Shown: in pieces, positions 1 to 64,000 of the stretch | Position numbering within the stretch: position 1 is the first letter of the stretch | How the letters are laid out: every line of letters starts with the position of its first letter | Origin: an uncultured virus (IMG/VR IMGVR_UViG_3300013382_000009) | Taxonomy: Duplodnaviria; Heunggongvirae; Uroviricota; Caudoviricetes | IMG/VR virus record: IMGVR_UViG_3300013382_000009 | DNA length: 64,000 nucleotides | Reading direction: 5' to 3' (one strand) | The notes under the pieces: model-generated | What the model saw: only the letters and a program-made list of their open reading frames with translations | Databases searched by the model: none | What the model was told of the DNA's origin: nothing | Made by a program: the position numbers and the translations under genes

Positions 1-119
1 GAGAATTAATTACTAATTCCAGCTAAATATAGGTTAAATGTATTAATCTTCTGCAAAATTAAGCATTTCTAGACAAAAAGGAACATTTTTATGGTAAAAA
101 GTTAAATATTACTATACAA

Positions 120-151
120 TTTGGATATTTTCTAAATAAGTTGTATATTTG
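120..151 (+). promoter_or_regulatory. Bacteroidota sigma-A-type promoter
   Basis: TTTG at 120-123 and TATATTTG (TAnnTTTG) at 144-151, 20 bp apart, upstream of ATG 174. Confidence 0.7.
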
Positions 152-173
152 CATCATCTAAACAGACAAGTGT

Positions 174-629
174 ATGGTGAGAAGAAAATTTGAGTTGACT
201 TGCAAGATGCGAGAAGACCTAATGGAGGCTTATCGGGAGGTCTATACCAAATGCCGCACCCAGAGGGAGGCTTATGAAAAGACCGTTACCCATCCTGCCC
301 CTCGCTTTTATGTTACCCCCAAACAAGCATACGACATGTTGCGACCGATGGTTATGGGCGACACTTCCAAGATAGAAAAGTTGTCGCCAAAGATTCGGAG
401 CATGTATTTGGAGATGTTTAAGATATTAAACCAAATGACCCAAAAGCAAGAGTTTATGGGCAAATCGCTCTGGTTCATCTGTCAGTTCTTGGTCTCTCAG
501 CCAGCATCAGAATTTTATATCAGCGCAGATACGTTTAAAGATATTTTCCCCTCATTAAAGAAATATGGAAAAAATTACCATTTCGAGGATATTAGGTCAA
601 GACGGAAAAATAAGGAACTTAAGGGTTAA
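174..629 (+). CDS. hypothetical phage protein (basic, possibly DNA-binding)
   Basis: 151-aa ORF directly downstream of a consensus promoter; no recognised motif. Confidence 0.7.
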   Translation: MVRRKFELTCKMREDLMEAYREVYTKCRTQREAYEKTVTHPAPRFYVTPKQAYDMLRPMVMGDTSKIEKLSPKIRSMYLEMFKILNQMTQKQEFMGKSLWFICQFLVSQPASEFYISADTFKDIFPSLKKYGKNYHFEDIRSRRKNKELKG

Positions 630-630
630 G

Positions 631-1068
631 ATGGTTCTTAGCTTGGCTTGCATTGGTGGGTATTTCCTGCATACTGGATTCTATGATGGGTGCCCATGGT
701 GGAATCATCTGGTGTATAGCTTCTGTCATGCGAATGTGTTTCATCTTTGCATCAACATGATGGTACTCTGGAGCATCAGGAATAAGATTCCTCTGGCTGA
801 GGCTTTCGGGGTGGCTGTAGTGGCTAGCTTTCTGCCGATGTATGTGGATGGTGAGACGATGGGGCTTTCGGGGTTCTTGTTTGGTGCTTTTGGGATTATG
901 TGGGGAAGAACAGGAAGGTGGAAGGATGCCTTCGTAAAGGCGATGCCATTCATCGTTTGCACCATGATCGTGCCGAATGTGAACGGACTTCTGCATTTGT
1001 GGTGCTTCTGGTTAGGATATATAGTAGGATTTCTTCGTAATGTGTTTCATAAGTTTTTTAAGGTTTAA
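631..1068 (+). CDS. rhomboid-family intramembrane serine protease (compact)
   Basis: HANVFHLCINM, catalytic GLSG and downstream LLHLWCF motifs; hydrophobic throughout; ATG 631 follows the upstream stop (track start is 565). Confidence 0.8.
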   Translation: MVLSLACIGGYFLHTGFYDGCPWWNHLVYSFCHANVFHLCINMMVLWSIRNKIPLAEAFGVAVVASFLPMYVDGETMGLSGFLFGAFGIMWGRTGRWKDAFVKAMPFIVCTMIVPNVNGLLHLWCFWLGYIVGFLRNVFHKFFKV

Positions 1069-1085
1069 GTTTTAGTTGAAATGAA

Positions 1086-1118
1086 AAAGGCGACCGCTCG
1101 TAATGAGTAGTCGCCTTT
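1086..1118. terminator. bidirectional intrinsic terminator
   Basis: AAAGGCGAC...GTCGCCTTT stem between convergent genes. Confidence 0.75.
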
Positions 1119-1131
1119 GTGGTTTTGATGG

Positions 1132-3966
1132 CTAGTTTTGTCCTCGGAGCAGAGAACGGCGGTTTTGGATGGTTACCGCTGTGCCTTGGAAGGAATCACA
1201 AGCCTTGAAGTCGGTGAGGGTGTACTTAAAGGTAAAGAATGCCCACGGCTTGCCAAAGAGTGAAGGTAGCTTGCACCACTGCTTGCCGGCGTTGTTGTTG
1301 GCGAGAATATCCAAATGCAACTTTCCTTGCTCTGTTCTACGGAAGTGCTGGATTGCTCGAAGGCTTTTCAGTATGAGTGAGCTACCTAGCTTCATCGGTC
1401 GAGTGATAATGGTGCCGCTATACAGGTTCTCGTCCTCATTAACATCTGGCTTATCTGTCAGCGAATACACATTTCCATCGGTATCCTGTATGAGGTTGTC
1501 GGGGTAATCATTTACTACTGCCTGGGCTACGATTCCGCTGTTATCAAGGGCAAAGGTTTGGTCTTCCATATTATATATGTATTGGTAGGACTTATCCTTG
1601 CCGAAAATGCGAAGGAGCGATGCTTGATAATCGTAGGCGATGAGGCAATCCTTCAAGAACTTAACAATACCTGCATGGTCGATATGTTCCAACACAAGCG
1701 GTTCGCCATCGGCGCTGAAATAATTCAAATCGTCTGGCAATCTGCCTCCGAGTTGTCGGCTCACACAAGCAGACGTTCCGCCGCTCACTGCCATCAATCC
1801 CTTCTTGGAGGTAAAGAAGATGAACTTGTCGGTCGGTGTGAATGGAGAGTTATCGTTAGCCACGTCTCGGGAGACAGGATAGGCTGCGGAATACAATCCC
1901 TCAGAGTTGACAGAGAGGGCATAGATGCCTTCGGTGGTGAATACCAACAGAGGGAACTGACCGAACTGTCCTTGACTGACAGCATCGGTATTGGCTGTGA
2001 TGCCGAGTATCTTGCCTGTGCCTACAGTGTTGTCGCCAGATGCCTCGAAGACAAAAGGGTTGTTGACATTTGATGTGTATATCTGCGAATCCATCTCTTC
2101 ACATGCGTTATCATCTACAGTTGGTAGCTCGATATTATCTTCTATGTTGTAGTTATTTCCAGAAAGAGGCAAGTTTTCGAATGAGTATGAGCCGTTCAAC
2201 ATAGGATGTTGTCTAAGCTGTATTCTTCTGCCTTTACTTACTCCTTGATCATGACGATAGATAATCACCTCTGTTGCATTAGGGTCTGGATAATAAAACC
2301 ATCCGTCCAATCCATACACATAACCTGTGTCATTAGACTTAACCCATCTATCCATCTTGCTTGAAACGATGTGAACATAGAAAGTAACGTCAATTATATT
2401 TCCGTATGGCTCTACATAAGATTTATTTTTCTTTGCGACAAAATAATCGAAACCACGAAAAGGATAACGCTTTATGCCAAAAGAATTTAATCTGTTATTA
2501 TAAGTAAACATGTTTGTAAAAACGTTCTTAGTCCACCCATAGTAATCATCCTTTGGCAATTGCTCCTGCTCTTCTAGGTTCTCTAGTACTCCATCCTTGA
2601 TATAGTCTTTTCCTTTCAACCAGTAAAGGAAACTTAATCCTTCTGACGAAGGAAAGAATCCAACACTTCCATCTGTCTTAAGAGATAATAGCTTATAAAA
2701 TTGTGTTCTAGTAAGAAGCTCCTCTATAATTTCCTTATCACTTTTGTATGTCGGTTGAATAACCGTAGCTGGGTATTTCATACCATGCTCTGTATTTGTG
2801 CCCCATTGATATTTCATCTGAACAGGTGTTGCCGCCGTATCAACCTCAATGCTATCTGCGTAAATCTTACCCTGAGAATCGAGAGGAGCAGAAAAGTTCC
2901 ATGTTTCCTCCAACTTGTAAGGAACGACCTCTTTCGTTGCAAATACCACGAACTCTTTTACTATATCCTTCCATTTCTCCCAGTCCTTAAGGATAGGAGC
3001 AAACTCTATGTGTGCAGTTCTTGGGAAATACATAAAATCGGTAACAGCCCAATTGTCAGCATTTGTTTCTTTCCACGTTTTGCTATCTTCGTCATACCAC
3101 ACAGGTACCATATAGACATTCTTTCGAACGCTAGGATAACAGATTATTGGATTAGAAATCTTGGCATAGCTACCATCGTGAAGTTTTAAAGCCACACGAA
3201 CAAAGAAAGGATGAAGGAACATCTTATTCTTCTTGCATAGTTTTTCAACCTCTCCAATGTGACCTTGAATAGCCTTTTGAGCATTATCCCACTTTTCCTT
3301 GTCGGTATATAGCTCGTATTTCTTGTATCTTGTATATATATTACTAGGCACTCCGTCCTTGGTAAATACTTTAACCAATTGCCCATTTTCGTCATACGAG
3401 TAATCCTTATCTTGGCTATTTCTCGGAACCAGATACATATCAGAATCTTTGACCAACTCTTTCAATATGCAATTAGTCTTCATAGTTGGTTGGTCGCTAG
3501 TACTCTGCAAGCCTATAACAATACCAGGCTCTGGTAAATCCGTACCAAGATCTTGATACTTGTTATTTTTGAATAGCAAGTAATGATTCCCATTCTCTAT
3601 AGCGCACACCAATGTATTACCAACATGCTTGATGTCTAGCAACTTTGAGCCAAGTTCTATCGTCTGCTTATCTTCCGCTGTGGTGTCTCCACTTTGAGCA
3701 TAGATGTGGATGAGGAGCTGCTTCTTGTCCTCTACGTAGGTGATAAGGTTTCTGTAGTCTGCCAACTTGTGAACATACACAAGCTTTCCTTCAAGCGGCG
3801 TATCGCCTGTGATGCAGAATGGCTTCTGTATCGGCTTCATTTCCCCATCACGGTAGATGAATCCGACAGACTCCATAAGCTCATCGTCTGTACAGATGTT
3901 ATCACTCGGAATGTTGGTCATTCCCTTGCTGAAACTCAATGTCTTTGTCTCTGTGTTTTGTTCCAT
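1132..3966 (-). CDS. probable virion structural protein (tail tubular/stabilisation-like, beta-rich)
   Basis: 944 aa, beta-strand rich; N-terminal FSKGMTNIPSD and C-terminal GTIITRPMKLG resemble tail nozzle/stabilisation proteins; function inferred. Confidence 0.5.
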   Translation of the reverse strand: MEQNTETKTLSFSKGMTNIPSDNICTDDELMESVGFIYRDGEMKPIQKPFCITGDTPLEGKLVYVHKLADYRNLITYVEDKKQLLIHIYAQSGDTTAEDKQTIELGSKLLDIKHVGNTLVCAIENGNHYLLFKNNKYQDLGTDLPEPGIVIGLQSTSDQPTMKTNCILKELVKDSDMYLVPRNSQDKDYSYDENGQLVKVFTKDGVPSNIYTRYKKYELYTDKEKWDNAQKAIQGHIGEVEKLCKKNKMFLHPFFVRVALKLHDGSYAKISNPIICYPSVRKNVYMVPVWYDEDSKTWKETNADNWAVTDFMYFPRTAHIEFAPILKDWEKWKDIVKEFVVFATKEVVPYKLEETWNFSAPLDSQGKIYADSIEVDTAATPVQMKYQWGTNTEHGMKYPATVIQPTYKSDKEIIEELLTRTQFYKLLSLKTDGSVGFFPSSEGLSFLYWLKGKDYIKDGVLENLEEQEQLPKDDYYGWTKNVFTNMFTYNNRLNSFGIKRYPFRGFDYFVAKKNKSYVEPYGNIIDVTFYVHIVSSKMDRWVKSNDTGYVYGLDGWFYYPDPNATEVIIYRHDQGVSKGRRIQLRQHPMLNGSYSFENLPLSGNNYNIEDNIELPTVDDNACEEMDSQIYTSNVNNPFVFEASGDNTVGTGKILGITANTDAVSQGQFGQFPLLVFTTEGIYALSVNSEGLYSAAYPVSRDVANDNSPFTPTDKFIFFTSKKGLMAVSGGTSACVSRQLGGRLPDDLNYFSADGEPLVLEHIDHAGIVKFLKDCLIAYDYQASLLRIFGKDKSYQYIYNMEDQTFALDNSGIVAQAVVNDYPDNLIQDTDGNVYSLTDKPDVNEDENLYSGTIITRPMKLGSSLILKSLRAIQHFRRTEQGKLHLDILANNNAGKQWCKLPSLFGKPWAFFTFKYTLTDFKACDSFQGTAVTIQNRRSLLRGQN

Positions 3967-3970
3967 ATTT

Positions 3971-4144
3971 TTATTCTCCTAATAATATTTTAAGAAGTTC
4001 GTTAAACTTGTTGTCGTACCATCGTGGCTGTGTCTCGTTCTGGTTCTTTGGAGAAACTTGGTTCTCGCCGTAAATGGTTCCCTTGGCAGTGATAACCTTG
4101 AACTTGTGAAGCTTTGACTTGCTAATCATTGTAATTTCGTTCAT
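3971..4144 (-). CDS. small hypothetical protein (57 aa)
   Basis: ATG-TAA ORF read by hand; fills the gap in the leftward operon. Confidence 0.5.
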   Translation of the reverse strand: MNEITMISKSKLHKFKVITAKGTIYGENQVSPKNQNETQPRWYDNKFNELLKILLGE

Positions 4145-4148
4145 GATT

Positions 4149-4364
4149 TTATTTATTTTTATTTGTTAAACTTATCGCCTTGGTGATGCGGTGGTCGAAC
4201 TTGTTTCGATATTTGCATTTAAACCAAGTATCACAAAAATACACACAGCCATACTCATTATATGCTTCCTTATACTTTCTCTTCCAATAATGTGAATTGC
4301 TATTGTTTTGAGATTCACTATAAGGGTCGGCTTTCTGTATCTTCTTTGCCAGTCTAATCTTCAT
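4149..4364 (-). CDS. hypothetical phage protein
   Basis: MKIRLAKKI N-terminus; tight operon packing. Confidence 0.6.
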   Translation of the reverse strand: MKIRLAKKIQKADPYSESQNNSNSHYWKRKYKEAYNEYGCVYFCDTWFKCKYRNKFDHRITKAISLTNKNK

Positions 4365-4621
4365 AATGGTCTATATTTAATAGGAACATTTTCTAATCTT
4401 TTTCTATACCATTCTGCTTTCTTTTCAAGACGAGGTACATTCTTGTTGTGTATAGCAATGTTATATTGAGCTTGCTCATAACCAACAAAAAAGCTATTAC
4501 ATTTGAACTCTGCGAAATTTCTCCAATCTTTGAGGCAATCAAGAAGTTCTTCATATCTCTTTCTATTATAATCTGGAGAAAGGATTTTCTTACGTAATTT
4601 TCTAATATGTCTTGCTTTCAT
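4361..4621 (-). CDS. hypothetical phage protein
   Basis: ORF from ATG MKARHIRKLRKK; stop overlaps next start. Confidence 0.55.
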   Translation of the reverse strand: MKARHIRKLRKKILSPDYNRKRYEELLDCLKDWRNFAEFKCNSFFVGYEQAQYNIAIHNKNVPRLEKKAEWYRKRLENVPIKYRPL

Positions 4622-4655
4622 ATTCTCACTATTTAGCTCGAAGGCTGTTAAACAA

Positions 4656-4871
4656 TCATTCAATCACCTTACTACTAACAACAACTCTATCTCTTCCCAA
4701 AAAAGCTCTTGCCTTTTCTAAAGAACTAAATACGGCACTTATCAATACCCCACTGTCTGTTGTAATTGTCATTGTACTCCACCATAATGGAATGCCAAAA
4801 AGAGTATTACTTTGCACACAATATCTTTTCTCTCCATTGGAGAGTGTCTCTTCAACTATTCTCTTTGCCAT
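4656..4871 (-). CDS. hypothetical phage protein
   Basis: 71-aa ORF in packed leftward operon. Confidence 0.55.
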   Translation of the reverse strand: MAKRIVEETLSNGEKRYCVQSNTLFGIPLWWSTMTITTDSGVLISAVFSSLEKARAFLGRDRVVVSSKVIE

Positions 4872-4876
4872 ATCTC

Positions 4877-5296
4877 CTACAATTTAATGTTGCTGTCTAA
4901 ACCTAATCCGAAGAGAAGGTGCTGGAGTTGGCTGACATAATGGATATTATGTACAAGGAAGGTATCTTCTTTATCTATATCCCAACCATCTATTCCCTCA
5001 TAAAAAGCTATGAGGTGAGCATAAATCTCTTCATTGTCTTCATCTTTTCCAATGAAGATACTCTTTTCAAAAACACCATCACTTGTTTCATACCACCCAT
5101 TCTTTTTAAGAATCTCTGGAGTAAGAGGAATTGGATTCACTTCACTAGAACGTTCATAGAAACTTTTTCTCTTATTAGTACAAGTAATATAGATAAAAGG
5201 ATTCTCATCACCAGCAGCGTTATCAACTTCATTTATCATTACTACCTCATTATTGAACATTACCAAATCTCCAGGGATATAAATATTCTGTTCCAT
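4877..5296 (-). CDS. conserved Bacteroidota phage hypothetical protein
   Basis: GDLV...PIPLTPEILKKNGW...YVSQLQHLL pattern common in Bacteroidales phages. Confidence 0.7.
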   Translation of the reverse strand: MEQNIYIPGDLVMFNNEVVMINEVDNAAGDENPFIYITCTNKRKSFYERSSEVNPIPLTPEILKKNGWYETSDGVFEKSIFIGKDEDNEEIYAHLIAFYEGIDGWDIDKEDTFLVHNIHYVSQLQHLLFGLGLDSNIKL

Positions 5297-5298
5297 AC

Positions 5299-5472
5299 TT
5301 ACTTTCCTTTCTCAACGAATATTACATTCTTGTGGTCTGAACGATAACAATCAGTACACAACTTCCAACAAATGTTAGACATGGGACTTTTAAAGAAAAA
5401 ACAACCCATGCAGGACTTAGGTTCTTCTTTAACCACCAATGTGATTTCTTCACCTATCTTATATTCCTTCAT
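5299..5472 (-). CDS. small Cys-rich hypothetical protein (57 aa)
   Basis: hand-read ORF MKEYKIGEEITLVVKEEPKSCMGCFF...RSDHKNVIFVEK. Confidence 0.6.
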   Translation of the reverse strand: MKEYKIGEEITLVVKEEPKSCMGCFFFKSPMSNICWKLCTDCYRSDHKNVIFVEKGK

Positions 5473-5473
5473 A

Positions 5474-5737
5474 TCATTTTCTTTTATAAATTACACATGA
5501 ATCCACAGGTATTTTACCCTCATAAGTAACTCTTAGCTCTGTTTTACCTCTATACACATCTATAGCTTTTGGCTGTTCACTCATGGTCGCAAACTTTGAA
5601 GCTAATGAATAAATACATAACAGTGCTACTATTAAACTTACCCAAGCAATAGGGGAATGAACACTATCGGTAAAGAATAATGCAAATATGCTAAATCCTA
5701 TTGCTATGAATAGTATTAAAATAAAAAACATTATCAT
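5474..5737 (-). CDS. membrane hypothetical protein
   Basis: two hydrophobic segments followed by PKAIDVYRGKTEL motif. Confidence 0.6.
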   Translation of the reverse strand: MIMFFILILFIAIGFSIFALFFTDSVHSPIAWVSLIVALLCIYSLASKFATMSEQPKAIDVYRGKTELRVTYEGKIPVDSCVIYKRK

Positions 5738-5872
5738 TTTCTGCCTCGCTTTCTGTTTAAAAGTTTCTGACCATACTCCTTTGGAGAAAGTAAGTCTGTT
5801 CTAATAATAGTCCCAATAGGGTAATGTGGCATATTATAATATGGACGAGGGTCATTGTAATCAACAAATTCT

Positions 5873-6244
5873 TTAACCATTACTGCCTCCTTTCTGCTCT
5901 AGTAAATCATCAAGATAACACCATTTATTTATTTCCCACAATTCGACTTCATGATTCCAATCTTGATAGTCAGACTCCAAGTAATAAATTATATGGTCTT
6001 TATCTCCACCAATAACAAGTACGGATGCCTTGTTTCTTGGTTCTTCACTATCATCATGCCACAGTTCTTTTAAAAACTGTTCGATAGCCCAGTGAGCACC
6101 AGCTTGAAATGAACATTCTCTTATTACCGAATTAGCATAAAGTTCTCCACTAGTTTGCTTTCTACGCAACACTTTCTTCAACTCGTTTTCTACTTTCTTG
6201 TTGTATTCTTTGGCAGCTTCTATTGCCTTCTTATCTAAATCCAT
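5873..6244 (-). CDS. DUF551-like phage protein
   Basis: LWHDDSEEP...INKWCYLDDLL. Confidence 0.55.
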   Translation of the reverse strand: MDLDKKAIEAAKEYNKKVENELKKVLRRKQTSGELYANSVIRECSFQAGAHWAIEQFLKELWHDDSEEPRNKASVLVIGGDKDHIIYYLESDYQDWNHEVELWEINKWCYLDDLLEQKGGSNG

Positions 6245-6246
6245 AA

Positions 6247-6420
6247 CTAAAACATTATTCTATATGGTTTACCTTTCAATGTCGGTCTCTTTTGCTCCAC
6301 GAACTTCAAGAGTTCGTTGTAATCAATCGTGAACAATGGGCAGTACTTGTACTTTAGGGTACAGATGAACTTGCCATCGAGCATGATATCTAGGAACAGG
6401 GCTTTCATCGCTTGTTTCAT
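6247..6420 (-). CDS. small hypothetical protein (57 aa)
   Basis: hand-read ORF DIMLDGKFICTLKYKYCPLF...KRPTLKGK. Confidence 0.6.
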   Translation of the reverse strand: MKQAMKALFLDIMLDGKFICTLKYKYCPLFTIDYNELLKFVEQKRPTLKGKPYRIMF

Positions 6421-6803
6421 CATTTTGCCTCCGTGTTATATTCTTTCTGAGCCTTTTGAACCTCGTAAACGAAACGATTGATGTTGATACCGCAATCAAC
6501 TACCTCCTGATTGTGCTTGGCTGCATCGGATATCAGATGGGTGCAATCTTCGGTGAAGCCACAGATGCGGTCGCCCTCTATCGTGAAGAGGTATTGATGG
6601 GTGTTGTAATAGGCGCACTCGCAGAGGTTGAAGTGATTGCCTTCGAGGATTCTGCGAACATAGGGGTTATTGAGGCGAAGGACTATCAGCTTGCCTTTGC
6701 TAGTATAGTACTTGTGGTACTTGATGCGGTCGTAGATGATTACCGCTATTCCTAGAAGGAACATTGCGGATGCCACGATGATTTCGATTTCTTGTCTATT
6801 CAT
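6420..6803 (-). CDS. hypothetical protein with N-terminal TM helix
   Basis: 127-aa ORF, overlapping neighbours. Confidence 0.6.
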   Translation of the reverse strand: MNRQEIEIIVASAMFLLGIAVIIYDRIKYHKYYTSKGKLIVLRLNNPYVRRILEGNHFNLCECAYYNTHQYLFTIEGDRICGFTEDCTHLISDAAKHNQEVVDCGININRFVYEVQKAQKEYNTEAK

Positions 6804-7483
6804 AACTTTCTTTTGATTTTGTCGATTGTTCTCTTGATGATTCCGTTCTCGTCTCGCTCGGGATATAACTCTTCGTTGACATCGTGGAGCTTGACAGATT
6901 GGATGCGATGAGTGGCAGGATCAAGACCATGGCTCTCGCAATAAAGTTTCCATGCCTCCAAGCCATGGGGCTTATTGGCATCCTTGGCTGCTTGCTTGGC
7001 TTCTTCCTGTCTTTTCTTTTCCTCCTCTACCCTTCCACGTTCTTCCAACAGGTCTTTATCGAACTTGCCGAGGGCTTCCATGATGTCCTGCGGATTGATT
7101 ACGCTCGTATCTCTGTCGTGGTTGTAGTGGTGAAGTTTGCCATATTCACCGTTGGCAAAGGAGAGGAAGGCGAAATCCAGCTCGGTGGGAGTCCAATAGT
7201 AATACTTGGCACAGATTCTAGTGGCTAGCATCTGTATCTGATACTCACTGGCTATATCGAAGGCTCCGAGATAAGTGAAGAGTTCTATCAATCGCCCCTT
7301 GACCCATCCGATGAGCGGTTTCAAGCCTCGCTCCTTTCGCAAGGTGAGCATGGTCTTGGTGTTGCGGCTTACCGCTTCGTGGATGGATATGGGGCGAACG
7401 TAGCCATTCTTATCTTGGATTGTCGGGACTAGAGAGGATTCTTGCAGCCTTTGAAGCGAGGCTGATAGTTCGTTGCTGCTCAT
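6800..7483 (-). CDS. replication-associated hypothetical protein (DUF6633-like)
   Basis: YYYWTPTELDFAF...GEYGK...PQDIMEAL; follows initiator-like gene. Confidence 0.5.
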   Translation of the reverse strand: MSSNELSASLQRLQESSLVPTIQDKNGYVRPISIHEAVSRNTKTMLTLRKERGLKPLIGWVKGRLIELFTYLGAFDIASEYQIQMLATRICAKYYYWTPTELDFAFLSFANGEYGKLHHYNHDRDTSVINPQDIMEALGKFDKDLLEERGRVEEEKKRQEEAKQAAKDANKPHGLEAWKLYCESHGLDPATHRIQSVKLHDVNEELYPERDENGIIKRTIDKIKRKL

Positions 7484-7889
7484 AATTTGGCTTGTTTATG
7501 ATTTCATCGTTCCAACACTCGCCGTTGAGGTAAGTGAGGGGGTCTTTTCTGTACACTGGGTCTGGAGTAGAGGCTACGTAAGCTGGAGTGGCTAGCAAGC
7601 AAGCTGTTTGCTGCTCTTCGGTAAGTCTGTCCCATTTCTGTTTGGCTTTCTTCTTGCCTCGTTTTTTTTGATACATTTCCCACCAATCTTCGAAGGAGTC
7701 GTTTTCTCCAATAAATACGGCATCTTGCACCTTTACAGCTAAGGATTTCGTCTCATTAAACAGTTCGGCTTCCTTGTAATAGCGACCTGTAAGAGCGTAA
7801 CGTACTCCTTGAATGAAGGCTTCTTGCATCGCTTCGTCGTCGGGTGCAAATTTCTTTGCCTCTGCGTTGATTTCCTTTACTGTCTTCAT
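7410..7889 (-). CDS. phage replication initiator C-terminal-like protein
   Basis: FEDWWEMYQKKRGKKKAKQKW...YRKDPLTYLNGECWNDE motif. Confidence 0.6.
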   Translation of the reverse strand: MKTVKEINAEAKKFAPDDEAMQEAFIQGVRYALTGRYYKEAELFNETKSLAVKVQDAVFIGENDSFEDWWEMYQKKRGKKKAKQKWDRLTEEQQTACLLATPAYVASTPDPVYRKDPLTYLNGECWNDEIINKPNYEQQRTISLASKAARILSSPDNPR

Positions 7890-7913
7890 AAGATTCTACA
7901 TTTTAGTTGTTAA

Positions 7914-8345
7914 CTATACCCAACCGGCACCTGAACTTTCCAACTCTCGCTTGCAGTAGTCGATACTGATTTTATCCTCGGGTTCTGGTATCGGAACGCC
8001 GTTCATTGAAGCGTAGTCGAGGAAGTTTCGGATAACTGATGATGCCTCGGCGGTGGTGAGGGCTGAGATTGGCTTGAACTTATCGTTGCCTTGCTCGTCT
8101 TTCTCGCCTGTAAAGAATGGCACAGGGCAGATATGAAGCTGAATGTTACGCAAGGTGCTATAGAAGGTGTCGCCGTTCTTCATCGCCCAATAGGAAATCA
8201 TGAAGTGGATGAAACGCTGCTGATTGTCGGTCTGGACTGGGTGGAACTTCTTAATCTCTAGCTTATACTTGCATTCCTTGGCTTTCTCTACTTCCTTGAC
8301 GATTGCTAGATAATCTCTAGGATCATTGGGATTATATACGCTCAT
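7914..8345 (-). CDS. NinB-like recombination accessory protein
   Basis: QTDNQQRFIH...ISALTTAEASSVI...GVPIPEP; ATG 8345 just after the MBL stop (track start 8678 is over-extended). Confidence 0.5.
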   Translation of the reverse strand: MSVYNPNDPRDYLAIVKEVEKAKECKYKLEIKKFHPVQTDNQQRFIHFMISYWAMKNGDTFYSTLRNIQLHICPVPFFTGEKDEQGNDKFKPISALTTAEASSVIRNFLDYASMNGVPIPEPEDKISIDYCKRELESSGAGWV

Positions 8346-8353
8346 TACTGTAT

Positions 8354-9070
8354 TTACATTAAATTGATTTCTAAATGTGGTCGGGCGTAATATGTAGGTA
8401 CGCCCAAGACTTGTTGAAACTTGCTCACTGCCTTCTCTGGATTGAGGTGGCGAGAGGAACCATGGATGAGAACTATCTGCTTGGCGGACTTCTCGGCTTC
8501 GCATTGCTGCAAGAACTGGATGCCATGGGCTAGGCTCATGTGGGAGAGACGGATGCGGTCGGCTTGGCTTGCGATGGTCTTGCCTTCGTTGACAGCCTTT
8601 TCTAGGAGTCCATCCTCGTAGTTGCATTCCATGAGATAGGTACGACAACCCTTGATAATCTGATGGAGATTGTAACAATCGGTAGCAAAGAAGATTCCAC
8701 CAACCTCAGGGTGATAAATGAGATAGCCAAAGTTTAACACATCGTGTTCGACCGCAAAAGGTGTAATCCTGAAAGAGCCGAGGCTCTTGGTTTTCTCTTT
8801 ATATATAGGCTTTGCACCTTTTACCTCATAGGCAACTTCCTTATTGGAATAAACATCTATCCCTGCCTTGATGTATTCTGGGATGTGCTTGGCATGATCA
8901 GAATGAACGTGACTCACTAAGCACCCTACCACCTTGCTTGTCTTGTACCCGATGGCTCGCTTTACCTCTTTGAAAGGTACACCTGCTTCGAGCAGCAGGA
9001 TTTCTCCTGAATCTGCTCGAAGGGCATACGCATTGCCAGATGATGAAGAGCCAATAATTATTAGCTTCAT
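8354..9070 (-). CDS. MBL-fold metallo-hydrolase
   Basis: GSSSSGN, SHVHSDH, TD, ECNY, SHMS and LIHGS motifs. Confidence 0.9.
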   Translation of the reverse strand: MKLIIIGSSSSGNAYALRADSGEILLLEAGVPFKEVKRAIGYKTSKVVGCLVSHVHSDHAKHIPEYIKAGIDVYSNKEVAYEVKGAKPIYKEKTKSLGSFRITPFAVEHDVLNFGYLIYHPEVGGIFFATDCYNLHQIIKGCRTYLMECNYEDGLLEKAVNEGKTIASQADRIRLSHMSLAHGIQFLQQCEAEKSAKQIVLIHGSSRHLNPEKAVSKFQQVLGVPTYYARPHLEINLM

Positions 9071-9076
9071 CTTTGC

Positions 9077-10012
9077 TTACTTGAAAGGGTTATCGGTTGG
9101 CTTTGCTTCTGCTACAGAAGCTTCTTGCATATCTCCAGAAGATGGCTGTTTGATTTCGCCTGTCTCAGCATCAACCGTTATCACTTCCTTTGCCTCGGCA
9201 AACTCTGCGTCTCGCTGCTGCAAGGCGGTAGGCTTCTCATCGGCATTGATAATCTGCTCGGCATCAACGGAGAGTTCTCCCCACTTGGTGAGAAGCTGAC
9301 GGAGCACGGTCTTCTCTGCCATGTCTTGGAATCCTGCGTACCAGCCCAAGCCTCCACCTTCGCCATTGACAGACTGCTTGATGGCTACCTCCTTCAAACC
9401 TTGCCATGTAATCTTGTTGTTGAACTTGACCGTTGGCGAGAAGGTCTTGGCGAACTTGCAAACATCGTCTAGGCTCATATACATTATCTTCTCGAAGCCC
9501 GATGTTTCCTTGAAGTAGGCGAAGTAGCCAACTGGTACATCTGATGTCTTGGTTCCGCTCACATCGAGTGCGCCCGTAATCTTGTCGAAGCCCTTGAACT
9601 CGCCTTCGTAGATGGTACCCTTGTTGATGTTGGTGTATTTGTTGGTGCGAAGGGCGAGGTTAACGTAACCTCTTGTACCGATTACGAGGGTTGGGGTCGG
9701 AACGAGCTGACCTGTTGCCTTGTCTTTGTTCTTGAAGACGATGATGTAAGCCTGTCCTAGCTGCTTATTGATAGGCAAGCGCAAACCTGCTGCCTTGACA
9801 GCCTCGCTCATGAGGGCGTTGGGGTCGCATTGCATCAGCTGAGGGTCGGAGGTGAAGAGTTCCATCAAGCTTGTGGTGAATGCTCCTTTGTTCTCCTTCA
9901 TCGTATTCTCCAAGAGGGTCTGGTAATAACTATTGTTCATCACCGCTTGGAAGTTCTTTACTGCAAGAGCCTTCTGGGAAGGCTGCTTGGTTGCTACTGC
10001 TGTTTCTGCCAT
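9077..10012 (-). CDS. recT: RecT-family single-strand annealing protein
   Basis: LPINKQLGQAYII, IGTRGYVNLALRT, W...FQDMAEKTVLRQLL; acidic tail ending NPFK. Confidence 0.9.
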   Translation of the reverse strand: MAETAVATKQPSQKALAVKNFQAVMNNSYYQTLLENTMKENKGAFTTSLMELFTSDPQLMQCDPNALMSEAVKAAGLRLPINKQLGQAYIIVFKNKDKATGQLVPTPTLVIGTRGYVNLALRTNKYTNINKGTIYEGEFKGFDKITGALDVSGTKTSDVPVGYFAYFKETSGFEKIMYMSLDDVCKFAKTFSPTVKFNNKITWQGLKEVAIKQSVNGEGGGLGWYAGFQDMAEKTVLRQLLTKWGELSVDAEQIINADEKPTALQQRDAEFAEAKEVITVDAETGEIKQPSSGDMQEASVAEAKPTDNPFK

Positions 10013-10014
10013 GA

Positions 10015-10272
10015 TTATTTCTCCTCTTCTTTAGTTGGTTTATCGTTTGACATCTGCTTGCTGATTCCAAGAAGTGCGAGCGTAGCCATCGCTGCTCCCA
10101 TTTCTGGAATTTCATTAATTGTACTTTCAGATAACTCCACGCTATCATGTTCGTTAAGCCAAGCCTTTACTTCGATTGAAGGTGTATTGTCTTTCATACC
10201 TCCACCTAATGCAAGCATTCCCTTGATGAGGTCTTTATCGACCTCGACTGTCAACTTTAATGTATCTGCCAT
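10015..10272 (-). CDS. hypothetical protein
   Basis: 85-aa ORF in operon. Confidence 0.6.
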   Translation of the reverse strand: MADTLKLTVEVDKDLIKGMLALGGGMKDNTPSIEVKAWLNEHDSVELSESTINEIPEMGAAMATLALLGISKQMSNDKPTKEEEK

Positions 10273-10300
10273 ATTACTTACTACCTACAATAGTAGGAAT

Positions 10301-10510
10301 TTATTTAGTTAAATATTTGATTAATTCTTCTTTTGTCTTGAAACATTCGCTTTCCTTCTTTGTCGGGAAGACAGCGAACTTGTATTGTATGCTAGATGGT
10401 GACTCGCCCATCTGTTGGAAGAATACTCCCACGATGTTGGCACGGTGGATTTTATATCCATCCAACAGATAGACGGCATCACCTATGTTATATTTGGTAT
10501 TAATTTGCAT
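10301..10510 (-). CDS. small conserved phage protein
   Basis: TKYNIGDAVY...CFKTKEELIKYL. Confidence 0.65.
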   Translation of the reverse strand: MQINTKYNIGDAVYLLDGYKIHRANIVGVFFQQMGESPSSIQYKFAVFPTKKESECFKTKEELIKYLTK

Positions 10511-10520
10511 AAGAACGAAC

Positions 10521-12548
10521 TTACTCCATTACTGCTTTGGCTGGTGTCTCAATCTTCAACTTCTCGTCTCGACTTACGTAGAGGCGTATCTGCTGATAGC
10601 CATCCTTGGCGATTGGATGAAGGTTGCTCTCACATTCATCGAGTATCATCGGCACGGACACATCGTAGAACTTGGAGATTGTGTTTGCGATGTCGATTCC
10701 TGCATTGACTTTGGCTGCACCATTGAGACGGCTGTAAGGCACGCCATCGTGGTAGCACTCACAGAATGGCTTCTTGTCGCCATCAAGGTTTGTCTTGAAC
10801 AAACTCCACTGCACGAAACGGAAGTGCTTGTTTACCTCCTCTTCGAGGAGTGAGCAAGAATGCTGATAGTAGTCGGTGGCGATGTCTAGCTTCTCGTCCA
10901 ACTCGTCCAACTGATTCTGATAGGTCTCTTTGTTTTTCTTGCACTCTTCGATGAGGGAAGTAACCTTGTCGTACTGCTCCTTGTTTAAGTATCGAAGCTG
11001 GAGGGAAGAGCATTTTTCGTTGAGCGTCTGGCTTTTCTCTTTCAGTTCGGCGAGCATCTTCTGCTGTTCCTCATCCTCGGCTACAGGCTTGCTGAGTTCT
11101 TCCTGCAATCGGCGTGCTTCCTCGTTGGCTTGCTTGTAGTTGTCGTTGGCTGCAAGGATTTCAGAGGAAGACGGAGGATTTTCAGCTTCCACCTCTGCAA
11201 GATGCTTCTCTGCCTCTTTGAGTGCCTTGTGGGCTTCGATGAGCTGATTCGTGGTCGTGGTGCGGTCTTCATTCAACTGCTCCAAGAGGGCTTGATGCTT
11301 GGTGATGTCGCTCTTGATATTGCCAGCCAAGGCTACCAAGTTCTTCAATCGCTTTGCCTTGCGCTCGTTGAAGCGGTCTTCGGAATCTCGCTTCATCTTC
11401 AAGACTTTCTCAGGTTGGAGAGGTTGACCGCAATGTGGGCAGAAGGAATCTTCATCATTCCACTCCCACTGCTCGGCTGACGCTTCATCGTATAGCTTTG
11501 CGCCGTCCTTCTTTTGTCTTTCTAGGTCTTCCAACTGCTGCTTGATGTGAAGTTCGGTGTCGGTGAATCCGTCCATCTTGGCTTGGAGTTCATCGACCAT
11601 CGCCTGTGCCTTAGATTGGGCGGTTCGGGCGGTGATGAGGTCTGACCCATGCTTTACCTCTTCCTCGCCAGACTGCTTGCGTGCGCCTCGCTCCATTTGC
11701 TCTATTCGCTTTAGCTGGAAGTTGAGCTTCTCACGAATGGCGTTGTTGCGAACCAAGTCTGCCCCTCCTGTCTTGATCGTGGTTACCTGAGCATCGACTT
11801 CATCGAGTTGCTTCTTGGCTTCGGCTAGGCTGCTTGCCAAGGCTTCCCAGTCTTCGGCTTCGGGAAGGGTCTTGTTTAACTCCTGCAAGCGGATTGGTAC
11901 TTCATCAAGCTGCTTCTGAATCTCGGAACGCTTGTACTTGATATGGTGTACGAGGGTTTCGATGTCTTGCTTCTTCAAGGCTTCGAGGACGAAATCGTAC
12001 TTGGCATCACCCTCGGTGATGGCATCGGCAGTAATCTCGGGAACGAGCATCTGCAAGAACTTGCGCTGCTCTGCCCATGGACGAGATACGAAATCGGTGG
12101 CTGAGGAGCACAAGCGGAAGGTAACTTCTGGGCAAATGCTATCCACACATTTCTTGAACTCGCTTGCGGTGCAGACCTCATCGTTGATGAAGTACTTATA
12201 GGTGTTGGTACACTTGTCACCTTTCCACGAATCGGTCAATGTGCGCTTGAAGGTGAAATCATCGTGCTCGCCTGGAATATCGTCAGGCTCGATGCAGCGG
12301 AGGGACAACTCTACGCTGTGCTCGATTTCGGGGATGATGTTGTGGTCTCGGTCGAATGTCTTGATGTCAAGGGCATTGCCTTTGAGGTCGGTGCCGAAGA
12401 GGACGTAGGTGAGGGCATTGGCGATGGTCGATTTGCCCAATCCGTTCTTTCCAGATATAATCGTGAGGTCTTCGCCGAAGTTTATCTCTAGCTCTCGGAT
12501 TCCACAAAAGTTGAGAAGCTTAATCTTCTCGAATAGGATTTTCTTCAT
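10521..12548 (-). CDS. Rad50/SbcC-like AAA ATPase
   Basis: Walker A GKNGLGKST, long coiled coil, CPHC zinc hook, Walker B MILDECE. Confidence 0.9.
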   Translation of the reverse strand: MKKILFEKIKLLNFCGIRELEINFGEDLTIISGKNGLGKSTIANALTYVLFGTDLKGNALDIKTFDRDHNIIPEIEHSVELSLRCIEPDDIPGEHDDFTFKRTLTDSWKGDKCTNTYKYFINDEVCTASEFKKCVDSICPEVTFRLCSSATDFVSRPWAEQRKFLQMLVPEITADAITEGDAKYDFVLEALKKQDIETLVHHIKYKRSEIQKQLDEVPIRLQELNKTLPEAEDWEALASSLAEAKKQLDEVDAQVTTIKTGGADLVRNNAIREKLNFQLKRIEQMERGARKQSGEEEVKHGSDLITARTAQSKAQAMVDELQAKMDGFTDTELHIKQQLEDLERQKKDGAKLYDEASAEQWEWNDEDSFCPHCGQPLQPEKVLKMKRDSEDRFNERKAKRLKNLVALAGNIKSDITKHQALLEQLNEDRTTTTNQLIEAHKALKEAEKHLAEVEAENPPSSSEILAANDNYKQANEEARRLQEELSKPVAEDEEQQKMLAELKEKSQTLNEKCSSLQLRYLNKEQYDKVTSLIEECKKNKETYQNQLDELDEKLDIATDYYQHSCSLLEEEVNKHFRFVQWSLFKTNLDGDKKPFCECYHDGVPYSRLNGAAKVNAGIDIANTISKFYDVSVPMILDECESNLHPIAKDGYQQIRLYVSRDEKLKIETPAKAVME

Positions 12549-12840
12549 TGTTGTTATTGTTTTGGGTTTCTAAATTCTGTTTCTCTTCCAACTCTGCATT
12601 GTACTGCATAAAGGCATTGGCGGTAGCAGCCACAAACTCTTCGCTATGACGCATGGCTGAGAGGATAAGGCTCTCCATGTCTTCCTGCGGTGCGTGTATG
12701 TAAGAGTATGCTCGCTGCTCTTGCTGGTCGCCCATAAGCATGATGCAGCGGAAATGCTTTGCGTTGTCGCCTACCTTATCCACCTTGTCAAGGATATGCT
12801 TGATTTGGCGGAAGAAGTTTTGCTTGATGTTCTTTTTCAT
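12520..12840 (-). CDS. hypothetical protein
   Basis: 106-aa ORF in operon. Confidence 0.6.
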   Translation of the reverse strand: MKKNIKQNFFRQIKHILDKVDKVGDNAKHFRCIMLMGDQQEQRAYSYIHAPQEDMESLILSAMRHSEEFVAATANAFMQYNAELEEKQNLETQNNNNNEENPIRED

Positions 12841-12855
12841 CTTGATTATTTTTAT

Positions 12856-13659
12856 TTAGTCTTTTGTTTCTTTTGGCTTATATCCCAGTCTATCAAGCAT
12901 CTTTCTAATGTAATCAAGACCTTTTTGATAAACCAAAGTTTTTATGAAGATTCTAATCTCCGAACCGCAGTTTTTCTTGGTCTCTATGGTTCTAAAATAT
13001 CCTGCATCTATATACTTTTGATAAGGAAGGTTATTCGGCAACAAGACCTTTTGCTCTCTAAGTATTGCAAACAACTTATTTCGTCCAATTGATACGTAAT
13101 TTAAGGTATTTGCAACAGCCTTCATTTCAATAGCATCTTTACTTTCCGCAACAGAATCAAAGAACTCAACTTTTGGGGCATCAACTATGGCTTTCGCTTC
13201 AAGTTGTTTAATTCGCTCTTCTCTTCTTTTGAGAGTAGCCTGTGCAACAAGTAATGCCCTTGCCATCAAATCTTCTTCGGTTTCATCGTCCCTCATTACC
13301 ATATATCCGCCATCTTGGCGAATGCTTGGCAGTATCTCTGATGTTACCCATCTTTTAAACTCTTTGGCTTGCGGTAATTTACTTCCGAAAATCAGAGCAT
13401 AAAGACCAGATTCATTAACGAAAGTCATTTCTACCGTCTGGATTGCATCTGTTCCGTCTGCTTTCTTTCCTGTAACTACCCCTATGCCCTGTTTTAGGGC
13501 ATCCCCCTCGTCAACGTGAGCTGACACTGCATTTTGAGGTTTTGCGTACCCTAATGCCTTACAAACATCACTTGCACAGAACAGAGGAGCTTTTTCCGTT
13601 CCTTCAATTCGTATAGTACCGAATAAAGGATTAATTTTCTTCAAATGAATGTCGTTCAT
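12856..13659 (-). CDS. BRO-N / KilAC phage antirepressor
   Basis: PLFCASDVCKALGY, VNESGLYALIFGSKLPQAKEFKRWVTSEILPSIR, IGRNKLFAILR, PYQKYIDAGYF. Confidence 0.9.
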   Translation of the reverse strand: MNDIHLKKINPLFGTIRIEGTEKAPLFCASDVCKALGYAKPQNAVSAHVDEGDALKQGIGVVTGKKADGTDAIQTVEMTFVNESGLYALIFGSKLPQAKEFKRWVTSEILPSIRQDGGYMVMRDDETEEDLMARALLVAQATLKRREERIKQLEAKAIVDAPKVEFFDSVAESKDAIEMKAVANTLNYVSIGRNKLFAILREQKVLLPNNLPYQKYIDAGYFRTIETKKNCGSEIRIFIKTLVYQKGLDYIRKMLDRLGYKPKETKD

Positions 13660-14129
13660 AAGCTATCTTTTAGTTTCTTTACTTCTTCCTCATAATGCTT
13701 GATGAGCATCTGCAATTCAAACAGAGACCATTTCTTTGTTTCAAATCTACGAGATTCTAACAAATCAACTTGCTGTTCTCCGTATTTTTTAACCATCCAC
13801 TTTCTGTACTCTAGCATATTTCCGTCTAAGTACCGATTACAGTACCTACAGCCTATGTGGCAATTCGTTTCCGACCATCGCAAAGCCATACAAGACCTTT
13901 TTATGTAATGCGCACAGTCAGCTTGCTCGAATGGTTTCACCTTTCCGCAAGTTGGGCATCTAAAATACTCAAAATTATATTCCTTGCTATCACGAAGACG
14001 TATAAATTCCGAGAACACAGAATCAAGTTTGCGAATAAGCGTAGGCTTGCTAAGTCCTGCTCTGGCTGCTTTCTTCTCCCAAGGAGCTTTCTCTTTCTTA
14101 TCTTTCTTTGGTTTCTTCTTCCAAAACAT
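13656..14129 (-). CDS. NinG/Rap-family recombination endonuclease
   Basis: LDSVFSEFIRLRD, CPTCG, DCAHY, NCHIGCRYCN. Confidence 0.85.
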   Translation of the reverse strand: MFWKKKPKKDKKEKAPWEKKAARAGLSKPTLIRKLDSVFSEFIRLRDSKEYNFEYFRCPTCGKVKPFEQADCAHYIKRSCMALRWSETNCHIGCRYCNRYLDGNMLEYRKWMVKKYGEQQVDLLESRRFETKKWSLFELQMLIKHYEEEVKKLKDSL

Positions 14130-14131
14130 AT

Positions 14132-14326
14132 CTATTCTTCTTTTTGGATTTCACTACTTCGGATTGCCTTCCTTATGCTGTTAATCTTAGAGTTGAGGAT
14201 GGAGATCCGTCTATAACATAGCTCGAAGTGCTCTAGTGGACACCAAGGGTTTCTTTCGAGCTGCTTGTATATGTCGTACACCCTTTGCCGATATGAGGCT
14301 AGGGTGGTCTTTGTTAAGTCTATCAT
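14132..14326 (-). CDS. hypothetical protein
   Basis: 64-aa first ORF after the ncRNA-rich leader. Confidence 0.55.
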   Translation of the reverse strand: MIDLTKTTLASYRQRVYDIYKQLERNPWCPLEHFELCYRRISILNSKINSIRKAIRSSEIQKEE

Positions 14327-14357
14327 ATTGTATAATTGTTTACAGATTTATTTAAAT

Positions 14358-14383
14358 CCTGCCTATCCTCACGGACTGGCAGG
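14358..14383 (-). repeat. GUGA-loop hairpin, copy 1 of 3 (others 15060-15086, 15177-15204)
   Basis: CCTGCC-AG-TCC-GTGA-GGA-TA-GGCAGG on minus strand. Confidence 0.7.
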
Positions 14384-14457
14384 GAGTTGCTTTTTCAAAT
14401 TCAAAATTATGAATTGCTGTGCCGCTGCACATAGCTTCTATGCGTGTAATGAGATAG

Positions 14458-14567
14458 TCCTCGCAGTTGGACTTGAACCAACGACCAAGTTGCACGGTTT
14501 GATAAGAATGCGTTAAGGATTTACACCTCTGTTACGTGCTTGCTCTAACCAACTGAGCTATGCGAGG
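14458..14567 (-). ncRNA. tRNA-like RNA with 38-nt expanded anticodon loop
   Basis: acceptor CCTCGCA/TGCGAGG, TAGCTCAGTTGGTTAGAGC D-arm, GTTGG-TTCAAGT-CCAAC T-arm; GCACG/CGTGC stem closes a 38-nt loop. Confidence 0.8.
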
Positions 14568-14569
14568 AA

Positions 14570-14619
14570 TGTTGAGGGCATCGTGCGCAACCACGAATTT
14601 AAGAGCCATGCTCACCCTC
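14570..14619 (-). ncRNA. candidate mini tRNA-like element
   Basis: GAGGGTG/TGCCCTC (7 bp, two G-U) stacked on TCGTG/CACGA hairpin; abuts the tRNA-like gene. Confidence 0.4.
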
Positions 14620-14621
14620 CT

Positions 14622-14693
14622 TTATCTACAATAGTAGAAATTTTCAGAAAATGCAAAAGTAGTATATCAGTTATCTACTATAGTAGAAATTTT
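14622..14693 (-). promoter_or_regulatory. leftward promoter flanked by two palindromic operators
   Basis: TACTTTTG (minus strand, 14654-14661) between two 23-bp repeats carrying TCTAC(A/T)ATAGTAGA. Confidence 0.7.
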
Positions 14694-14982
14694 GATTATG
14701 GCTAAACAATCAACATTCACTCTACTTGCACTCTGCATTTCTGAATATATTGTAAGGACTTAATAACTTCTCTTTTTTCCAATGTGTCAAAGAACACTGC
14801 TATTGCTAGCTTAGATTGTTACTGATGCACTATATATAATAAGGTGTAAGGTAAAAGGTGTTGGTAGAATGTTCGCCCACAACATTTCCTTATGATTTAG
14901 GGTTTCCCCATGGACTTTATCGCAGCTTTTGTCACCCCAACCGAACGAGATATTATAATAACAATTCACCAATAACGAATAG

Positions 14983-15054
14983 TGGGAAGTAGAGGAGTTG
15001 AACCTCTGTAGCTTAGCGAACCGCACAGCATCCTAACCGTTAGATGAACTTCCC
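14983..15054 (-). tRNA. degenerate tRNA / tRNA-like RNA (anticodon undetermined)
   Basis: GGGAAGT/ACTTCCC acceptor, ATCTAACGGTTAGGAT D-arm, AGAGG-TTCAACT-CCTCT T-arm; anticodon stem has two mismatches and no U33. Confidence 0.7.
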
Positions 15055-15261
15055 GATAACTCTCCTATCTGTCACAGACGAGAGAGTGATATGAATCAAC
15101 GTAAGCACCGCTGTGCCATTAAATCTATAGAAATACTTATATATTTTACTAACATTCATGTAGTTTCTTTTCAAGACCTCTCCCATCCTCACGGACAGGA
15201 GAGGGATAACGCTTTAATATGAATTTTACCTAAAAGCTAACATATAGCTTTTCACCTTATT

Positions 15262-15465
15262 TTATCTAACTAATTTCTGCTCTTTAACCTTGACACCCCC
15301 AAAGCGATTGAGGGCTACGTTTCTGATGTCGCCAGCCTTCTTGCTATTGGTTCGGAAGGATAATGCATTGTACACTGCCGCTTGACCACAGCCGATAACT
15401 GCCATTATTTTAGAAATTTTGTCTCTTTCGACTAAAATTCTTTCTGTTTTTACTATTTTATTCAT
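15262..15465 (-). CDS. Cro-like HTH protein
   Basis: 67 aa, IMAVIGCGQAAVYNAL HTH-like; divergent from repressor. Confidence 0.7.
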   Translation of the reverse strand: MNKIVKTERILVERDKISKIMAVIGCGQAAVYNALSFRTNSKKAGDIRNVALNRFGGVKVKEQKLVR

Positions 15466-15475
15466 AACTTTTTAT

Positions 15476-15572
15476 TATATTTGCACACGAAATAATATTA
15501 TCAGATGGTTACGAGAACCATTTACGAGTGCAAAGATACATATTTGTAGGCAAACGCCCAAGTTTGTAGGCA
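15476..15572. promoter_or_regulatory. face-to-face promoters of the immunity switch
   Basis: plus-strand TATATTTG 15476-15483; minus-strand TATCTTTG 15531-15538; TTTGTAGGCA direct repeat at 15543 and 15563. Confidence 0.65.
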
Positions 15573-15621
15573 TTCTTTTATAATTACTTAGTATATTTAC
15601 ACATTTATAAACACTAGCGTT

Positions 15622-16014
15622 ATGGAAGGACTAAAGGAACGTATCAATGAGATAAAGGACTATTACAGACTGTCTAACAGAGGGTTTGCTGCTGCTCTAG
15701 GCACAAAACCTGCTGCAACCAACAACTATCTCAACGGAACAAAAGAGCCATCACTAGATTTCGTGGATGCAATTTTGTCTAAGTACGTGGACATTTCTGC
15801 GGAATGGCTCTTGCGTGGCAAAGGAAGTATGTTTTGCGATGACAAGCCAACAGACGAGGAAGTAACTAAAGAATTGGCTGATGCCAAGGTGAAGATGCTT
15901 GTAAAGGATGGGATCATCAAGGAACTAAAAGATTTGATTCTCGAAAAGAACAGTGGTAAGAAGACGAGCAAGGACGAGATTGTCACACAGAAGTGGGAAG
16001 AAAAGTTCGGATAA
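15622..16014 (+). CDS. CI-like XRE repressor
   Basis: LSNRGFAAALGTKPAATNNYLNGTKEPS...ISAEWLLRGKGSM; C-terminal coiled coil. Confidence 0.85.
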   Translation: MEGLKERINEIKDYYRLSNRGFAAALGTKPAATNNYLNGTKEPSLDFVDAILSKYVDISAEWLLRGKGSMFCDDKPTDEEVTKELADAKVKMLVKDGIIKELKDLILEKNSGKKTSKDEIVTQKWEEKFG

Positions 16015-16031
16015 TACCACTTGTACCAAAC

Positions 16032-16062
16032 AAAAAAGGAGGGCACTAGGCTCTCCTTTTTT
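16032..16062. terminator. bidirectional terminator
   Basis: AAAAAAGGAGGGC-ACTAG-GCTCTCCTTTTTT between convergent genes. Confidence 0.8.
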
Positions 16063-16411
16063 ATTCAAAATGAAACTTTGACGGATTATAAGGTATGTCT
16101 GGGATTTTCCCTCGAAAATACTGCTCCTTCTCTTTGAGTTCAGCAAGCATTTCTTCCTCATCCTTTCTGCGAGTCAGCCACGACGACATTCTCTCGTTGA
16201 GCATTCTCTTATATTCAGCGGCACACTTATATGTGGCTTTGACCTTCCATTTTGTGCTTCTCCCTTGGATAGACCAAGAATGGACCTCTCGGACATTGTA
16301 TCTTCCATCTGTATTTGTTGTATGTTGCTGTACGCTATGAGTTATACCACACTTTGCTGCCTTCTTTAGCTTGCGAGGAATGCGCTGTTTATATTTCTTA
16401 TATAGCTTCAT
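16061..16411 (-). CDS. hypothetical phage protein
   Basis: RIPRKLKK motif; packed operon. Confidence 0.6.
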   Translation of the reverse strand: MKLYKKYKQRIPRKLKKAAKCGITHSVQQHTTNTDGRYNVREVHSWSIQGRSTKWKVKATYKCAAEYKRMLNERMSSWLTRRKDEEEMLAELKEKEQYFRGKIPDIPYNPSKFHFE

Positions 16412-16791
16412 CGCTCACCTCCTTTCGGCAATAAATCTTTGATGTAAGCCCATCTTTGGATTATCTCTGATGGAGAAATAGGTTTCCAACCACTTCTAGC
16501 GAGTTTGTTTCTATCGCTCACGCTGGCGGCTCTATAATATATAGGTGGATTTCTCACGGCATTAGGGACAAACTCAAACAGAACGTGCTCGGTTAAGTCT
16601 GGCTTTTCCGTTTTTGCATCGTGCCATACTTGGCTAAGGTCGGTGTATTCGACTTCCTCCTCTAGGATAGACTTCGTTTTGGCATGAGTAAGATGTGGCG
16701 AATAGCACTCGGTATCAACCGATACCAAATCGCTGACCTCGCCCAATCGTTCTGCGCTCTTTTGACGGATATAAATCTTCTTTGGTATCAT
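16408..16791 (-). CDS. DUF551-like phage protein
   Basis: VWHDAKTEKP...IQRWAYIKDLLP. Confidence 0.55.
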   Translation of the reverse strand: MIPKKIYIRQKSAERLGEVSDLVSVDTECYSPHLTHAKTKSILEEEVEYTDLSQVWHDAKTEKPDLTEHVLFEFVPNAVRNPPIYYRAASVSDRNKLARSGWKPISPSEIIQRWAYIKDLLPKGGER

Positions 16792-16792
16792 T

Positions 16793-17092
16793 CTAGACCT
16801 CCTTTCTTACGTATTCAATATCCTTGTATGATATTCGCTCCTTGCTCCACGTTACCTCGTCAAGTTCATTGAAGTCGGCACCATCGGGTGTGTCTTCTCC
16901 AATTACCAAGAAGATACGATCAGGAACGTTCTCCATTTCGTTCTCTCCCTCAAACTCTCGAATGGTGGCGTCTAGGAGGTCGTATATTTTTTCGACATCA
17001 CCTTCAAACAGGAGTGGTTTTACCTTGCCATTCCAATTCTTAAGTTTCTTCCTAGCCTCCTTCCATGCTTCGTAAGTCTCTTGTGTAATCAT
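16793..17092 (-). CDS. hypothetical phage protein
   Basis: PDRIFL...EVTWSKERI...DIEYVR. Confidence 0.65.
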   Translation of the reverse strand: MITQETYEAWKEARKKLKNWNGKVKPLLFEGDVEKIYDLLDATIREFEGENEMENVPDRIFLVIGEDTPDGADFNELDEVTWSKERISYKDIEYVRKEV

Positions 17093-17103
17093 AAGCTATA
17101 ATA

Positions 17104-17346
17104 TTAAAACTTTATATTTTCCTTCCACCACTCTAGCGTAGTCGGAAACTTCGGTTTCGTCTTTTTGTAATGTCTAAAACGCATAATCTTCCAATATGCA
17201 TTGATGAAATTTTTGCAAGGTTTACCTGTGTCAAAGCAACTAAAATTACATCGGATATTACGTTTGCTATCATACATCATGATGTACACATAGCAATTAT
17301 CCGACCACGATTCTTTCTTGTAATGCTTTTCTTCCCTCTTGCCCAT
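17104..17346 (-). CDS. hypothetical protein
   Basis: ORF from ATG MGKREEK, 5 bp after upstream stop. Confidence 0.5.
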   Translation of the reverse strand: MGKREEKHYKKESWSDNCYVYIMMYDSKRNIRCNFSCFDTGKPCKNFINAYWKIMRFRHYKKTKPKFPTTLEWWKENIKF

Positions 17347-17350
17347 ACTG

Positions 17351-17995
17351 CTATATCTTTTTGTTTGTTGCAATCTCGGATATACGTCTTACCTTCTCTA
17401 TAGTCTTTCTTGGAGGGAAAAAACGATTCTCTAATTCGCTTGCGGCTATATCTGACAAAGAGAGGATTCTGTTCAAGCACAGAGTGAGTTGATTGCGCTT
17501 TCTCTCGCTCTCAGCGAACTTACCTTTATACTCGTCACGTAACTTTGCATTCTCTTCTTCCAATTTCTTCTTGTTGGATTCTTCGAGTTCCTCTTTCTTC
17601 TTGTCGAGTTCCTTGCTTTTCTTTTGGAAGTCGGCATCAAGAAGACTATACTTCTCTAAATATTTCTCGTAAGCGGCTTTATTAGCCTTGATGCTATCCT
17701 CAACCTCCTTACGCATTTGGTTCTCCACCTTCAAACGGACATCTTCGAAGTTGATGTAGGATTCAGAGGATTCTACTGTTCGTCTTCTTATCTTTGGTTC
17801 GTGTTCAAAACCATTTCGCTCTAATCTGGAAATAATGTCCTCACACTCCACCACAGTCTCCTTTCGAAGAATAACCTTGGCATCATTCTTCAAAGATTCG
17901 TTGAGTTTCTTCAACTCCTTAACCTGCTCTTCCAACTCCTTGTTACGATTGCGGATTGCATCGTACTCTGACAAATCTACATTTACTACTGCCAT
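17351..17995 (-). CDS. coiled-coil hypothetical protein
   Basis: 214 aa, K/E-rich heptads. Confidence 0.7.
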   Translation of the reverse strand: MAVVNVDLSEYDAIRNRNKELEEQVKELKKLNESLKNDAKVILRKETVVECEDIISRLERNGFEHEPKIRRRTVESSESYINFEDVRLKVENQMRKEVEDSIKANKAAYEKYLEKYSLLDADFQKKSKELDKKKEELEESNKKKLEEENAKLRDEYKGKFAESERKRNQLTLCLNRILSLSDIAASELENRFFPPRKTIEKVRRISEIATNKKI

Positions 17996-18118
17996 AATCT
18001 CAATCTGTTACTAGTTTGTTTATGTATTTTCGCCACTCATAGTAGGAAAGTGGCATTCCTTTTCCGTAACCTATCTTGTATCGTTTGTAGCTTTTGTATG
18101 CTTTCAGCTTAATCTGCT

Positions 18119-18433
18119 CTAGTTCGTCCATAGGCTACGACTTTTCTTGATTCGCTCCTTGGCTTCCTTTATAAAAGGATGATTCCCACTAATACCACAT
18201 TCTTTTTTGAATCTCTTCAACTCATTGAGGTTTCTGCACTCGTCAGGTGACTGAATTGCAAACACATACTTTTGCTGCATACGGAAGAAATGAAGCCCAG
18301 AAAGCTTTGTCGTATCAGTTATTAAACTATGCCACTTCTCTCTTTCATTGCGGTCTGTACGATATTCATACCTTGCTCTATCTGTCAGCATACTACAAAC
18401 GAGCATATCGAAAGTTCTCTTCTTCTTTTTCAT
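18119..18433 (-). CDS. hypothetical protein
   Basis: ORF from ATG MKKKKRT. Confidence 0.5.
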   Translation of the reverse strand: MKKKKRTFDMLVCSMLTDRARYEYRTDRNEREKWHSLITDTTKLSGLHFFRMQQKYVFAIQSPDECRNLNELKRFKKECGISGNHPFIKEAKERIKKSRSLWTN

Positions 18434-18476
18434 AAAAATCAAGTTAAGCCCCCCTCCGAAGAGAGGGCGGTTAATT

Positions 18477-19265
18477 TTACTTTACCATCATTATTTGTGG
18501 TACATTACCATATACGGGCAACTTCCCATCCCATTTCTCAATCCACATCTTTTGCAAGATTGCAGGGGTGAGCGATGCGGTCTTCAACTCGTTGGCTTCA
18601 CGTTCTGCCTTGGCTTGCACAAGCATCTTTTCGGCTTCGGCTTTCTTGACGGCAACCTCATTGAGTGCTCTCTGTGCTTCTTGGATTGCCTTGTTCTTCT
18701 GATTGACGGCTTCGACAATAGAACTTGGGTACTTCAAGCCAGAAGTAAGCTGCTCTAGATGGAAGTGTTCCTTGGCAAGAGCCTTGCTAAGTTGGGCTTC
18801 GATTGCTTTCTCCACCAAATCACGATTGCTTACGATTTGGTCGGTGGTATATTTGTTCAGCTGAATGCGGAAGGCATCCTTCACGTAGTTGAACAAAGTA
18901 CCATTGATGATGTCCTTCAACTCCTTACGGTACTTCTTGAATACCTTTGGTGCATTTCCATCCACCATTTTGAGCGACACGGTAGGGTCAACAGTAAACT
19001 CTGAACCATCCTTGGCATTGATGGTGAAAGGTGGATAGTCGATGGTCTGCACGAATGTTGGGTACTCGTAAACCTCTTCCGTGAAAGGATTGTACCAAAC
19101 ACGACCTGTGACAAGGCTCACATCATCCACACCTTTGTCAGAGCCATAAAGGTTGACCAAGATACCCTCAGAACCTGCATCTACACGCTCGCTGCATGAA
19201 GTGGTTGAAAAGAATGCTGCTCCAAGCAGCGTTACCAAAAACAAACGATTAATTTTTCTGTTCAT
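18477..19265 (-). CDS. SPFH/band-7 (prohibitin-like) protein, probable lipoprotein
   Basis: signal with TTSC lipobox, RVDAGSEGILVNLYG, coiled coil, WIEKWDGKLP. Confidence 0.9.
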   Translation of the reverse strand: MNRKINRLFLVTLLGAAFFSTTSCSERVDAGSEGILVNLYGSDKGVDDVSLVTGRVWYNPFTEEVYEYPTFVQTIDYPPFTINAKDGSEFTVDPTVSLKMVDGNAPKVFKKYRKELKDIINGTLFNYVKDAFRIQLNKYTTDQIVSNRDLVEKAIEAQLSKALAKEHFHLEQLTSGLKYPSSIVEAVNQKNKAIQEAQRALNEVAVKKAEAEKMLVQAKAEREANELKTASLTPAILQKMWIEKWDGKLPVYGNVPQIMMVK

Positions 19266-19458
19266 CTTTCTTGTTATTTTTGAATGTTAAACAATTTGTT
19301 GCGATTGAGAACAATATCCATAGGGTGAACGCTATCACTCCAATAATGTTCAAGGTGGTGTCTGCCTTGCTGACAGCCCTAAGACTTAGGCTAAGAATCA
19401 TAAGCGTTGAGAGTAGCCAAACAACAAACAACATCACTTTCCATTTGATTTTCTTCAT
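19249..19458 (-). CDS. two-TM membrane protein coupled to SPFH gene
   Basis: two hydrophobic helices; overlaps SPFH start. Confidence 0.65.
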   Translation of the reverse strand: MKKIKWKVMLFVVWLLSTLMILSLSLRAVSKADTTLNIIGVIAFTLWILFSIATNCLTFKNNKKDEQKN

Positions 19459-19472
19459 AATTCAAAGTATTT

Positions 19473-20183
19473 TTATAATTGTTTCTTCTTTAGTCTTTCG
19501 TAAACCTCTAGAATCTCCTTATCGGATAGAGGTTCTTCGTCTAGTCTATACTGGAAGAACTTGACCTTTGTGATAGCAGACACCGCATATTCCTGCGCTA
19601 GCTTCGCTATCCCATTGAGTGTGCCGGTCTTCTTGTAAACATCAATGACATCACGGATATACTTGATGAATTGTTGCTTCTGATACTCTGCTACGTTGAC
19701 AGGTGCTTGTTGAGAGCGAGTAATAACAATCTTTTCATCGCTACCTTGGTTAAGACAATCCTCGCCACGTTTTGAGATGTTCATGCAATCACAGAACTCA
19801 TCTGCCCTTGTATATGCGCTACAGAGTGCGCCACGGAGAGAATCAAGCATATTCTTAAGTTTGATGTTCTCATCGGCAAGTCTATTCAACTTAACAGCCT
19901 TCTCCTTGATGTACTCTTGGCTATTATTGAAGGCTGCTTGCAGCTTTTCGTACCTATTGTTTAAATTATCGAACTTGGCACGGATTTTTTCTCCGTTCCA
20001 CTTCTTCGGCAAGATTTCCTTTCTCTCGGAATAGGTTGCAAGCATATTCTTGTACAAGGTTTCTTGCTTATCCAACTTGGACTTCAAGTCCTCGTTCTCT
20101 TTTTTGAGGGTGTCACGTTCCGCCTTGACCTTATCGTAGTTCTTCAAGACGATGTTCAACTCCTCTTCCTTTGTTCTTTCCAT
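19473..20183 (-). CDS. coiled-coil hypothetical protein
   Basis: 236 aa, heptad-rich. Confidence 0.7.
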   Translation of the reverse strand: MERTKEEELNIVLKNYDKVKAERDTLKKENEDLKSKLDKQETLYKNMLATYSERKEILPKKWNGEKIRAKFDNLNNRYEKLQAAFNNSQEYIKEKAVKLNRLADENIKLKNMLDSLRGALCSAYTRADEFCDCMNISKRGEDCLNQGSDEKIVITRSQQAPVNVAEYQKQQFIKYIRDVIDVYKKTGTLNGIAKLAQEYAVSAITKVKFFQYRLDEEPLSDKEILEVYERLKKKQL

Positions 20184-20196
20184 AAACTCTATAAGT

Positions 20197-20403
20197 TTAA
20201 TATGATTTTCTATGTTTTCTTAAGACCGAGCCATTATAGGCAGCAGCGAGTGCTTGCCAACTTTTAGGTTTTTTGCCTTTTTTAGTCAAGAAATGCGCTC
20301 TGAACATTTCCATCCAAACTTCTTCTCTGTAATCTTTCCAACCTTTGTAGTCGCAATAGTCGTTGAACTCCTTGCGCGTAGGTATATAATTTAATTTATT
20401 CAT
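20197..20403 (-). CDS. small replication-initiator-C-terminal-like protein
   Basis: PTRKEFNDYC...GKKPKSWQALA resembles initiator C-terminal modules. Confidence 0.45.
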   Translation of the reverse strand: MNKLNYIPTRKEFNDYCDYKGWKDYREEVWMEMFRAHFLTKKGKKPKSWQALAAAYNGSVLRKHRKSY

Positions 20404-20750
20404 AACGATATATTTTTTTTATTTTTAAACCTGCCAACTTAGATTCGCACGTGGGTATAAAGTCCCCTTTAGCGAAAGTGCAAGAATTTCCGTCTTACCA
20501 ATCGCCGCAGGGTTCTCTCTTTCTGCCGAACTTGAGTTCATGCTTTCGAGGGATGCGCAACCAAAGCATGGCGCAACACTTCACTGATTCAAGATGCTTC
20601 TTGGTGCAAGTCTCAGCTAGACTTCTCTGCTATCGCACTGTCCCCCACCTTTCGGTGCCCGCTTATGCAGCCTTGGTTGCAGAGTTTTAGATGATAGCCA
20701 AAATGACTATGGTGTAACTATCAAATATCATTATCCCAACAAAGGGAATG

Positions 20751-20875
20751 CAAAAATCCCCAAAGTTGTGTTGCGACCAACTAAGGGGATTCATATATAT
20801 ATCGTTACCTATTGAAGGCTACAATAATTTTCAATATCTTCTTGTGTCAATCGCAACTTGACGAGTGCAAAAGTA
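20751..20875 (-). promoter_or_regulatory. promoter plus kissing-loop attenuator
   Basis: minus-strand TACTTTTG; 5' hairpin loop GTTGCGA complementary to TCGCAAC in loop of a terminator hairpin followed by TTTTT. Confidence 0.6.
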
Positions 20876-20984
20876 ATACGATTTTCGGTAACCTCCAAAT
20901 TGCTTTAAGGTCAGTTAAGATTTAGAAAAGGTCTAAATATCAAAGAAAAGTACCCAAAAATTTGTGTTATAAAAAAGTTATCAT

Positions 20985-20992
20985 TATCTTTG
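20985..20992 (+). promoter_or_regulatory. promoter toward integrase
   Basis: TATCTTTG with TTTG at 20961-20964 (20-bp spacer). Confidence 0.6.
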
Positions 20993-21110
20993 CAGTGAAA
21001 AAGGAAATTACTGAATTGCAGCTTGTTAGAAAATTTCAAGTATGACCCCTAAGGGTGTACTACTATAGCAAAAGAATGACGCTTTAAAATGAATTTTTCT
21101 AAAAGGAATA

Positions 21111-21325
21111 TAGCTGTAATCATCTAGTTAATAGATAGTTACAGCTACATTTGTTTTCACGAGTTGATAACATATTGATAACATCGAAAGAAATAACGTT
21201 ACGATAACGTTATACGTTGGTATCTTTACAACTTGTTGATAACCAAACATTTCAGCTTTTCCCAACAAATGTTAAACAAAAGTGTGTTATGACTATGTTA
21301 TCAACCACTTGTAAAGATGTTATCA
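21111..21325. repeat. att-like region with TGATAAC repeats and inverted repeats
   Basis: TAGCTGTAA/TTACAGCTA hairpin 21111-21147; 22-bp imperfect inverted repeat 21222-21243/21297-21318; several GATAAC/GTTATC copies. Confidence 0.65.
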
Positions 21326-21329
21326 CAAA

Positions 21330-22466
21330 ATGGGGAAAATTAATTTAAGTATTATTCACAATCGGTTGAAGCGTGGAACGGCTCAAAAGCCTGTTTCGGT
21401 GGAATTAAGGTTCACTTGTGGGGGTAAGCGTAAGTATATCTCCACTGGGGTGAAAGTATGCCCTTCGCAATGGTCTGAGGGTAGTAAGCATGTTATCAGA
21501 TGCAAGGATGCCGAGGTTTTCAACAAGCAAATTGATGCCTTCGTGGATAGAGCAAACGAGGTTATCGCCAAGATGATTGCCAAAGGCTCTACAGACCTAG
21601 AGGAGATTCCTGCACTGATGGATGGCTGCTCCAATAAGTTTGCTGACTTCATCACCTACTGCGAGGAACGTACCAAGCAACGCAAAGTGAGCGACCACAC
21701 CAAGCGAAGATACAAGGTCTTCACCGACTTCTTGAAGAAATGGGGAAAGATTAAGGAGTTCTCCGATGTCAACGTATCTAACGTGCGTGCTCTGGACGAA
21801 TACTTGCACTCCAAGGGATTAGAACAGAGTACTGTCTATTGCTACCACAAGTATCTTAAGCTATTCGTGCGTGATGCGTGCATTGATGAGCTTGTGGAGA
21901 AGAATCCGTATAACTACCTACCTTTCAAGATTGGCAAAGGAGACAAGGAATTTGTGGATTGTCTGCCTATCGAAAAGTTCGAGAGTATCAAGCGATTGCA
22001 CCTAGAAGTGGACTATCTCGTCAAGGCTAGGGATTTGTTCTTGATGCAGTGTTACACTGGGTTGGCTTACTCCGACCTTATGGCTTTCGATTTCAGCGAG
22101 TGCGAGGAATCGGGCGGCAAATACTATTACCACGGCAAGCGAGTGAAGACTGACACGGATTTCACCTTCCAGCTATTGGGCGGTGCGGTTGCCATCCTAA
22201 AGAAGTACGACTTTCGATTGCCCTCTATCAGCAATCAGAAGTACAACGAGTATCTGAAAGCTATCGGTGCCATTGTTGGTGTGCCCAAGCTGCATAGTCA
22301 CATGGGCAGGGCTACGGCTGCTACGCTCTTCCTCTCGTTCGGGATGCCCATCAACGTGGTGGCAAAGGTGCTCGGGCATACCAACATCAGGCAGACACAA
22401 AGATACGCTCGTACGCTCAATCGTGATGTTTATTCGGCATTTGATAACATCGAAGGCAAGATTTGA
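21330..22466 (+). CDS. int: tyrosine recombinase/integrase, Bacteroidetes type
   Basis: N-terminal arm-binding domain (RKYISTGVKVCPSQW), SAM-like domain, CYTGLAYSD, K, HMGR, LGH, TQRY. Confidence 0.95.
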   Translation: MGKINLSIIHNRLKRGTAQKPVSVELRFTCGGKRKYISTGVKVCPSQWSEGSKHVIRCKDAEVFNKQIDAFVDRANEVIAKMIAKGSTDLEEIPALMDGCSNKFADFITYCEERTKQRKVSDHTKRRYKVFTDFLKKWGKIKEFSDVNVSNVRALDEYLHSKGLEQSTVYCYHKYLKLFVRDACIDELVEKNPYNYLPFKIGKGDKEFVDCLPIEKFESIKRLHLEVDYLVKARDLFLMQCYTGLAYSDLMAFDFSECEESGGKYYYHGKRVKTDTDFTFQLLGGAVAILKKYDFRLPSISNQKYNEYLKAIGAIVGVPKLHSHMGRATAATLFLSFGMPINVVAKVLGHTNIRQTQRYARTLNRDVYSAFDNIEGKI

Positions 22467-22521
22467 TAACATATCTGATAACATAACGCTAGATAACTAG
22501 CTTATTCTATGCGTGTTATCA
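22441..22521. repeat. TGATAAC repeat cluster at integrase 3' end
   Basis: GATAAC x4 plus GTTATC; TTGATAACATCGAA and TTGATAACATAT match upstream copies exactly. Confidence 0.7.
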
Positions 22522-22540
22522 AGAACTGACAAAAACGACT

Positions 22541-22568
22541 AAAGGGTAGCCATCACTGACTACCCTTT
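22541..22568. terminator. bidirectional terminator
   Basis: AAAGGGTAG...CTACCCTTT between convergent genes. Confidence 0.7.
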
Positions 22569-22969
22569 TCTTCTTGTTGTTGGTCTCGCTCTCGTTTCTC
22601 CCTTATGGCTTGTCTTATCCACTCGGGTCTCTTGTTGCCCATAGCGTCTAGGAAATCATACATTTCCTCGTTAACGTGGATTACCACTCGGTTTACTAGG
22701 GCTTCCTTGCCCTTGCCTTTCCATCCTGCTCCCTCTCTGTAACCTCCCCACCCTGGGTGCAGGTTCTTCGCTTGCACCACCTTGCCTTTTCTCGTAAGGT
22801 TAAGGCGGAAGATAAGCTTCTGACCATTGTACACCTCGGCATACTGGGCATCGGGTGTTGTCTGTAGCGCATTTTCGGCTACTGCCTTTATCTGCTCTTT
22901 CTTGTCGCTCAACATTTCCGTCTCGTCCAAGATGCACAAATCATCATATACTACGATTCTCGCTCTCAT
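22553..22969 (-). CDS. putative DNA-binding protein (GGxRxGAG motif, RHH-like C-terminus)
   Basis: GWGGYREGAGWK followed by VVIHVNEEMYDFL...WIRQAIREK. Confidence 0.6.
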   Translation of the reverse strand: MRARIVVYDDLCILDETEMLSDKKEQIKAVAENALQTTPDAQYAEVYNGQKLIFRLNLTRKGKVVQAKNLHPGWGGYREGAGWKGKGKEALVNRVVIHVNEEMYDFLDAMGNKRPEWIRQAIREKRERDQQQEEKGSQ

Positions 22970-23076
22970 AGCTTTCAGAAAATTGTGGGGAGTCGGTTAC
23001 ACTCCCCATTACCTTTTAACTCAATATTCCTACAATAATGCTGAAAAAGAAGATTATCAGCACAAACCATTCCTGC

Positions 23077-23352
23077 TTACTCATTATTGTTACCTCCTTC
23101 CTGCTCAGTCAGTGAAACAATATCGTTAACGCTCTCGTCCTCGGTGAAGAAAGAAACCGACATATCCTCGTTGAGATAAGCCATTGCCACAACTTCTTTA
23201 TGCGAGTTCTTGATGATACAAACATCACCCATTATCTCGCTCTGTCCCTTTAGGTAGCGGATTGCGGTCTCCTTGATTGCCAAAGGATTCAACTTCTTCG
23301 TTGTCACGTCTCCACTCATTGGGAAGACAAACTTAAACTCTTGCTTCTTCAT
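23077..23352 (-). CDS. hypothetical early protein
   Basis: 91-aa ORF in packed leftward array. Confidence 0.6.
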   Translation of the reverse strand: MKKQEFKFVFPMSGDVTTKKLNPLAIKETAIRYLKGQSEIMGDVCIIKNSHKEVVAMAYLNEDMSVSFFTEDESVNDIVSLTEQEGGNNNE

Positions 23353-23723
23353 ACTGCATCCTCCATTGGTTTATATCTGAATATAAAATCAACTGCTAGG
23401 TTGTCGTGGTCAACTTCGACATAAGCATAGCGGTTGAAGTCTTTCTTGTCACTCTCCTCGAAGTCTAGCGTACCATCTTGAAGCAACTTTCTATAAAGAA
23501 CGTTTACCCACTCCTTTCTTGGTATTTTCTTTTTCCCTTTCTCACGAACAAAAACAGACACCATAAAAGTGAAAAACTTGACTTCGCAAAGTGCATCATC
23601 AATGTAGCCACAATATCGCCCCTGCTCATCACTGGCACACTGGGAGAAGTGTTCTCCGAGCAAGCGAGAGACGATGAGCTTCTTATCGTCCTCGCTGAAA
23701 TCGTAATTAACTATTCTACTCAT
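23349..23723 (-). CDS. hypothetical early protein
   Basis: 124-aa ORF overlapping neighbours. Confidence 0.6.
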   Translation of the reverse strand: MSRIVNYDFSEDDKKLIVSRLLGEHFSQCASDEQGRYCGYIDDALCEVKFFTFMVSVFVREKGKKKIPRKEWVNVLYRKLLQDGTLDFEESDKKDFNRYAYVEVDHDNLAVDFIFRYKPMEDAV

Positions 23724-23997
23724 ATCTTTTCTTTACTTTAGAATCATCGCCCAAACCTTTTGCCAGTATCACACCTGTTTCGATTCCTTGAAGATAGGTT
23801 TCTGCATCCTCGAAATTCATGTAGGTGCAAGAACTCAATCCGTCCTCGAAGATGTCAACACACTCGGATTCGTACCCCTCAGTGCTCTCTATCTCGAAGC
23901 ATTCTCTTGAAAGGTGCTCGTTGATGTTGTTGACAAGTGCATTCAGATAGTCAATATCTCGCTTGTCCGCACCCATATTCTCGTTGTAATCAATCAT
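23716..23997 (-). CDS. acidic hypothetical early protein
   Basis: 93 aa, D/E-rich. Confidence 0.6.
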   Translation of the reverse strand: MIDYNENMGADKRDIDYLNALVNNINEHLSRECFEIESTEGYESECVDIFEDGLSSCTYMNFEDAETYLQGIETGVILAKGLGDDSKVKKRYE

Positions 23998-24268
23998 GAT
24001 CCACCTCCTTTTCTGTAATCAACAACTCCTCGAACACTGGGAAGTCGGTTACTTGGATTCCCCAGTTCTCGATATTGTTCTCTCCGTACTCCTCAACGTC
24101 CTCGCCCTCGTACTCGTCGGCATAGAAAGCTTTGATGCTCTCTTTCTCCTCTGCCATCTTCTCCTTGGCTGCGGTCTTGGTGGAATACACTCCCACAACC
24201 TCGAACGTGTCTTGGTCTTGGTTGTCTCGACCTTGCTTGGTCAACACAAATACTTTCATTGTTCTCAT
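23990..24268 (-). CDS. acidic hypothetical early protein
   Basis: KVFVL...VVGVYSTKTAA motif; strongly acidic C-terminal half. Confidence 0.6.
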   Translation of the reverse strand: MRTMKVFVLTKQGRDNQDQDTFEVVGVYSTKTAAKEKMAEEKESIKAFYADEYEGEDVEEYGENNIENWGIQVTDFPVFEELLITEKEVDHD

Positions 24269-24468
24269 TGTTGCTTGTCTCCTATGTTTGATTAATAAAA
24301 TATCAACTGGCTCTGCAAGTCTTCGCAATACTGCTCTGCGTATGCTCTTGCATCACTCTCACTTGCGCCGCTATTCATTGCAGCGTAATAGGCATCGTTG
24401 TAGATGTCGTGCATTACTTCACTCATTGTGTAAATCCTTTCTTTAAATCGTTAAACTTATTCTTATCT

Positions 24469-24526
24469 TGGTGGGCTGCCAGTCTCTGCCACTGGCTCGG
24501 TGGCTGTCTTGCGATTCCACTAGCCC
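24469..24526 (-). ncRNA. candidate tRNA-shaped element ending in ACCA
   Basis: GGGCT/AGCCC closing stem stacked on GCCAGT-GGCAGAG-ACTGGC, internal GTGG/CCAC arm, 3' ACCA. Confidence 0.45.
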
Positions 24527-24721
24527 TATATTAAGCAACAACAATTATTTCTATCTGATAGGCTGCAATACTCTAGCCTTTGGAACGTTCTTGCCATTCA
24601 GTAAGTAATTCACTCTGTGCGGCTCTCTCTGCTTCACAAACGTCTCCTTGACCAAATATCTGCGGTTCAAGTGGTCTGCGATGGTCGCTCCCTTGAAACA
24701 TTTCTCCAGTATTATCATAAC

Positions 24722-25363
24722 TTAGCCCTCCATCAAATGTTTAACAAGTTCATCCTTGGTGGCGAAGATTTCGTTAAAGCCATAAGCGATGTACTGGTTG
24801 CCTACGTTCAACAACACTTGGTTGTCGTTTAGTGCTCGCTTTAGCTTGTCCTCTAGTATTCCTCTATTATCAAAACAATAATAGTTGGTGAAATTAGGGT
24901 TGATGCCACTGGCTACAATGTGGAATACATCTTCACCTAAATCTCTAGACTTGTAATCAGCGAAGAATTTGTTATTGTCCGCTGAGCGTGTCAAAGTCAA
25001 GTGAACAATCTTACCTTCAATAATCTTGTTATTTCTCATTGCGTACACTTTCTGACCGATATAAAAGTCGGTCTGCAAGGTTATAGCTGCCCTTGGCACA
25101 ACTTGTACTTTGTCCGTGTCTAGCCAAAAACCTGCAACCAAAGTATTTCCATGTGCTATGTCTTGGGCGATTCTGTCAAACACCTCCTTGTCGGTTGGCT
25201 CTCTATCGAAATACTCTCCGTTCTCGTCCTCTTCCTCAATATCGTAAGTGTATTCGTATCCGTCCTTGTCTGTGATAACAAGTCCGCATGCTTGCGCCTT
25301 TACCACATCTTGGATGGTTGTTACCTCGAAACCTACAAAATTTCCTACTGCTATTGTATTCAT
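24722..25363 (-). CDS. hypothetical early protein
   Basis: 213 aa; C-terminal part resembles 10301-10510. Confidence 0.7.
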   Translation of the reverse strand: MNTIAVGNFVGFEVTTIQDVVKAQACGLVITDKDGYEYTYDIEEEDENGEYFDREPTDKEVFDRIAQDIAHGNTLVAGFWLDTDKVQVVPRAAITLQTDFYIGQKVYAMRNNKIIEGKIVHLTLTRSADNNKFFADYKSRDLGEDVFHIVASGINPNFTNYYCFDNRGILEDKLKRALNDNQVLLNVGNQYIAYGFNEIFATKDELVKHLMEG

Positions 25364-25393
25364 ATCTTATTCTCCTATAATTTAAATTGTTCG

Positions 25394-25585
25394 TTACTTG
25401 CTATTGTTCATTGGTTTGATTTCTCCGTGCTTGACTGCATCCTCGTAAAACTCTTGTGTTAGAAGATTCTGTGAGCCATAATAGCGGAAAATCGTGTCTA
25501 GCGCTTGCTCTGTTGGCATTCCTAGTAATACACCTTTCAAGTATCGGTGTATTGCTAGCTGCGTTTTCTTATCTTCTGTTCCCAT
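25394..25585 (-). CDS. hypothetical early protein
   Basis: 63-aa ORF in array. Confidence 0.55.
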   Translation of the reverse strand: MGTEDKKTQLAIHRYLKGVLLGMPTEQALDTIFRYYGSQNLLTQEFYEDAVKHGEIKPMNNSK

Positions 25586-25910
25586 AATTCACTCTTGCGT
25601 TATAAGTTCTTCCGATGATGTTATCTACCAGTGCTTGGCGCTCATAGTCGGTGCAGTCCGCAAAATCCGTCTGCTCCTCATAGAAACGTGCTGCGCTCTT
25701 CAATTCGTGAAGGCTCGCTTTGGTGAAGTCCTTGGCTGGGTTCAACTGGCGAAGACTCTCGCAAGTCTTGCAATACTCGATGAAGTCAACCAACTCCTTG
25801 CGCTCCGTCTCACGTGCGTGTGCGTGCGCATAACTGGCGATTGTTACCAAAGGTAGGATGGCTATTGCCATCACTACCAAAACTTTCTTAATGCTCTTTC
25901 TCATGCCCAT
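25569..25910 (-). CDS. secreted/membrane-anchored hypothetical protein
   Basis: basic N-terminus plus hydrophobic signal-like segment. Confidence 0.6.
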   Translation of the reverse strand: MGMRKSIKKVLVVMAIAILPLVTIASYAHAHARETERKELVDFIEYCKTCESLRQLNPAKDFTKASLHELKSAARFYEEQTDFADCTDYERQALVDNIIGRTYNARVNYGNRR

Positions 25911-26209
25911 TTAATTGTTGCTGATATTATTGAATTCATTTCTAACTTAACGACTAGATTGTTGTCGTGAGCGAGTTCTTTTACGAAATCTTTCAATCTC
26001 TTTTCCATTTCTCGCTTGTTGACATATCCCGAGAATAAGATATAAATCTGTCTCTCGTTCCAATAGTACTTTGCATTGGCAATAGTATTATTGATGTACC
26101 CGACAACTTCTGTTTTGTTCTTTTCCTTGGCGGTGTATTTTCCGCCATCATACAGAAGACTTGCCATTTGGTCGAAGTCTAGGAAATTACCTACATAATT
26201 TATCTTCAT
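25901..26209 (-). CDS. hypothetical early protein
   Basis: 102-aa ORF. Confidence 0.6.
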   Translation of the reverse strand: MKINYVGNFLDFDQMASLLYDGGKYTAKEKNKTEVVGYINNTIANAKYYWNERQIYILFSGYVNKREMEKRLKDFVKELAHDNNLVVKLEMNSIISATIKWA

Positions 26210-26213
26210 TGTC

Positions 26214-26399
26214 TTACGAATTAATCTTCTTGTTAAGTCTTAATAATGCTCTGTCTGTTTCCTCCGTAAATCGAACACTTGATTCTACAACTACATATTT
26301 GCCAGCTGCCTTGCGGTATCTGTGTTCCTTGTACGCTGCAAGGAGTATGGATATTGCGTTAAACTCCTTGTCTGTTAGTTCAATCTTAATTTTCTCCAT
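26214..26399 (-). CDS. hypothetical early protein
   Basis: KIELTDKEF N-terminus resembles 27082-27282. Confidence 0.55.
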   Translation of the reverse strand: MEKIKIELTDKEFNAISILLAAYKEHRYRKAAGKYVVVESSVRFTEETDRALLRLNKKINS

Positions 26400-26712
26400 A
26401 TGGCATTAATTTTATGTCTATATTGTAAGGAAGTGTGTGCATTGGCTTATCCTCCTCGTTGGTGTACTTGAAGAAGTTCTTCGATTGGTCTCCTCCAAAT
26501 TTATTAATGGTGGATTCTATCGTACCTTTGCATATCTGATGCGTTAGCTCAACACTCCAATAATGGTAAATCGAAGAAAGTTGAAACTCCATCTTGTCTA
26601 GTCTAGCCAGTGCAATAAGCCCGAAATCGGGATTTACGAACAACATGTTTTGACCTACGAAAATAGCGTCTATTCTGTTGGCTGCGTTCTTTGTTACTCT
26701 AATTACTTTCAT
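26386..26712 (-). CDS. hypothetical early protein
   Basis: 108-aa ORF with ACAAGACAATG start context. Confidence 0.6.
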   Translation of the reverse strand: MKVIRVTKNAANRIDAIFVGQNMLFVNPDFGLIALARLDKMEFQLSSIYHYWSVELTHQICKGTIESTINKFGGDQSKNFFKYTNEEDKPMHTLPYNIDIKLMPYGEN

Positions 26713-26731
26713 TGTCTTGTATTGTTTGCGT

Positions 26732-26776
26732 GGGGAGTGCGCTTGCGCACTGGGGGCGCTGCCCCCTTATCTCCCC
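26732..26776. repeat. GC-rich three-way-junction repeat, copy 1
   Basis: GGGGA-[GTGCGC TT GCGCAC]-T-[GGGGGC GCT GCCCCC]-TTATC-TCCCC. Confidence 0.85.
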
Positions 26777-26876
26777 ACTGGTTTATTACTCATCGGGCAA
26801 AGATTTTGCCTTTTCAATTCTGATACCTAGCAGTACCCCGAATAGTACTGCAACCACATAAGGTGCTATGTCCATA

Positions 26877-27065
26877 TTACTTGCCCTCCATCATCATTCG
26901 TTTGACTTCCTCGTAAGACTGGTTAACCAACATCTTGCGAGTTCCCTTGCTCTCTATTGGGTTTATGAATACTAGCATACATTCACCCTCAAATGGGTAT
27001 AAGTAAGCTAGATTACTGGTGTTCACAAGTCCTGTGATTCCACCGCTTGTAAGTTCGATAAACAT
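26877..27065 (-). CDS. small hypothetical protein
   Basis: MFIELT...LVNTSNL...VNQSYEEVKRMM. Confidence 0.55.
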   Translation of the reverse strand: MFIELTSGGITGLVNTSNLAYLYPFEGECMLVFINPIESKGTRKMLVNQSYEEVKRMMMEGK

Positions 27066-27081
27066 ATTCTGTTCCTTTCTT

Positions 27082-27282
27082 TTAAATTGTTCTGTATCCA
27101 CTAACTAACACTTTGTTGTACAAGTCGTAAATCTCATCGAAAACCTTTTGTGTTTGGATATGTATCTCACATTTACCCAAAAAGCCTTCCGTCTCGGATG
27201 TCTTCAAAGACTTTGTGGCGATACCCTCCAAGATGTCACGTAGTAGAAAATACTCGCTATCTGTTAGCTTGATATTCTTCAT
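27082..27282 (-). CDS. hypothetical early protein
   Basis: 66-aa ORF. Confidence 0.55.
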   Translation of the reverse strand: MKNIKLTDSEYFLLRDILEGIATKSLKTSETEGFLGKCEIHIQTQKVFDEIYDLYNKVLVSGYRTI

Positions 27283-27311
27283 TGTTGTTCCTTTCTTTTA
27301 ATTGTTATTAC

Positions 27312-27362
27312 TAGTGCGGTCTCACGGCTTGAACGTGAAGTGCTCCTCTATTCGCTGACCGC
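27312..27362 (-). ncRNA. mini tRNA-like element (acceptor stem plus T-arm)
   Basis: GCGGTC/GACCGC stem stacked on TCACG-TTCAAGC-CGTGA, 3' ACTA; intergenic. Confidence 0.6.
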
Positions 27363-27579
27363 TCCTTGTGTTACTTGTGCCCGAAAAGGAATATCTTAAC
27401 TAACTGGTGGTACGTCTTAATGTCATCCTTACAAAGGTGTCTCAAATCGTCCAACAAATACTTACGTTCGTGCTGCCGCACTCTAGCCAGTACAAGAAGA
27501 TAGCCCCTAATGATTCGTGGCAATTACTCTCATCATAGAATTTCTTCTGTTGCTCATAAGTCTTGTTCTTTCTCATTGT

Positions 27580-27843
27580 CTATTTAACTTTAATGTACAT
27601 AATTCTATAATAAACGTCTCGTCCCTCCTTAGAAGATTCTGTATGAGAATAGCGCTCCCAAGTATGGTAGTACTTTCCGTTATGTCGTGTTCGTCCTATC
27701 CATCTGTACCCGACTTGCTTGTTAAGTCTCTTCGAATACTGGATTCTCTCCTTAGTGAAAGTTGCGGGAGAATAATGCTCCTCAACAACTTCCTTTCCCT
27801 CGTTTGTGCTCCACAAAGTTTGGTATAATATCTTGTACCCCAT
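27580..27843 (-). CDS. hypothetical early protein
   Basis: 87-aa ORF. Confidence 0.55.
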   Translation of the reverse strand: MGYKILYQTLWSTNEGKEVVEEHYSPATFTKERIQYSKRLNKQVGYRWIGRTRHNGKYYHTWERYSHTESSKEGRDVYYRIMYIKVK

Positions 27844-27858
27844 TGTCTTAACCTCCTA

Positions 27859-28044
27859 TTAATTAATACTTCCGTCCTCATATACTTCGATGTTCCAGTT
27901 GTCTGCAACATCTTCAAGTGCATCCGCCATCTTGTCGGATTCCATAACGTTGGATAACTCTTCTAGAAGAGCGTCCGCTCCTTGTACTCCCTTAAGGTTC
28001 TGCAATAATGTGTAAACCTCTCTCCAATCTCTTAAAACTGCCAT
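27859..28044 (-). CDS. small acidic hypothetical early protein
   Basis: 61 aa, D/E-rich. Confidence 0.6.
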   Translation of the reverse strand: MAVLRDWREVYTLLQNLKGVQGADALLEELSNVMESDKMADALEDVADNWNIEVYEDGSIN

Positions 28045-28250
28045 ATTATTAACCTCCTATATTAATAGTTTAACTTATTCTTTAATGCTCTTATCTCTTT
28101 GATGAGGGAATTAGCGAAATGCTCGGGATATGCTCCCATTTTCTCGTATCTTTGAATTGTTGGTATTCTATCGTCTAAAGCGATGATAATTGTTTGTACC
28201 TCATCACTTGTAAGTGTTATTGTTTTCTCCATTGTCTTGTGTCCGTTAGG

Positions 28251-28297
28251 CTCGGGGGAGGGCGAAGCCCCGGGGGCTTGCCCCCTTATCTCCCGAG
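28251..28297. repeat. GC-rich three-way-junction repeat, copy 2
   Basis: GGGA-[GGGC GAA GCCC]-C-[GGGGGC TT GCCCCC]-TTATC-TCCC with extended CTCGG/CCGAG. Confidence 0.85.
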
Positions 28298-28839
28298 GGT
28301 GTTAATCACTCATTTCATATACCCAAAATGTAGCTATTCTTTTCTCACCTTGTGCGATATTCGATAGCTTTGCAAAATTGCCTGCATCCTCCTTGTTATC
28401 GAATTGTCCCGATACATCAGTACTCTTTGTTACATTGTACTGCTTGATAACTAAATACTTCTTCATGTTGTTGTTGCTTTAATAATTAAACTTCCGTTAC
28501 CTAATAAAAGTGGAGGTGTACGTTTCCGCCCAACGTCTGCAAGCTATATGCAGCCTAGCTCCCTCTCTTAACGTTCGTGGGTCAACGTGTTTCGATATTT
28601 AACCAGTCTAACACGACTGGGTGTTTACTTCCGCCCTAGAAGAGTGTTTGAGACTTCTTTGTCTGTGCGCCTTTGGCAGTTCTGCGCTAACTGGGTTGCA
28701 TTTTCCTTTGATGTTTTAGAAGTTCTATCTCTTCCCCATTTCCCGACTAAGCTGTTACTTTATAGAGGTAGTTAAACGTGATTGGGCTAAACGTGCCATC
28801 GTTCCTCTTTGAAATCTCGTTGTAACTTGATTTCGAGTG

Positions 28840-29036
28840 CAAAGATAGCGCATTTCTACGAAAGTTGTATCAAAATATCGAAATATCTTGCTTATTTTTA
28901 CGCTATTTAACTAAAAACTAGCGCAAATATACGAAAGTCTTAAAAGAATTAACAAATAAATAGCGTAATTATACGTTATCAAAAATAAAAAAGTTTGGTA
29001 ATTTTGCGCTAGTTTGAAAGAAATTTTGTATCTTTG
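28840..29036. promoter_or_regulatory. divergent promoters with five operator repeats
   Basis: minus-strand TAnnTTTG at 28840-28847 and 28924-28931, plus-strand at 29029-29036; TAGCGYA-N4-TA(C/A)(G/C) x5. Confidence 0.75.
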
Positions 29037-29056
29037 CAACCTAAAATATATAAAAT

Positions 29057-29359
29057 ATGATAGAATTAAGAGTAAAAGAGTGCTGCAAGGCACACAACAT
29101 ATTGATGTCAGAATTGGCTACCCGAATGGGCTATGAGCAAGTAACCAGTCTTAACCAGTTGTTGAGACGAAGAAAGATTGGGCTTGACAAGTTGGAGCAA
29201 ATGGCAGATATAATCGGCTGCAAGGTGTCTGAATTGTTCGAGGAGGAGAGCAAAGAAGACTTTGCAGCATATATCCGCTACAATGGTATTCACTATACCG
29301 CTGATAGTATCGAAGAGTTCTTTAAACAAGTAGATGAACTAAAGGTTATAATAAAATGA
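29057..29359 (+). CDS. XRE-family HTH regulator (second repressor)
   Basis: LRVKECCKAHNILMSELATRMG...LDKLEQMADIIGCKVSELF. Confidence 0.85.
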   Translation: MIELRVKECCKAHNILMSELATRMGYEQVTSLNQLLRRRKIGLDKLEQMADIIGCKVSELFEEESKEDFAAYIRYNGIHYTADSIEEFFKQVDELKVIIK

Positions 29360-29661
29360 AGAAGTTGAAAGATATATTGTTGGGCTTGCTCGGTGCTTGC
29401 TTTGTTGGTGTTGTATTGGTGTATTCATTCAAGAACACTTTCTTCTATAGTGTGAATGATGATGTTGAGCGAAAGGCAGAAGAGCAGAAAGAAGAGTATC
29501 ACAGAGAGTACGAAGAAATGGAAGTTTGGGCAGATTCGGAAACGAATTACTATCACTTTGACTATTACTGCAAAGGGGTTCACGAAGATATGACCGACAA
29601 GATGCCATTGTATAAGGCAGAACAACAAGGGTTCGAACCTTGCCACTTCTGTACAGAGTGA
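29356..29661 (+). CDS. membrane-anchored protein with Ada-like Zn-binding C-terminus
   Basis: N-terminal TM; YYHFDYYC...AEQQGFEPCHFC. Confidence 0.6.
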   Translation: MKKLKDILLGLLGACFVGVVLVYSFKNTFFYSVNDDVERKAEEQKEEYHREYEEMEVWADSETNYYHFDYYCKGVHEDMTDKMPLYKAEQQGFEPCHFCTE

Positions 29662-29672
29662 GGGCGCCAGCC

Positions 29673-29730
29673 CCTCGGACGTGGGGAGCGGCGCAGCCGC
29701 TGGGGGCGTTGCCCCCTTATCTCCCCGAGG
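29673..29730. repeat. GC-rich three-way-junction repeat, copy 3
   Basis: GGGGA-[GCGGC GCA GCCGC]-T-[GGGGGC GTT GCCCCC]-TTATC-TCCCC. Confidence 0.85.
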
Positions 29731-29785
29731 TTCTTTTCACCCTCTCCACATAAGATAGAGAGAAGAAGAAGAACAAACAACAAGA

Positions 29786-30150
29786 GAGAAGACAAATGAG
29801 AAGACAAAACATCCTGCAAACCCTGCAAACTATGCAAACCCTAAGACTTGACCTAGACTTGACACGGAGTTGGTACGGACTTGACACGGAGAAGGTCAAG
29901 AGAAGACTGTGAGAAGAAAAGTGTCTAGATTCTGCTTGAAATATCCTCTCTAGCCCCTTGTTTCTAGATTGTGGGTAAATCTGTGCAAAACTCTGGAACA
30001 TGCCTAAAAAGGGCTGAAAATGGCTCTGATGGGCTTAAAATGGGCTTTAAACGGCTCAAACTTGCGAATTTGGCTGAAATCTCGGGGAATCGGGCGAAAT
30101 CGCTAAAAATCGCTCGAAATGGTTTGAATGCGAGTGCAAAACAAACAAGA
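29786..30150. repeat. iteron-like short repeats and phased A-tracts
   Basis: TGCAAAC x3 at 9-bp period, GACTTGAC-type x4 at 11-bp period, GAGAAGAC x3; A-tracts about every 10-11 bp from 30006. Confidence 0.6.
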
Positions 30151-30532
30151 CTGGGGAAGACTGGAGGTTAAATCTTCTTAATCGAACCTTATGCGCATGT
30201 GCGTACATATTTAATGCAAACCGAAAATCTAGGTAATTAGGACACGAAAAGCACAATTATCAATTATATTTACACTTTGCTTTTATTCACCATCGGGAGT
30301 GATTGAGACTAAAGTCTTAATTACTAAGTACTTGTATTTTCTTTACAATAATCGCTTTATTTGACAAAATGGCTCGATTGAGGGCTGAATGAGTGAATGG
30401 GGTGAGGGTAAAATGCGCCCCGACTAACACATTTATGAGGTTTTGAGGACAAAATACCCTCATCGTGGTATCGGCAAAAGCGACCTTCAAATATTATATA
30501 TTTGCCCTCGAAATCATCAAATAATAGCTATT

Positions 30533-31294
30533 ATGACAGAAATATTACTTAGAATGCCGAAGAACTTGACTGCATCCCCAGTGATGGCAGACAAGAAGGA
30601 GTGGGTTGCCACTGCTGCAATGTTGGCTGGCTCTGTCGCTTCCTCCATATTTGGCGCAAACAAGGCAAAGAAGGCAGCGAGAAAGGCGCAAGCGGAGAAT
30701 ACTTACCGTTCGAACGCTGAAAAGGCATGGTACGACAAGAACTACAACACAGACTACCTAGACACCAAGGCGGGGCAGAATCTTATGAGAAGAGCCAAGG
30801 AAGTGCAAGACGATTATGTTCGCAAGGCTGACGGAGCGGCTGCGGTTGGTGGTGGCACTGCCGCTTCCGTGGCGATGGCTAAGGAGCAAGCAAACAAGGC
30901 TATGGGCGACACGATTGCCAACGTTGCAGCCCAAGACACTGCAAGAAAGCAACAAGTGGAGGATGCTCATCAACAGAACGTAATGCAGTTGAGCAGAGAG
31001 AGACAACAGATTGAGCAAGACAAGGCTAATGCTACTTCCCAAGCGGCTCAAAATATGTCGAATGCCCTCTTCTCGGCTGGTGTGAACCAATTGGGGTCAC
31101 AACTCGAAGGAGGTAAAGGACTGAATAAGAGCGGCTTAGGTACAAGCACACCTAATATTGATACCCAAAAGATAACAGAAGTGAGCAAACTCGCACCTAA
31201 CCCAGTGCCAAAGCAGCCAAGCGGTGGACTCNNNNNNNNNNNNNNNNNNNNNNNNNNNNNNNNNNNNNNNNNNNNNNNNNNNNNNNNNNNNTGA
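30533..31294 (+). CDS. probable DNA ejection/pilot protein (3' end in N-gap)
   Basis: hydrophobic WVATAAMLAGSVASSIFG, then basic KAKKAARKA and Ala/Gln-rich helices; promoter TATATTTG at 30497. Confidence 0.6.
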   Translation: MTEILLRMPKNLTASPVMADKKEWVATAAMLAGSVASSIFGANKAKKAARKAQAENTYRSNAEKAWYDKNYNTDYLDTKAGQNLMRRAKEVQDDYVRKADGAAAVGGGTAASVAMAKEQANKAMGDTIANVAAQDTARKQQVEDAHQQNVMQLSRERQQIEQDKANATSQAAQNMSNALFSAGVNQLGSQLEGGKGLNKSGLGTSTPNIDTQKITEVSKLAPNPVPKQPSGGLXXXXXXXXXXXXXXXXXXXX

Positions 31295-31510
31295 CGAGCG
31301 ACCGAGGCAAGGCAAGGTGGACAGGCAGACAGGTGTAAACATCGACCCCAAGACCCCCACCCCCTTTGACCACCGTTGCAAATTATAGTTGATAAATACA
31401 TAAATAAAAATGTCCTCCACCCCCCCACCCCCTCTTTTCCAAAATGGGTTTTCCGATTTTCCCCACCCCCTTAAAAATCGAGAAGTGTTAATAAGTTTAA
31501 AACAGAGAAT

Positions 31511-31840
31511 ATGAAGAAGGTTTTAATCAATAGAAAGAAAGTTGACCTCACAGATTCAACCCATTGGGAATTGAAGGAAGTGAAGGTGTCTGCTTTGTGC
31601 AAGATAACAAGAGAAGGTCAGCTTGGCTTGTATAACTGCAACACGAAAAAGTTTGAGGGCATAGAAGGTGACCTGATTGAGTACCACAATGGCAACAAGT
31701 TTTATCGAGGTCACGTTGTTGACTACACTTGTTTTCAATTTGTATGCGCAGCAGAATACGGTCGTGTTCTTTTAACAGCCTATGATGCTTATAACCACAT
31801 GAAGGTTTTAGAGCACAATGGCGAAATTTCAGAAGTTTAA
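31511..31840 (+). CDS. hypothetical protein
   Basis: 109-aa ORF. Confidence 0.55.
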   Translation: MKKVLINRKKVDLTDSTHWELKEVKVSALCKITREGQLGLYNCNTKKFEGIEGDLIEYHNGNKFYRGHVVDYTCFQFVCAAEYGRVLLTAYDAYNHMKVLEHNGEISEV

Positions 31841-32012
31841 ACGTTTAAATAGAAAAAAGATGCTACATTGTGATACGTATTATAAGTTTCAGGAGATTTG
31901 GATAAGAAATCAGAAATCTACAGAATATAGGGAGAAGTCTTTTTATAAGTTTAATCCAAACGAGTCACCCTTAGCACAAATTGCTAGAATTAATAACGGA
32001 ATATTGAATTAA
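31818..32012 (+). CDS. hypothetical protein
   Basis: 64-aa ORF. Confidence 0.4.
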   Translation: MAKFQKFKRLNRKKMLHCDTYYKFQEIWIRNQKSTEYREKSFYKFNPNESPLAQIARINNGILN

Positions 32013-32031
32013 TATTTAAATAGAATAGATT

Positions 32032-32895
32032 ATGACATTAGAAGAAGCAAAGAAGCTATTGAAGAAGGAAGGTTTTGTACTTACAAAGGTAGATTACGAA
32101 TCAGTTCCTTCGGATGCTTTTACAAAATATGAGAGTCCTGACGTTGTAGAAGCAATGAAGATAGTTCAAAAAGCTAGTTATAGTATCGGTATGGTTCTTG
32201 ACGAATTTGATGCCCGCAAGGCTCGTTTGAAGAAGGAGTATGAGGCAAAGACCACGGCTCCAGGCGGTGAGAGTCCTGCTATTAAAGAGTCTGCCAAGCT
32301 GTTTAACGATGCTTTGTTGGACGAACAGGCTAAGAAGATTTTCAAACAGTCAAGAGAGATTGATGAGTTGAAAATGCGTAATATGGCTTTGGACGAGCTT
32401 TCCGCTTCTCGCAATAAGATCATCGTGAAGCAGAGCAAGAAGATTAGCAAGCTGAGAAAGGTTATTCGTGACAAGGATGCTGTTTTGTCTGACGTATCAG
32501 AGGAGCTTCGCCTTTCAAAGGTTCGTGAGGATAAGTTGACCGAGGTGTGCCAGAAATACTTGAAGGAGATTGAGGGGTTGAAGAATCAACTTCATGATTT
32601 GCAGCAAAAGCACTTTGCCTTAATGGACGAAAGAGACCAGACTGTAGGAGAGTTAAAGGCAAAGATACGAAACTTGAAGAAGCCTCGCATTCCAACTCCA
32701 GAGGAGACTAAGCCTTACCCTGCCGAGGACAATCCAGAGGATGCTAATCCTAAGTACAATATTTACGTTGAAGATTGGGTCTGGAAAGCTTTAGGTAAAG
32801 AGCGCAAGAAGCCTACCGAGGACGATATTATGGAAGGCTGCAAGGAAATGTTGCGTTTGAACATCAAGTTGATGCGTGATTTGTTTGACGAATAA
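32032..32895 (+). CDS. coiled-coil hypothetical protein
   Basis: 287 aa, heptad-rich. Confidence 0.7.
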   Translation: MTLEEAKKLLKKEGFVLTKVDYESVPSDAFTKYESPDVVEAMKIVQKASYSIGMVLDEFDARKARLKKEYEAKTTAPGGESPAIKESAKLFNDALLDEQAKKIFKQSREIDELKMRNMALDELSASRNKIIVKQSKKISKLRKVIRDKDAVLSDVSEELRLSKVREDKLTEVCQKYLKEIEGLKNQLHDLQQKHFALMDERDQTVGELKAKIRNLKKPRIPTPEETKPYPAEDNPEDANPKYNIYVEDWVWKALGKERKKPTEDDIMEGCKEMLRLNIKLMRDLFDE

Positions 32896-32905
32896 TCGTT
32901 AATAT

Positions 32906-34272
32906 ATGAGCAAGTTTAGACCAAACAATAATAATAACAATAATGGTTCTCAGCCTCAGCAGCAGAGAGTGCCTATTGCCACTAATGGACCTAGCTACAT
33001 GGTTCAGCAGATGGCGGCACAGAACTTTGCGATGAGGAACGGAGGACAGTTGCCTACTACTATGGCTGGTTCGCCGAATGGGAATGCTCCTGCGGTGGCT
33101 GCGGCTCCTATGAACATGAACTTTTTTCAGCAGAATGGCGGTGCGACTGGCAAGTATGAGGCTCCTGTCGTGCAGCAAGAGCCAGACCTTACGCCTTCCA
33201 CTCCTGCCCCTGCCCCAGAGTATGGGACGGATGGAGTACAGTTCGCCAATCCTTCACAGCCTCAGCAGAATGATATGGATTCCTTGTCGGCGGCTCTGAA
33301 TGGCGCTGGCGTTTCTCATCCTCAGCAACAGGTTCCCGAGTTTCACGCCGACCCTTCACAGAGGGACGGAGGTTTCTTTGGGTGGCTCAGCGGATTGATT
33401 CCGAAGAATAGACCGGGTATGAGAGAGGGCGAGACTCCAGATGAGTATGATCGCCGAATTACCACCAACAGGGAGCGTATCGCTGCGTTCGCCGATGCCA
33501 TCCGGCACATGGCTAACATAGTGAACACAGCCAAGGGTGCGCCTCTGCAACAGTTCAACGACCCTACAGCCATGCTCGAACAGGGCTATCAGAACAGAAA
33601 GGCTCAGAGACAGAAGAAGGAGGCGGCGGATGCCAAGCAAGCCTATAACATGATGCCAAGCAAGCCTATAACATGGCAAACCTTACATTGAAGAAGCGTG
33701 CTGCTGAGGCTGCCGAGGCTTACAAGCGAATGTCTCTCGGCTACAAGGATGCGGCTGACAGAAGAGAGCGAGACAAGTTCAACTACCAGATGGCTAAGGA
33801 TGCTGCTGCGGCTCAAAGACAAGCGGAGCAGGATAAGCAGAAGCAGAGCAACTGGGAGAATCAGTTTAGATTCAGACAGCAACAGGCGGCTATCTCCAAT
33901 GGTCTCAGACAACAGTCCATCAATAAGCGTGGAAGTGGTAAGTCTGGAGGAGGCGGTCGTGGTGGCTCTGGTTCTGGAGCGGCTTACTCGCTGTACAACC
34001 CAAACACTGGCAAGACTGAGTACTTCAAGAACAACAATGAGTTCCTTCGCCGTGCTGGTGAACTTGGATATGATACTTCCAGACCTACATCAGAGAGTAC
34101 AAGCCAAGAGATTTACGACAAGAATGGCACCAAGAAGGTAACCAAGACCAACAGGGGAACTTCCGTTAATGCCAAGATTGGACAGCAGGAGGCTCAGAAG
34201 AAGAAACAGAATGCCAACAAGAACGCTCGAAAAGGTTCTAAGCTAAAGAACACCTCGGCACTTGGATTGTAA
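32906..34272 (+). CDS. probable ejection/internal virion protein, split by a 23-bp duplication (ORFs 32906-33691 and 33673-34272)
   Basis: Q/A/G-rich; removing one GATGCCAAGCAAGCCTATAACAT copy gives a single 447-aa ORF; immediately precedes the giant gene. Confidence 0.65.
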
Positions 34273-34293
34273 AATAGTAAATATTATTGATAT

Positions 34294-37200
34294 ATGAGTG
34301 ACAATAACACAAGTTACTTCGATTTGTACAAAGCCTTGAAAGCGGACGGTGCGGTTCAGGGCGACTGGGGTAGTTTCCATAAGTTTATTGGTGCGCCTGG
34401 CAAGCAGGGCTACCTCAACAGAAAGAAACTCTATGATGCGCTGAAAGCGGATGGAGCGGTGCAGTCTGGCAGCTACGAAGAGTTTAATATGAAGCTTTTC
34501 CGTGGCGGTCAGGCTAGCTTGAAGGCTGCAAAGCAGAGACAAACACAGAAGTCTGTACAGTCTCAGCCTAGCAAGCCTATGACTACTGCTGAGAGGGCAA
34601 GGCAGATTGGTCAGGAGTATATGCAGGGAAAGGCAGGAAAGAGCAAACAGCCTGTGGATTACCTTCACAGACCTCAGTCTCAGCGTGGAAAGGCGCCTGT
34701 TAATGCGCCAAAGACCGCCTCTCCTTTCGTTCAGTCCCTTTATGAGATTGACAATGCAAAGAAGGGAGCGGACTATCCTGTAAGCTACTCTTCCCCTAGA
34801 GGCGTACAGCAGGTTTATCAGCAGAATCAACAGGTGAGAAAGCAAGCGGCGAAGACCGCTGCAGACCATATCGCCAACGATGAGTATCGCCGTCAGAGTC
34901 AGCCGATGATTGACAACGGAACCGTGGGCGTAATGAAGCCTATGGGGCAGTTGGAGGAGGATATGCAGCAAAGCGCAAAGCAAATGGTGGACACTAACAT
35001 GCTAGGCGACGTGAACGATGCCATCAAGCAAGGTCTCGCAGAAAACGAGGAGAATGGTGCCTATGAAATGGGAAGGGTCAGCGGCTCTACAAGCGGTAGC
35101 TTCTGGGATAAATATCTCAGTATGCTCGGCGGTCAAGGTACTTCGTCGACTGCTATCCGTGCCTACAATGAGGCGAATGACCCAGAGAAAGCCTTGAAGC
35201 GTATTGGATTGGGGTTGCAGACGCTTGCGGATGATCCGAGATTCTCCAAGCAGATTTCGGACGAAGCAAACCGACTAGGCGTAACAGAGGACTACTATAA
35301 GAGCTATCTCGCCAACCAGCTAAACTCTGAGCTTGAAAAGAGATTCGATAAGGAGGCTATCAAGAAGTACTTCCCGAAGGATTCTATCAGCTATTGGCTC
35401 AACAATGCAGCAAGAGCCAACACGATAACGAGCACCATCATGGGTGCAGCTGGAACTAAGGGTGTGAACCGTCTGGCTGAGGAAGCCATGGCGGAAACCA
35501 ATGAAGGAAACAATCCATACTACAAGCCATCCACATTCGAGAAGGTATCTTCCGAGGTGGCAGGTATGGTATCCGACCCTTTATTTAAGGGAGCAGCAGG
35601 AGCTGGCGGAAAGGTAGCAGGCAAACTCCTTGGCAATAGCACAAGGGTTGGTGCGTTGATGGCTAACGGCAACTTGGCGCAGAGACTTGGATTGTCTGGT
35701 GTACAGGCTGTGACTAGTGGAGGCGTTACTGGTTTCACCTTTGGCGCAACAAGCGGGGCTATCCAGAACTTCTCCACTGGCGAGGACACATCTCTGGGTG
35801 GAACCTTGAAAGCTATGTTGGCGAGCGGTGCATCTGAGGCAGGTAGTTTTGCTACCATGAGCTTGGCTGGTGTTCCTCTTGGACAATTTGGGCGAAGCAT
35901 CGGACTGAAAAGCGTGAAGACCACTCCTTTGACCAAGGATTGGTTTAAGTATGGCTCTGCCAAGATAGGAATGGAAGCAGCCAAGACCTACATGGAAGGT
36001 ATGGGTATGTACCTCGGTGGCTATGTTTCTGGCAAGATTGAGGGACGTAATCAGGAGTTCAGTCTGTTTGATGGCACATTGGAGAGCCTTCCAACTGCCA
36101 TTGGATTCAGATTAACTCATTTGGCAGAAGGCTTGAAGGGCAAGCGATATGATAAGAACGGAAAGCCTCTAAACTGGTGGAACTCCACCATGGTGAAGTT
36201 TAACGAGTTCCTGACTTCCGACAAGGCTAAGGTTTCGCAATACATGATGACCGAGGGAGAAAAGCAGCAGATTATGAACTCCATCGACGAGACGAACGCT
36301 GCTAACCCGGGGCTGTTTGGGAACGTGTTCGATGCTGCCATGAAAGCCAAAACGGAGCTGAAAACAACTGGTGGTATTTTGGAGAAGCCTTTCATCGGCG
36401 AGCCAACTTCATTTGGCGATGTTGAGAGAGACATGGAGGTTGTCGAGACTGTCTATGATAAGATTATCGCCGACCCTAACGTGTCTTGGGATGCCAAGGC
36501 TAAGTTCTCAGCTATGGTGATGGGCGTTATGCCTTCCTCTCGCCCATTGATGGACTATGTGTTGTTCACCAATGAGGTAGTTATGAAAGATAATCTGAAC
36601 CGAGGTACACGCAAATACATCAATGAATATTCGAAATATGGCGAGTTGCTTTCAAAGCGAGAATACACGGATGCCGATGAGAAGGATAAAGCTCTGTATA
36701 CAATGAAAGCTTACAAGGAGCAAGCTAGACTCTGGAATGCTATTTCCGCTGTTACTAATATAGACAAGAATAACTATGACATGCAGAATGATTTCTATAT
36801 GCAGGGAATCAAGAATGCCGTTAGTAACGCTGATATTCGTGCCTTTGTTGACGGATTGGGTATTAAAGGATCTGCCGTAGAACGTGAGTTTACTAACTAT
36901 GCCATGGAGAAAGGCAACGTGTTGAAGATATTCGACTCGGTAGCCAAGCAATATGGTATGGAAACCGCTGACCTTGTAAAGGCTTTCAATAAGTCTGCCA
37001 TGCGCAGAACAGACAGGGAGCAGGAGGCTTGCATTCATCTTCGCCAGATAATGGAATTTACGGCTTTTCCTCCTAACAAGGTTCACGCAGAGCAGAGCAA
37101 CCTGAACGGAAAGGACGTGGCATCCGACAACAACCTTGGCACCGAGCAGCCTAACGGCGAGGCGGTGAAGCAGGAGTTGAACGGACTGAGACAGGCTGAG

Positions 37201-40200
37201 GCTGAAATGGACGTGCTGATGAGGGATAACGATGTGTTCAGCCAGAACTTCAAGAAGCTACAGAGTCAGGGGCTTACCAACCCTCAGATTTACGACTGGA
37301 TGATTCAGAACGGACTGACACAGGAGCAGCTGGAACCATTTGCCCATTATATCAATGCGAACGCTAGAGTGCAGGGTATGCAAGAGGCTACCAAGCAGAA
37401 GATTGAGGAAGTGGTGAGCGGTGTCGTACAGGATTGGTCTTACCATGGAGATCTGAACGGTCAGAAGATGGACGGCGAACAGGTGGTTTATGTGCAGGAC
37501 AGCGAGGGCAGAACCTTGATTGTTGGCTCTGGCGATGTGGCTTTCGACCCTACCACTGGTCGTGCGAAGGAAGATGTGGGCGACTTGCTTATCTGCTTCG
37601 ATCCTAACACCAAGGAAATGGTGTACTTGAAGACGGACGATGTGACCTTCATGCAGACTCAGAAGCCTGAGGATTTCGCCAACGAGTATCGTCAGCGATT
37701 GCAGATGATTAACTCTCAGCCTTACAATGAGGCTGCTCAGGAACAGGCGATGCAGGATGCAGCTAAACCTCAACCAAAAGAAGAAACTCAGCACAAATCA
37801 GAGAATGGTGGCAAAAATGGCGAGTTAGCACCACAAGATAATACCACATCGGCAAAAGTTAGTACCACTTCGCCGAAAGATAATACCACAAAAGAGGACT
37901 TAGTACCACAAGAGCAGCCTCAGCAGACTAGAAAGTTTGCGGACGGAACCGATGTGCCGATGACTACTGATAGAAAGGGAAGACCAACACCTGACTATGG
38001 AGCGATGAAGCCAGAACAGGCGGCGGAGATTCTTTCGCAGGACTTGGGGGATAGTGCACAGCCTTACGTGGATGCACAAATCAAGCAAGCAGAGAAAGCT
38101 GTGAAGGATGCCGAGAAGATGAAAATTGACATGAGCGGCGAGCCTAATGATGTTATCGAACAGCAGAAGGCAAAGGCTAAGACCATCGAGGCTGCAAAGA
38201 AGCAGCTTGAACAGGCGCAGAACATCAAGAAGGCGATGACTGCCAAGGCTGTGGCTGAGACCATGGGCAAACCTACCGAGGAAAAGGTGGAGGGTGCCAA
38301 CGAGGCTAGCAGCGAGGTAGCCAAGAAGTTCCAGAATGCGCCGAGATTACAAGGCAACCACGTAAGCAAGCGTCTGCCTAACGGCGACAAGATTAGCGGA
38401 CACTATGAGATTGTTCCTGCCGAAAGCTTGACTCCTTCGCACGATGTAATGAATGACTATAAGAAGTCAGAGGGCTTCCCTGTGGATGCAGAGGGAAGAA
38501 CTATAAATGATAGAGACTATGAGCACGACAAGGCGGCGCAACAGACCACCGACCAGATGGCTCAGAAGTACAGCGGACAGGCGATTTCTCAGGTGCCTAC
38601 GGTATCTGACGAGGGTATCGTTTACGATGGCAACGGAAGAACCATGGCAGGACAGAAGGCTGCGAAGAACGGTACAGATGCTGAATACATCGAGGACTTG
38701 ATGGACAATGCCCAGAACTATGGCTTCACCAAGGAGCAGATTGAGCAGAGTGGAACGGAGCATCCACGTCTTGTGATGGTAACTGATGAAAGATTGCCTT
38801 ATGATACGGCTACCTTCTCCATGTTCAACAGAAACGAGAAGAAGACGCAGAGCAACACCGAGCAAGCTGTGGCTAAGGCTAAGACCTTGACTAGCGACGA
38901 GGTGGGTGCCATCGTTGCCGACATTGAGGGAAATGGTAGCTTGGATGCTTTCTTTAACAATTCCAAGGCAATAAATGACTTGGTGAAGACGTTAGTAAGT
39001 AAAGGTGTCATCGGACAGAACGAGGTGGCTGGCTTCATGGATGGTCCAGACAGACTGTCGGCGCAGGGCAAGGAGTATGTGAAGAACCTCTTGCTTGGCT
39101 CTGTGTTCAAGCCAGAGACTATCCGTATGCTTGGAGTGGATAGCAAGATCACGAACGCTGCCATCAATGGCATTCGTGCCATCATGGATAACTTGAAGCT
39201 GGGCGACTACTCTCTGCGTGACGAGATAGACCAAGCCATACAGTTGCTCTACGAGGCTGGAAGAAACAAGATGAGCGTGGATGACTTGCTGAAACAGAGC
39301 AGTGCCTTCGAGGAGAACGCTAGGGATAGATTCCCGATGATTGCACAGGCTATGGCTCAGGCTCTGGAGGATAAGCCTACGACTTTCAGAGAGTTGATGA
39401 GCGAGTACAACAACATCGCCAAGAACTACAACACGAACGAGGGCACCTTGGGATTCTATGATAAGTTAACGCCTGAGCAGGTTGTGGAGGAGTTCCTCAA
39501 CGCTAGCAAGGCTATCAAGAACAATAACATCAAGCTATATGGAAAAGAATCAGAAACTGAAAGAAGCAATGATGCTTCAGGCAATGAAGAACCTGCAAAA
39601 GAAGCAGGAGGAGCAGCTGGCACAGAAGGAAATGGGAATGCTGAAACAGAACCAGAAATAAAGGTTAAGAAAGCATTGAAGCGCATCGCTACCGAGATTA
39701 CCAATCAGACAGGTATCGAGGTGGTGACGGATGAAAAGGTGGGGCAGAGCACCCTGGAGGATGCTGAGGCTACAGATTCCAATGTGAAATATAGCCGAGT
39801 AACCGACAAGGACTTAATCGCCCAACTGGAGAAAGAGCCTAAGATTAAGGTTTACCGTGCGATGCAGGTGATTGATGGAAAGCTATATCCACCAATGGCT
39901 GCTTACGCTGACGGAAAACTTGTTGAGGCTAACGAACTTGGCAAATGGATTCAGTCTGACGAAATGCCAGACTCGAAGAACACCGTCTATAAGATTAAGG
40001 GTTCTCCTACGACCATATCAAAGGACAGAGCCATTAAGGGAGAAGATGGTGTTTGGAGAGATTCGAAGACCGGAAAGGAGCTTGTTACAGGTGATGACGG
40101 AGAGCCAACTTGGTATTTTAAGCTACAGAAGGGAAAGGGTGCTGACGGAAAGAAGCTGACCGATGTACCTGCTGCTTACAATCCATACTGGCACCTCTCC

Positions 40201-43200
40201 TACTCTCCATTGAACGACCAATTTAAATCGGCTTGGATTCGTCCTAACATCGTGGTTGTGGAATGTGAGGTTCCTGCAAGCGAGCTGAATAGCGGTTACC
40301 GAGCAGAGCACGCCAAGAACAGCGTGGGCATGACCCCTTGGACTAGCGGTGTTGTTACCAAGCAGCTTATTGCGCAAAGACATGAGGGCAGAAAGGTAAT
40401 GCTATCTCGTTGGTGCAAGCCTGTAAGGGTAGTGCCTGACGCAGAGGTTGCTGCGAAGATTAAGGAATTTATCGGTGACCATGATGTAGAGATTCCTGAG
40501 AACGTGGTTACTCCAAGACAGAAGGTTGAGCTTGAAAAGCTTGGCGTGAAGATTGGAAAGCCAGAGAAGGGAATGAATAAAAACGAGCAAATCGCCGATG
40601 CAATCAAGCTAGGATTGCAAGTTGACAACACGGTCAAGGAACAGCGTGCATCCGCAGGTAGCACAGTTAGTGGTATGGAAAAAATGCCAAAGGGTTTGCA
40701 AATGAATCCTAGCGTATTGACCGACCAGATACTTAACTATCATGGCGATCATATCGCAAAGCTACTTGGTGAAGTACCAGAGGATAGTACTGTTAAGTAT
40801 TTCTCTGCACACAATGGAGTTTGGTATTTCTACCGAGTAGATCATGACCGCAATATCATCCTTGATGGTGCCATTTCTGCCAACAAAGACAATTATCGTG
40901 AATACGAACAAAAGATAAAAGAGTATTATGGAATTGACGGCGGCGCAGAAGCTATTTATAATTATGTGCAAGAAGCAGGGTTTGACACAGGAGCAAACCG
41001 CAATTTGCATGACTATTTTCTCGAAGGAGGAAATACGAGACATTCTGCAATGGGTGAGCGACCTAATGAACCGCAAGGGAAAGCCAGAATTGAAGACAAC
41101 GGAACTGCTGGCAGAACTTTACGACAGGGCGTTGGCGAAGAACAAAGCGGAGCAATTAAGGAGTTCCGTTCTGCCAACGGAGAGGTCTATGGATTCACAG
41201 TAGATGGCAAGATTTATCTTGACACCAAGAAGATGAAGCCTGAGACCCCTCTGCATGAGTACACCCATTTGTGGACTGAGGCTTTGAGGAACGGCAACCC
41301 TACAGAGTGGGAGAACGTGAAGAGTCTCTTCGATGAGGTTGAAGGACTGAAAGAGGAGGTTCAGAAGCTGTACCCTGAGCTAAAGGGCGATAACCTTTAC
41401 GAGGAGATGATTACCACATTCTCTGGTCGTGAGGGTGCCAAGAAGCTTGAAAAGGTTGTGCGTGGTCTCGCTAAAGAGGATGGAAAGACCGTAGAGGAGA
41501 GAGCCAAGGCTACAGGCTTTATCACCAAGGTGAAGGAAGCTTTGCAGAAGTACTGGAAGGGTGTGGCTGACATGCTTCATATCCACTTCACTTCTGCCGA
41601 GGAGGTTGCCGACAAGGTTCTTGCTGATTGGGCTAGCGGCTTCAACCCAAATAAAGCTTTCGATGTAAATGACAGAGATGGCGATTATACGAAGAATAAC
41701 GTTGAATACATTGTTAAAAATACAAAACTCCCATTTGGCAAAAAATACGGAGAAGAACTATCTCAAGAAGAAGTCAAGTCGTTATTCTATGGGGATAATG
41801 ATTACTCAAAGAAATACGGCAAACTATTCGATAGAGTTTACGATGTTGCTCGAAAACTAGGTATAAAAATTAGCTTCAAAATACCACCAGAAACTTATAG
41901 TGCTTATGGTCTAGCTGATTTGGATAACGTATATCTAAATCCTATACTTCTTGCAAGAGGAGAGCATAAGGTTTTCCCAAACAAGAAGTATAGCCTTTAC
42001 GTTAAAGAAGATACGCTTCCACATGCAATGTTGCATGAGTTAATACATTCTGTTACAGCCTACGCTTTGGAAAGATATGAAAGAGACAAGGATAGTATGC
42101 CTAAAGAACTAAGGGCAGCTGCGGAGTCTTTGATAGATTTGTATGAAGCTACGAGAAAGGCAACTCTGGATTACGTTAATGAATATGGAAGAGAGAATGA
42201 ACAAGAATTTATCGCTGAATTATCTAATCCTAATTTTTGTAAGCTTCTAAAGAAGACAAATGTTTGGACTAGAGTGAAAGATGCGATAAAGCAATTCTTC
42301 TTCCCTCTGATTTCTTCCGAAAAGAATGTGTTGGATAAGTCGTGGAAGGAGACAAACTCTTATAAAGAGCTTTCTTCTTTACTTGATGACTTTTTAGAGC
42401 ATAGTGACAAAGGTCTATTTGAAGAAGAGATTGGTGTGCAGAACGGTGAAATCAAGGGCAAGGAAGAAGCTAAGGAAGAACCTGTTCCTATCATGCCGAA
42501 GCCTGTAGATCCTAGCAACCCTATAGAAAAGGCGGCTGAGGACTACAAGAAGGAGCATCCTTTGAGCGAGGATGAAATATTGAACACTACGGCGTTCGAT
42601 GGTTTGCCTGAAGACCAGAAGCAGTATTGCATTGATGCGGCTTTGGACTATCTGAATGGCGAGGACACTTCGGCTATTTCCGAGGCTTACTATAGAAACG
42701 CCTACGAGAAACGTTCTAGCCGTCCTGCCGAGACAGCGAAGGTTGCCAAGGCAGACAGCGAGACTGTCAAGGCTGGACAGGCTGAGGTTTCTGCCGACCC
42801 AATGGAAGGAATCAAGAATGCCGCAGAGGGATTCGAGCAGGAGAAGGCTGAGAGGGAAAGAAAGCAGAAGGAGGCTACCCAGAAGGTTCTGAACGTTATC
42901 AAGGCTTCGAACGAAAAGGCGAAGACCAGAAAGCAGTTGGAGGCAGAGAAGAATGCAGCGGACAATGAGTTTGAGGCATTCATGAAGGAACTACGCAAGA
43001 AACAGAGCGGTCAGCTTAACTCTGGCTTCATCGACCAGAACTTGATTGAGGCGGCACCAAAGATGTTCTCTCTTGCAGCAAAGTGTGCCTACACTCGTAT
43101 CAAACTGGGCATGTATGATGCCAAGGAGGTGGTGAAGGATTTGCGCAACCGCTTCAAGGATGCTTTCGATGGATTCGACAAGCGAGACGTGGAAACCTTC

Positions 43201-46200
43201 TACTCTGAAATCATGAACCAGAAATGGCGTGATGGTGATAAGAGAATGAGCCTCAACGAGTGGGCAGAGCATTACAGAAAGCTTTCTCCTGAATATAAGG
43301 AGAAACTGGAAGGCGACTCGAAGGATGCCGAGGAAAGGAAGATGAGCGAAAAGAAGTTCATTGACCGTGTGAACATTCGACTTGGATTCGGACAGAAGAT
43401 AAACGGCATCGTTGAATTGAGAAAGATGGCTGAGGAATGCGGCTTGAAGGATGTGAAGGACACAGACCTTCAGGAATTGGCAGAGACTGCCATTGTGCAG
43501 AGAGCTAGAGGTATCGCTTCGTCTGCATCCACAAATGATGCCAAGAAGTTTGAACTCATCAAGAAGCTTTACGAGAATCAGCCTAGCCTCAACCAACGTG
43601 ATTCTGAGCGAGTGATGAAGCAGCAGTATTCTACCCCTGCCCCATACGCTTTCTTGGCAGACATGTATGTGAAGGGAGGCGGCAAGGAGGTGAAGAGCGC
43701 ATTGGAGCCTAGCGCAGGAAACGGTATGCTTACCATCGGCTTGCCTATGGACGTGGTGCATGTGAACGACATTGACGCTCAACGTTTGGCGAACCTGAGA
43801 AGACAGGGCTTCAAGAACGTGACGAGCCAAGACGGAACCCAGCCTTTCGCCGACAAGGACGTGGACGTGGTGGTAACTAACCCACCATTTGGCAGTGCTA
43901 CACCAAAGGAATATGACGGCTACAAGATTTCCTCATTGGAGGGTCAGATGGCTATCAACGCCTTGGAGAGCATGAAGGACGATGGTCGTGCTGCCATCAT
44001 CATCGGCGGCAAGACGGAATATGCCAAGAATGGAAGTCTGAACCCAAAGGATAAGGCTTTCCTTGGGTATCTCTACAGCCACTATAATGTGGAGGACGTG
44101 ATAAATGTGGATGGCAGTCTCTACGCAAAGCAGGGAACTACCTACCCTACACGTATTATATTAATAAACGGAAGACGCTTGGACGAGAATGTTTTTCCAC
44201 CAGTGAAGAGCAAGGCAAGAGCGGAATCCGTGAAAGATTATGACGAACTTTATAAACGAATTAGCGATGATATACTACGAGGTGAACGGATGGATTCTTC
44301 CATCGGAAGAGAAGAAGGAAGTACTAGACCAGAACTTGATAGACAAGGGTCTGTTGATACTCATGAAGAGGGAGTACGAATGGGAGGACAACGAGGAGGC
44401 GAACAAACAGATATTCGTGGGGAAGAACAGTCTGGAGAGCCTTCCGTATCAGGAACCTCTGATAACGTGGCAAATCGACCAACAGCCGAACGAGAAACAG
44501 ATGGAGGACTTTCTGATGGAGATAACTCAGCAGACCGAACAGGGACTGATGCTTCTCAGGGCGAAGGGACAGAAGCTAGAGCCAATGAGCAACGAGTATC
44601 TGGACGAAGAGGACTTGGAGGGAATGACTCTAAGCCAAGTACTAGCGAACCTACCGACAACAGCGGAGGGCGATCACGGGGACAATTACAGCGGGTGGAC
44701 GAATCCGTACGTGGATTAAGTACCGAGAAAGTAACCTACGCCCCAAGAAGTGAGAACCCCTTCACTCTGAAAGCGGTGATGCCTGCCGACCAACAGGAGG
44801 CGGTAAACAAGAACCTTGAAAAGCTCGGCGATGCCGACCAGTTCTTGGTGGACGAGTTGGGCTATAACGACAAGGAGGATTTGTATTCCCATCTTGCAGC
44901 CGAGCAAGTTGACTCTGTAGCTCTCGCCTTACAACAAGCTAAGAAGGGCAATGCCTTCATAATCGGCGATATGACAGGTATCGGCAAGGGAAGACAGGCT
45001 GCATCCCTTATCAGATATGCGAAGAAACAAGGTCAGGTGCCTGTATACTTCACCAAGACAGCAGGATTGTTGAGCGATGTGTATCGTGACTTGGTGGACA
45101 TTGGTAGCCCAGAATTGAGACCTTTTGTATTTGGTAGTGCCAAGGAAGCGGCTATTACCGACTCTGAGGGTAATGTGAAATTCGCATTGCCATCGAAGAG
45201 CGAGGTGAAGCGTGTGCTCGACTACATAGAAAAGAACGGCAAACTACCAAAGGAATACGACTATGTGCTTACTACCTACAGCCAAGTAAGCAACGGCGTA
45301 TATGAATTTGACGAGAACGGTGCCCGAAAAGAGCGAAAACTAGCCAAGGGAAAATCTTTCGGCGCAGCTGCATTGAGTGGACAAAGAAGACGTGATGCCA
45401 TCGAGAAATTGATGGATAACGGTTATCTTATCCTTGACGAGAGCCATACAGCAGGTGGTGATAGCGGTCAAGGAAACTATTTCCAACACATTATTCAGAA
45501 AGCTAAGAATGTAACCTTCTTCTCGGCTACGTTCGCCAAGCGACCAGACAATATGCCTATCTATGCTTTGCGTACTGCCATGAACCAAGGTGGACTGAAA
45601 TCAGCCGACCTCATTGATGCAGTGAAGCGTGGTGGTGCCACCTTGCAGGAAATCATGAGCCAGACACTGACACAATGCGGTCAGATGATTCGCCGTGAGC
45701 GAGACATGACAGGCGTGACCATCGACTGGCGAGCCATTGACGAACCTGAAAAGGTGAAGGAGCAAAGAGAGCAATATGATAGTATCATCGGTTTGTTTAA
45801 TGATATTATCAATTTCCAAAAGACTTACGTGAGCGGTTATGTTGAAGAACAGAACGAGGCTATGGCTGCCATGCAAGCAAGCATGGGCATCAAACGTGGA
45901 ACGGAAGCTTTGGGTATCAAGAACGTGCCATTTACTAGCAAGGCGTTCAATACCGTGCAGCAGGTGCTCTTGTCACTGAAAGCCAAGTCAGCCGCAGAGC
46001 GAGCCATCGACTACTTGAAGCAGGGCATGAAGCCTGTGATTGCGCTGAATAATACCAACGAGTCGCAGACAGGAAACATTGCACTCGGCGAGGAAATGGA
46101 TGCTCCAGACTTGGGCACTTCCCTGAGAAAGGGCTTGGAGGGCACACTTCGCTACACCTCGAAGAATGCTAAGGACGAAAGTAGTAGTGGCTACATCAGA

Positions 46201-49200
46201 CTGGAGGACTTGGGCGATGATGCGGTTGAGGCTTATCGCAACTTGGAAAAGAAAATCAAGGAGACAAGTACCGGTCTTTCCCTCTCCCCTATTGATGTTA
46301 TCAAGAACGAGTTGGAGAAAGCTGGATATAAGGTAGGCGAGTTGACAGGAAGAAGCACCGAGTTTGTATATAACGAGAACGGCACCGTTACCAAGGTGAA
46401 GCGTACGGACACGGATAAGAAGAAACTCGCAAGAGAGTTTAATGACGGTCAGATAGATGCGTTGATTCTGAATAAGAGTGCTGCCACAGGTATCTCACTC
46501 CATGCCTCTAGCAAGTACAAAGACCAGAGAAAACGAGTGATGATCGTAGCGCAGCAGCAGCTTGATGTGAACGATGAGGTGCAGATGCGTGGTCGTATCG
46601 ACCGAACAGGACAGGTGGCTAGAGGTGCATACGAGTATGTGGTTTCTCTAATTCCTGCCGAGCAGCGATTGTTGATTATGTTCAAGGCAAAATTGAAGTC
46701 GCTCGATGCCAACACGACTTCTTCACAGAAGAGTAAGTTTAACGAAATGGAGGTTGCCGACATTACCAATAAGTACGGCGACAAGGTGGTGCGTGAGTAT
46801 ATGGCGGAGCATCTAGACCTCTATTCTCGTATGGCAGACCCATTCGGTTGGGAGAAGTCGTTTGGTGATGATTTGTCCTCTACCCCAACCCAGAGCCTTG
46901 TTGTTACCAAGAGCGGCGTGGGCGATGGTGAAGCTGGTGCCGATGCAAGCAAGTTGCTTGGTCGTATGGCTCTCTTGAAGGTTGCAGAGCAGGAGAAGAT
47001 GCTGAACGAAATCGGTGAGTTATATGCCAACGAGATTCAACGTCTGAACGAAATGGGCGAGAACGACTTGGAGATTACCGAGTTGCCTCTGAAAGCCAAG
47101 ACCATCAGCAAGGAGGTTTGGAAGGAAGGTGCCGAGCCTGGAGGCGACAATGCCTTTGCCGACAACACCTATATAGAAAAGGTGAACATGGCTATCTTGA
47201 AGAAACCAATGAAAGCCAAGGAGGTAAAGAAGGCGCAGGATGGACTGACTGGTGGCAAATCGTGGGACGAGTACAAGGAAGAGAAGTGGAAAGCTATCGA
47301 AAGCTATTTTGTCAACAAAGGAGCAGAAGAAGGCGCAAAGATAGAAGAACGTGCTAGAAAAGCAGCAGCCAAAGCTAGAGAAAAGTACATAAAGGATGCC
47401 AAGCGAGGACAAAAGGATTCAGGTATGACCGATGAGCAGATTGCGCAAATGGCTATTTACCAACAAGACAATATCTATAAGCAGGAAAGCGCAAAGAGCG
47501 AAGACCTTATAAAGAATCTAAAGAATAAAGCTGGTATGTTCTTGCGTGTGCTTGAAACTTGCAATACCGAAGATGCTTACGTGCTGCCTGTAGATATGAA
47601 CAAGCCAAACGAGTTGAGCGGATTCGGAAATAGTTATGGTAGGCTGATTGACATCAAGATAACAGATAACTTCTCTCCAAATGCCTCCACCGTGTCGTTT
47701 GCAACGTTGGACGGTAGAAGAAAAATAACCTTCCCTATCTCTGGTATGGTTGGCTCTGGTGAGAATCGTACCGATGTTATCGCTGCCATCGACCGAATGA
47801 CAAGACAAGCTTCAGGACTTGGCGACAAGCATCTGCGTGTGTTGAGCATGGACGTGAACAACTGGGATAAGCTGGTAAGCAACGAGAGTAGAAAGGATGG
47901 TTACATCGTAACTGGTAACTTGATGCAAGCCTTGATTGACAGTAAGAACCAAGGTGTGGGCGGTCAGCTTGTGAAATATACTACGGACACTGGCGAGGTG
48001 AAGACTGGTATCTTGATGCCGGACAGATTCAAGCCTACCGATGTAGCGAATGAATATCCTATCTCTAGTGTGGCGGACAAGTTTGAACTACCTTCACATA
48101 AAGGTGGAATCGAACAGGCGGTTTCGTCTGACGGCGATGTTAAGGTTATTCTTGGCTTCGACCATGGAGATACTTATTATCAGATTCAGGTTCCAAAGAG
48201 CAAGGCTAAGGGTGGCAAATACTTCCTTGACAAGGATTTGCTCAGTATGGTAAGAGGACATAACTTTGAGACCAGAGGAAATAGGATGATGGCTAACATT
48301 GACGAGAATCAGCTTCGCCCTGTTCTTGCCAGACTTTCTAACCTTGGTGTGAAGGTAAGAGAGGAAAGAAAATCATCGGATGATGGCACACACTTCCGTG
48401 AAGACCATGGCTTGCAGTATTCTAAAACAGATACAAAAGATGTTAAGAAAAGTAGAATCATTCCCGAAGATGTGGATAAAAGTGTATCTTCGCAGATTGA
48501 AAAGAAGTTTGATGACAGAGTAAATGAACTGACAAAAGACTTGTCGGAAGAGGACAAAGCCGAGTTTAACAGACACCTCGACCACTACACCTCGGATTTC
48601 TCTAGAGCCAGAGCTTCTGAAATTACTTACACTTTAAACGGATTAAGAAATGAACTTATATTCTGGGAACGAACTTTTGGAAATGGAGAACGAGCAGGTA
48701 GAACACATCTTGTACAAATTAGGAAAGTTGAACTTGAAGCTGCGGAAGCTGCCGCAAGGAGAGAAATGGACTATCGAGAAGTTCGAGCCAAGGCTCTCGA
48801 AGATAGCTATGGATTGCGAAGAGGAGCTAAAACCTCTTTTGCAGATATATCTAGACTCTTTGAGGCGACAAATCAAAGCGAAGACGGAGGCACAAGAAGA
48901 CTCTTCGAGAAGGCGAGCGATATAGCCAAGCGTCTCGGTGTAGAGTTTGGAGGCAAGGACGAAGGAAAGACGAGAGGTAATATAGCTGAGGCTACGCCTG
49001 ACAGAGATATTAACTTCTTCATCGACTCTGTTTGCAGAACAAACACGAACTCCAAGGAGATTGCTCATTCCATTCTGCATGAAATGATTCATCAAGCTAC
49101 CATGGGTGCCATCCATCTGGTAAAGGACGGAAAGGCAGATGGTATGCTTACGCCTAAGCAGATTGAGGCTGTGAAAAACATCATTGATATTTACAACAAG

Positions 49201-52200
49201 GCGAAGGCTGACGGTAGAATCGTTTGGGAGGATGGCAACAGACGTGACTATGGCGGTAAGGATGAATACGAGTTTGCCGCAGAAATGTCAAGCGAGAAGC
49301 AGAGAAACGCCCTTGATATTCCTCTTGGCGAGAGAATTATGAACGCTGTGAGGGAGTTGCGCAACAGAGGCGACAACTCTTTGTGGCAAGCTGTGAAGAA
49401 TGCTTGGCACAAGCTATTCGAGGTTTCCGACAAGAGTAAGATGGATAAGGCTCTCAACGACATCATGGACGATTTCAACAAGAATATTGATGATGTTGCC
49501 ATGAATGACATCGAGGAAAACGGATATGCCAATCAGTTGGATTCTCCTGTTTCTTCCCACATTGCCCAACTGTCAGAAAAGGTTGGTGCCAAGGTGAACA
49601 TGGTTAATTCTGCCGATGAGGTAACCAACAAGCAAGCCAAGGAAGCAATCGAGGAAGGCAAGCATATCACTGGCTGGTATGACGAGAAGACTGGCGAGGT
49701 ACATCTTTACATGCCTAATATCCACGACCGGTACACTGCCGAGAAGACTATCTGGCATGAGGTTGTGGGTCACAAGGGAATGAGAGAGCTGTTTGGCGAA
49801 GACAGATTCGACAAGTTCCTGCGTAGTGTTTGGTATGACTTGGATAAGCCTGAGTATGCGGTCTTGAAGAAGTTGGTGATGGAGGAAATGAAGTACAATC
49901 CGTTCAATGTGTATAATGCCATTGAGGAAGGTATCGCCCGACTCGCCGAGGATGGAAGAGGCGAAGCTGGTTTCTGGAACAACATCAAGAATAAGGTTTC
50001 TGACTTCTTGCACGAAATAGGCTATCGCATGGCTCCTAACACGAAAGATGTGAAGTACTTGCTCTGGTTGAGCAAGAACTTGCAGAAGAATCCTAACGAC
50101 CCTTACTGGAAGATGAGAGCCGAGGCGGTGAAATACCGTCTCGACCATGAGCGTGTGCCTAGCGTGATAGAGCATGATGGCGTGTTCCGTGACAATGACG
50201 GTAAGATTTACAAGGACTTGGGCGACTTGCCTAAGGCTGAGTATCAGGAGGCAACGGACGGACAGATTCATTTCCGCACTACCCCATCGGCTGGCACGGC
50301 TCTTGATAGGTACCATCGTTCGCTTGATGAGCACGGCTATATGTTTACGGAGAGCTATATGGACAATATGCTTTCGCTTAAGAACCTGATGACGGCGATT
50401 GTGCCTGGCAAGAAGATTGAGGATATTGCATCCTCGGAGAATCCTTATATCCTACAGAACACGATGCAGGGAGCGATGAGCGATGCGGCAAGAATGTTTG
50501 AGCGCAACGTGATGAAGCCTCTCGACAAGGCGATGGCAGGGGTGCTGGATGCCTTCGATGGGAAGAATGACGATGAGAAGATTCGTAACTTCAACCTCTA
50601 CATGATTACCAAGCATGGTTTGGAGCGCAACCGTATCTTGTATGTGCGTGATGCCTTGAAGGACATGCGCATGGACGAGAAGAAGAAAAAGCTTGCTGAC
50701 ACCATTGAGAATGATTGGGACAACGAGAAGGCGACACTTGACGAGAAGTTGGAGCGTGGTGACATCGACTTGAAGGAGTATTACAAGCAGATGGATGACT
50801 TCATCCGTACTTACGTGGATGAAACGAATAAGTTTGATGCTGGCGAGCACGACTATTCGGGCATTCACGCCATTCAGAAGGTGGAGAAAAGTTCCGACCC
50901 TTACGATGATGCGGAGGCTATACAGAGCGTGATGGACTCTGAGGGCAGAATGGAGGACATCAAGAAGGGCGCAGTGAAGGACTATTGGGATAAGGTGAAG
51001 ACTGCAACCCAGTATTCCATCGACTGTGACTATAGGAACGGACTGATAAGCAGGGAGCTGTATGGTCATGTTTCGGAGATGTTCAACTGGTATGTGCCTC
51101 TGAGAAAGTATGACGAGGCTACGGCGGAAGATACATACGGATATATCACCGAGAAGGGCGACCCTAAATCTTACATCGGCAAGACGATCATGAGGGCAAG
51201 GGGTCACAAGTATCTGAGTGAAACGAACATCTTGGCTCAGATTGGAGCGATGGGCAACCGTGCCATCAAGAACGGCGGACAGAATGCCATCAAACAGGCG
51301 TTCGCTAGATTCATCAGAAACAACTCGAACAATAATCTTGTGACGGAAACTAGCGTTTGGTATGTAAGCGACCCTATCACTCAGACCACCGTGGAGCGTT
51401 ACCCAGATATTCCTGACGATGCGACCGCTGACGAAATCAGCCAGATTGTGAGCGACTTCAATATGGAAATGAATGACTTGGCATCGAAGGGATTGGCTAC
51501 GAAGGTGTATCGCAGAGGAAGAATCGGGTATAAGTTCCAGAGAGCGGAGAACAAATCTCAGCATATCGTTGATGTGATGATTGCAGGAAAGAAGCACTCC
51601 TTCATCGTGAACGGAAACCCTAGGGCTGCACAGGCTCTGAATGGATTGCTGGAGCATAAGAATGAGACTGGCATCGGTAAGATTGCTGGCAAGATTTCTA
51701 GATTTATGGCTCAGACCTGTACGTCTTACAACCCAGAGTTTGTGATGAGAAACATGATTCGTGACTTCGAGTTTGCTTCTTCTAACCTCTTGGCTAAGGA
51801 AGGTGCAAGATATACTGGTATCTTTGAGAAGTACTATGCGAAGGTTGGTATCATAGAGGGTATCAGAAATTCTAAGCTGAGCGACTTCAAAGACACAGGC
51901 GGTTTCGGCTTGTTTGTCAAGTATCGTAACGGAACGCTTGACACTTCCGACAAGATTCAGAGATATTTCAAGGAGTTCATGGAGAACGGCGGCGAAACAG
52001 GTTGGGTACAGATTAAGAGCATGAAGGAATGGACGGAAGAGTATAAGCGTGACATCAAGGCAGAGCGCAACAAAGCTGTCAAGGTAGGAAAAGGATTCTA
52101 CAATGCCATCTTTAAGAACTTGGAAAATGTGAACGAGATTGCCGAGAACATGGCTCGTTTCGCTACCTATTGTGCCAGCAGAGACAGCAATCGTTCGGTA

Positions 52201-53514
52201 GTACGTAGTGCTTACGATGCGAAAGAGGTGTCAACCAACTTCAACCGACATGGTTCTGGTAGTGAAATCAAGAGCTTCAAGAATGGTGAGATGGGATGGT
52301 TCGAAGAAAAACGCAAGCAAACCTATCGCTACACCTCTGCTTGGTTCAGAAATACCTCTATGTTCTTCAACGCAGGTATTCAGAGTACCAACTTGCTTGT
52401 AAAGAACTTGAAGAACAATACAGCTGGCACCTTGGGATATATTGCAAGCGGTCCTATGATTAGCGGTATGGCTATCGCTCTGCTCAACAACTTCCTTATC
52501 GCCAACGAGGACGAGAAAGACCGCAAGGGAGTGAAAGACCCATACGGCGAGTTGCCAGATTACATCAGAAGAAACAACTTATGTGTATATGTGGGCGGCG
52601 GCGAGTTTGTTACCATTCCGCTTGCCATCGAGGAAAGAGCCTTCTATGGACTTGGCGACTTGGTGGCAGGACTTACATTCTCGCCTAACATTAGCGGACA
52701 GAATAACCCTTTCTTGGATGCAGTGGGCTGCATGTCGCAATTAGTTCCTGTGGCTGATTACCTTGGCAATGCTTCATTTGGTAAGCATCCTGTTCAAGAG
52801 ACGGTGAAGGCTGTGATGCCTTCGGCTACCTCGCCATTTATCGAATGGGCTTACAACAGCGACTGGAAAGGTGCTCCTATCGAACGAGACAACAAGTTTG
52901 ACGAGAATCAGCCAGCTTGGATGCTCGCTTACAAGGGTACTCCTGACGTGTTGTTGGACTTAAACAAGAAGGTTAATGCGTGGACTAACGGTGTAGCCCC
53001 AGGTAATGAGGATATGCTTGGAAACAGCTTCTTGGATGCGGTTACTAATCCTTCGGGATTGCAGCACTTCTATAGTAGTTATCTCGGTGGTGCGGCTACC
53101 TTTGCGGAGCGCACGCTTGGGCTTATCAAGCATGGCAAAGATACCGAGACCAAGGATGTTCCTTTCGTCCGTTCTCTCTTCTATACGCCGAGCGAGCAGA
53201 CTAGCTTGCAGAGGACGAAGAGCAAGTGGTATAACTACAAGGACGAAATGGAGGTTACCATGGCGAACGTGGATAGACTGAAAGCGAAGAACGTTCCGAT
53301 TGACAAGAGACTATCGAACATCGGGGAGTATTACCACTTCCAGAACTCGAAGGATGCTGTGAAGGTAAGAGTGATTGAGCTTGCCGAAAAACAGATGGAG
53401 CAATGGAAGAAGCTGAGAGACAAATCCTCTGATACCGAGAGCATCAAGTTTGCTAATGAGAATATTGACAGGATCATGATGGATGCGGTGGAACAGCTGG
53501 ATAAGCTGAACTAA
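34294..53514 (+). CDS. giant polyvalent (DarB-like) virion-injected protein, 6406 aa
   Basis: ParB-like (DGNGRT), HEYTH, HELIH, MTase (EPSAGNG, NPPF), strawberry-notch-type SF2 helicase (GDMTGIGKGR, DESH, SAT, QMRGRIDR), HEMIH, HEVVGH, C-terminal LPD38-like region. Confidence 0.9.
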   Translation: MSDNNTSYFDLYKALKADGAVQGDWGSFHKFIGAPGKQGYLNRKKLYDALKADGAVQSGSYEEFNMKLFRGGQASLKAAKQRQTQKSVQSQPSKPMTTAERARQIGQEYMQGKAGKSKQPVDYLHRPQSQRGKAPVNAPKTASPFVQSLYEIDNAKKGADYPVSYSSPRGVQQVYQQNQQVRKQAAKTAADHIANDEYRRQSQPMIDNGTVGVMKPMGQLEEDMQQSAKQMVDTNMLGDVNDAIKQGLAENEENGAYEMGRVSGSTSGSFWDKYLSMLGGQGTSSTAIRAYNEANDPEKALKRIGLGLQTLADDPRFSKQISDEANRLGVTEDYYKSYLANQLNSELEKRFDKEAIKKYFPKDSISYWLNNAARANTITSTIMGAAGTKGVNRLAEEAMAETNEGNNPYYKPSTFEKVSSEVAGMVSDPLFKGAAGAGGKVAGKLLGNSTRVGALMANGNLAQRLGLSGVQAVTSGGVTGFTFGATSGAIQNFSTGEDTSLGGTLKAMLASGASEAGSFATMSLAGVPLGQFGRSIGLKSVKTTPLTKDWFKYGSAKIGMEAAKTYMEGMGMYLGGYVSGKIEGRNQEFSLFDGTLESLPTAIGFRLTHLAEGLKGKRYDKNGKPLNWWNSTMVKFNEFLTSDKAKVSQYMMTEGEKQQIMNSIDETNAANPGLFGNVFDAAMKAKTELKTTGGILEKPFIGEPTSFGDVERDMEVVETVYDKIIADPNVSWDAKAKFSAMVMGVMPSSRPLMDYVLFTNEVVMKDNLNRGTRKYINEYSKYGELLSKREYTDADEKDKALYTMKAYKEQARLWNAISAVTNIDKNNYDMQNDFYMQGIKNAVSNADIRAFVDGLGIKGSAVEREFTNYAMEKGNVLKIFDSVAKQYGMETADLVKAFNKSAMRRTDREQEACIHLRQIMEFTAFPPNKVHAEQSNLNGKDVASDNNLGTEQPNGEAVKQELNGLRQAEAEMDVLMRDNDVFSQNFKKLQSQGLTNPQIYDWMIQNGLTQEQLEPFAHYINANARVQGMQEATKQKIEEVVSGVVQDWSYHGDLNGQKMDGEQVVYVQDSEGRTLIVGSGDVAFDPTTGRAKEDVGDLLICFDPNTKEMVYLKTDDVTFMQTQKPEDFANEYRQRLQMINSQPYNEAAQEQAMQDAAKPQPKEETQHKSENGGKNGELAPQDNTTSAKVSTTSPKDNTTKEDLVPQEQPQQTRKFADGTDVPMTTDRKGRPTPDYGAMKPEQAAEILSQDLGDSAQPYVDAQIKQAEKAVKDAEKMKIDMSGEPNDVIEQQKAKAKTIEAAKKQLEQAQNIKKAMTAKAVAETMGKPTEEKVEGANEASSEVAKKFQNAPRLQGNHVSKRLPNGDKISGHYEIVPAESLTPSHDVMNDYKKSEGFPVDAEGRTINDRDYEHDKAAQQTTDQMAQKYSGQAISQVPTVSDEGIVYDGNGRTMAGQKAAKNGTDAEYIEDLMDNAQNYGFTKEQIEQSGTEHPRLVMVTDERLPYDTATFSMFNRNEKKTQSNTEQAVAKAKTLTSDEVGAIVADIEGNGSLDAFFNNSKAINDLVKTLVSKGVIGQNEVAGFMDGPDRLSAQGKEYVKNLLLGSVFKPETIRMLGVDSKITNAAINGIRAIMDNLKLGDYSLRDEIDQAIQLLYEAGRNKMSVDDLLKQSSAFEENARDRFPMIAQAMAQALEDKPTTFRELMSEYNNIAKNYNTNEGTLGFYDKLTPEQVVEEFLNASKAIKNNNIKLYGKESETERSNDASGNEEPAKEAGGAAGTEGNGNAETEPEIKVKKALKRIATEITNQTGIEVVTDEKVGQSTLEDAEATDSNVKYSRVTDKDLIAQLEKEPKIKVYRAMQVIDGKLYPPMAAYADGKLVEANELGKWIQSDEMPDSKNTVYKIKGSPTTISKDRAIKGEDGVWRDSKTGKELVTGDDGEPTWYFKLQKGKGADGKKLTDVPAAYNPYWHLSYSPLNDQFKSAWIRPNIVVVECEVPASELNSGYRAEHAKNSVGMTPWTSGVVTKQLIAQRHEGRKVMLSRWCKPVRVVPDAEVAAKIKEFIGDHDVEIPENVVTPRQKVELEKLGVKIGKPEKGMNKNEQIADAIKLGLQVDNTVKEQRASAGSTVSGMEKMPKGLQMNPSVLTDQILNYHGDHIAKLLGEVPEDSTVKYFSAHNGVWYFYRVDHDRNIILDGAISANKDNYREYEQKIKEYYGIDGGAEAIYNYVQEAGFDTGANRNLHDYFLEGGNTRHSAMGERPNEPQGKARIEDNGTAGRTLRQGVGEEQSGAIKEFRSANGEVYGFTVDGKIYLDTKKMKPETPLHEYTHLWTEALRNGNPTEWENVKSLFDEVEGLKEEVQKLYPELKGDNLYEEMITTFSGREGAKKLEKVVRGLAKEDGKTVEERAKATGFITKVKEALQKYWKGVADMLHIHFTSAEEVADKVLADWASGFNPNKAFDVNDRDGDYTKNNVEYIVKNTKLPFGKKYGEELSQEEVKSLFYGDNDYSKKYGKLFDRVYDVARKLGIKISFKIPPETYSAYGLADLDNVYLNPILLARGEHKVFPNKKYSLYVKEDTLPHAMLHELIHSVTAYALERYERDKDSMPKELRAAAESLIDLYEATRKATLDYVNEYGRENEQEFIAELSNPNFCKLLKKTNVWTRVKDAIKQFFFPLISSEKNVLDKSWKETNSYKELSSLLDDFLEHSDKGLFEEEIGVQNGEIKGKEEAKEEPVPIMPKPVDPSNPIEKAAEDYKKEHPLSEDEILNTTAFDGLPEDQKQYCIDAALDYLNGEDTSAISEAYYRNAYEKRSSRPAETAKVAKADSETVKAGQAEVSADPMEGIKNAAEGFEQEKAERERKQKEATQKVLNVIKASNEKAKTRKQLEAEKNAADNEFEAFMKELRKKQSGQLNSGFIDQNLIEAAPKMFSLAAKCAYTRIKLGMYDAKEVVKDLRNRFKDAFDGFDKRDVETFYSEIMNQKWRDGDKRMSLNEWAEHYRKLSPEYKEKLEGDSKDAEERKMSEKKFIDRVNIRLGFGQKINGIVELRKMAEECGLKDVKDTDLQELAETAIVQRARGIASSASTNDAKKFELIKKLYENQPSLNQRDSERVMKQQYSTPAPYAFLADMYVKGGGKEVKSALEPSAGNGMLTIGLPMDVVHVNDIDAQRLANLRRQGFKNVTSQDGTQPFADKDVDVVVTNPPFGSATPKEYDGYKISSLEGQMAINALESMKDDGRAAIIIGGKTEYAKNGSLNPKDKAFLGYLYSHYNVEDVINVDGSLYAKQGTTYPTRIILINGRRLDENVFPPVKSKARAESVKDYDELYKRISDDILRGERMDSSIGREEGSTRPELDRQGSVDTHEEGVRMGGQRGGEQTDIRGEEQSGEPSVSGTSDNVANRPTAERETDGGLSDGDNSADRTGTDASQGEGTEARANEQRVSGRRGLGGNDSKPSTSEPTDNSGGRSRGQLQRVDESVRGLSTEKVTYAPRSENPFTLKAVMPADQQEAVNKNLEKLGDADQFLVDELGYNDKEDLYSHLAAEQVDSVALALQQAKKGNAFIIGDMTGIGKGRQAASLIRYAKKQGQVPVYFTKTAGLLSDVYRDLVDIGSPELRPFVFGSAKEAAITDSEGNVKFALPSKSEVKRVLDYIEKNGKLPKEYDYVLTTYSQVSNGVYEFDENGARKERKLAKGKSFGAAALSGQRRRDAIEKLMDNGYLILDESHTAGGDSGQGNYFQHIIQKAKNVTFFSATFAKRPDNMPIYALRTAMNQGGLKSADLIDAVKRGGATLQEIMSQTLTQCGQMIRRERDMTGVTIDWRAIDEPEKVKEQREQYDSIIGLFNDIINFQKTYVSGYVEEQNEAMAAMQASMGIKRGTEALGIKNVPFTSKAFNTVQQVLLSLKAKSAAERAIDYLKQGMKPVIALNNTNESQTGNIALGEEMDAPDLGTSLRKGLEGTLRYTSKNAKDESSSGYIRLEDLGDDAVEAYRNLEKKIKETSTGLSLSPIDVIKNELEKAGYKVGELTGRSTEFVYNENGTVTKVKRTDTDKKKLAREFNDGQIDALILNKSAATGISLHASSKYKDQRKRVMIVAQQQLDVNDEVQMRGRIDRTGQVARGAYEYVVSLIPAEQRLLIMFKAKLKSLDANTTSSQKSKFNEMEVADITNKYGDKVVREYMAEHLDLYSRMADPFGWEKSFGDDLSSTPTQSLVVTKSGVGDGEAGADASKLLGRMALLKVAEQEKMLNEIGELYANEIQRLNEMGENDLEITELPLKAKTISKEVWKEGAEPGGDNAFADNTYIEKVNMAILKKPMKAKEVKKAQDGLTGGKSWDEYKEEKWKAIESYFVNKGAEEGAKIEERARKAAAKAREKYIKDAKRGQKDSGMTDEQIAQMAIYQQDNIYKQESAKSEDLIKNLKNKAGMFLRVLETCNTEDAYVLPVDMNKPNELSGFGNSYGRLIDIKITDNFSPNASTVSFATLDGRRKITFPISGMVGSGENRTDVIAAIDRMTRQASGLGDKHLRVLSMDVNNWDKLVSNESRKDGYIVTGNLMQALIDSKNQGVGGQLVKYTTDTGEVKTGILMPDRFKPTDVANEYPISSVADKFELPSHKGGIEQAVSSDGDVKVILGFDHGDTYYQIQVPKSKAKGGKYFLDKDLLSMVRGHNFETRGNRMMANIDENQLRPVLARLSNLGVKVREERKSSDDGTHFREDHGLQYSKTDTKDVKKSRIIPEDVDKSVSSQIEKKFDDRVNELTKDLSEEDKAEFNRHLDHYTSDFSRARASEITYTLNGLRNELIFWERTFGNGERAGRTHLVQIRKVELEAAEAAARREMDYREVRAKALEDSYGLRRGAKTSFADISRLFEATNQSEDGGTRRLFEKASDIAKRLGVEFGGKDEGKTRGNIAEATPDRDINFFIDSVCRTNTNSKEIAHSILHEMIHQATMGAIHLVKDGKADGMLTPKQIEAVKNIIDIYNKAKADGRIVWEDGNRRDYGGKDEYEFAAEMSSEKQRNALDIPLGERIMNAVRELRNRGDNSLWQAVKNAWHKLFEVSDKSKMDKALNDIMDDFNKNIDDVAMNDIEENGYANQLDSPVSSHIAQLSEKVGAKVNMVNSADEVTNKQAKEAIEEGKHITGWYDEKTGEVHLYMPNIHDRYTAEKTIWHEVVGHKGMRELFGEDRFDKFLRSVWYDLDKPEYAVLKKLVMEEMKYNPFNVYNAIEEGIARLAEDGRGEAGFWNNIKNKVSDFLHEIGYRMAPNTKDVKYLLWLSKNLQKNPNDPYWKMRAEAVKYRLDHERVPSVIEHDGVFRDNDGKIYKDLGDLPKAEYQEATDGQIHFRTTPSAGTALDRYHRSLDEHGYMFTESYMDNMLSLKNLMTAIVPGKKIEDIASSENPYILQNTMQGAMSDAARMFERNVMKPLDKAMAGVLDAFDGKNDDEKIRNFNLYMITKHGLERNRILYVRDALKDMRMDEKKKKLADTIENDWDNEKATLDEKLERGDIDLKEYYKQMDDFIRTYVDETNKFDAGEHDYSGIHAIQKVEKSSDPYDDAEAIQSVMDSEGRMEDIKKGAVKDYWDKVKTATQYSIDCDYRNGLISRELYGHVSEMFNWYVPLRKYDEATAEDTYGYITEKGDPKSYIGKTIMRARGHKYLSETNILAQIGAMGNRAIKNGGQNAIKQAFARFIRNNSNNNLVTETSVWYVSDPITQTTVERYPDIPDDATADEISQIVSDFNMEMNDLASKGLATKVYRRGRIGYKFQRAENKSQHIVDVMIAGKKHSFIVNGNPRAAQALNGLLEHKNETGIGKIAGKISRFMAQTCTSYNPEFVMRNMIRDFEFASSNLLAKEGARYTGIFEKYYAKVGIIEGIRNSKLSDFKDTGGFGLFVKYRNGTLDTSDKIQRYFKEFMENGGETGWVQIKSMKEWTEEYKRDIKAERNKAVKVGKGFYNAIFKNLENVNEIAENMARFATYCASRDSNRSVVRSAYDAKEVSTNFNRHGSGSEIKSFKNGEMGWFEEKRKQTYRYTSAWFRNTSMFFNAGIQSTNLLVKNLKNNTAGTLGYIASGPMISGMAIALLNNFLIANEDEKDRKGVKDPYGELPDYIRRNNLCVYVGGGEFVTIPLAIEERAFYGLGDLVAGLTFSPNISGQNNPFLDAVGCMSQLVPVADYLGNASFGKHPVQETVKAVMPSATSPFIEWAYNSDWKGAPIERDNKFDENQPAWMLAYKGTPDVLLDLNKKVNAWTNGVAPGNEDMLGNSFLDAVTNPSGLQHFYSSYLGGAATFAERTLGLIKHGKDTETKDVPFVRSLFYTPSEQTSLQRTKSKWYNYKDEMEVTMANVDRLKAKNVPIDKRLSNIGEYYHFQNSKDAVKVRVIELAEKQMEQWKKLRDKSSDTESIKFANENIDRIMMDAVEQLDKLN

Positions 53515-53519
53515 AATAA

Positions 53520-53546
53520 AAGGAGTGGGCGCAAGGCTCACTCCTT
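53520..53546. terminator. bidirectional terminator
   Basis: AAGGAGTGGGC-GCAAG-GCTCACTCCTT between convergent genes. Confidence 0.8.
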
Positions 53547-53550
53547 ATTT

Positions 53551-54204
53551 TTATCTATAATATATATAATCTTGGTTCTTCTTTTTATAGCAAAAATAGA
53601 TATAATAAATAATTGTATATAATACTGCTTCTATCATCGTCAAGAGAATAAACATCCAAGCCTCGTTATGATTGGAAGGGAAAAATATGTAGTTAAATTT
53701 TAATTGGACACTAATCCATAACACTAAAAACGTAACTACGTAGAATCCAACAACAATAGATACGACAAAAGTCAAAAAATGCTCATCATATTTTCGGTAA
53801 ATATAATCAAGCAAATTCAATTCTTTGGTATAATACGTTCGTGCAACTATAAAAGGAGAGCAAACGACTGGGTAGAACAAAGAGATGGTTATCATCTCGC
53901 TTAAATAGTCCTCTCCAAAAAAATAATAATCCAAAAGAGCCATCATTGAGCAGCAAACAATATTCGATAATGCCCAATACAAATATCTATATTTTATTCG
54001 ATGGTAACCATGTTTTTCGCTTCCTAGACCTTTAGAAAGCATAAAAGGAATTAGTATAGCTATGATAGGGAAAGCTTGTTGATAAATTAAATCTCTCCCA
54101 TTTTTGAAAAACATATACAATTCTGGCACTAGCATTAAAGCCCATACCATATATCTTATATACCTATTTAATAAAAATCTCTTGATACCAGATTTCTGTT
54201 CCAT
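53551..54204 (-). CDS. AT-rich polytopic membrane protein
   Basis: about six hydrophobic segments. Confidence 0.7.
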   Translation of the reverse strand: MEQKSGIKRFLLNRYIRYMVWALMLVPELYMFFKNGRDLIYQQAFPIIAILIPFMLSKGLGSEKHGYHRIKYRYLYWALSNIVCCSMMALLDYYFFGEDYLSEMITISLFYPVVCSPFIVARTYYTKELNLLDYIYRKYDEHFLTFVVSIVVGFYVVTFLVLWISVQLKFNYIFFPSNHNEAWMFILLTMIEAVLYTIIYYIYFCYKKKNQDYIYYR

Positions 54205-54207
54205 ACA

Positions 54208-54444
54208 TTATTTATTATTATGCTGCATCCTATACTTTTTACTATAGCAAATGTGGCAAGGAGTTCGAAAGGAGCTGTCGGCTTCCTTTTTACTAATCTC
54301 TACAATAGCCCCTCCGCAATTTCTTAAACCTTTACAATACTCTGTTTTATGGTATCTTCTTGAATAAGAACCAGTACATATATAAACAGTATCTGTACAA
54401 GATGCCAACAAACAGAGCATTATTGCAATCAATATTTTCTTCAT
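54208..54444 (-). CDS. small lipoprotein with Ada-like Zn motif
   Basis: LLASC lipobox; VYICTG...YHKTEYCKGL...PCHIC. Confidence 0.7.
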   Translation of the reverse strand: MKKILIAIMLCLLASCTDTVYICTGSYSRRYHKTEYCKGLRNCGGAIVEISKKEADSSFRTPCHICYSKKYRMQHNNK

Positions 54445-54445
54445 A

Positions 54446-54754
54446 CTAAGCAAAAATATGTTTGATTATATGAAATAAAATATCATATATCGCACAAGAA
54501 CCTAATAGCGAAATTAATGTTTTATACTCGTTCTTCTCACTTATGCAGCGATTAATAAGTAAGGCTACTGGTATGATGATTATCATATCAAGCAAAACTA
54601 TTCCTGCTTCTGAGATTAATTTTACAATAGGCGTTGGGTGGTACAAATCATCAGCCACACCTTCATCCCAACCAAATACAGCTTTATAATCGCTGACTAA
54701 TCTTAAGATAAAGCATCCTAGAAAGACATAAATTGATAATAGTAATTTCTTCAT
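54446..54754 (-). CDS. AT-rich membrane protein
   Basis: three hydrophobic segments. Confidence 0.6.
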   Translation of the reverse strand: MKKLLLSIYVFLGCFILRLVSDYKAVFGWDEGVADDLYHPTPIVKLISEAGIVLLDMIIIIPVALLINRCISEKNEYKTLISLLGSCAIYDILFHIIKHIFA

Positions 54755-54765
54755 ATTTATAATTT

Positions 54766-55212
54766 TTATTTTAAATCACGACATGTTATTGTAATATTTC
54801 CAAAAGGCATGCTATTACAATCTACATAAGTATAATTAAATTTAATTCCAAGTTTTGCTAAGTATGAGACATATTGAGAATATGTTACAGAATTGTCCCA
54901 AGTTCTTATTTCCCTCTTCCAACCAGTAATGACATTTTTCTTAATTTCAGACAATATATAATTTCTCTGAGAATCAGTAAAATCATTATATCTGTCCGCC
55001 ATTTTGTAATGATAAGAGAGCGTCCACCCTGTAAATGTTACATACATAAGAGTTGTAGTATCATCCACACGAATCGGTGTTTGTTGATTCATTTCCCTAC
55101 ACATACTCATAAAGTAATTTTTTAAAGTATTCTTTTCTTTTGGTGAAATATACTGCGCATAGTTATTTATTGCCACTATACAGAAAAGTAAAAGTGTTAT
55201 AATTTTCTTCAT
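54766..55212 (-). CDS. secreted hypothetical protein
   Basis: signal peptide MKKIITLLLFCIVAINNYA; NQQTPIRVDDTTTL; minus-strand promoter TACTTTTG near 55244. Confidence 0.65.
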   Translation of the reverse strand: MKKIITLLLFCIVAINNYAQYISPKEKNTLKNYFMSMCREMNQQTPIRVDDTTTLMYVTFTGWTLSYHYKMADRYNDFTDSQRNYILSEIKKNVITGWKREIRTWDNSVTYSQYVSYLAKLGIKFNYTYVDCNSMPFGNITITCRDLK

Positions 55213-55470
55213 ATTGATAAATGTTATAAGCGTTATTTTCTGGCAAAAGTAGTAAAAATATCGGTAAGTTGTATCGGTCATGCCGGGGTTTCTTTAAAAT
55301 TTAGAATAATACTAAATAAGTGAGCAGTTTCTTGCTCATCGTAAATCATTGATTTTCAATAGATATTTGCTTACAAATTTATTTTTGAGCATAGTTAGGT
55401 CACGCCGAGGATTTGGAGTACCTTTGCAACAAGTTCAATAGTGGACGAAACGATTAATCTATCATTTTTT

Positions 55471-56463
55471 ATGGAAAGCAAAACTTATGTTTTCGGAAAT
55501 GAAGGTACTAGCGGCAACAATGGTATGCTAGGACTTCTTGCGCCACTGCTCCAGAAGCAGGGCGTTGACCCAAACGTGCTTCTCGCCATGAACAGCAAAG
55601 GCAATGGTGGCTGGGGAGACTGCGGTGGTATGTTCATCTGGGTTATCTTCCTGTTCTTCTTGATGGGATGGGGTAACAACGGTTGGGGTGGCAATGGCTT
55701 CGGCGGTGGTCGTGGTGCAGGTCTCGCCAACGAAATCAACAACGACTACGGTCGCTCCCTCTTGATGGATGCCATCGGTGGAAATCGCAATGCCATCAGC
55801 AACTTGGCTACTCAGCTGAACTGTACCGAGGGACAGATTCAGGGTGCCATCGCCAACTTGACCTCTCAGGTTGCCAACGTGGGTAATCAGGTAGGTATGA
55901 GCGGTATGCAGACCATCAACGCCTTGCAGCAAGGCAATATGCAGATTGCTTCTCAGCTCGCAGACTGCTGCTGCAAGGTGAACAACAACATCACGGCAAT
56001 GGATGGTAACATCAAGTTGGCGATGTGTCAGCAGACTGGCACCTTGAACAACGCCATCAACAACGTGGCTGTAGGTCAGGAGCGTGGTTTCTCTAGCGTA
56101 GCTTACGAGACACAGAGACAGACTTGCGACATTCAGAACGCCATCAAGGACAGCACTCAGACCATCGTTGACGGTCAGCGTCAGGCTGAACTCAGAGAGA
56201 TGCAAGACAAGCTCGACCACTTGCGTGAGGAGAACAGCACCTTCAAGTCTAGTGCAATGACCTCTCAGATTGTGGGTCAGGCATTGGCTCCTGTTAACCA
56301 AGTGCTCGCAGGATTGCAGAGCGAGGTGGCTGGCATCAAGTGCAAGTTGCCTGAGACAGTTACCTTGAACTATTCACAAGCAACCGCAGTCCCGAACTGT
56401 GTTGCTGCACAAATGGGACTGTATGGTCTTAACACCCTTAATAATGGAGGGTTCTGGGGTTAA
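55471..56463 (+). CDS. Gly-rich TM plus long coiled-coil protein with CCC motif (conserved gut-phage hypothetical)
   Basis: FIWVIFLFFLMGWGNNGWGG, heptads, LADCCCK; promoter TACCTTTG at 55419. Confidence 0.75.
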   Translation: MESKTYVFGNEGTSGNNGMLGLLAPLLQKQGVDPNVLLAMNSKGNGGWGDCGGMFIWVIFLFFLMGWGNNGWGGNGFGGGRGAGLANEINNDYGRSLLMDAIGGNRNAISNLATQLNCTEGQIQGAIANLTSQVANVGNQVGMSGMQTINALQQGNMQIASQLADCCCKVNNNITAMDGNIKLAMCQQTGTLNNAINNVAVGQERGFSSVAYETQRQTCDIQNAIKDSTQTIVDGQRQAELREMQDKLDHLREENSTFKSSAMTSQIVGQALAPVNQVLAGLQSEVAGIKCKLPETVTLNYSQATAVPNCVAAQMGLYGLNTLNNGGFWG

Positions 56464-57401
56464 TCTACATCGGTAGATTGAGAGTTCTTTGACTTATTGA
56501 TAAGAGATTTGTAGTCGGAAAATAACATCCATTCATAGCCTTTATGTAGAGGTTGCAAATCTCGGCAACATAGAGAAACGCTTGAAGGGCAAAAGCCATA
56601 TTTCTTTGTTTTTACGATAGAATCAAAGATATGAACCAACTTTCCATCTTTGATTTGGCAAACCTTTAAAGTTCTCTTACTAANNNNNNNNNNTTTCGTA
56701 AGTGGATTGAGGTTGTTCTGTAAGAACGAACACCACCTTAGATTTTCAACTCTGTTATCATCTTTTATGGTGTTAATATGGTCTATACAAGGATATTTTT
56801 TGAGATTTGGCAGGAATGCGGTAGCCACAAGTCGGTGTATATAATAATTTTTAGACATACCATCTTTGACTAAAGCGACTCCTAGATAGTTTCCATAAGC
56901 AGTAGGCTTTAAGATTCTTCTACTATAGGTGGATTTTATTCTTCCTAAAGAAGATATTTCGTACAAGCCTTCGTACCCTTGCACAGCCTTCCATATTTCA
57001 CCTTCAAGTGAAGTGGTATCGTAAAGTTTGCGTGCTTGCTTCTTTCTTCTCCAATAAAGATTGTCAACTTTGCAGTTGTAGAAATCACCGTCCTTGGCAT
57101 CAAGTACGTAATTATTATCTGGTTGAGGAAGAAAATTTTGAGCAACAAGAAATGGAAGGTGTCTTTTGCTCTGCTTGCTATCTTTAGAGAGCGTAATACT
57201 TGGTGTCTTCTCCCCTTTTGTATTGCTCGCTCTGAGTAAGTGTGGTTGCTTGTAAACGTTCTGGTAGCGATTGTTTGCATATCGTTCCAAAGACACAACT
57301 CTACCATAAGACGATACTTTGTATAGTCCTTCAAATCCGATTACGTCTCGCCATTCCTCACCATCCAAGGTGATACTTTTAAGAAATTCTTGATTGTTCA
57401 T
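56460..57401 (-). CDS. NUMOD4-HNH homing endonuclease with duplicated NUMOD4-HNH unit
   Basis: EEWRDVIGFEGLYKVSSYGRV and EIWKAVQGYEGLYEISSLGRI; intact IHRLVA...DHINTIKDDNRVENLRW; contains a 10-N gap. Confidence 0.85.
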   Translation of the reverse strand: MNNQEFLKSITLDGEEWRDVIGFEGLYKVSSYGRVVSLERYANNRYQNVYKQPHLLRASNTKGEKTPSITLSKDSKQSKRHLPFLVAQNFLPQPDNNYVLDAKDGDFYNCKVDNLYWRRKKQARKLYDTTSLEGEIWKAVQGYEGLYEISSLGRIKSTYSRRILKPTAYGNYLGVALVKDGMSKNYYIHRLVATAFLPNLKKYPCIDHINTIKDDNRVENLRWCSFLQNNLNPLTKXXXXSKRTLKVCQIKDGKLVHIFDSIVKTKKYGFCPSSVSLCCRDLQPLHKGYEWMLFSDYKSLINKSKNSQSTDVD

Positions 57402-57506
57402 AACTGTCAACTATTTAAGAACGTGTCAACTTGAAAAATGGGAAGAGGCGTTGACATACCTCTTGTCAATGAGTTAATTACTCTCATCTATCCCGATGCA
57501 AAGTTA
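57402..57506 (-). promoter_or_regulatory. promoter and structured leader of the HNH gene
   Basis: TAACTTTG; cloverleaf with loop TGTCAAC and two downstream GTTGACA targets. Confidence 0.6.
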
Positions 57507-57535
57507 CTAATTAATTTTTAAATAAAGAAATTATT

Positions 57536-57886
57536 ATGGCATTAATTTGGAACTATCCATTTGCATGGGTGAATCGTAGAGGTTCGGCGGCGATTGCTTC
57601 ACAAGGCGTGACGGTGAACACGGACAACGTTGTCTTCTCGTTCAGAAATCACGCCTTCGTGAATGCGAACTACAGGGGAACGATTTTCGTGAACCTGATG
57701 CAGTCGATTCCGACTGGCACCACAACAACGCTGCCTATCCTTTTCGAGACCAACGGCGTAACTCAGGCTGTGACTAAGTACAATGGTGAGGCTCTTACGG
57801 TGGCTGATATTCCTGGTACTGGCGTGTTACAGTTCTGGTTTGAGAGAGACACTAACACCCTTCAACTGATGACGGGAATTGTTTAA
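57536..57886 (+). CDS. conserved hypothetical beta-rich protein
   Basis: 116-aa ORF, phage-like codon usage. Confidence 0.75.
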   Translation: MALIWNYPFAWVNRRGSAAIASQGVTVNTDNVVFSFRNHAFVNANYRGTIFVNLMQSIPTGTTTTLPILFETNGVTQAVTKYNGEALTVADIPGTGVLQFWFERDTNTLQLMTGIV

Positions 57887-57914
57887 CAAGATTGAATAGA
57901 TAGGAGATTACATT

Positions 57915-58415
57915 ATGTTTTCTGGACTAAGACAAAATTCATTGTTCTATGTCTTGGATAAAGGCGAGAACCCGACTTTGATAATCGGACAGGTTGTTTC
58001 GGTAAGCAATCCGCAGACCAAGTACCCATCGTTTAACAATGGCTTCACGCCGCAGCCTATGGAATCTGTGGTAGATGTGAAAGTGAAAATTGGCGATGAG
58101 GAGGTGGACTTCAAGCAGTTGCCAGCCAACGGTCAGATAGCCAACGACAAGAACCTTGTGGTGAGTGAAAGCAAGGATGCGATGAGTGCGGAGGTGGATG
58201 CGATGCTGAGGACTTCGAGGGCGATACTGGAGAGCGTAGATTACCACGAGAAGGTTGTAAAGTCTTGTGAGGGAATGCTACTGCAACCCAACCCCCAGAT
58301 AGCCAAGGAGAAGGAACAGGCTGAGAAGATTTCGAAGCTGGAGGGCAAGGTTTCTGGCATGGAAGGAAAGCTTGACCGCATGATGGGCTTGCTCGAAAAG
58401 GCTGTCAACAAGTAA
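57915..58415 (+). CDS. conserved hypothetical protein with C-terminal coiled coil
   Basis: 166-aa ORF. Confidence 0.75.
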   Translation: MFSGLRQNSLFYVLDKGENPTLIIGQVVSVSNPQTKYPSFNNGFTPQPMESVVDVKVKIGDEEVDFKQLPANGQIANDKNLVVSESKDAMSAEVDAMLRTSRAILESVDYHEKVVKSCEGMLLQPNPQIAKEKEQAEKISKLEGKVSGMEGKLDRMMGLLEKAVNK

Positions 58416-58453
58416 TCTCCTACTCTATCCATTCACTAAAGAATCTTTGAATT

Positions 58454-58735
58454 ATGGTTATGATTGAGATTACGGAAGACAAGTTTGATGACTTGTACGA
58501 GAACATCGAGAGTATGCTTCGCTTCGGTGGCAAGGCTATGACTTGCCTTGACAAGATGAAACATGAGAAGGAAGACCGATATGGCGAGCGGAATCCGATG
58601 CCAGACTACCGTGGACGATGGAGACACGGCTATCGTGAGGATGAGAACTACGAGGAAAAGGAGAGACGTGAGCGCATGGAGCGTGATACGCCCGACTATC
58701 GTGGTGGTGGCTACCGTGGAGGTGGCGGATATTAA
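58454..58735 (+). CDS. conserved hypothetical protein with R/G/Y-rich tail
   Basis: 93 aa ending YRGGGYRGGGGY. Confidence 0.7.
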   Translation: MVMIEITEDKFDDLYENIESMLRFGGKAMTCLDKMKHEKEDRYGERNPMPDYRGRWRHGYREDENYEEKERRERMERDTPDYRGGGYRGGGGY

Positions 58736-58800
58736 CTAAGTAAAGGTTTGGTTCCGACATTAATGCCGGTGCCAAACTTTTCTTTTAAAGGATTACTATT

Positions 58801-59211
58801 ATGAGAAAATACAGACAATCGCTGAATGCCTACGATTATCAGCCAGAGGAAATGAAGTCTTATCTCAGACAGAATGGTTGGCACTTCAACAAGAAGATGT
58901 GTGGGTGGGCAGTGAAGCAAATGCGGAAGAATGGGAAACCTATCAAGCCGATGAGCAACGAGGAGGTGGAAGAACTTCTGCACAAGTATGAGATAGAGCT
59001 AGAGAATAACGTGGGGCACGATGATTGCTACATCGCAAACATGTGCCGAGCCGATTTCTATGCTTCTTCGATTACAGACGAGAAGGCACTCGCTCAGTTT
59101 ATCAAGGATTATGTGGATGACGAGGATCAGCAGGACGGATTCATCTTCAATCGGTTTTATGCGGACTGCTCGCTGAATGGTGTGGGCATTCCTTGGGATG
59201 AAATATTGTAA
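58801..59211 (+). CDS. conserved hypothetical protein
   Basis: YLRQNGWHFNKKMC...ANMCRADF...DYVDDED. Confidence 0.75.
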   Translation: MRKYRQSLNAYDYQPEEMKSYLRQNGWHFNKKMCGWAVKQMRKNGKPIKPMSNEEVEELLHKYEIELENNVGHDDCYIANMCRADFYASSITDEKALAQFIKDYVDDEDQQDGFIFNRFYADCSLNGVGIPWDEIL

Positions 59212-59216
59212 GCGAT

Positions 59217-59594
59217 ATGACTGAGCAGGAGATATATCTGGAGAGGTATGACTGGACAGTGCATGTACTATATGATGTGCGGTCTAGGGATGCCATGTAT
59301 GTTAGAAGGTGTCTTCGGGATTTGGGATGCAAGGGCGTTCCTCTCGAAGATGCCTCTAATCTCGTGCTCAGAGGTGAGGCTAACAAGGGCTTGACTTATT
59401 CGAATGTCTCGAAGCGTGAGACGGTTGTGGCTATTGGATGGACTACTTCATCTGGCGAATATGCCAACAGCCTCAGCCACGAAATGCTGCATGGGGTGCA
59501 ACATATATCCGAGAAATACCTTATTAATATGTATGGAGAAGAAGCTTGCTGTCTGATGGGTGAATTGATGCAAGCAGCTGAAAAGGGAAGATAA
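59217..59594 (+). CDS. small zincin-like (HExxH) protein
   Basis: NSLSHEMLHGV...EEACC. Confidence 0.65.
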   Translation: MTEQEIYLERYDWTVHVLYDVRSRDAMYVRRCLRDLGCKGVPLEDASNLVLRGEANKGLTYSNVSKRETVVAIGWTTSSGEYANSLSHEMLHGVQHISEKYLINMYGEEACCLMGELMQAAEKGR

Positions 59595-59722
59595 TTAAAG
59601 AACTGTGCTTGGCATTGCTCCTTTAATGATTAATTATTTGCAGACTAAGCTATTAAAATTAATTTGAGGAAATTGTTATTATATTAAAATAAATTCGTAT
59701 CTTTGCAACAAAAATAAGGCTT

Positions 59723-60013
59723 ATGAAAAAGAAATTAAAGTATTATTCAGTTTATACAATTTTAAGTATTGTATGTATTATATGTGATAGTATGGTGGTT
59801 TATGCTTGCTACCAAAGTATAATAGAACATCCTGATAGTTTAATAATGAATATTTTTACATGTAGTTACGTTAGCATCATAGCTATTTTGTTAAATATTG
59901 CATTTTTCCTACAAGCTAAGGATTTGTTAAAACCTAGGAATGAATGTTTTATAGTTAAACTACCTGAAGTTGTGGAAAATGATAATTTTGAGTTTACTAA
60001 GCTAGACTTGTAA
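59723..60013 (+). CDS. AT-rich two-TM membrane protein (moron-like)
   Basis: own promoter TATCTTTG at 59698; two hydrophobic helices. Confidence 0.6.
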   Translation: MKKKLKYYSVYTILSIVCIICDSMVVYACYQSIIEHPDSLIMNIFTCSYVSIIAILLNIAFFLQAKDLLKPRNECFIVKLPEVVENDNFEFTKLDL

Positions 60014-60034
60014 ATTGGAAAATTAAAGAAATAA

Positions 60035-60074
60035 AGAAAGGAGTGTAATACTATTAACTACTACACTCCTTTCT
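60035..60074. terminator. bidirectional terminator
   Basis: AGAAAGGAGTGTA...TACACTCCTTTCT. Confidence 0.75.
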
Positions 60075-60088
60075 AATATCATATCTAC

Positions 60089-60283
60089 CTACTCAAACTT
60101 CGGCTCTTCATACACCAAGCCATGCTCATCTACGTAAGCCTTAGCTTCTGCGTATGTGTCAAACTCTACTGCGGTGGCTGTGTTGGCTGGGAATACCTCA
60201 GCGTTGTCACCTTGCTCTGTCAGAGGGAGAACCATCTTAGTTCCCTCGTGTACTACCTTGAATGGTTTTGTCAATTTGTTCAT
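60089..60283 (-). CDS. small tail-associated hypothetical protein
   Basis: 64 aa downstream of the LRR gene. Confidence 0.6.
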   Translation of the reverse strand: MNKLTKPFKVVHEGTKMVLPLTEQGDNAEVFPANTATAVEFDTYAEAKAYVDEHGLVYEEPKFE

Positions 60284-60308
60284 ATCTTGTTTCCTTTCTA
60301 TTACTTTT

Positions 60309-61436
60309 TTAATCTGTAAGTGGTATTATTGATACTGTATATCCCTTGTTCTGCAATGCTTGAACTGCGGAATCTGATGCTGAAGTTCTAGAGCCATTTG
60401 CTGTAATGGTCTTTTCCCAAGTAGCAGAACTGCTTGTGATTCCAACCTGACACTGGGCTAGGTCTTGCAGCATCTTATCTATCTTATCTATCTTTGGGTT
60501 ACCTTCAATTGCTAAGATTTTAGATGATGATGGACGTGAACTCCAAGAAAAGCTGTTGTTATCTACAAATAACATAGTTAATGTAGCTGGCAATGTAGCT
60601 AAATCTCCAGTCACGTTGCTTTTTTGAAGATCAAGTACAGTTAGCTTACTAAAATTATCAAAGGTATTAATGTTACCTGAAACATTATGTAATCTACAAT
60701 TTACTAACTGCGTCAAGTTCTTCAAGTTGGCAATGTCTCCAGTCACTTGTGTGTTGTTTAAGCCTAAGGAGGTCAACTGCGTCAAGTTCTTCAAGTTGGC
60801 AATGTCTCCAGTCACTTGCGTGTTGTTTAAGCCTAAGGAGGTCAACTGCGTCAAGTTCTTCAAGTTGGCAATGTCTCCAGTCACTTGCGTGTTGTTTAAG
60901 CCTAAGGAGGTCAACTGCGTCAAGTTCTTCAAGTTGGCAATGTCTCCAGTCACTTGTGTGTTGTTTAAGCCTAAGAAAGTCAACTGTGTCAAGTTCTTCA
61001 AGTTGGCAATGTCTCCAGTTGCTGATGAATTAGAGTTTATTAACTGTAAAAATCCCGTAGAATACTTAAGTCCTTCCAAAGAAAAGTGCTTATTGCCATT
61101 GTCGTTCGTGGTATTTTTTACCCAATCATTTAGTTTAGAAAAAGAATACTTATCTAAAACACATATATCACAGTCTGCATTTGATACATATACAGAAGTT
61201 GATATATCTTTTAAGACTGTAAGAGTTTTACCTAAGTTTACACTTAAGTTCTCATCTGTAAAGTAGGCATCACCAAGAATTTCTAGCTTAACATTTTTAC
61301 TAAAGGTAAAATTCTCTCCTCGATTGGAAGTTGTGGGAGATGCAGACTTGTCGAAATGAATACGAAACTCACCAATTCTAAGCAAGTCTGTGTTAGGTAC
61401 TGTACCATTTAATTTTGTAACTAAGCATTTACTCAT
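60309..61436 (-). CDS. leucine-rich-repeat protein (tail/receptor-associated)
   Basis: GDIANLKNLTQLTSLGLNNTQVT repeats; MSKCLVTKLNG N-terminus. Confidence 0.85.
   Translation of the reverse strand: MSKCLVTKLNGTVPNTDLLRIGEFRIHFDKSASPTTSNRGENFTFSKNVKLEILGDAYFTDENLSVNLGKTLTVLKDISTSVYVSNADCDICVLDKYSFSKLNDWVKNTTNDNGNKHFSLEGLKYSTGFLQLINSNSSATGDIANLKNLTQLTFLGLNNTQVTGDIANLKNLTQLTSLGLNNTQVTGDIANLKNLTQLTSLGLNNTQVTGDIANLKNLTQLTSLGLNNTQVTGDIANLKNLTQLVNCRLHNVSGNINTFDNFSKLTVLDLQKSNVTGDLATLPATLTMLFVDNNSFSWSSRPSSSKILAIEGNPKIDKIDKMLQDLAQCQVGITSSSATWEKTITANGSRTSASDSAVQALQNKGYTVSIIPLTD
60706..61019. repeat. 69-bp near-perfect tandem repeat, about 4.5 copies
   Basis: units start at 60706, 60775, 60844, 60913, 60982. 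Confidence 0.95.
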
Positions 61437-61454
61437 AATTATAATCTCCTATTA

Positions 61455-64000
61455 TTAATTTCTTGTATATTTATAAATTTTATCCATGTTGCCTATGCAC
61501 TTCTCTATCCATTTTTCCGCTCTATATAGGCTGTCAGCATGTCTGTACTCCTTTATAGGGGAATAAATAGAGATGGCATGTGGTTGATTTGCATCCAATG
61601 ACTTGGTAGGACTGATGCACTTGAACTTGTAATATCCCTGTACAGAGTTAAGTCCAAAGGAAACTACATCACCTACAGAGTAAGCATGACTGGCATCGAA
61701 AGTCTCAGAGGAATCTGTTTCAGCATTGCCTCTCTCATCCCTGATGAGTTCCCAATATTCATCCCTGACAAGGCTATTTGAAATACAAGGTGAGTCAGAC
61801 CATTTCTTGTATTCTTCCTTGTAGAAGTTTGTGCCTATCCTCATAGTCCAATCTCTCAGCTTACCACATATATTGTCAGCAGTTATGATGTCTGTATCTG
61901 CAAGTTCCTTGTATCTTGTATTTAATTCATCTGTGTAATAATTGCAGATATATCCTGTTGGTATATCAAAACTATGACCAAGCATGTGACTACTCAATGG
62001 CTCTGAGATTCTATCTCCCTTAAAGAAAGAACCAAAAGACTGGTCTAAGTCATAGGCATTGACCCACCATTTCTTGCCATCATAAGTAGTCCACTGCCAG
62101 TTCTTGCCAAAACCATCGCCATTATTTATTATATCCGAGAATATTTGATAGTCAATCCAATTGTCAACATCAAAATATGTCTCAAATACGTCCTTCAATG
62201 TCTTTAGGTCTTGCTCTGACTTGCTGGAAGCCTCATAAGTAGTTCGTGCTGCAATCAGTGAAGGCATAACCTCCGATAGGTCTTGGATGTATTTCTTGAC
62301 TTTGGCTGTCATTTGCAGTGCTTTCTTAATCTTGGCTGATATTGATGTTTCATCAGGAAGTTTTCCATTGGCTATCCATGTGTTTACTTCTTCCTCGCCT
62401 GCTATTTCCTCTTGCTTTATATCAGCATCATACTTGTTGCCTCCAATTGCATAGAGTCCCTTGGGGTTGCGTATCTCAAAATCAGACCAAGATATTTTGT
62501 CTTTTCCATTGAAGAAGGTCGTTGTATTGAGTGTTCCATCAAGGTGCACATGTTCTGCTGTATCCTTATTCATGTGATAATTGTCACGGTGCTTCTTTAA
62601 TTGGAAGGAGAATATACCATAGAACTCTCCTTCAAGGTACACTGCCACTGGGAAGCCATCAGGGAAACATCTTGCTCCTGTGTCTGTAAGAAGAGAGTAA
62701 TCTCCTACGTATGGGTTGTCAAAGCTTTTGGTTGTGATGGCTATCTTTGACATATCAATCAAGGCTTTCTTCCAAGGTCTATCATACATGTTTCCCCTAG
62801 TGCGTACAATCTGGTCATAGAACTTATATGACACAGCTCCAACACCACGGAAGAAGTCTGTATAGTATGCCTTCATGTGGAAGCTGTCTTGTGGAACCCA
62901 TTCACCTATTCGAACCTTTGGAGTATCATCTCCAACCCATTCATCATCACAAAGGTCAATGGCTACATTCTTCTTGACAAAGCCCATTGAGGAGCTACCT
63001 TGTGCATTGAGGATAGCGTGCTTCTTAAAGTAGTTGCCTTGCATATCCCAAAACTCCAAGAAAGCCTTCTTGTTCTGCGTCTTTGTGGTAGGCATACTAT
63101 CTATGTTGGTAATATTGATGATGGCAAAGCGAGGCTCTGGAATCTGAATGAAGCTGCTGTCACTCCAGTCAATAGGAGTTTTTACATCAAAACCATTTGC
63201 TTTAAGGGCATCTTGTATGTTGTTGACACTATTGCCTTGAAGGTTTAAATTGGAGACATTGAGTTTTTCAACTTGCATATTCTCCTCATGCTTCACTCCT
63301 TCTGAATCACGATAAGATAAGACCTTACTATCAGCATCAGTTGTTATCTCTGTCCTACCTTCTTTGTCCTCAATGGTGGAGTGTGCCTCCGCAACATCAG
63401 AATTTATGAGAGATTTTCCATCCTCCTTGTCAACTTTTGCATCAATGGTCTCAGACTTCATGTTGTAGGCATAGTGGCTACCATCTGGATTTGTGGTAGA
63501 AAGTACTCTACCGTCTGAATCAGTCTTAGCTGCAAGATACTCTGGGTTTTCTTGAAGTGAGAACACTGAAAGGAACTCTGAAATATTAGTTTCCAAAGTA
63601 CTAACCTTGCCTTGAAGAGTTGTGATGTTATTGGTGTTTGTCTTTATGCTATTATTGTGCCCATTCACTTTATCTTGCAGTGAAGCCAAATCTTCTTGGA
63701 GTTTTGAAACAACCTCTTTGAGAGCATTGACTGCATGAATCTCACCAATAATTTCTCCATCTCTTCTGATACCCAACAATACATGGTTCTCTGCATCAAG
63801 CCAGACAATATAGAACTCCTCATTTTGCTCCACATGGTACATTTCATTGAGAGGTAAGTATGGCTTGCCTGTCTTTCTGTAGATACCAAAGAGAAGCCTG
63901 CCCTCGCTATCTGTGATGGCTTTGATAAACTCTTTGTTCTCTATTACTTTGAAGTATTTATCTACTGGTGTCTTGAGGGCATTCTTATTGATAAACAAGC
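61455..64000 (-). CDS. CotH-kinase-like domain tail protein (5' end beyond window)
   Basis: QGSSSMGFVKKN, DGFPVAVYLEGEFYG, NGDGFGKNW, YDLDQSFG; upstream ~30-aa repeats and coiled coil. Confidence 0.75.
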   Translation of the reverse strand, partial: LFINKNALKTPVDKYFKVIENKEFIKAITDSEGRLLFGIYRKTGKPYLPLNEMYHVEQNEEFYIVWLDAENHVLLGIRRDGEIIGEIHAVNALKEVVSKLQEDLASLQDKVNGHNNSIKTNTNNITTLQGKVSTLETNISEFLSVFSLQENPEYLAAKTDSDGRVLSTTNPDGSHYAYNMKSETIDAKVDKEDGKSLINSDVAEAHSTIEDKEGRTEITTDADSKVLSYRDSEGVKHEENMQVEKLNVSNLNLQGNSVNNIQDALKANGFDVKTPIDWSDSSFIQIPEPRFAIINITNIDSMPTTKTQNKKAFLEFWDMQGNYFKKHAILNAQGSSSMGFVKKNVAIDLCDDEWVGDDTPKVRIGEWVPQDSFHMKAYYTDFFRGVGAVSYKFYDQIVRTRGNMYDRPWKKALIDMSKIAITTKSFDNPYVGDYSLLTDTGARCFPDGFPVAVYLEGEFYGIFSFQLKKHRDNYHMNKDTAEHVHLDGTLNTTTFFNGKDKISWSDFEIRNPKGLYAIGGNKYDADIKQEEIAGEEEVNTWIANGKLPDETSISAKIKKALQMTAKVKKYIQDLSEVMPSLIAARTTYEASSKSEQDLKTLKDVFETYFDVDNWIDYQIFSDIINNGDGFGKNWQWTTYDGKKWWVNAYDLDQSFGSFFKGDRISEPLSSHMLGHSFDIPTGYICNYYTDELNTRYKELADTDIITADNICGKLRDWTMRIGTNFYKEEYKKWSDSPCISNSLVRDEYWELIRDERGNAETDSSETFDASHAYSVGDVVSFGLNSVQGYYKFKCISPTKSLDANQPHAISIYSPIKEYRHADSLYRAEKWIEKCIGNMDKIYKYTRN

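Follow-up and report, generated by a model that had tools for sequence, protein, structure and literature searches.

The stretch of DNA analysed here (the window, 64,000 nt of an uncultured virus of the Caudoviricetes, IMG/VR record IMGVR_UViG_3300013382_000009) carries on its minus strand a non-coding stretch of about 830 nt that is bracketed by the tRNA-shaped element E2 on its upstream side and, on its downstream side, by a unit in which the leader E4 precedes a second tRNA-shaped element, E1 (Table 1). This locus lies directly downstream of a small gene in the cro position, which is kept upstream of it in relatives, and opposite a divergent HTH gene, whose HTH_19 and HTH_3 matches both fall under the Pfam cut-off. 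Conserved blocks are visible in the middle module in the relatives compared, and a 19-nt motif from the non-coding locus is also found in host intergenic DNA. Two further elements lie apart from this locus, namely the minihelix E3, located between two small genes, and the structured element E5. The phages that bear E1, E2 and E3 form a family of temperate gut Segatella/Prevotella phages.

Table 1. Features of the non-coding locus and related elements in the window.
Feature	Position	Strand	Remarks
Downstream flanking hairpin, GUGA tetraloop	14358..14383	-	kept in relatives
E1, tRNA-shaped RNA	14458..14567	-	Rfam tRNA 46.1 bits
E1 loop/insert	14497..14534	-	conserved cores 14512-14526 and 14498-14508
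E4, three-way-junction leader	14570..14619	-	conserved; z -2.63
Cas12a (type V-A) CRISPR repeat 3' handle, copy 2	14624..14641	-	identical to G060 array handle
Cas12a repeat handle-like hairpin, copy 1	14673..14690	-	loop ATA, not ATT
Middle module between E1 and E2	14857..14936	-	GGTGA..AAAG to ..CTACCAACACC; internal hairpins
E2, tRNA-shaped RNA	14983..15054	-	cloverleaf MFE, z -2.22; tail ACTA
Upstream flanking hairpin, GUGA tetraloop	15177..15205	-	sequence, YCGTGAGRA motif
Small gene, cro position	15262..15465	-	phrog_16858; directly upstream of non-coding locus
Divergent HTH gene, cI-like repressor candidate	15622..16014	+	weak Pfam HTH_19 and HTH_3 matches
Candidate antisense target of E1 loop	24424..24439	-	12 nt directly before ATG of gene after E5
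E5, structured element	24469..24526	-	z -2.19; stems compensated in G156
E3, tRNA minihelix	27312..27362	-	homologues G154, G155, G156, G157, G001

E1 consists of a 7-bp acceptor, a D-arm, a 5-bp stem at the place of the anticodon stem with a loop of 38 nt, and a T-arm with the loop TTCAAGT, and it ends in the discriminator A followed by CTA. Its minimum free energy fold is the cloverleaf (z -2.26), and its score of 46.1 bits against the Rfam tRNA family (RF00005) lies above the gathering score of 29, with 51 nt replacing the 15-nt anticodon region in the Rfam alignment. E2 has an acceptor, a D-arm and a T-arm with the loop TTCAACT, and a short stem with a mini-hairpin stands in place of the anticodon arm; the copy in the window stays under the Rfam gathering score, with a weak match to tRNA-Sec (21.8 bits, E 2.4), while homologues of E1 and E2 score between 45.7 and 50.5 bits against Rfam tRNA. 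E3 is reduced to a 6-bp acceptor stacked directly on a 5-bp T-arm with the loop TTCAAGC, followed by ACTA, so that the TTCRANN T-loop is retained even in this element lacking a D-arm. All three have the form expected of an RNase P or RNase Z substrate: a coaxial acceptor/T-arm stack of about 12 bp (7 + 5 directly stacked pairs in E1 and E2, 6 + 5 in E3), closed by a T-loop and followed by an unpaired 3' tail. A custom descriptor made up of a 5-bp T-stem, a TTCRANN loop and a directly stacked acceptor with at least 6 of 7 pairs matched exactly E1, E2 and E3 on the minus strand and one site within the giant ORF on the plus strand, compared with a mean of 0.67 and a maximum of 2 matches in shuffled controls (n = 30). 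E3, E4 and E5 found no match in Rfam tRNA. In the window and in five related loci, tRNA was the only Rfam family to reach its gathering score; GOLLD, ROOL and YrlA did not.

The tails consist of N73 and C74 and, in most cases, do not go on to CCA. Since an encoded CCA is also absent from 21 of 24 distinct tRNA genes sampled in the host-genus genome G060, the tail format of the mimics fits that of host pre-tRNAs. These elements cannot decode, as the preliminary description had stated. ARAGORN in default mode reported no tRNA in the whole window, and none of the elements has the 7-nt anticodon loop with U33, or the coherent anticodon, that a decoding tRNA requires. The homologues retain the acceptor, the T-arm and, for the most part, the D-arm, and compensatory changes occur in them. 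Their anticodon arm was always abnormal: it had a loop of 4, 5, 6 or 8 nt, a tetraloop (GAAA or TTAG) or a large insert. Six or seven independent body classes share this abnormality, and so does each E2 homologue inspected.

The conservation of these elements was followed through 71 related loci. Model R1 detected E1 in 71 of 71 sources, and an E2-type tRNA top half is present upstream in 70 of the 71. In alignment A6, which was fitted to the model and has 11 E2-type rows among its rows, both sides had changed in 17 of the 21 pairs of the four E1 stems, and 90.2% of the stem cells were paired as against 33-47% with a slid partner; RNAalifold independently recovered the cloverleaf. For E3, all 55 cells were paired and both sides had changed in 4 of the 5 T-stem pairs among five phages. 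Covariation in homologues, the check that the preliminary description had named for its reading, is present in E1 and E3, and ordinary intact tRNAs, which it had named as the finding that would speak against it, were looked for in the 71 loci and not seen. Taken together, these sequence comparisons indicate that selection maintains E1, E2 and E3 as conserved tRNA mimics without decoding capacity, and that they are not products of simple decay. The largest E1 class departs from the common form: its acceptor is limited to 5 pairs, with no pairing at positions 6 and 7 in 33 of 54 distinct rows, and its T-loop is TCCGAAT.

The most constant part of E1 is its insert, which is better conserved than the tRNA body that carries it. 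The loop core is conserved in all 71 related loci and near-identical in all 59 distinct E4-E1 units, and its pattern recurs exactly in 17 viral loci and one Segatella MAG. RNAalifold placed no pairs within the loop, which is thus predicted to be single-stranded. Apart from the prophage copy itself, a full 14-nt complement of the loop was not found in 61 host-genus genomes, a result that argues only against a conserved antisense target in the host. Both the conservation of this loop and the fixed fusion of E4 to E1 had been overlooked in the preliminary description.

E4 is separated from the downstream E1 by 2-6 nt, and in the window by 2 nt. Its core is exact in 70 viral loci, an invariance that arises partly by construction as this core was the pattern with which the loci were fetched; 99.7% of its cells are paired, and both sides had changed in three pairs. 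E4 ends in AACA and its acceptor/T-arm-type stack is interrupted. Because 3 nt separate its 3' hairpin from the closing stem, it does not form a tRNA top half, and as a candidate tRNA mimic it was rejected in favor of a three-way-junction leader fused to E1. In E5, a closing stem of 5 bp is stacked on a hairpin of 6 bp, whose 7-nt loop is without a T-loop motif, and the tail is ACCA. E5 is near-identical in G155 and G001, and its closing stem and 3' hairpin are compensated, as read by eye, in one divergent homologue (G156). Five elements had been described at the outset, and all five sequences were found at the coordinates given, with the tails claimed for them (ACTA in E1, E2 and E3, ACCA in E5 and AACA in E4). 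Their description as five tRNA top halves holds for E1, E2 and E3, as judged from descriptor matches and compensation, and fails for E4 with its interrupted stack and for E5 with its different loop. What had been called a graded series of five is instead made up of three mimics of tRNA, the leader domain E4 and, in E5, a structured element of another kind.

The stretch between E2 and E4 also contains two hairpins resembling the 3' handle of Cas12a CRISPR repeats, which, like the position of the locus directly after the cro-position gene, had escaped the preliminary description. Copy 2 has exactly the sequence of the handle in an array of 20 repeats that lies next to cas12a in G060. As a phage-borne repeat copy standing outside any array, it is by sequence a putative Racr, an RNA that would also bind the Cas protein and inhibit interference. 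Copy 1 begins 49 nt upstream of copy 2, and the periodicity of an array is absent. A 19-nt form of the handle was matched exactly in 105 or more viral stretches, almost always as a solitary copy. Within the family, 11 of the 71 loci carry handles, the window being one of them, and the handles occupy three different places between the mimics E1 and E2. They are absent from the other 60 loci, and anti-CRISPR cargo therefore cannot be the core function of the locus. Both handles are missing from the closest collinear relative (L205/L269), and the sequence between them is also present in the handle-free L205, which argues against a dedicated spacer of the Cracr type, whose spacer-like part would match a cas promoter beside a PAM.

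With somewhat less than even confidence, we favor the interpretation that the mimics serve as sites of RNase P and RNase Z processing and as stabilizing scaffolds that release small RNAs from the early transcript. The non-coding stretch would be the first region transcribed after the cro-position gene, and its acceptor/T-arm stacks would be recognized by the host tRNA-maturation enzymes, with RNase P acting at the 5' side and RNase Z and the CCA-adding enzyme at the 3' side, so that stable small RNAs would be cut out of the early transcript. Among these products would be the RNA of E1, in which a conserved stretch of about 30 nt, predicted to be single-stranded, is presented on a tRNA scaffold at the place of the anticodon loop, and this stretch would be the effector part. 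The region between the mimics would serve as a cargo bay, and the Cas12a handles that it holds in 11 of the phages would be Racr-like decoys. Racrs (PMC10651486) and Cracrs (bioRxiv 10.1101/2024.10.29.618823) of type V-A have been validated experimentally as phage anti-CRISPR RNAs; they, too, are lone mimics of CRISPR repeats in phage genomes, and the term tRNA occurs in neither paper. Known Racrs function with a promoter and a terminator of their own. The handles here do not form a promoter-repeat-terminator unit; they lie within a larger non-coding locus between tRNA mimics and are confined to a minority of the loci. E3 would be a similar punctuation mark, set within another leftward operon where it separates two small genes. 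The 5-pair acceptor and the TCCGAAT T-loop of the largest E1 class could weaken recognition by RNase P and RNase Z. The use of tRNA shapes as processing marks or enzyme handles is familiar from mitochondrial tRNA punctuation, mascRNA, the tRNA-like domain of tmRNA and the tRNA-like structures of plant viruses. However, the punctuation tRNAs of mitochondria still decode while the mimics described here do not, and the organisms and contexts differ. Engineered tRNA scaffolds carry an RNA of interest in the anticodon arm, and in polycistronic tRNA-guide arrays the cargo is flanked by tRNAs and released by RNase P and Z. These constructs share their architecture with the present locus but are man-made, and the processing scaffold proposed here would be their natural phage counterpart. 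A further group of non-coding RNAs, the bacterial Y RNAs of the YrlA type, mimic the D- and T-arms of tRNA without decoding, and some are phage-borne (PMC4201824). Their topology is permuted, with the two ends of the RNA lying in the Ro-binding stem, and YrlA did not reach its Rfam gathering score in the window or the five related loci.

A wider proposal, which we regard as doubtful, is that the locus forms a natural tRNA-punctuated anti-defence RNA island, in which host tRNA maturation would cut out the effectors, the E1 loop would act as a decoy or guide, and the cargo bay would be a place of repeated capture of CRISPR-repeat decoys such as the Cas12a handle. Were this island to exist, several small effector RNAs would arise from one immediate-early transcript, and the effector in the E1 loop would be directed against a host immune or RNA-surveillance factor.

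The phage RNAs C4 of P1 and P7 and CI of P4 are antisense RNAs matured by RNase P, cut from a longer early transcript by way of a tRNA-like acceptor feature, with loops complementary to phage mRNA. By analogy, E1 could be an antisense repressor whose loop pairs with the initiation region of the gene starting at ATG 24426, the tRNA body serving maturation and stability only, a possibility that we consider unlikely. The segment 24428-24439, directly before this ATG, is a perfect 12-nt Watson-Crick complement of the E1 loop, and in G001 and G156, in which the E1 body class differs, the complement is lengthened to 15 nt and takes in the AT of the ATG, a length attained in G156 by only 3 of 1000 shuffled loops; the site is also kept in G155 with one G.U pair. 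However, the match was spotted post hoc, the 12-mer of the window was equalled by 192 of 1000 shuffled loops, and the complement in G154 and G157 is just 9 nt long and lies at other genes. Four of five further genomes lack the site outside E1 itself and G159, which has it, shows two uncompensated changes in its loop, although the E1 loop is conserved in all 71 loci. P1 C4 RNA lies upstream of the antirepressor gene, and an Ant gene is likewise located downstream of the locus in this phage. Under the processing interpretation, too, E1 would resemble C4 and CI as a phage small RNA with a tRNA-like acceptor and an exposed loop with a candidate phage complement. It differs from them in being a full cloverleaf with D- and T-arms, a conserved insert at the anticodon loop and the fixed leader E4, in a phage of Bacteroidota, and with a putative processing and a putative target.

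Quite unlikely, in our view, is that the mimics, as decoys or sponges, divert tRNA-binding or tRNA-attacking host factors (toxins recognizing the acceptor or T-arm, tRNA-cleaving defence nucleases or tRNA quality-control enzymes) and so protect host or phage translation during infection. The parts of tRNA that are read by proteins, namely the acceptor, the T-loop and the discriminator followed by C, are conserved, whereas the part needed for decoding has been lost; the locus is placed early, and it also carries CRISPR-repeat decoys. Yet a decoy for an anticodon nuclease needs the anticodon loop that the mimics do not have, and no defence system or binding partner was identified for them.

That the mimics are decaying tRNA genes with no function of their own is highly improbable. 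Phages often have tRNA genes, and the E2 types look like ordinary tRNAs except for the anticodon arm, but all stems are kept by compensatory changes, the insert is more conserved than the body, and the abnormal arm is found across independent body classes with no intact counterpart among the loci. Equally little probability attaches to conservation at the DNA level, as recombination linkers, attachment sites or promoters. E3 and E5 do lie at junctions where the downstream gene varies among phages, and host intergenic DNA shares the 19-nt motif mentioned above. However, strand-specific compensatory pairs including G.U are a signature of RNA structure, and the integrase lies 7 kb from the elements. 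We give hardly any credence to E1 being a true tRNA spliced from a short intron to a decoding form, as in ARAGORN's intron mode, which called E1 in the window tRNA-Leu(caa) with a 31-nt intron but yielded UCA, CAA, AUC or AAA according to class, so that a consistent anticodon is lacking; moreover, the position beside the 5' strand of the E1 stem is not that of a U33 loop, and a suppressor is not needed in a window that the standard code fits well, with an ORF of 6406 aa. In bacteria, tRNA introns are group I introns that splice themselves and measure about 200 nt or more, and bacteria are not known to possess the splicing endonuclease. Finally, the YCGTGAGRA motif of the hairpins that flank the locus has 7 occurrences versus 1.58 expected.

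The E2/E4/E1 stretch can best be understood as an early, conserved non-coding locus in phages of Segatella. At its core are two tRNA mimics that lack an anticodon; one of these (E1) is a scaffold for a conserved loop, putative decoys of the Cas12a repeat are occasional cargo, and a related minihelix, E3, lies elsewhere in the genome. All five elements that the preliminary description had presented as a graded series of non-decoding tRNA mimics were found where it had placed them. As a series they held together in part, E1 and E2 being tRNA mimics and E3 a minihelix, while E4 proved to be a three-way junction and the loop of E5 is not T-loop-like. The interpretation given there, a proposed mechanism in which the mimics would act as processing punctuation, released small RNAs or decoys, was partly supported in its structural core, the conservation of non-decoding mimics with compensated stems.

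Coordinates of the elements and of neighboring features in the window
Feature	Position	Strand
E1, tRNA mimic	14458-14567	-
E1 insert (38-nt loop)	14497-14534	
E4 small ORF (27 codons)	14526-14607	-
E4, three-way junction	14570-14619	-
Hairpin motif, copy 1	14673-14690	
Hairpin motif, copy 2	14624-14641	
19-nt motif	14830-14848	-
Middle module (between E2 and E1)	14857-14936	
E2, tRNA mimic	14983-15054	-
Small cro-position gene	15262-15465	-
Weak HTH gene	15622-16014	+
Integrase	21330-22466	
E5	24469-24526	-
E3, minihelix	27312-27362	-
Giant ORF (6406 aa)	34294-53514	+
Acceptor/T-arm-like match	36956-37003	+

When folded alone, E1 and E2 adopted the cloverleaf (z -2.26 and -2.22, respectively) and E4 and E5 the folds proposed for them (z -2.63 and -2.19), while the minimum free energy structure of E3 was formed without its T-arm (z -1.86). 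Default ARAGORN predicted no tRNA in the window, and the only match of the Rfam tRNA model was E1 (46.1 bits; 51 nt vs 15 expected), E2 reaching only 21.8 bits, to tRNA-Sec. Our own descriptor, a stacked acceptor/T-arm with a TTCRANN loop, returned E1, E2 and E3 on the minus strand and one more match inside the giant ORF; in shuffled sequences the mean number of matches was 0.67 and the maximum 2. The acceptor/T-arm-like match within this ORF that carries the loop TTCAATA is kept in the related viruses G001 and G156, and probably reflects conservation of the coding sequence rather than an RNA element.

In the virus record G001, the closest relative found for the window, the E1 homologue is about 74% identical, with all stems changed in a compensated manner and the center of the big loop unchanged. 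The E1 loop pattern was exact in 17 viral loci and the E4 core in 70, and together with the window these matches amounted to 71 loci representing 59 distinct E4-E1 units of about seven tRNA-body classes, in every one of which E4 is placed 2-6 nt upstream of E1 (2 nt in the window). A covariance model (9 seeds), used to align the divergent tRNA bodies, recovered E1 in all 71 sources as well as 11 E2-type elements. In the E1 alignment (54 distinct rows), which was fitted to this model and contains the 11 E2-type rows, 90.2% of the cells pair, compared with 33-47% when the partner was slid, 17 of the 21 pairs are changed on both sides, and the covariation score was 0.517 vs at most 0.098 in the slid controls. 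RNAalifold predicted a cloverleaf from this alignment and not a single pair within the insert. E1 is therefore a tRNA scaffold on which a conserved sequence, predicted to be single-stranded, is displayed. The largest class has TCCGAAT as its T-loop and leaves acceptor pairs 6 and 7 unpaired (33 of the 54 rows). In E4 (56 distinct rows), 99.7% of the cells pair and 3 pairs have both partners changed, an invariance that is partly forced since the E4 core was the fetch pattern. The E4-E1 unit represents a conserved, testable non-coding RNA that occurs in 70 or more contigs of gut phages and is missing from Rfam. One genome contig, which bears the title Candidatus Segatella violae, carries the conserved insert as well.

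Pairing of the E1 loop with the phage leader just before the ATG at 24426 is kept as a subordinate or rival hypothesis for the loop and not as the main reading. In the window the loop has a perfect 12-nt complement there, which is extended to 15 nt in G001 and G156 and kept with one G.U in G155, another relative, and a 15-mer complement was reached by only 3 of 1000 shuffled loops; however, a 12-mer was reached by 192 of 1000, and the leader site is missing or uncompensated in most other relatives. Once G.U pairs were allowed, the search for complements became uninformative, as shuffled loops always found complements of at least 12 nt. A conserved host target did not emerge either, the full 14-nt complement being found in 1 of 61 genomes, where it is the prophage E1 itself, and pairing of the insert with the AAGGA block of the middle module showed no covariation. 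A second conserved block of the loop is complementary over 11 nt to early codons of the cro-position gene in the relatives G153 (6029-6039) and G157 (623-633), but not in the window. A small ORF starts within E4, at an ATG that lies in the apical triloop of its first hairpin, and runs into E1 in the window; the host phylum does not depend on Shine-Dalgarno sites. Frame and stop of this ORF vary between classes, its N-terminal codons are conserved because E4 is, and it was judged a less likely explanation than RNA structure. The conserved TCTTTGA..ATTGGAA block was rejected as another CRISPR-repeat mimic since it is single and never arrayed (1-4 scattered copies per genome in 40 of 151 genus genomes).

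In 70 of the 71 loci, a tRNA-like element precedes E4 by 200-440 nt, and the one other locus is called by relaxed ARAGORN. These E2-type elements have at least 6 different acceptor sequences and score 45.7-50.5 bits with Rfam (three acceptor types tested), and their anticodon arm was abnormal in every class inspected, with either a 6-bp stem whose loop has 5, 6 or 8 nt, a tetraloop (TTAG or GAAA) or a large replacement. Such arms were thus found in place of the intact ordinary tRNAs by which simple decay was to be recognized, and phage calls annotated as 'tRNA-like, no anticodon' can be selected elements and not just products of decay. The tails of the mimics consist of N73-C74 followed mostly by non-CCA sequence, and in the host-genus genome G060 an encoded CCA is lacking in 21 of 24 distinct tRNA genes sampled; on the basis of established tRNA biology, RNase Z and the CCA-adding enzyme would therefore see the mimics as normal pre-tRNAs of the host. 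In G001 (locus L087, alignment A1), E2 ends in ACCA instead of the ACTA of the window, the two elements being otherwise 97% identical, so that a single substitution would give a full CCA end.

E3 was found in G001, G154, G155, G156 and G157, and a search in G153 did not find it. Its acceptor and T-loop are invariant and its T-stem occurs in three fully complementary forms, in which all 55 cells are paired and 4 of the 5 T-stem pairs are changed on both sides. For E5 there was one divergent homologue (G156), in which closing stem and 3' hairpin are both compensated as judged by eye. Both elements lie between small function-unassigned genes in a separate leftward operon; 21 of 22 small ORFs scanned in this operon and its neighbor had no PHROG match.

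As a temperate phage or prophage, the window encodes an integrase, RecT, an SbcC-like protein, NinG and Ant in addition to the giant ORF, which uses the standard code and is unusually long for a phage of such size. The weak HTH gene faces the small cro-position gene, directly after which the non-coding stretch starts. Upstream promoters resemble the Bacteroidota TAnnTTTG type, and when 14000-15600 was scanned for sigma-70 promoters and terminators, no signal exceeded background. Neither megablast nor blastn detected a similar phage record. Among 80 loci with NinG-protein relatives, ARAGORN detected no tRNA in the 60 sequences scanned (59 of these loci plus one from G001), and these relatives are too distant to carry the non-coding locus. 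The 19-nt motif of the locus (14830-14848 in the window; also L343-L347), which ends in ..TTATTATATATAG, matches host-genus intergenic DNA with 88-96% identity in 7 of 41 genomes; the host copies have unrelated flanks and often lie just 3' of a terminator, and the motif may represent a promoter, a site of recombination or one end of a small mobile element.

Between E2 and E1 there are two copies of a hairpin motif, overlooked by the preliminary description, which we suspected to be the Cas12a repeat handle and then tested. cas12a (TIGR04330) occurs in 4 of 151 genomes of the host genus, and in one of these, G060, a 20-repeat array adjoining cas12a bears exactly the handle of copy 2. The 19-nt handle was exact in at least 105 viral stretches, 80 of which were resolved into 77 with one copy, 2 with two copies and 1 with a true 8-repeat array. 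Of the 71 loci of the E4-E1 family, 11 carry handles, which sit at three different positions. The relative L205/L269, otherwise collinear with the window, has none, and the handles must therefore have been inserted into a locus that is older. Should the mimics be processed in the proposed way, RNA anti-CRISPRs in the form of Cas12a repeat decoys would be linked to tRNA-processing signals, nature would have its own counterpart of the engineered tRNA scaffold and tRNA-guide array in this locus, and phages would have a new route to mature and stabilize regulatory or anti-defense RNAs in Bacteroidota, where phage RNA biology is, to our knowledge, almost unknown. No description of such a locus was found in the literature searched, which leaves most subscription journals outside. 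For type V-A, both Racrs and Cracrs have been validated as anti-CRISPR RNAs of phages (PMC10651486; bioRxiv 10.1101/2024.10.29.618823), and the word tRNA is absent from both texts, supplements aside, where a Racr of this phage family could be listed. The viral contig L126, in which 8 handle copies follow each other with a period of 62-64 nt, carries a true type V-A CRISPR array. Many unrelated viral contigs with solitary handles (L092, L098, L122, L134, L147, L154 and others) have a hairpin ending in ..GTGGATTGAAAC about 14 nt upstream of the handle, and a short hairpin and a terminator follow; the upstream hairpin looks like a second, different CRISPR-repeat mimic, and these contigs possibly carry multi-type Racr units.

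Follow-up and report, generated by a model that had tools for sequence, protein, structure and literature searches.

The minus strand of the window (the whole 64,000-nucleotide stretch of DNA analysed here) carries a tRNA-shaped non-coding RNA module that lies in the early operon of a Segatella/Prevotella temperate phage and is neither a decoding tRNA nor an intron-bearing tRNA. The module is probably a regulatory RNA rather than a working tRNA. In place of an anticodon it displays a 38-nt loop, which, judged by its conservation among relatives, is the part that matters. We tentatively propose that the element is a tRNA-scaffolded regulatory RNA that would act through this loop, as a processed antisense RNA after the manner of C4 of phage P1. 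The features of the window are listed in Table 1.

Table 1. Positions of the element and of associated features in the window
Feature	Position	Strand	Basis or remark
tRNA-shaped cloverleaf, enlarged anticodon loop	14458..14567	minus	Rfam RF00005, anchored parse, MFE fold
38-nt loop TAACAGAGGTGTAAATCCTTAACGCATTCTTATCAAAC	14534..14497	minus	closed by GCACG (14539-14535) / CGTGC (14496-14492)
Loop motif 1, GTGTAAATCCTTAAC	14512..14526	minus	14/15 columns invariant, six scaffold types
Loop motif 2, ATTCTTATCAA (core TCTTATCAA)	14499..14509	minus	core invariant in 9/9 columns, six types
Conserved leader, GGTGAGCATG + boxA-like GCTCTTAAA (14606-14598) + hairpin + TGCC	14577..14616	minus	77 IMG/VR loci
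Leader hairpin TCGTG-GTTGCG-CACGA	14596-14581	minus	covaries
Hairpin TGTGC-AGCG-GCACA, downstream of cloverleaf	14418..14431	minus	stems differ in relatives
Long hairpin CCCTGCC-AGTCCGTGAGGAT-AGGCAGG, GUGA cap	14358..14384	minus	second copy upstream
CRISPR repeat handle ATTTCTACTATTGTAGAT	14624..14641	minus	7 nt upstream of leader
Second CRISPR repeat handle ATTTCTACTATAGTAGAT	14673..14690	minus	exact
Third handle copy, compensated stem CCTAC/GTAGG	10283-10300	minus	
Candidate two-block target site: GATAAGAAT (24467-24459), 19 nt, AAGGATTTACAC (24439-24428), then AATG	24428..24467	minus	loop complementarity
44-aa ORF (MSEVMHDIYNDAYY...), candidate target start region	24292..24426	minus	no Pfam family
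Element B, three-way-junction RNA GGGCU...AGCCC then ACCA	24469..24526	minus	directly 5′ of candidate target
cro-like gene, 67 aa	15262..15465	minus	synteny; phrog_16858
CI-like HTH repressor gene, divergent	15622..16014	plus	PHROG repressor families; synteny; weak HTH_19/HTH_3 below cut-off
Conserved 64-aa ORF after element	14132..14326	minus	follows in 12/12 genomes; no family above threshold
Ant-type antirepressor	12856-13659		downstream of element; PHROG scan
Integrase	21330-22466		window gene scan

The cloverleaf and its relatives

We scanned the 64-kb window against Rfam, and the tRNA model RF00005, which matched the element at 46.1 bits (gathering score 29; E 1.2e-6), was the sole family to reach its gathering score anywhere in the window. 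The alignment spans model positions 1-71 of 71 and contains 51 inserted bases, all of them in the anticodon arm. Read from 14567 to 14458, the element is CCTCGCA-TA-GCTC-AGTTGGTTA-GAGC-AA-GCACG-(38 nt)-CGTGC-AACTTGGTC-GTTGG-TTCAAGT-CCAAC-TGCGAGG-A. The acceptor CCTCGCA/TGCGAGG forms 7 of 7 pairs, the D arm is GCTC-AGTTGGTTA-GAGC, and the T arm GTTGG-TTCAAGT-CCAAC has a T loop, TTCAAGT, of the conserved tRNA kind. The minimum free energy fold obtained with RNAfold is the cloverleaf itself (−30.8 kcal/mol, z −2.1), with 6 of 200 shuffles as good. An earlier note on this DNA had described near-perfect acceptor, D and T arms and a 38-nt loop closed by GCACG/CGTGC; Rfam, RNAfold and our parse confirmed that description, the letters it quoted being those of the minus strand.

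ARAGORN in default mode found no tRNA and no tmRNA at the element, and a 7-nt anticodon loop with U33 and a readable anticodon is absent from it, the loop being 38 nt long. Rfam gave no tmRNA match in the window. The C4 antisense RNA family (RF01695) had no gathering-score match in the window and none at E ≤ 1 in 14300-14750, and a query of 2 kb around the element found no match in the GenBank phage collection.

Relatives were collected from IMG/VR with two patterns. A 15-mer from the loop retrieved 63 loci, 17 of which carry the second loop block and the same architecture, the remainder being chance matches. A 19-mer taken from the leader upstream places no constraint on the loop and retrieved 77 loci; these and the window make up a set of 78 sequences, most of whose loci come from the leader-only search, so that the loop was not used in finding them. 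A MAFFT alignment misaligned the scaffold types, so that RNAalifold missed the cloverleaf, though not the leader; an anchored parse was used instead. Leader, cloverleaf and insert were parsed in 72 of the 78 sequences, a recurrence which argues that the window's cloverleaf is not a chance match, and these fall into 42 distinct variants and six scaffold types. Of the six sequences that did not parse, three (L090, L131 and L148) hold another insert in their cloverleaf, two (L114 and L142) show a tRNA-like structure in reduced form, and one (L110) has none.

The arms of these variants differ in sequence from type to type. Four anticodon stems occur (GCACG/CGTGC, TCCGT/ACGGA, CCCGA/TCGGG and CCGAT/ATCGG), and 5 of 5 pairs form in 41 of the 42 variants. 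Three acceptors are fully paired at 7 of 7 positions (CCTCGCA/TGCGAGG, TGCAGAA/TTCTGCA and CTTTGCA/TGCAAAG); TCCACCG/AGGTGGA forms 6 pairs, CCGCCTA/ATGGTGG 5, and one further acceptor 4. T stems have 5 or 4 of 5 pairs. The anticodon stems and the three fully paired acceptors bear out the view, put forward in the earlier note, that the arms are under selection. The commonest scaffold types are partly degenerate, with 5 or 6 of 7 acceptor pairs, 4 of 5 T-stem pairs and the T loop TCCGAAT. This T loop occurs in 23 of the 42 variants, and the commonest type has at most 6 of 7 acceptor pairs and a variable loop of 3 nt. When six relatives were scanned, the Rfam tRNA model matched L036 (47.6 bits) and L069 (46.1 bits), and no match at E ≤ 1 was obtained in L029, L064, L081 or L087.

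The earlier note took a variable loop on a constant scaffold as support for a cargo; the opposite was found. Across the six scaffold types, none of the 14 acceptor columns is invariant, and the anticodon stem and the T stem have 2 invariant columns each out of 10. Loop motif 1 (GTGTAAATCCTTAAY; GUGUAAAUCCUUAAY as RNA) is invariant in 14 of 15 columns and motif 2 (RNA block UCUUAUCAA; core TCTTATCAA) in 9 of 9, which makes 23 of 24 for the two motifs together. The core TCTTATCAA was found in 41 of the 42 variants, and the loop measures 38-41 nt in all of them. Since the stem changes are compensated and the motifs are near-invariant, scaffold shape and loop sequence are both under selection.

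Complementarity between the loop and a distant start region

A candidate partner of the loop lies 10 kb away, where blocks of 12 and 9 nt within 24467-24428 are complementary to it on the same strand and in antiparallel order, an arrangement that is indistinguishable from an inverted DNA repeat. In G001, the nearest record (49% of sampled words in common with the window), 15 contiguous nucleotides are complementary to that phage's own, slightly different loop. The pairing is kept in G002 through one G-U pair, and L337 is a fourth relative with the same site; the window and these three are close relatives and count as one evolutionary event. The predicted duplex with this UTR has an energy of −26.3 kcal/mol in the window, −31.8 kcal/mol in G001 and −22.6 kcal/mol in G002. 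Shuffled loops gave −8.6 to −10.5 kcal/mol, and in each of the three genomes none of 300 was as good. In a genome-wide test for exact two-block matches, the window scored 21 and G001 22, values that none of 100 shuffles equalled (highest 20 and 19, respectively).

The exact two-block test was not significant in G002 (30 of 100 shuffles as good), G003, G004 or G010, and in the homologous UTR of G004, G005, G006, G008, G009 and G010, 13-89 of 300 shuffles were as good, which is likewise not significant. G003 and G007 have no detectable homologue of the target UTR, yet the loop is kept in both. Ranking by RNAduplex across the genome did not single out the site in the window (−26.3 kcal/mol against −26.1 for the next) or in G002, and ranking by energy over start regions yielded no shared top target; for clades other than the window's, both rankings were too noisy for targets to be named. 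Matches of at least 9 nt close to a ribosome-binding site, some of which include the ATG itself, numbered 15 in 11 related genomes against 5.4 expected, a result matched by 1 of 200 shuffles; this enrichment at start codons is mild and suggestive at best. Sequences resembling GGAGATAAGAATATG recur at gene starts within the same gene block.

We also looked for partners in host sequence. In five MAGs the two-block pattern occurred only in a prophage's own element, in the prophage UTR and at four unrelated sites. BLAST of the element against three host MAGs returned generic D-arm matches only. The earlier idea of an antisense guide has support in the window's clade, with 12 + 9 nt of complementarity at a start codon, and found no significant counterpart in the other clades; the loop may instead be an aptamer or bind a protein. 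Of the phage and host partners that it envisaged, a phage start region emerged in the window and G001, and no host target in the five MAGs.

The region directly 5′ of the candidate target is itself structured. The stems of element B covary between clades (GGGCU/AGCCC, GGGCG/CGCCC and GGGUG/CACCC), all three stems being compensated, and the element has no Rfam match. Its modelled fold resembles a small tRNA that lacks the anticodon arm. It shares a 9-nt complementarity (CTGCCAGTC) with the hairpin that follows the cloverleaf, in the window's clade only and possibly by chance.

Leader, neighbouring genes and alternative readings

Judged from its sequence, the window belongs to a temperate phage. 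The order CI-like gene, cro-like gene, element, 63-72-aa ORF and NinG-like gene is kept in 12 of 12 genomes, and in all of them the element occupies a place that matches nutR-tR1 in lambda. Further along the minus strand lie genes for NinG, the Ant-type antirepressor, an SbcC-like protein and RecT. Of 81 matches of a pattern search in MAGs, 76 are chance matches and 5 are family members; the contigs of three of these bear the labels Segatella copri, Candidatus Segatella violae and Prevotella sp., and those of the other two Bacilli and Lachnospiraceae. The evidence points to a Segatella/Prevotella host of the gut, and the identity of the CRISPR repeat units described below with a Segatella copri handle also speaks for Segatella. 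Elsewhere, the window contains a single ORF of 6406 codons (34294-53514, plus), unusually long for a phage of ~75 kb, and a run of N at about 31290 (seen from the minus strand).

The leader stands directly upstream of the family members with the consensus GGTGAGCATG-GCTCTYAAAT-hairpin-GCC, and is present in 77 of 77 IMG/VR loci, which were found with the leader as search pattern. Its hairpin alternates between TCGTG/CACGA and TCATG/CATGA (one pair is AU in 16 and GC in 13) around the loop GUWGCG; outliers have CACAG/CTGTG and TTGCAG/CTGCAA. The boxA-like stretch GCUCUUAAA (GCTCTTAAA) is identical to the boxA stretch of lambda nutL in J02459, which reads GGTGACGCTCTTAAAAATTAAGCCCTGAAGAAGGGC. 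Lambda nutL (...GACGCTCTTAAAAATTAAGCCCTGAAGAAGGGC) thus contains the GCTCTTAAA of the phage leader, a hairpin follows in both, and lambda nutR sits after cro as the leader here sits after the cro-like gene. On the basis of the boxA match, the hairpin and the nutR-tR1-like place, we read the leader as a nut-like site; BoxA in single-stranded form is bound by NusB:NusE, according to a passage in PMC2800207. In contrast to lambda, where boxB has the loop GAAAA or GAAGA, the hairpin loop is GUWGCG, and a tRNA-like module follows the nut-like site, with none in lambda. We rejected the idea that the leader encodes a short peptide (MALKFVVAHDA...) behind a Shine-Dalgarno sequence, as the "codons" are the hairpin with its compensatory changes and the stop in relatives is out of frame to varying degrees or follows right behind codon 12. 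A second boxA-like stretch, GUUCUUUGACACAUUGG, lies at 14779-14795 (minus); it matches the start of the Rfam DUF2693 RNA weakly, at 15.6 bits, far below threshold.

Hairpins also flank the element. The AGCG-capped hairpin downstream has relatives with compensated stems (GTTGC-AGCG-GCAAC and GCTGC-AGCG-GCAGC), and a second GUGA-type hairpin at ~15177-15205 (minus) has the same loop, GUCCGUGAGGAU, as that at 14358-14384 on a different stem. AGCG-capped hairpins are paired as well, at about 15100-15113 and 14418-14431 (minus), and the paired types stand in mirror order around two tRNA-likes.

The main rival to a trans-acting antisense RNA is a cis-acting, protein-binding module for antitermination or termination, which we regard as possible but on the whole improbable. 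The leader would be the nut site, and the same leader RNA would have in the looped cloverleaf another module, for protein binding or for processing. Ligands of the loop might be Nus factors, Rho or an N-like protein of the phage; alternatively, cleavage by RNase P might free the nut RNA from the message, a variant that we hold no likelier. Conservation of the loop would then reflect its recognition by a protein. Such a module would suit the nutR-tR1-like place in 12 of 12 genomes, the nutL boxA with its covarying hairpin, the covarying AGCG- and GUGA-capped hairpins on both sides of the element, and the retention of the loop in clades for which the searches gave no RNA target. By eye, UCCUUAAC and UUCUUAUC in the loop look loosely like boxA, a weak resemblance. 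Against it, no N-type antiterminator family was found among 39 ORFs scanned against PHROGs and Pfam, among which small ORFs of unassigned function remain; the window has one boxA match on the transcribed strand and yielded no second nut site; the hairpin loop is unlike lambda boxB; and no intrinsic terminator was scored near the element, flanking hairpins included.

The cloverleaf is not the only tRNA-like structure in this region. A second, weak one lies at 14984-15054 (minus), ~420 nt upstream, and scored 21.8 bits with the tRNA-Sec model (E 0.16). Relatives have tRNA-likes in the same relative place (L036, 101-176; L029, 235-309; L081, 113-182) in which the anticodon arm is a closed hairpin, and ARAGORN assigned 4-nt and 2-nt "anticodons" to two of them. 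In G011, an L090-type phage, a further tRNA-like with an encoded ACCA end (GGAGCGG...GTGGGTTCAAATCCCACAGCTCCACCA) follows just after the first; it is reminiscent of the tRNA-like end of tmRNA, and ARAGORN found no tmRNA in the two stretches scanned.

A tRNA body maintained through compensatory changes might also act as a decoy or mimic. It would present a tRNA-recognising host factor, for example a tRNA-modifying enzyme or an anti-phage nuclease that cleaves tRNA, with a loop that traps it or resists cleavage. Other tRNA-likes that lack a normal anticodon loop occur in the same region, both in the window (15054-14984) and in relatives, and the CRISPR repeat handles adjoin as anti-defence elements; both observations would fit a decoy. 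We nevertheless consider one unlikely, in that the degenerate acceptor and T arms of the commonest scaffolds would be surprising in a mimic, and the invariant sequence of the 38-nt loop would be left unexplained.

The handles follow the pattern ATTTCTACT-NNN-GTAGAT, with two exact units 49 nt apart. At up to 2 mismatches the window has 4 matches, 2 of them exact, against 0.26 expected. A Segatella copri MAG contains an array of 31 repeats (array repeat GGCTAGAATGCTTCAATAATTTCTACTATTGTAGAT), presumably of the Cas12a type, and the two exact units have the same sequence as its handle. The two palindromes upstream of the element had been candidates for operators, a reading dropped on account of this identity. 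Handles are confined to the window's clade (the window, G001 and G002) and absent near the element in G003-G011; G012 has one far-off match on the opposite strand. They could be solitary repeat units, that is, an RNA anti-CRISPR, or a phage mini-array. RNA anti-CRISPRs, or solitary repeat units of phages, were reportedly described by Camara-Wilpert et al. in 2023, and the window likewise has two host-identical repeat handles in a non-coding phage region; here, however, the handles lie beside the cloverleaf and form no part of it, and they are clade-limited.

It is very unlikely that the element as a whole is a CRISPR device, in which a handle, the leader as "guide" and the cloverleaf as a maker of RNase P-cut 3′ ends would work together, or in which the loop would mimic a repeat; a crRNA-like or anti-CRISPR RNA as its product is no less doubtful. 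Two exact handles of the Segatella copri type close to the leader and a loop of repeat size (38 nt) speak for it. Against it, the cloverleaf family is much wider than the clade that has handles, and the loop is not repeated in host genomes: its pattern was present in one of 301 host-family genomes, where it is the prophage itself, with no array-like copies seen.

Least probable of all, to the point that we set it aside, is a real tRNA gene from which a short intron is spliced, for example a tRNA-Leu(CAA). ARAGORN with introns allowed does call tRNA-Leu(CAA), giving it a variable loop of 9 nt and a non-canonically placed "intron" of 31 nt, and by Rfam the window's scaffold is an excellent tRNA; intron-containing tRNA genes, whether archaeal or eukaryal (position 37/38) or bacterial (group I), likewise have extra bases in the anticodon arm of a good tRNA. 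Here, in contrast, the extra bases are wrong for an intron in position, length and geometry, and no part of the element is better conserved than the insert. The insert lies elsewhere than at position 37/38, and no U33 is left. A bulge-helix-bulge motif (AAG-CACG-UAA / CGUG-CAA-CUU) would leave an arm of 16-18 nt where 22-23 are needed, by manual count. The absence of a canonical anticodon loop and of a group I intron, both asserted at the outset, held: a group I core takes ~200 nt or more, the insert has 38, and no Rfam intron family matched even at E ≤ 1. The ARAGORN solution was rejected for its non-canonical place and for a flank whose length varies across orthologues. Between UCAA and the 3′ stem strand, the 42 variants have A (30), AC (8), C (2), AA (1) or CC (1), so that no common 7-nt loop can be restored. 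The TCCGAAT T loop, 3-nt variable loop and mismatched acceptor of the commonest type, features shared by scaffold types A and B, argue against a decoding tRNA, and the hosts are bacteria. A coding reading of the loop was also rejected, as variants bring in stops.

Proposed role and known systems

Returning to the tRNA-scaffolded antisense RNA that we tentatively favour, we suggest that the cloverleaf is kept as a shape only. Most likely it would be a handle for RNase P and RNase Z, by which a stable RNA of ~110 nt would be cut from a long early transcript. The 38-nt loop would be the working part, constrained in sequence, and would most likely base-pair with phage mRNAs in their ribosome-binding regions. 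Within the window's clade, its partner might be the start region of the first ORF behind element B, whose translation would be blocked. The analysis shows the fold, the family with its compensatory changes and conserved loop, the synteny and the complementarity; the steps from transcription and processing to pairing in vivo and repression are our inference.

The closest known systems are C4 of P1/P7 (RF01695) and the CI RNA of P4, which are likewise non-coding RNAs of the immunity or early region of temperate phages. Their short exposed blocks are said, by Citron and Schuster in 1990 and Forti et al. in 1995, to pair with the start region in two parts; a similar two-block complementarity occurs here, in one clade only. 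As with C4, an antirepressor gene (Ant) lies downstream. The element differs from C4 in size and completeness, with 110 nt, all four cloverleaf arms and a single 38-nt loop, whereas C4 is a 77-nt RNA with reduced arms; in having its candidate target 10 kb away in another gene block, whereas that of C4 is on the same leader; and in its Bacteroidota host and the lack of an Rfam match other than tRNA. A review (PMC3858429) describes the C4 precursor as tRNA-like and as a substrate of RNase P, a tRNA-like fold making C4 and CI RNA substrates of this enzyme, and the fold here is tRNA-like too.

tRNA scaffolds for recombinant RNA have also been engineered, reportedly by Ponchon and Dardel in 2007. 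Those scaffolds are man-made; the element would be a natural counterpart, with processing and stability predicted. In the engineered versions, foreign RNA is placed in the anticodon arm and the cell processes and stabilises it, as stated in excerpts of PMC3753655 and PMC3401473. It is conceivable, if rather less than probable, that the phages have natural tRNA scaffolds with an invariant guide loop, in which an RNA with a lambda-like nut leader is processed by tRNA-maturing enzymes of the host and acts in trans on phage gene starts, beside element B, in an early or immunity circuit. Such an RNA-based circuit is not known to have been described in Bacteroidota, and no published description of such an element was found in the full-text literature searched.

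The family is well defined by its 42 variants, clear structure and invariant loop, and its only Rfam match is to the generic tRNA model. If our reading is correct, the tRNA fold would carry a regulatory loop in phages that infect a dominant genus of the human gut. This would be a device of RNA engineering in natural form, related in function, though distantly, to P1 C4 and P4 CI. Such phages would also have a lambda-style boxA/hairpin leader outside the enterobacterial lambdoid phages.
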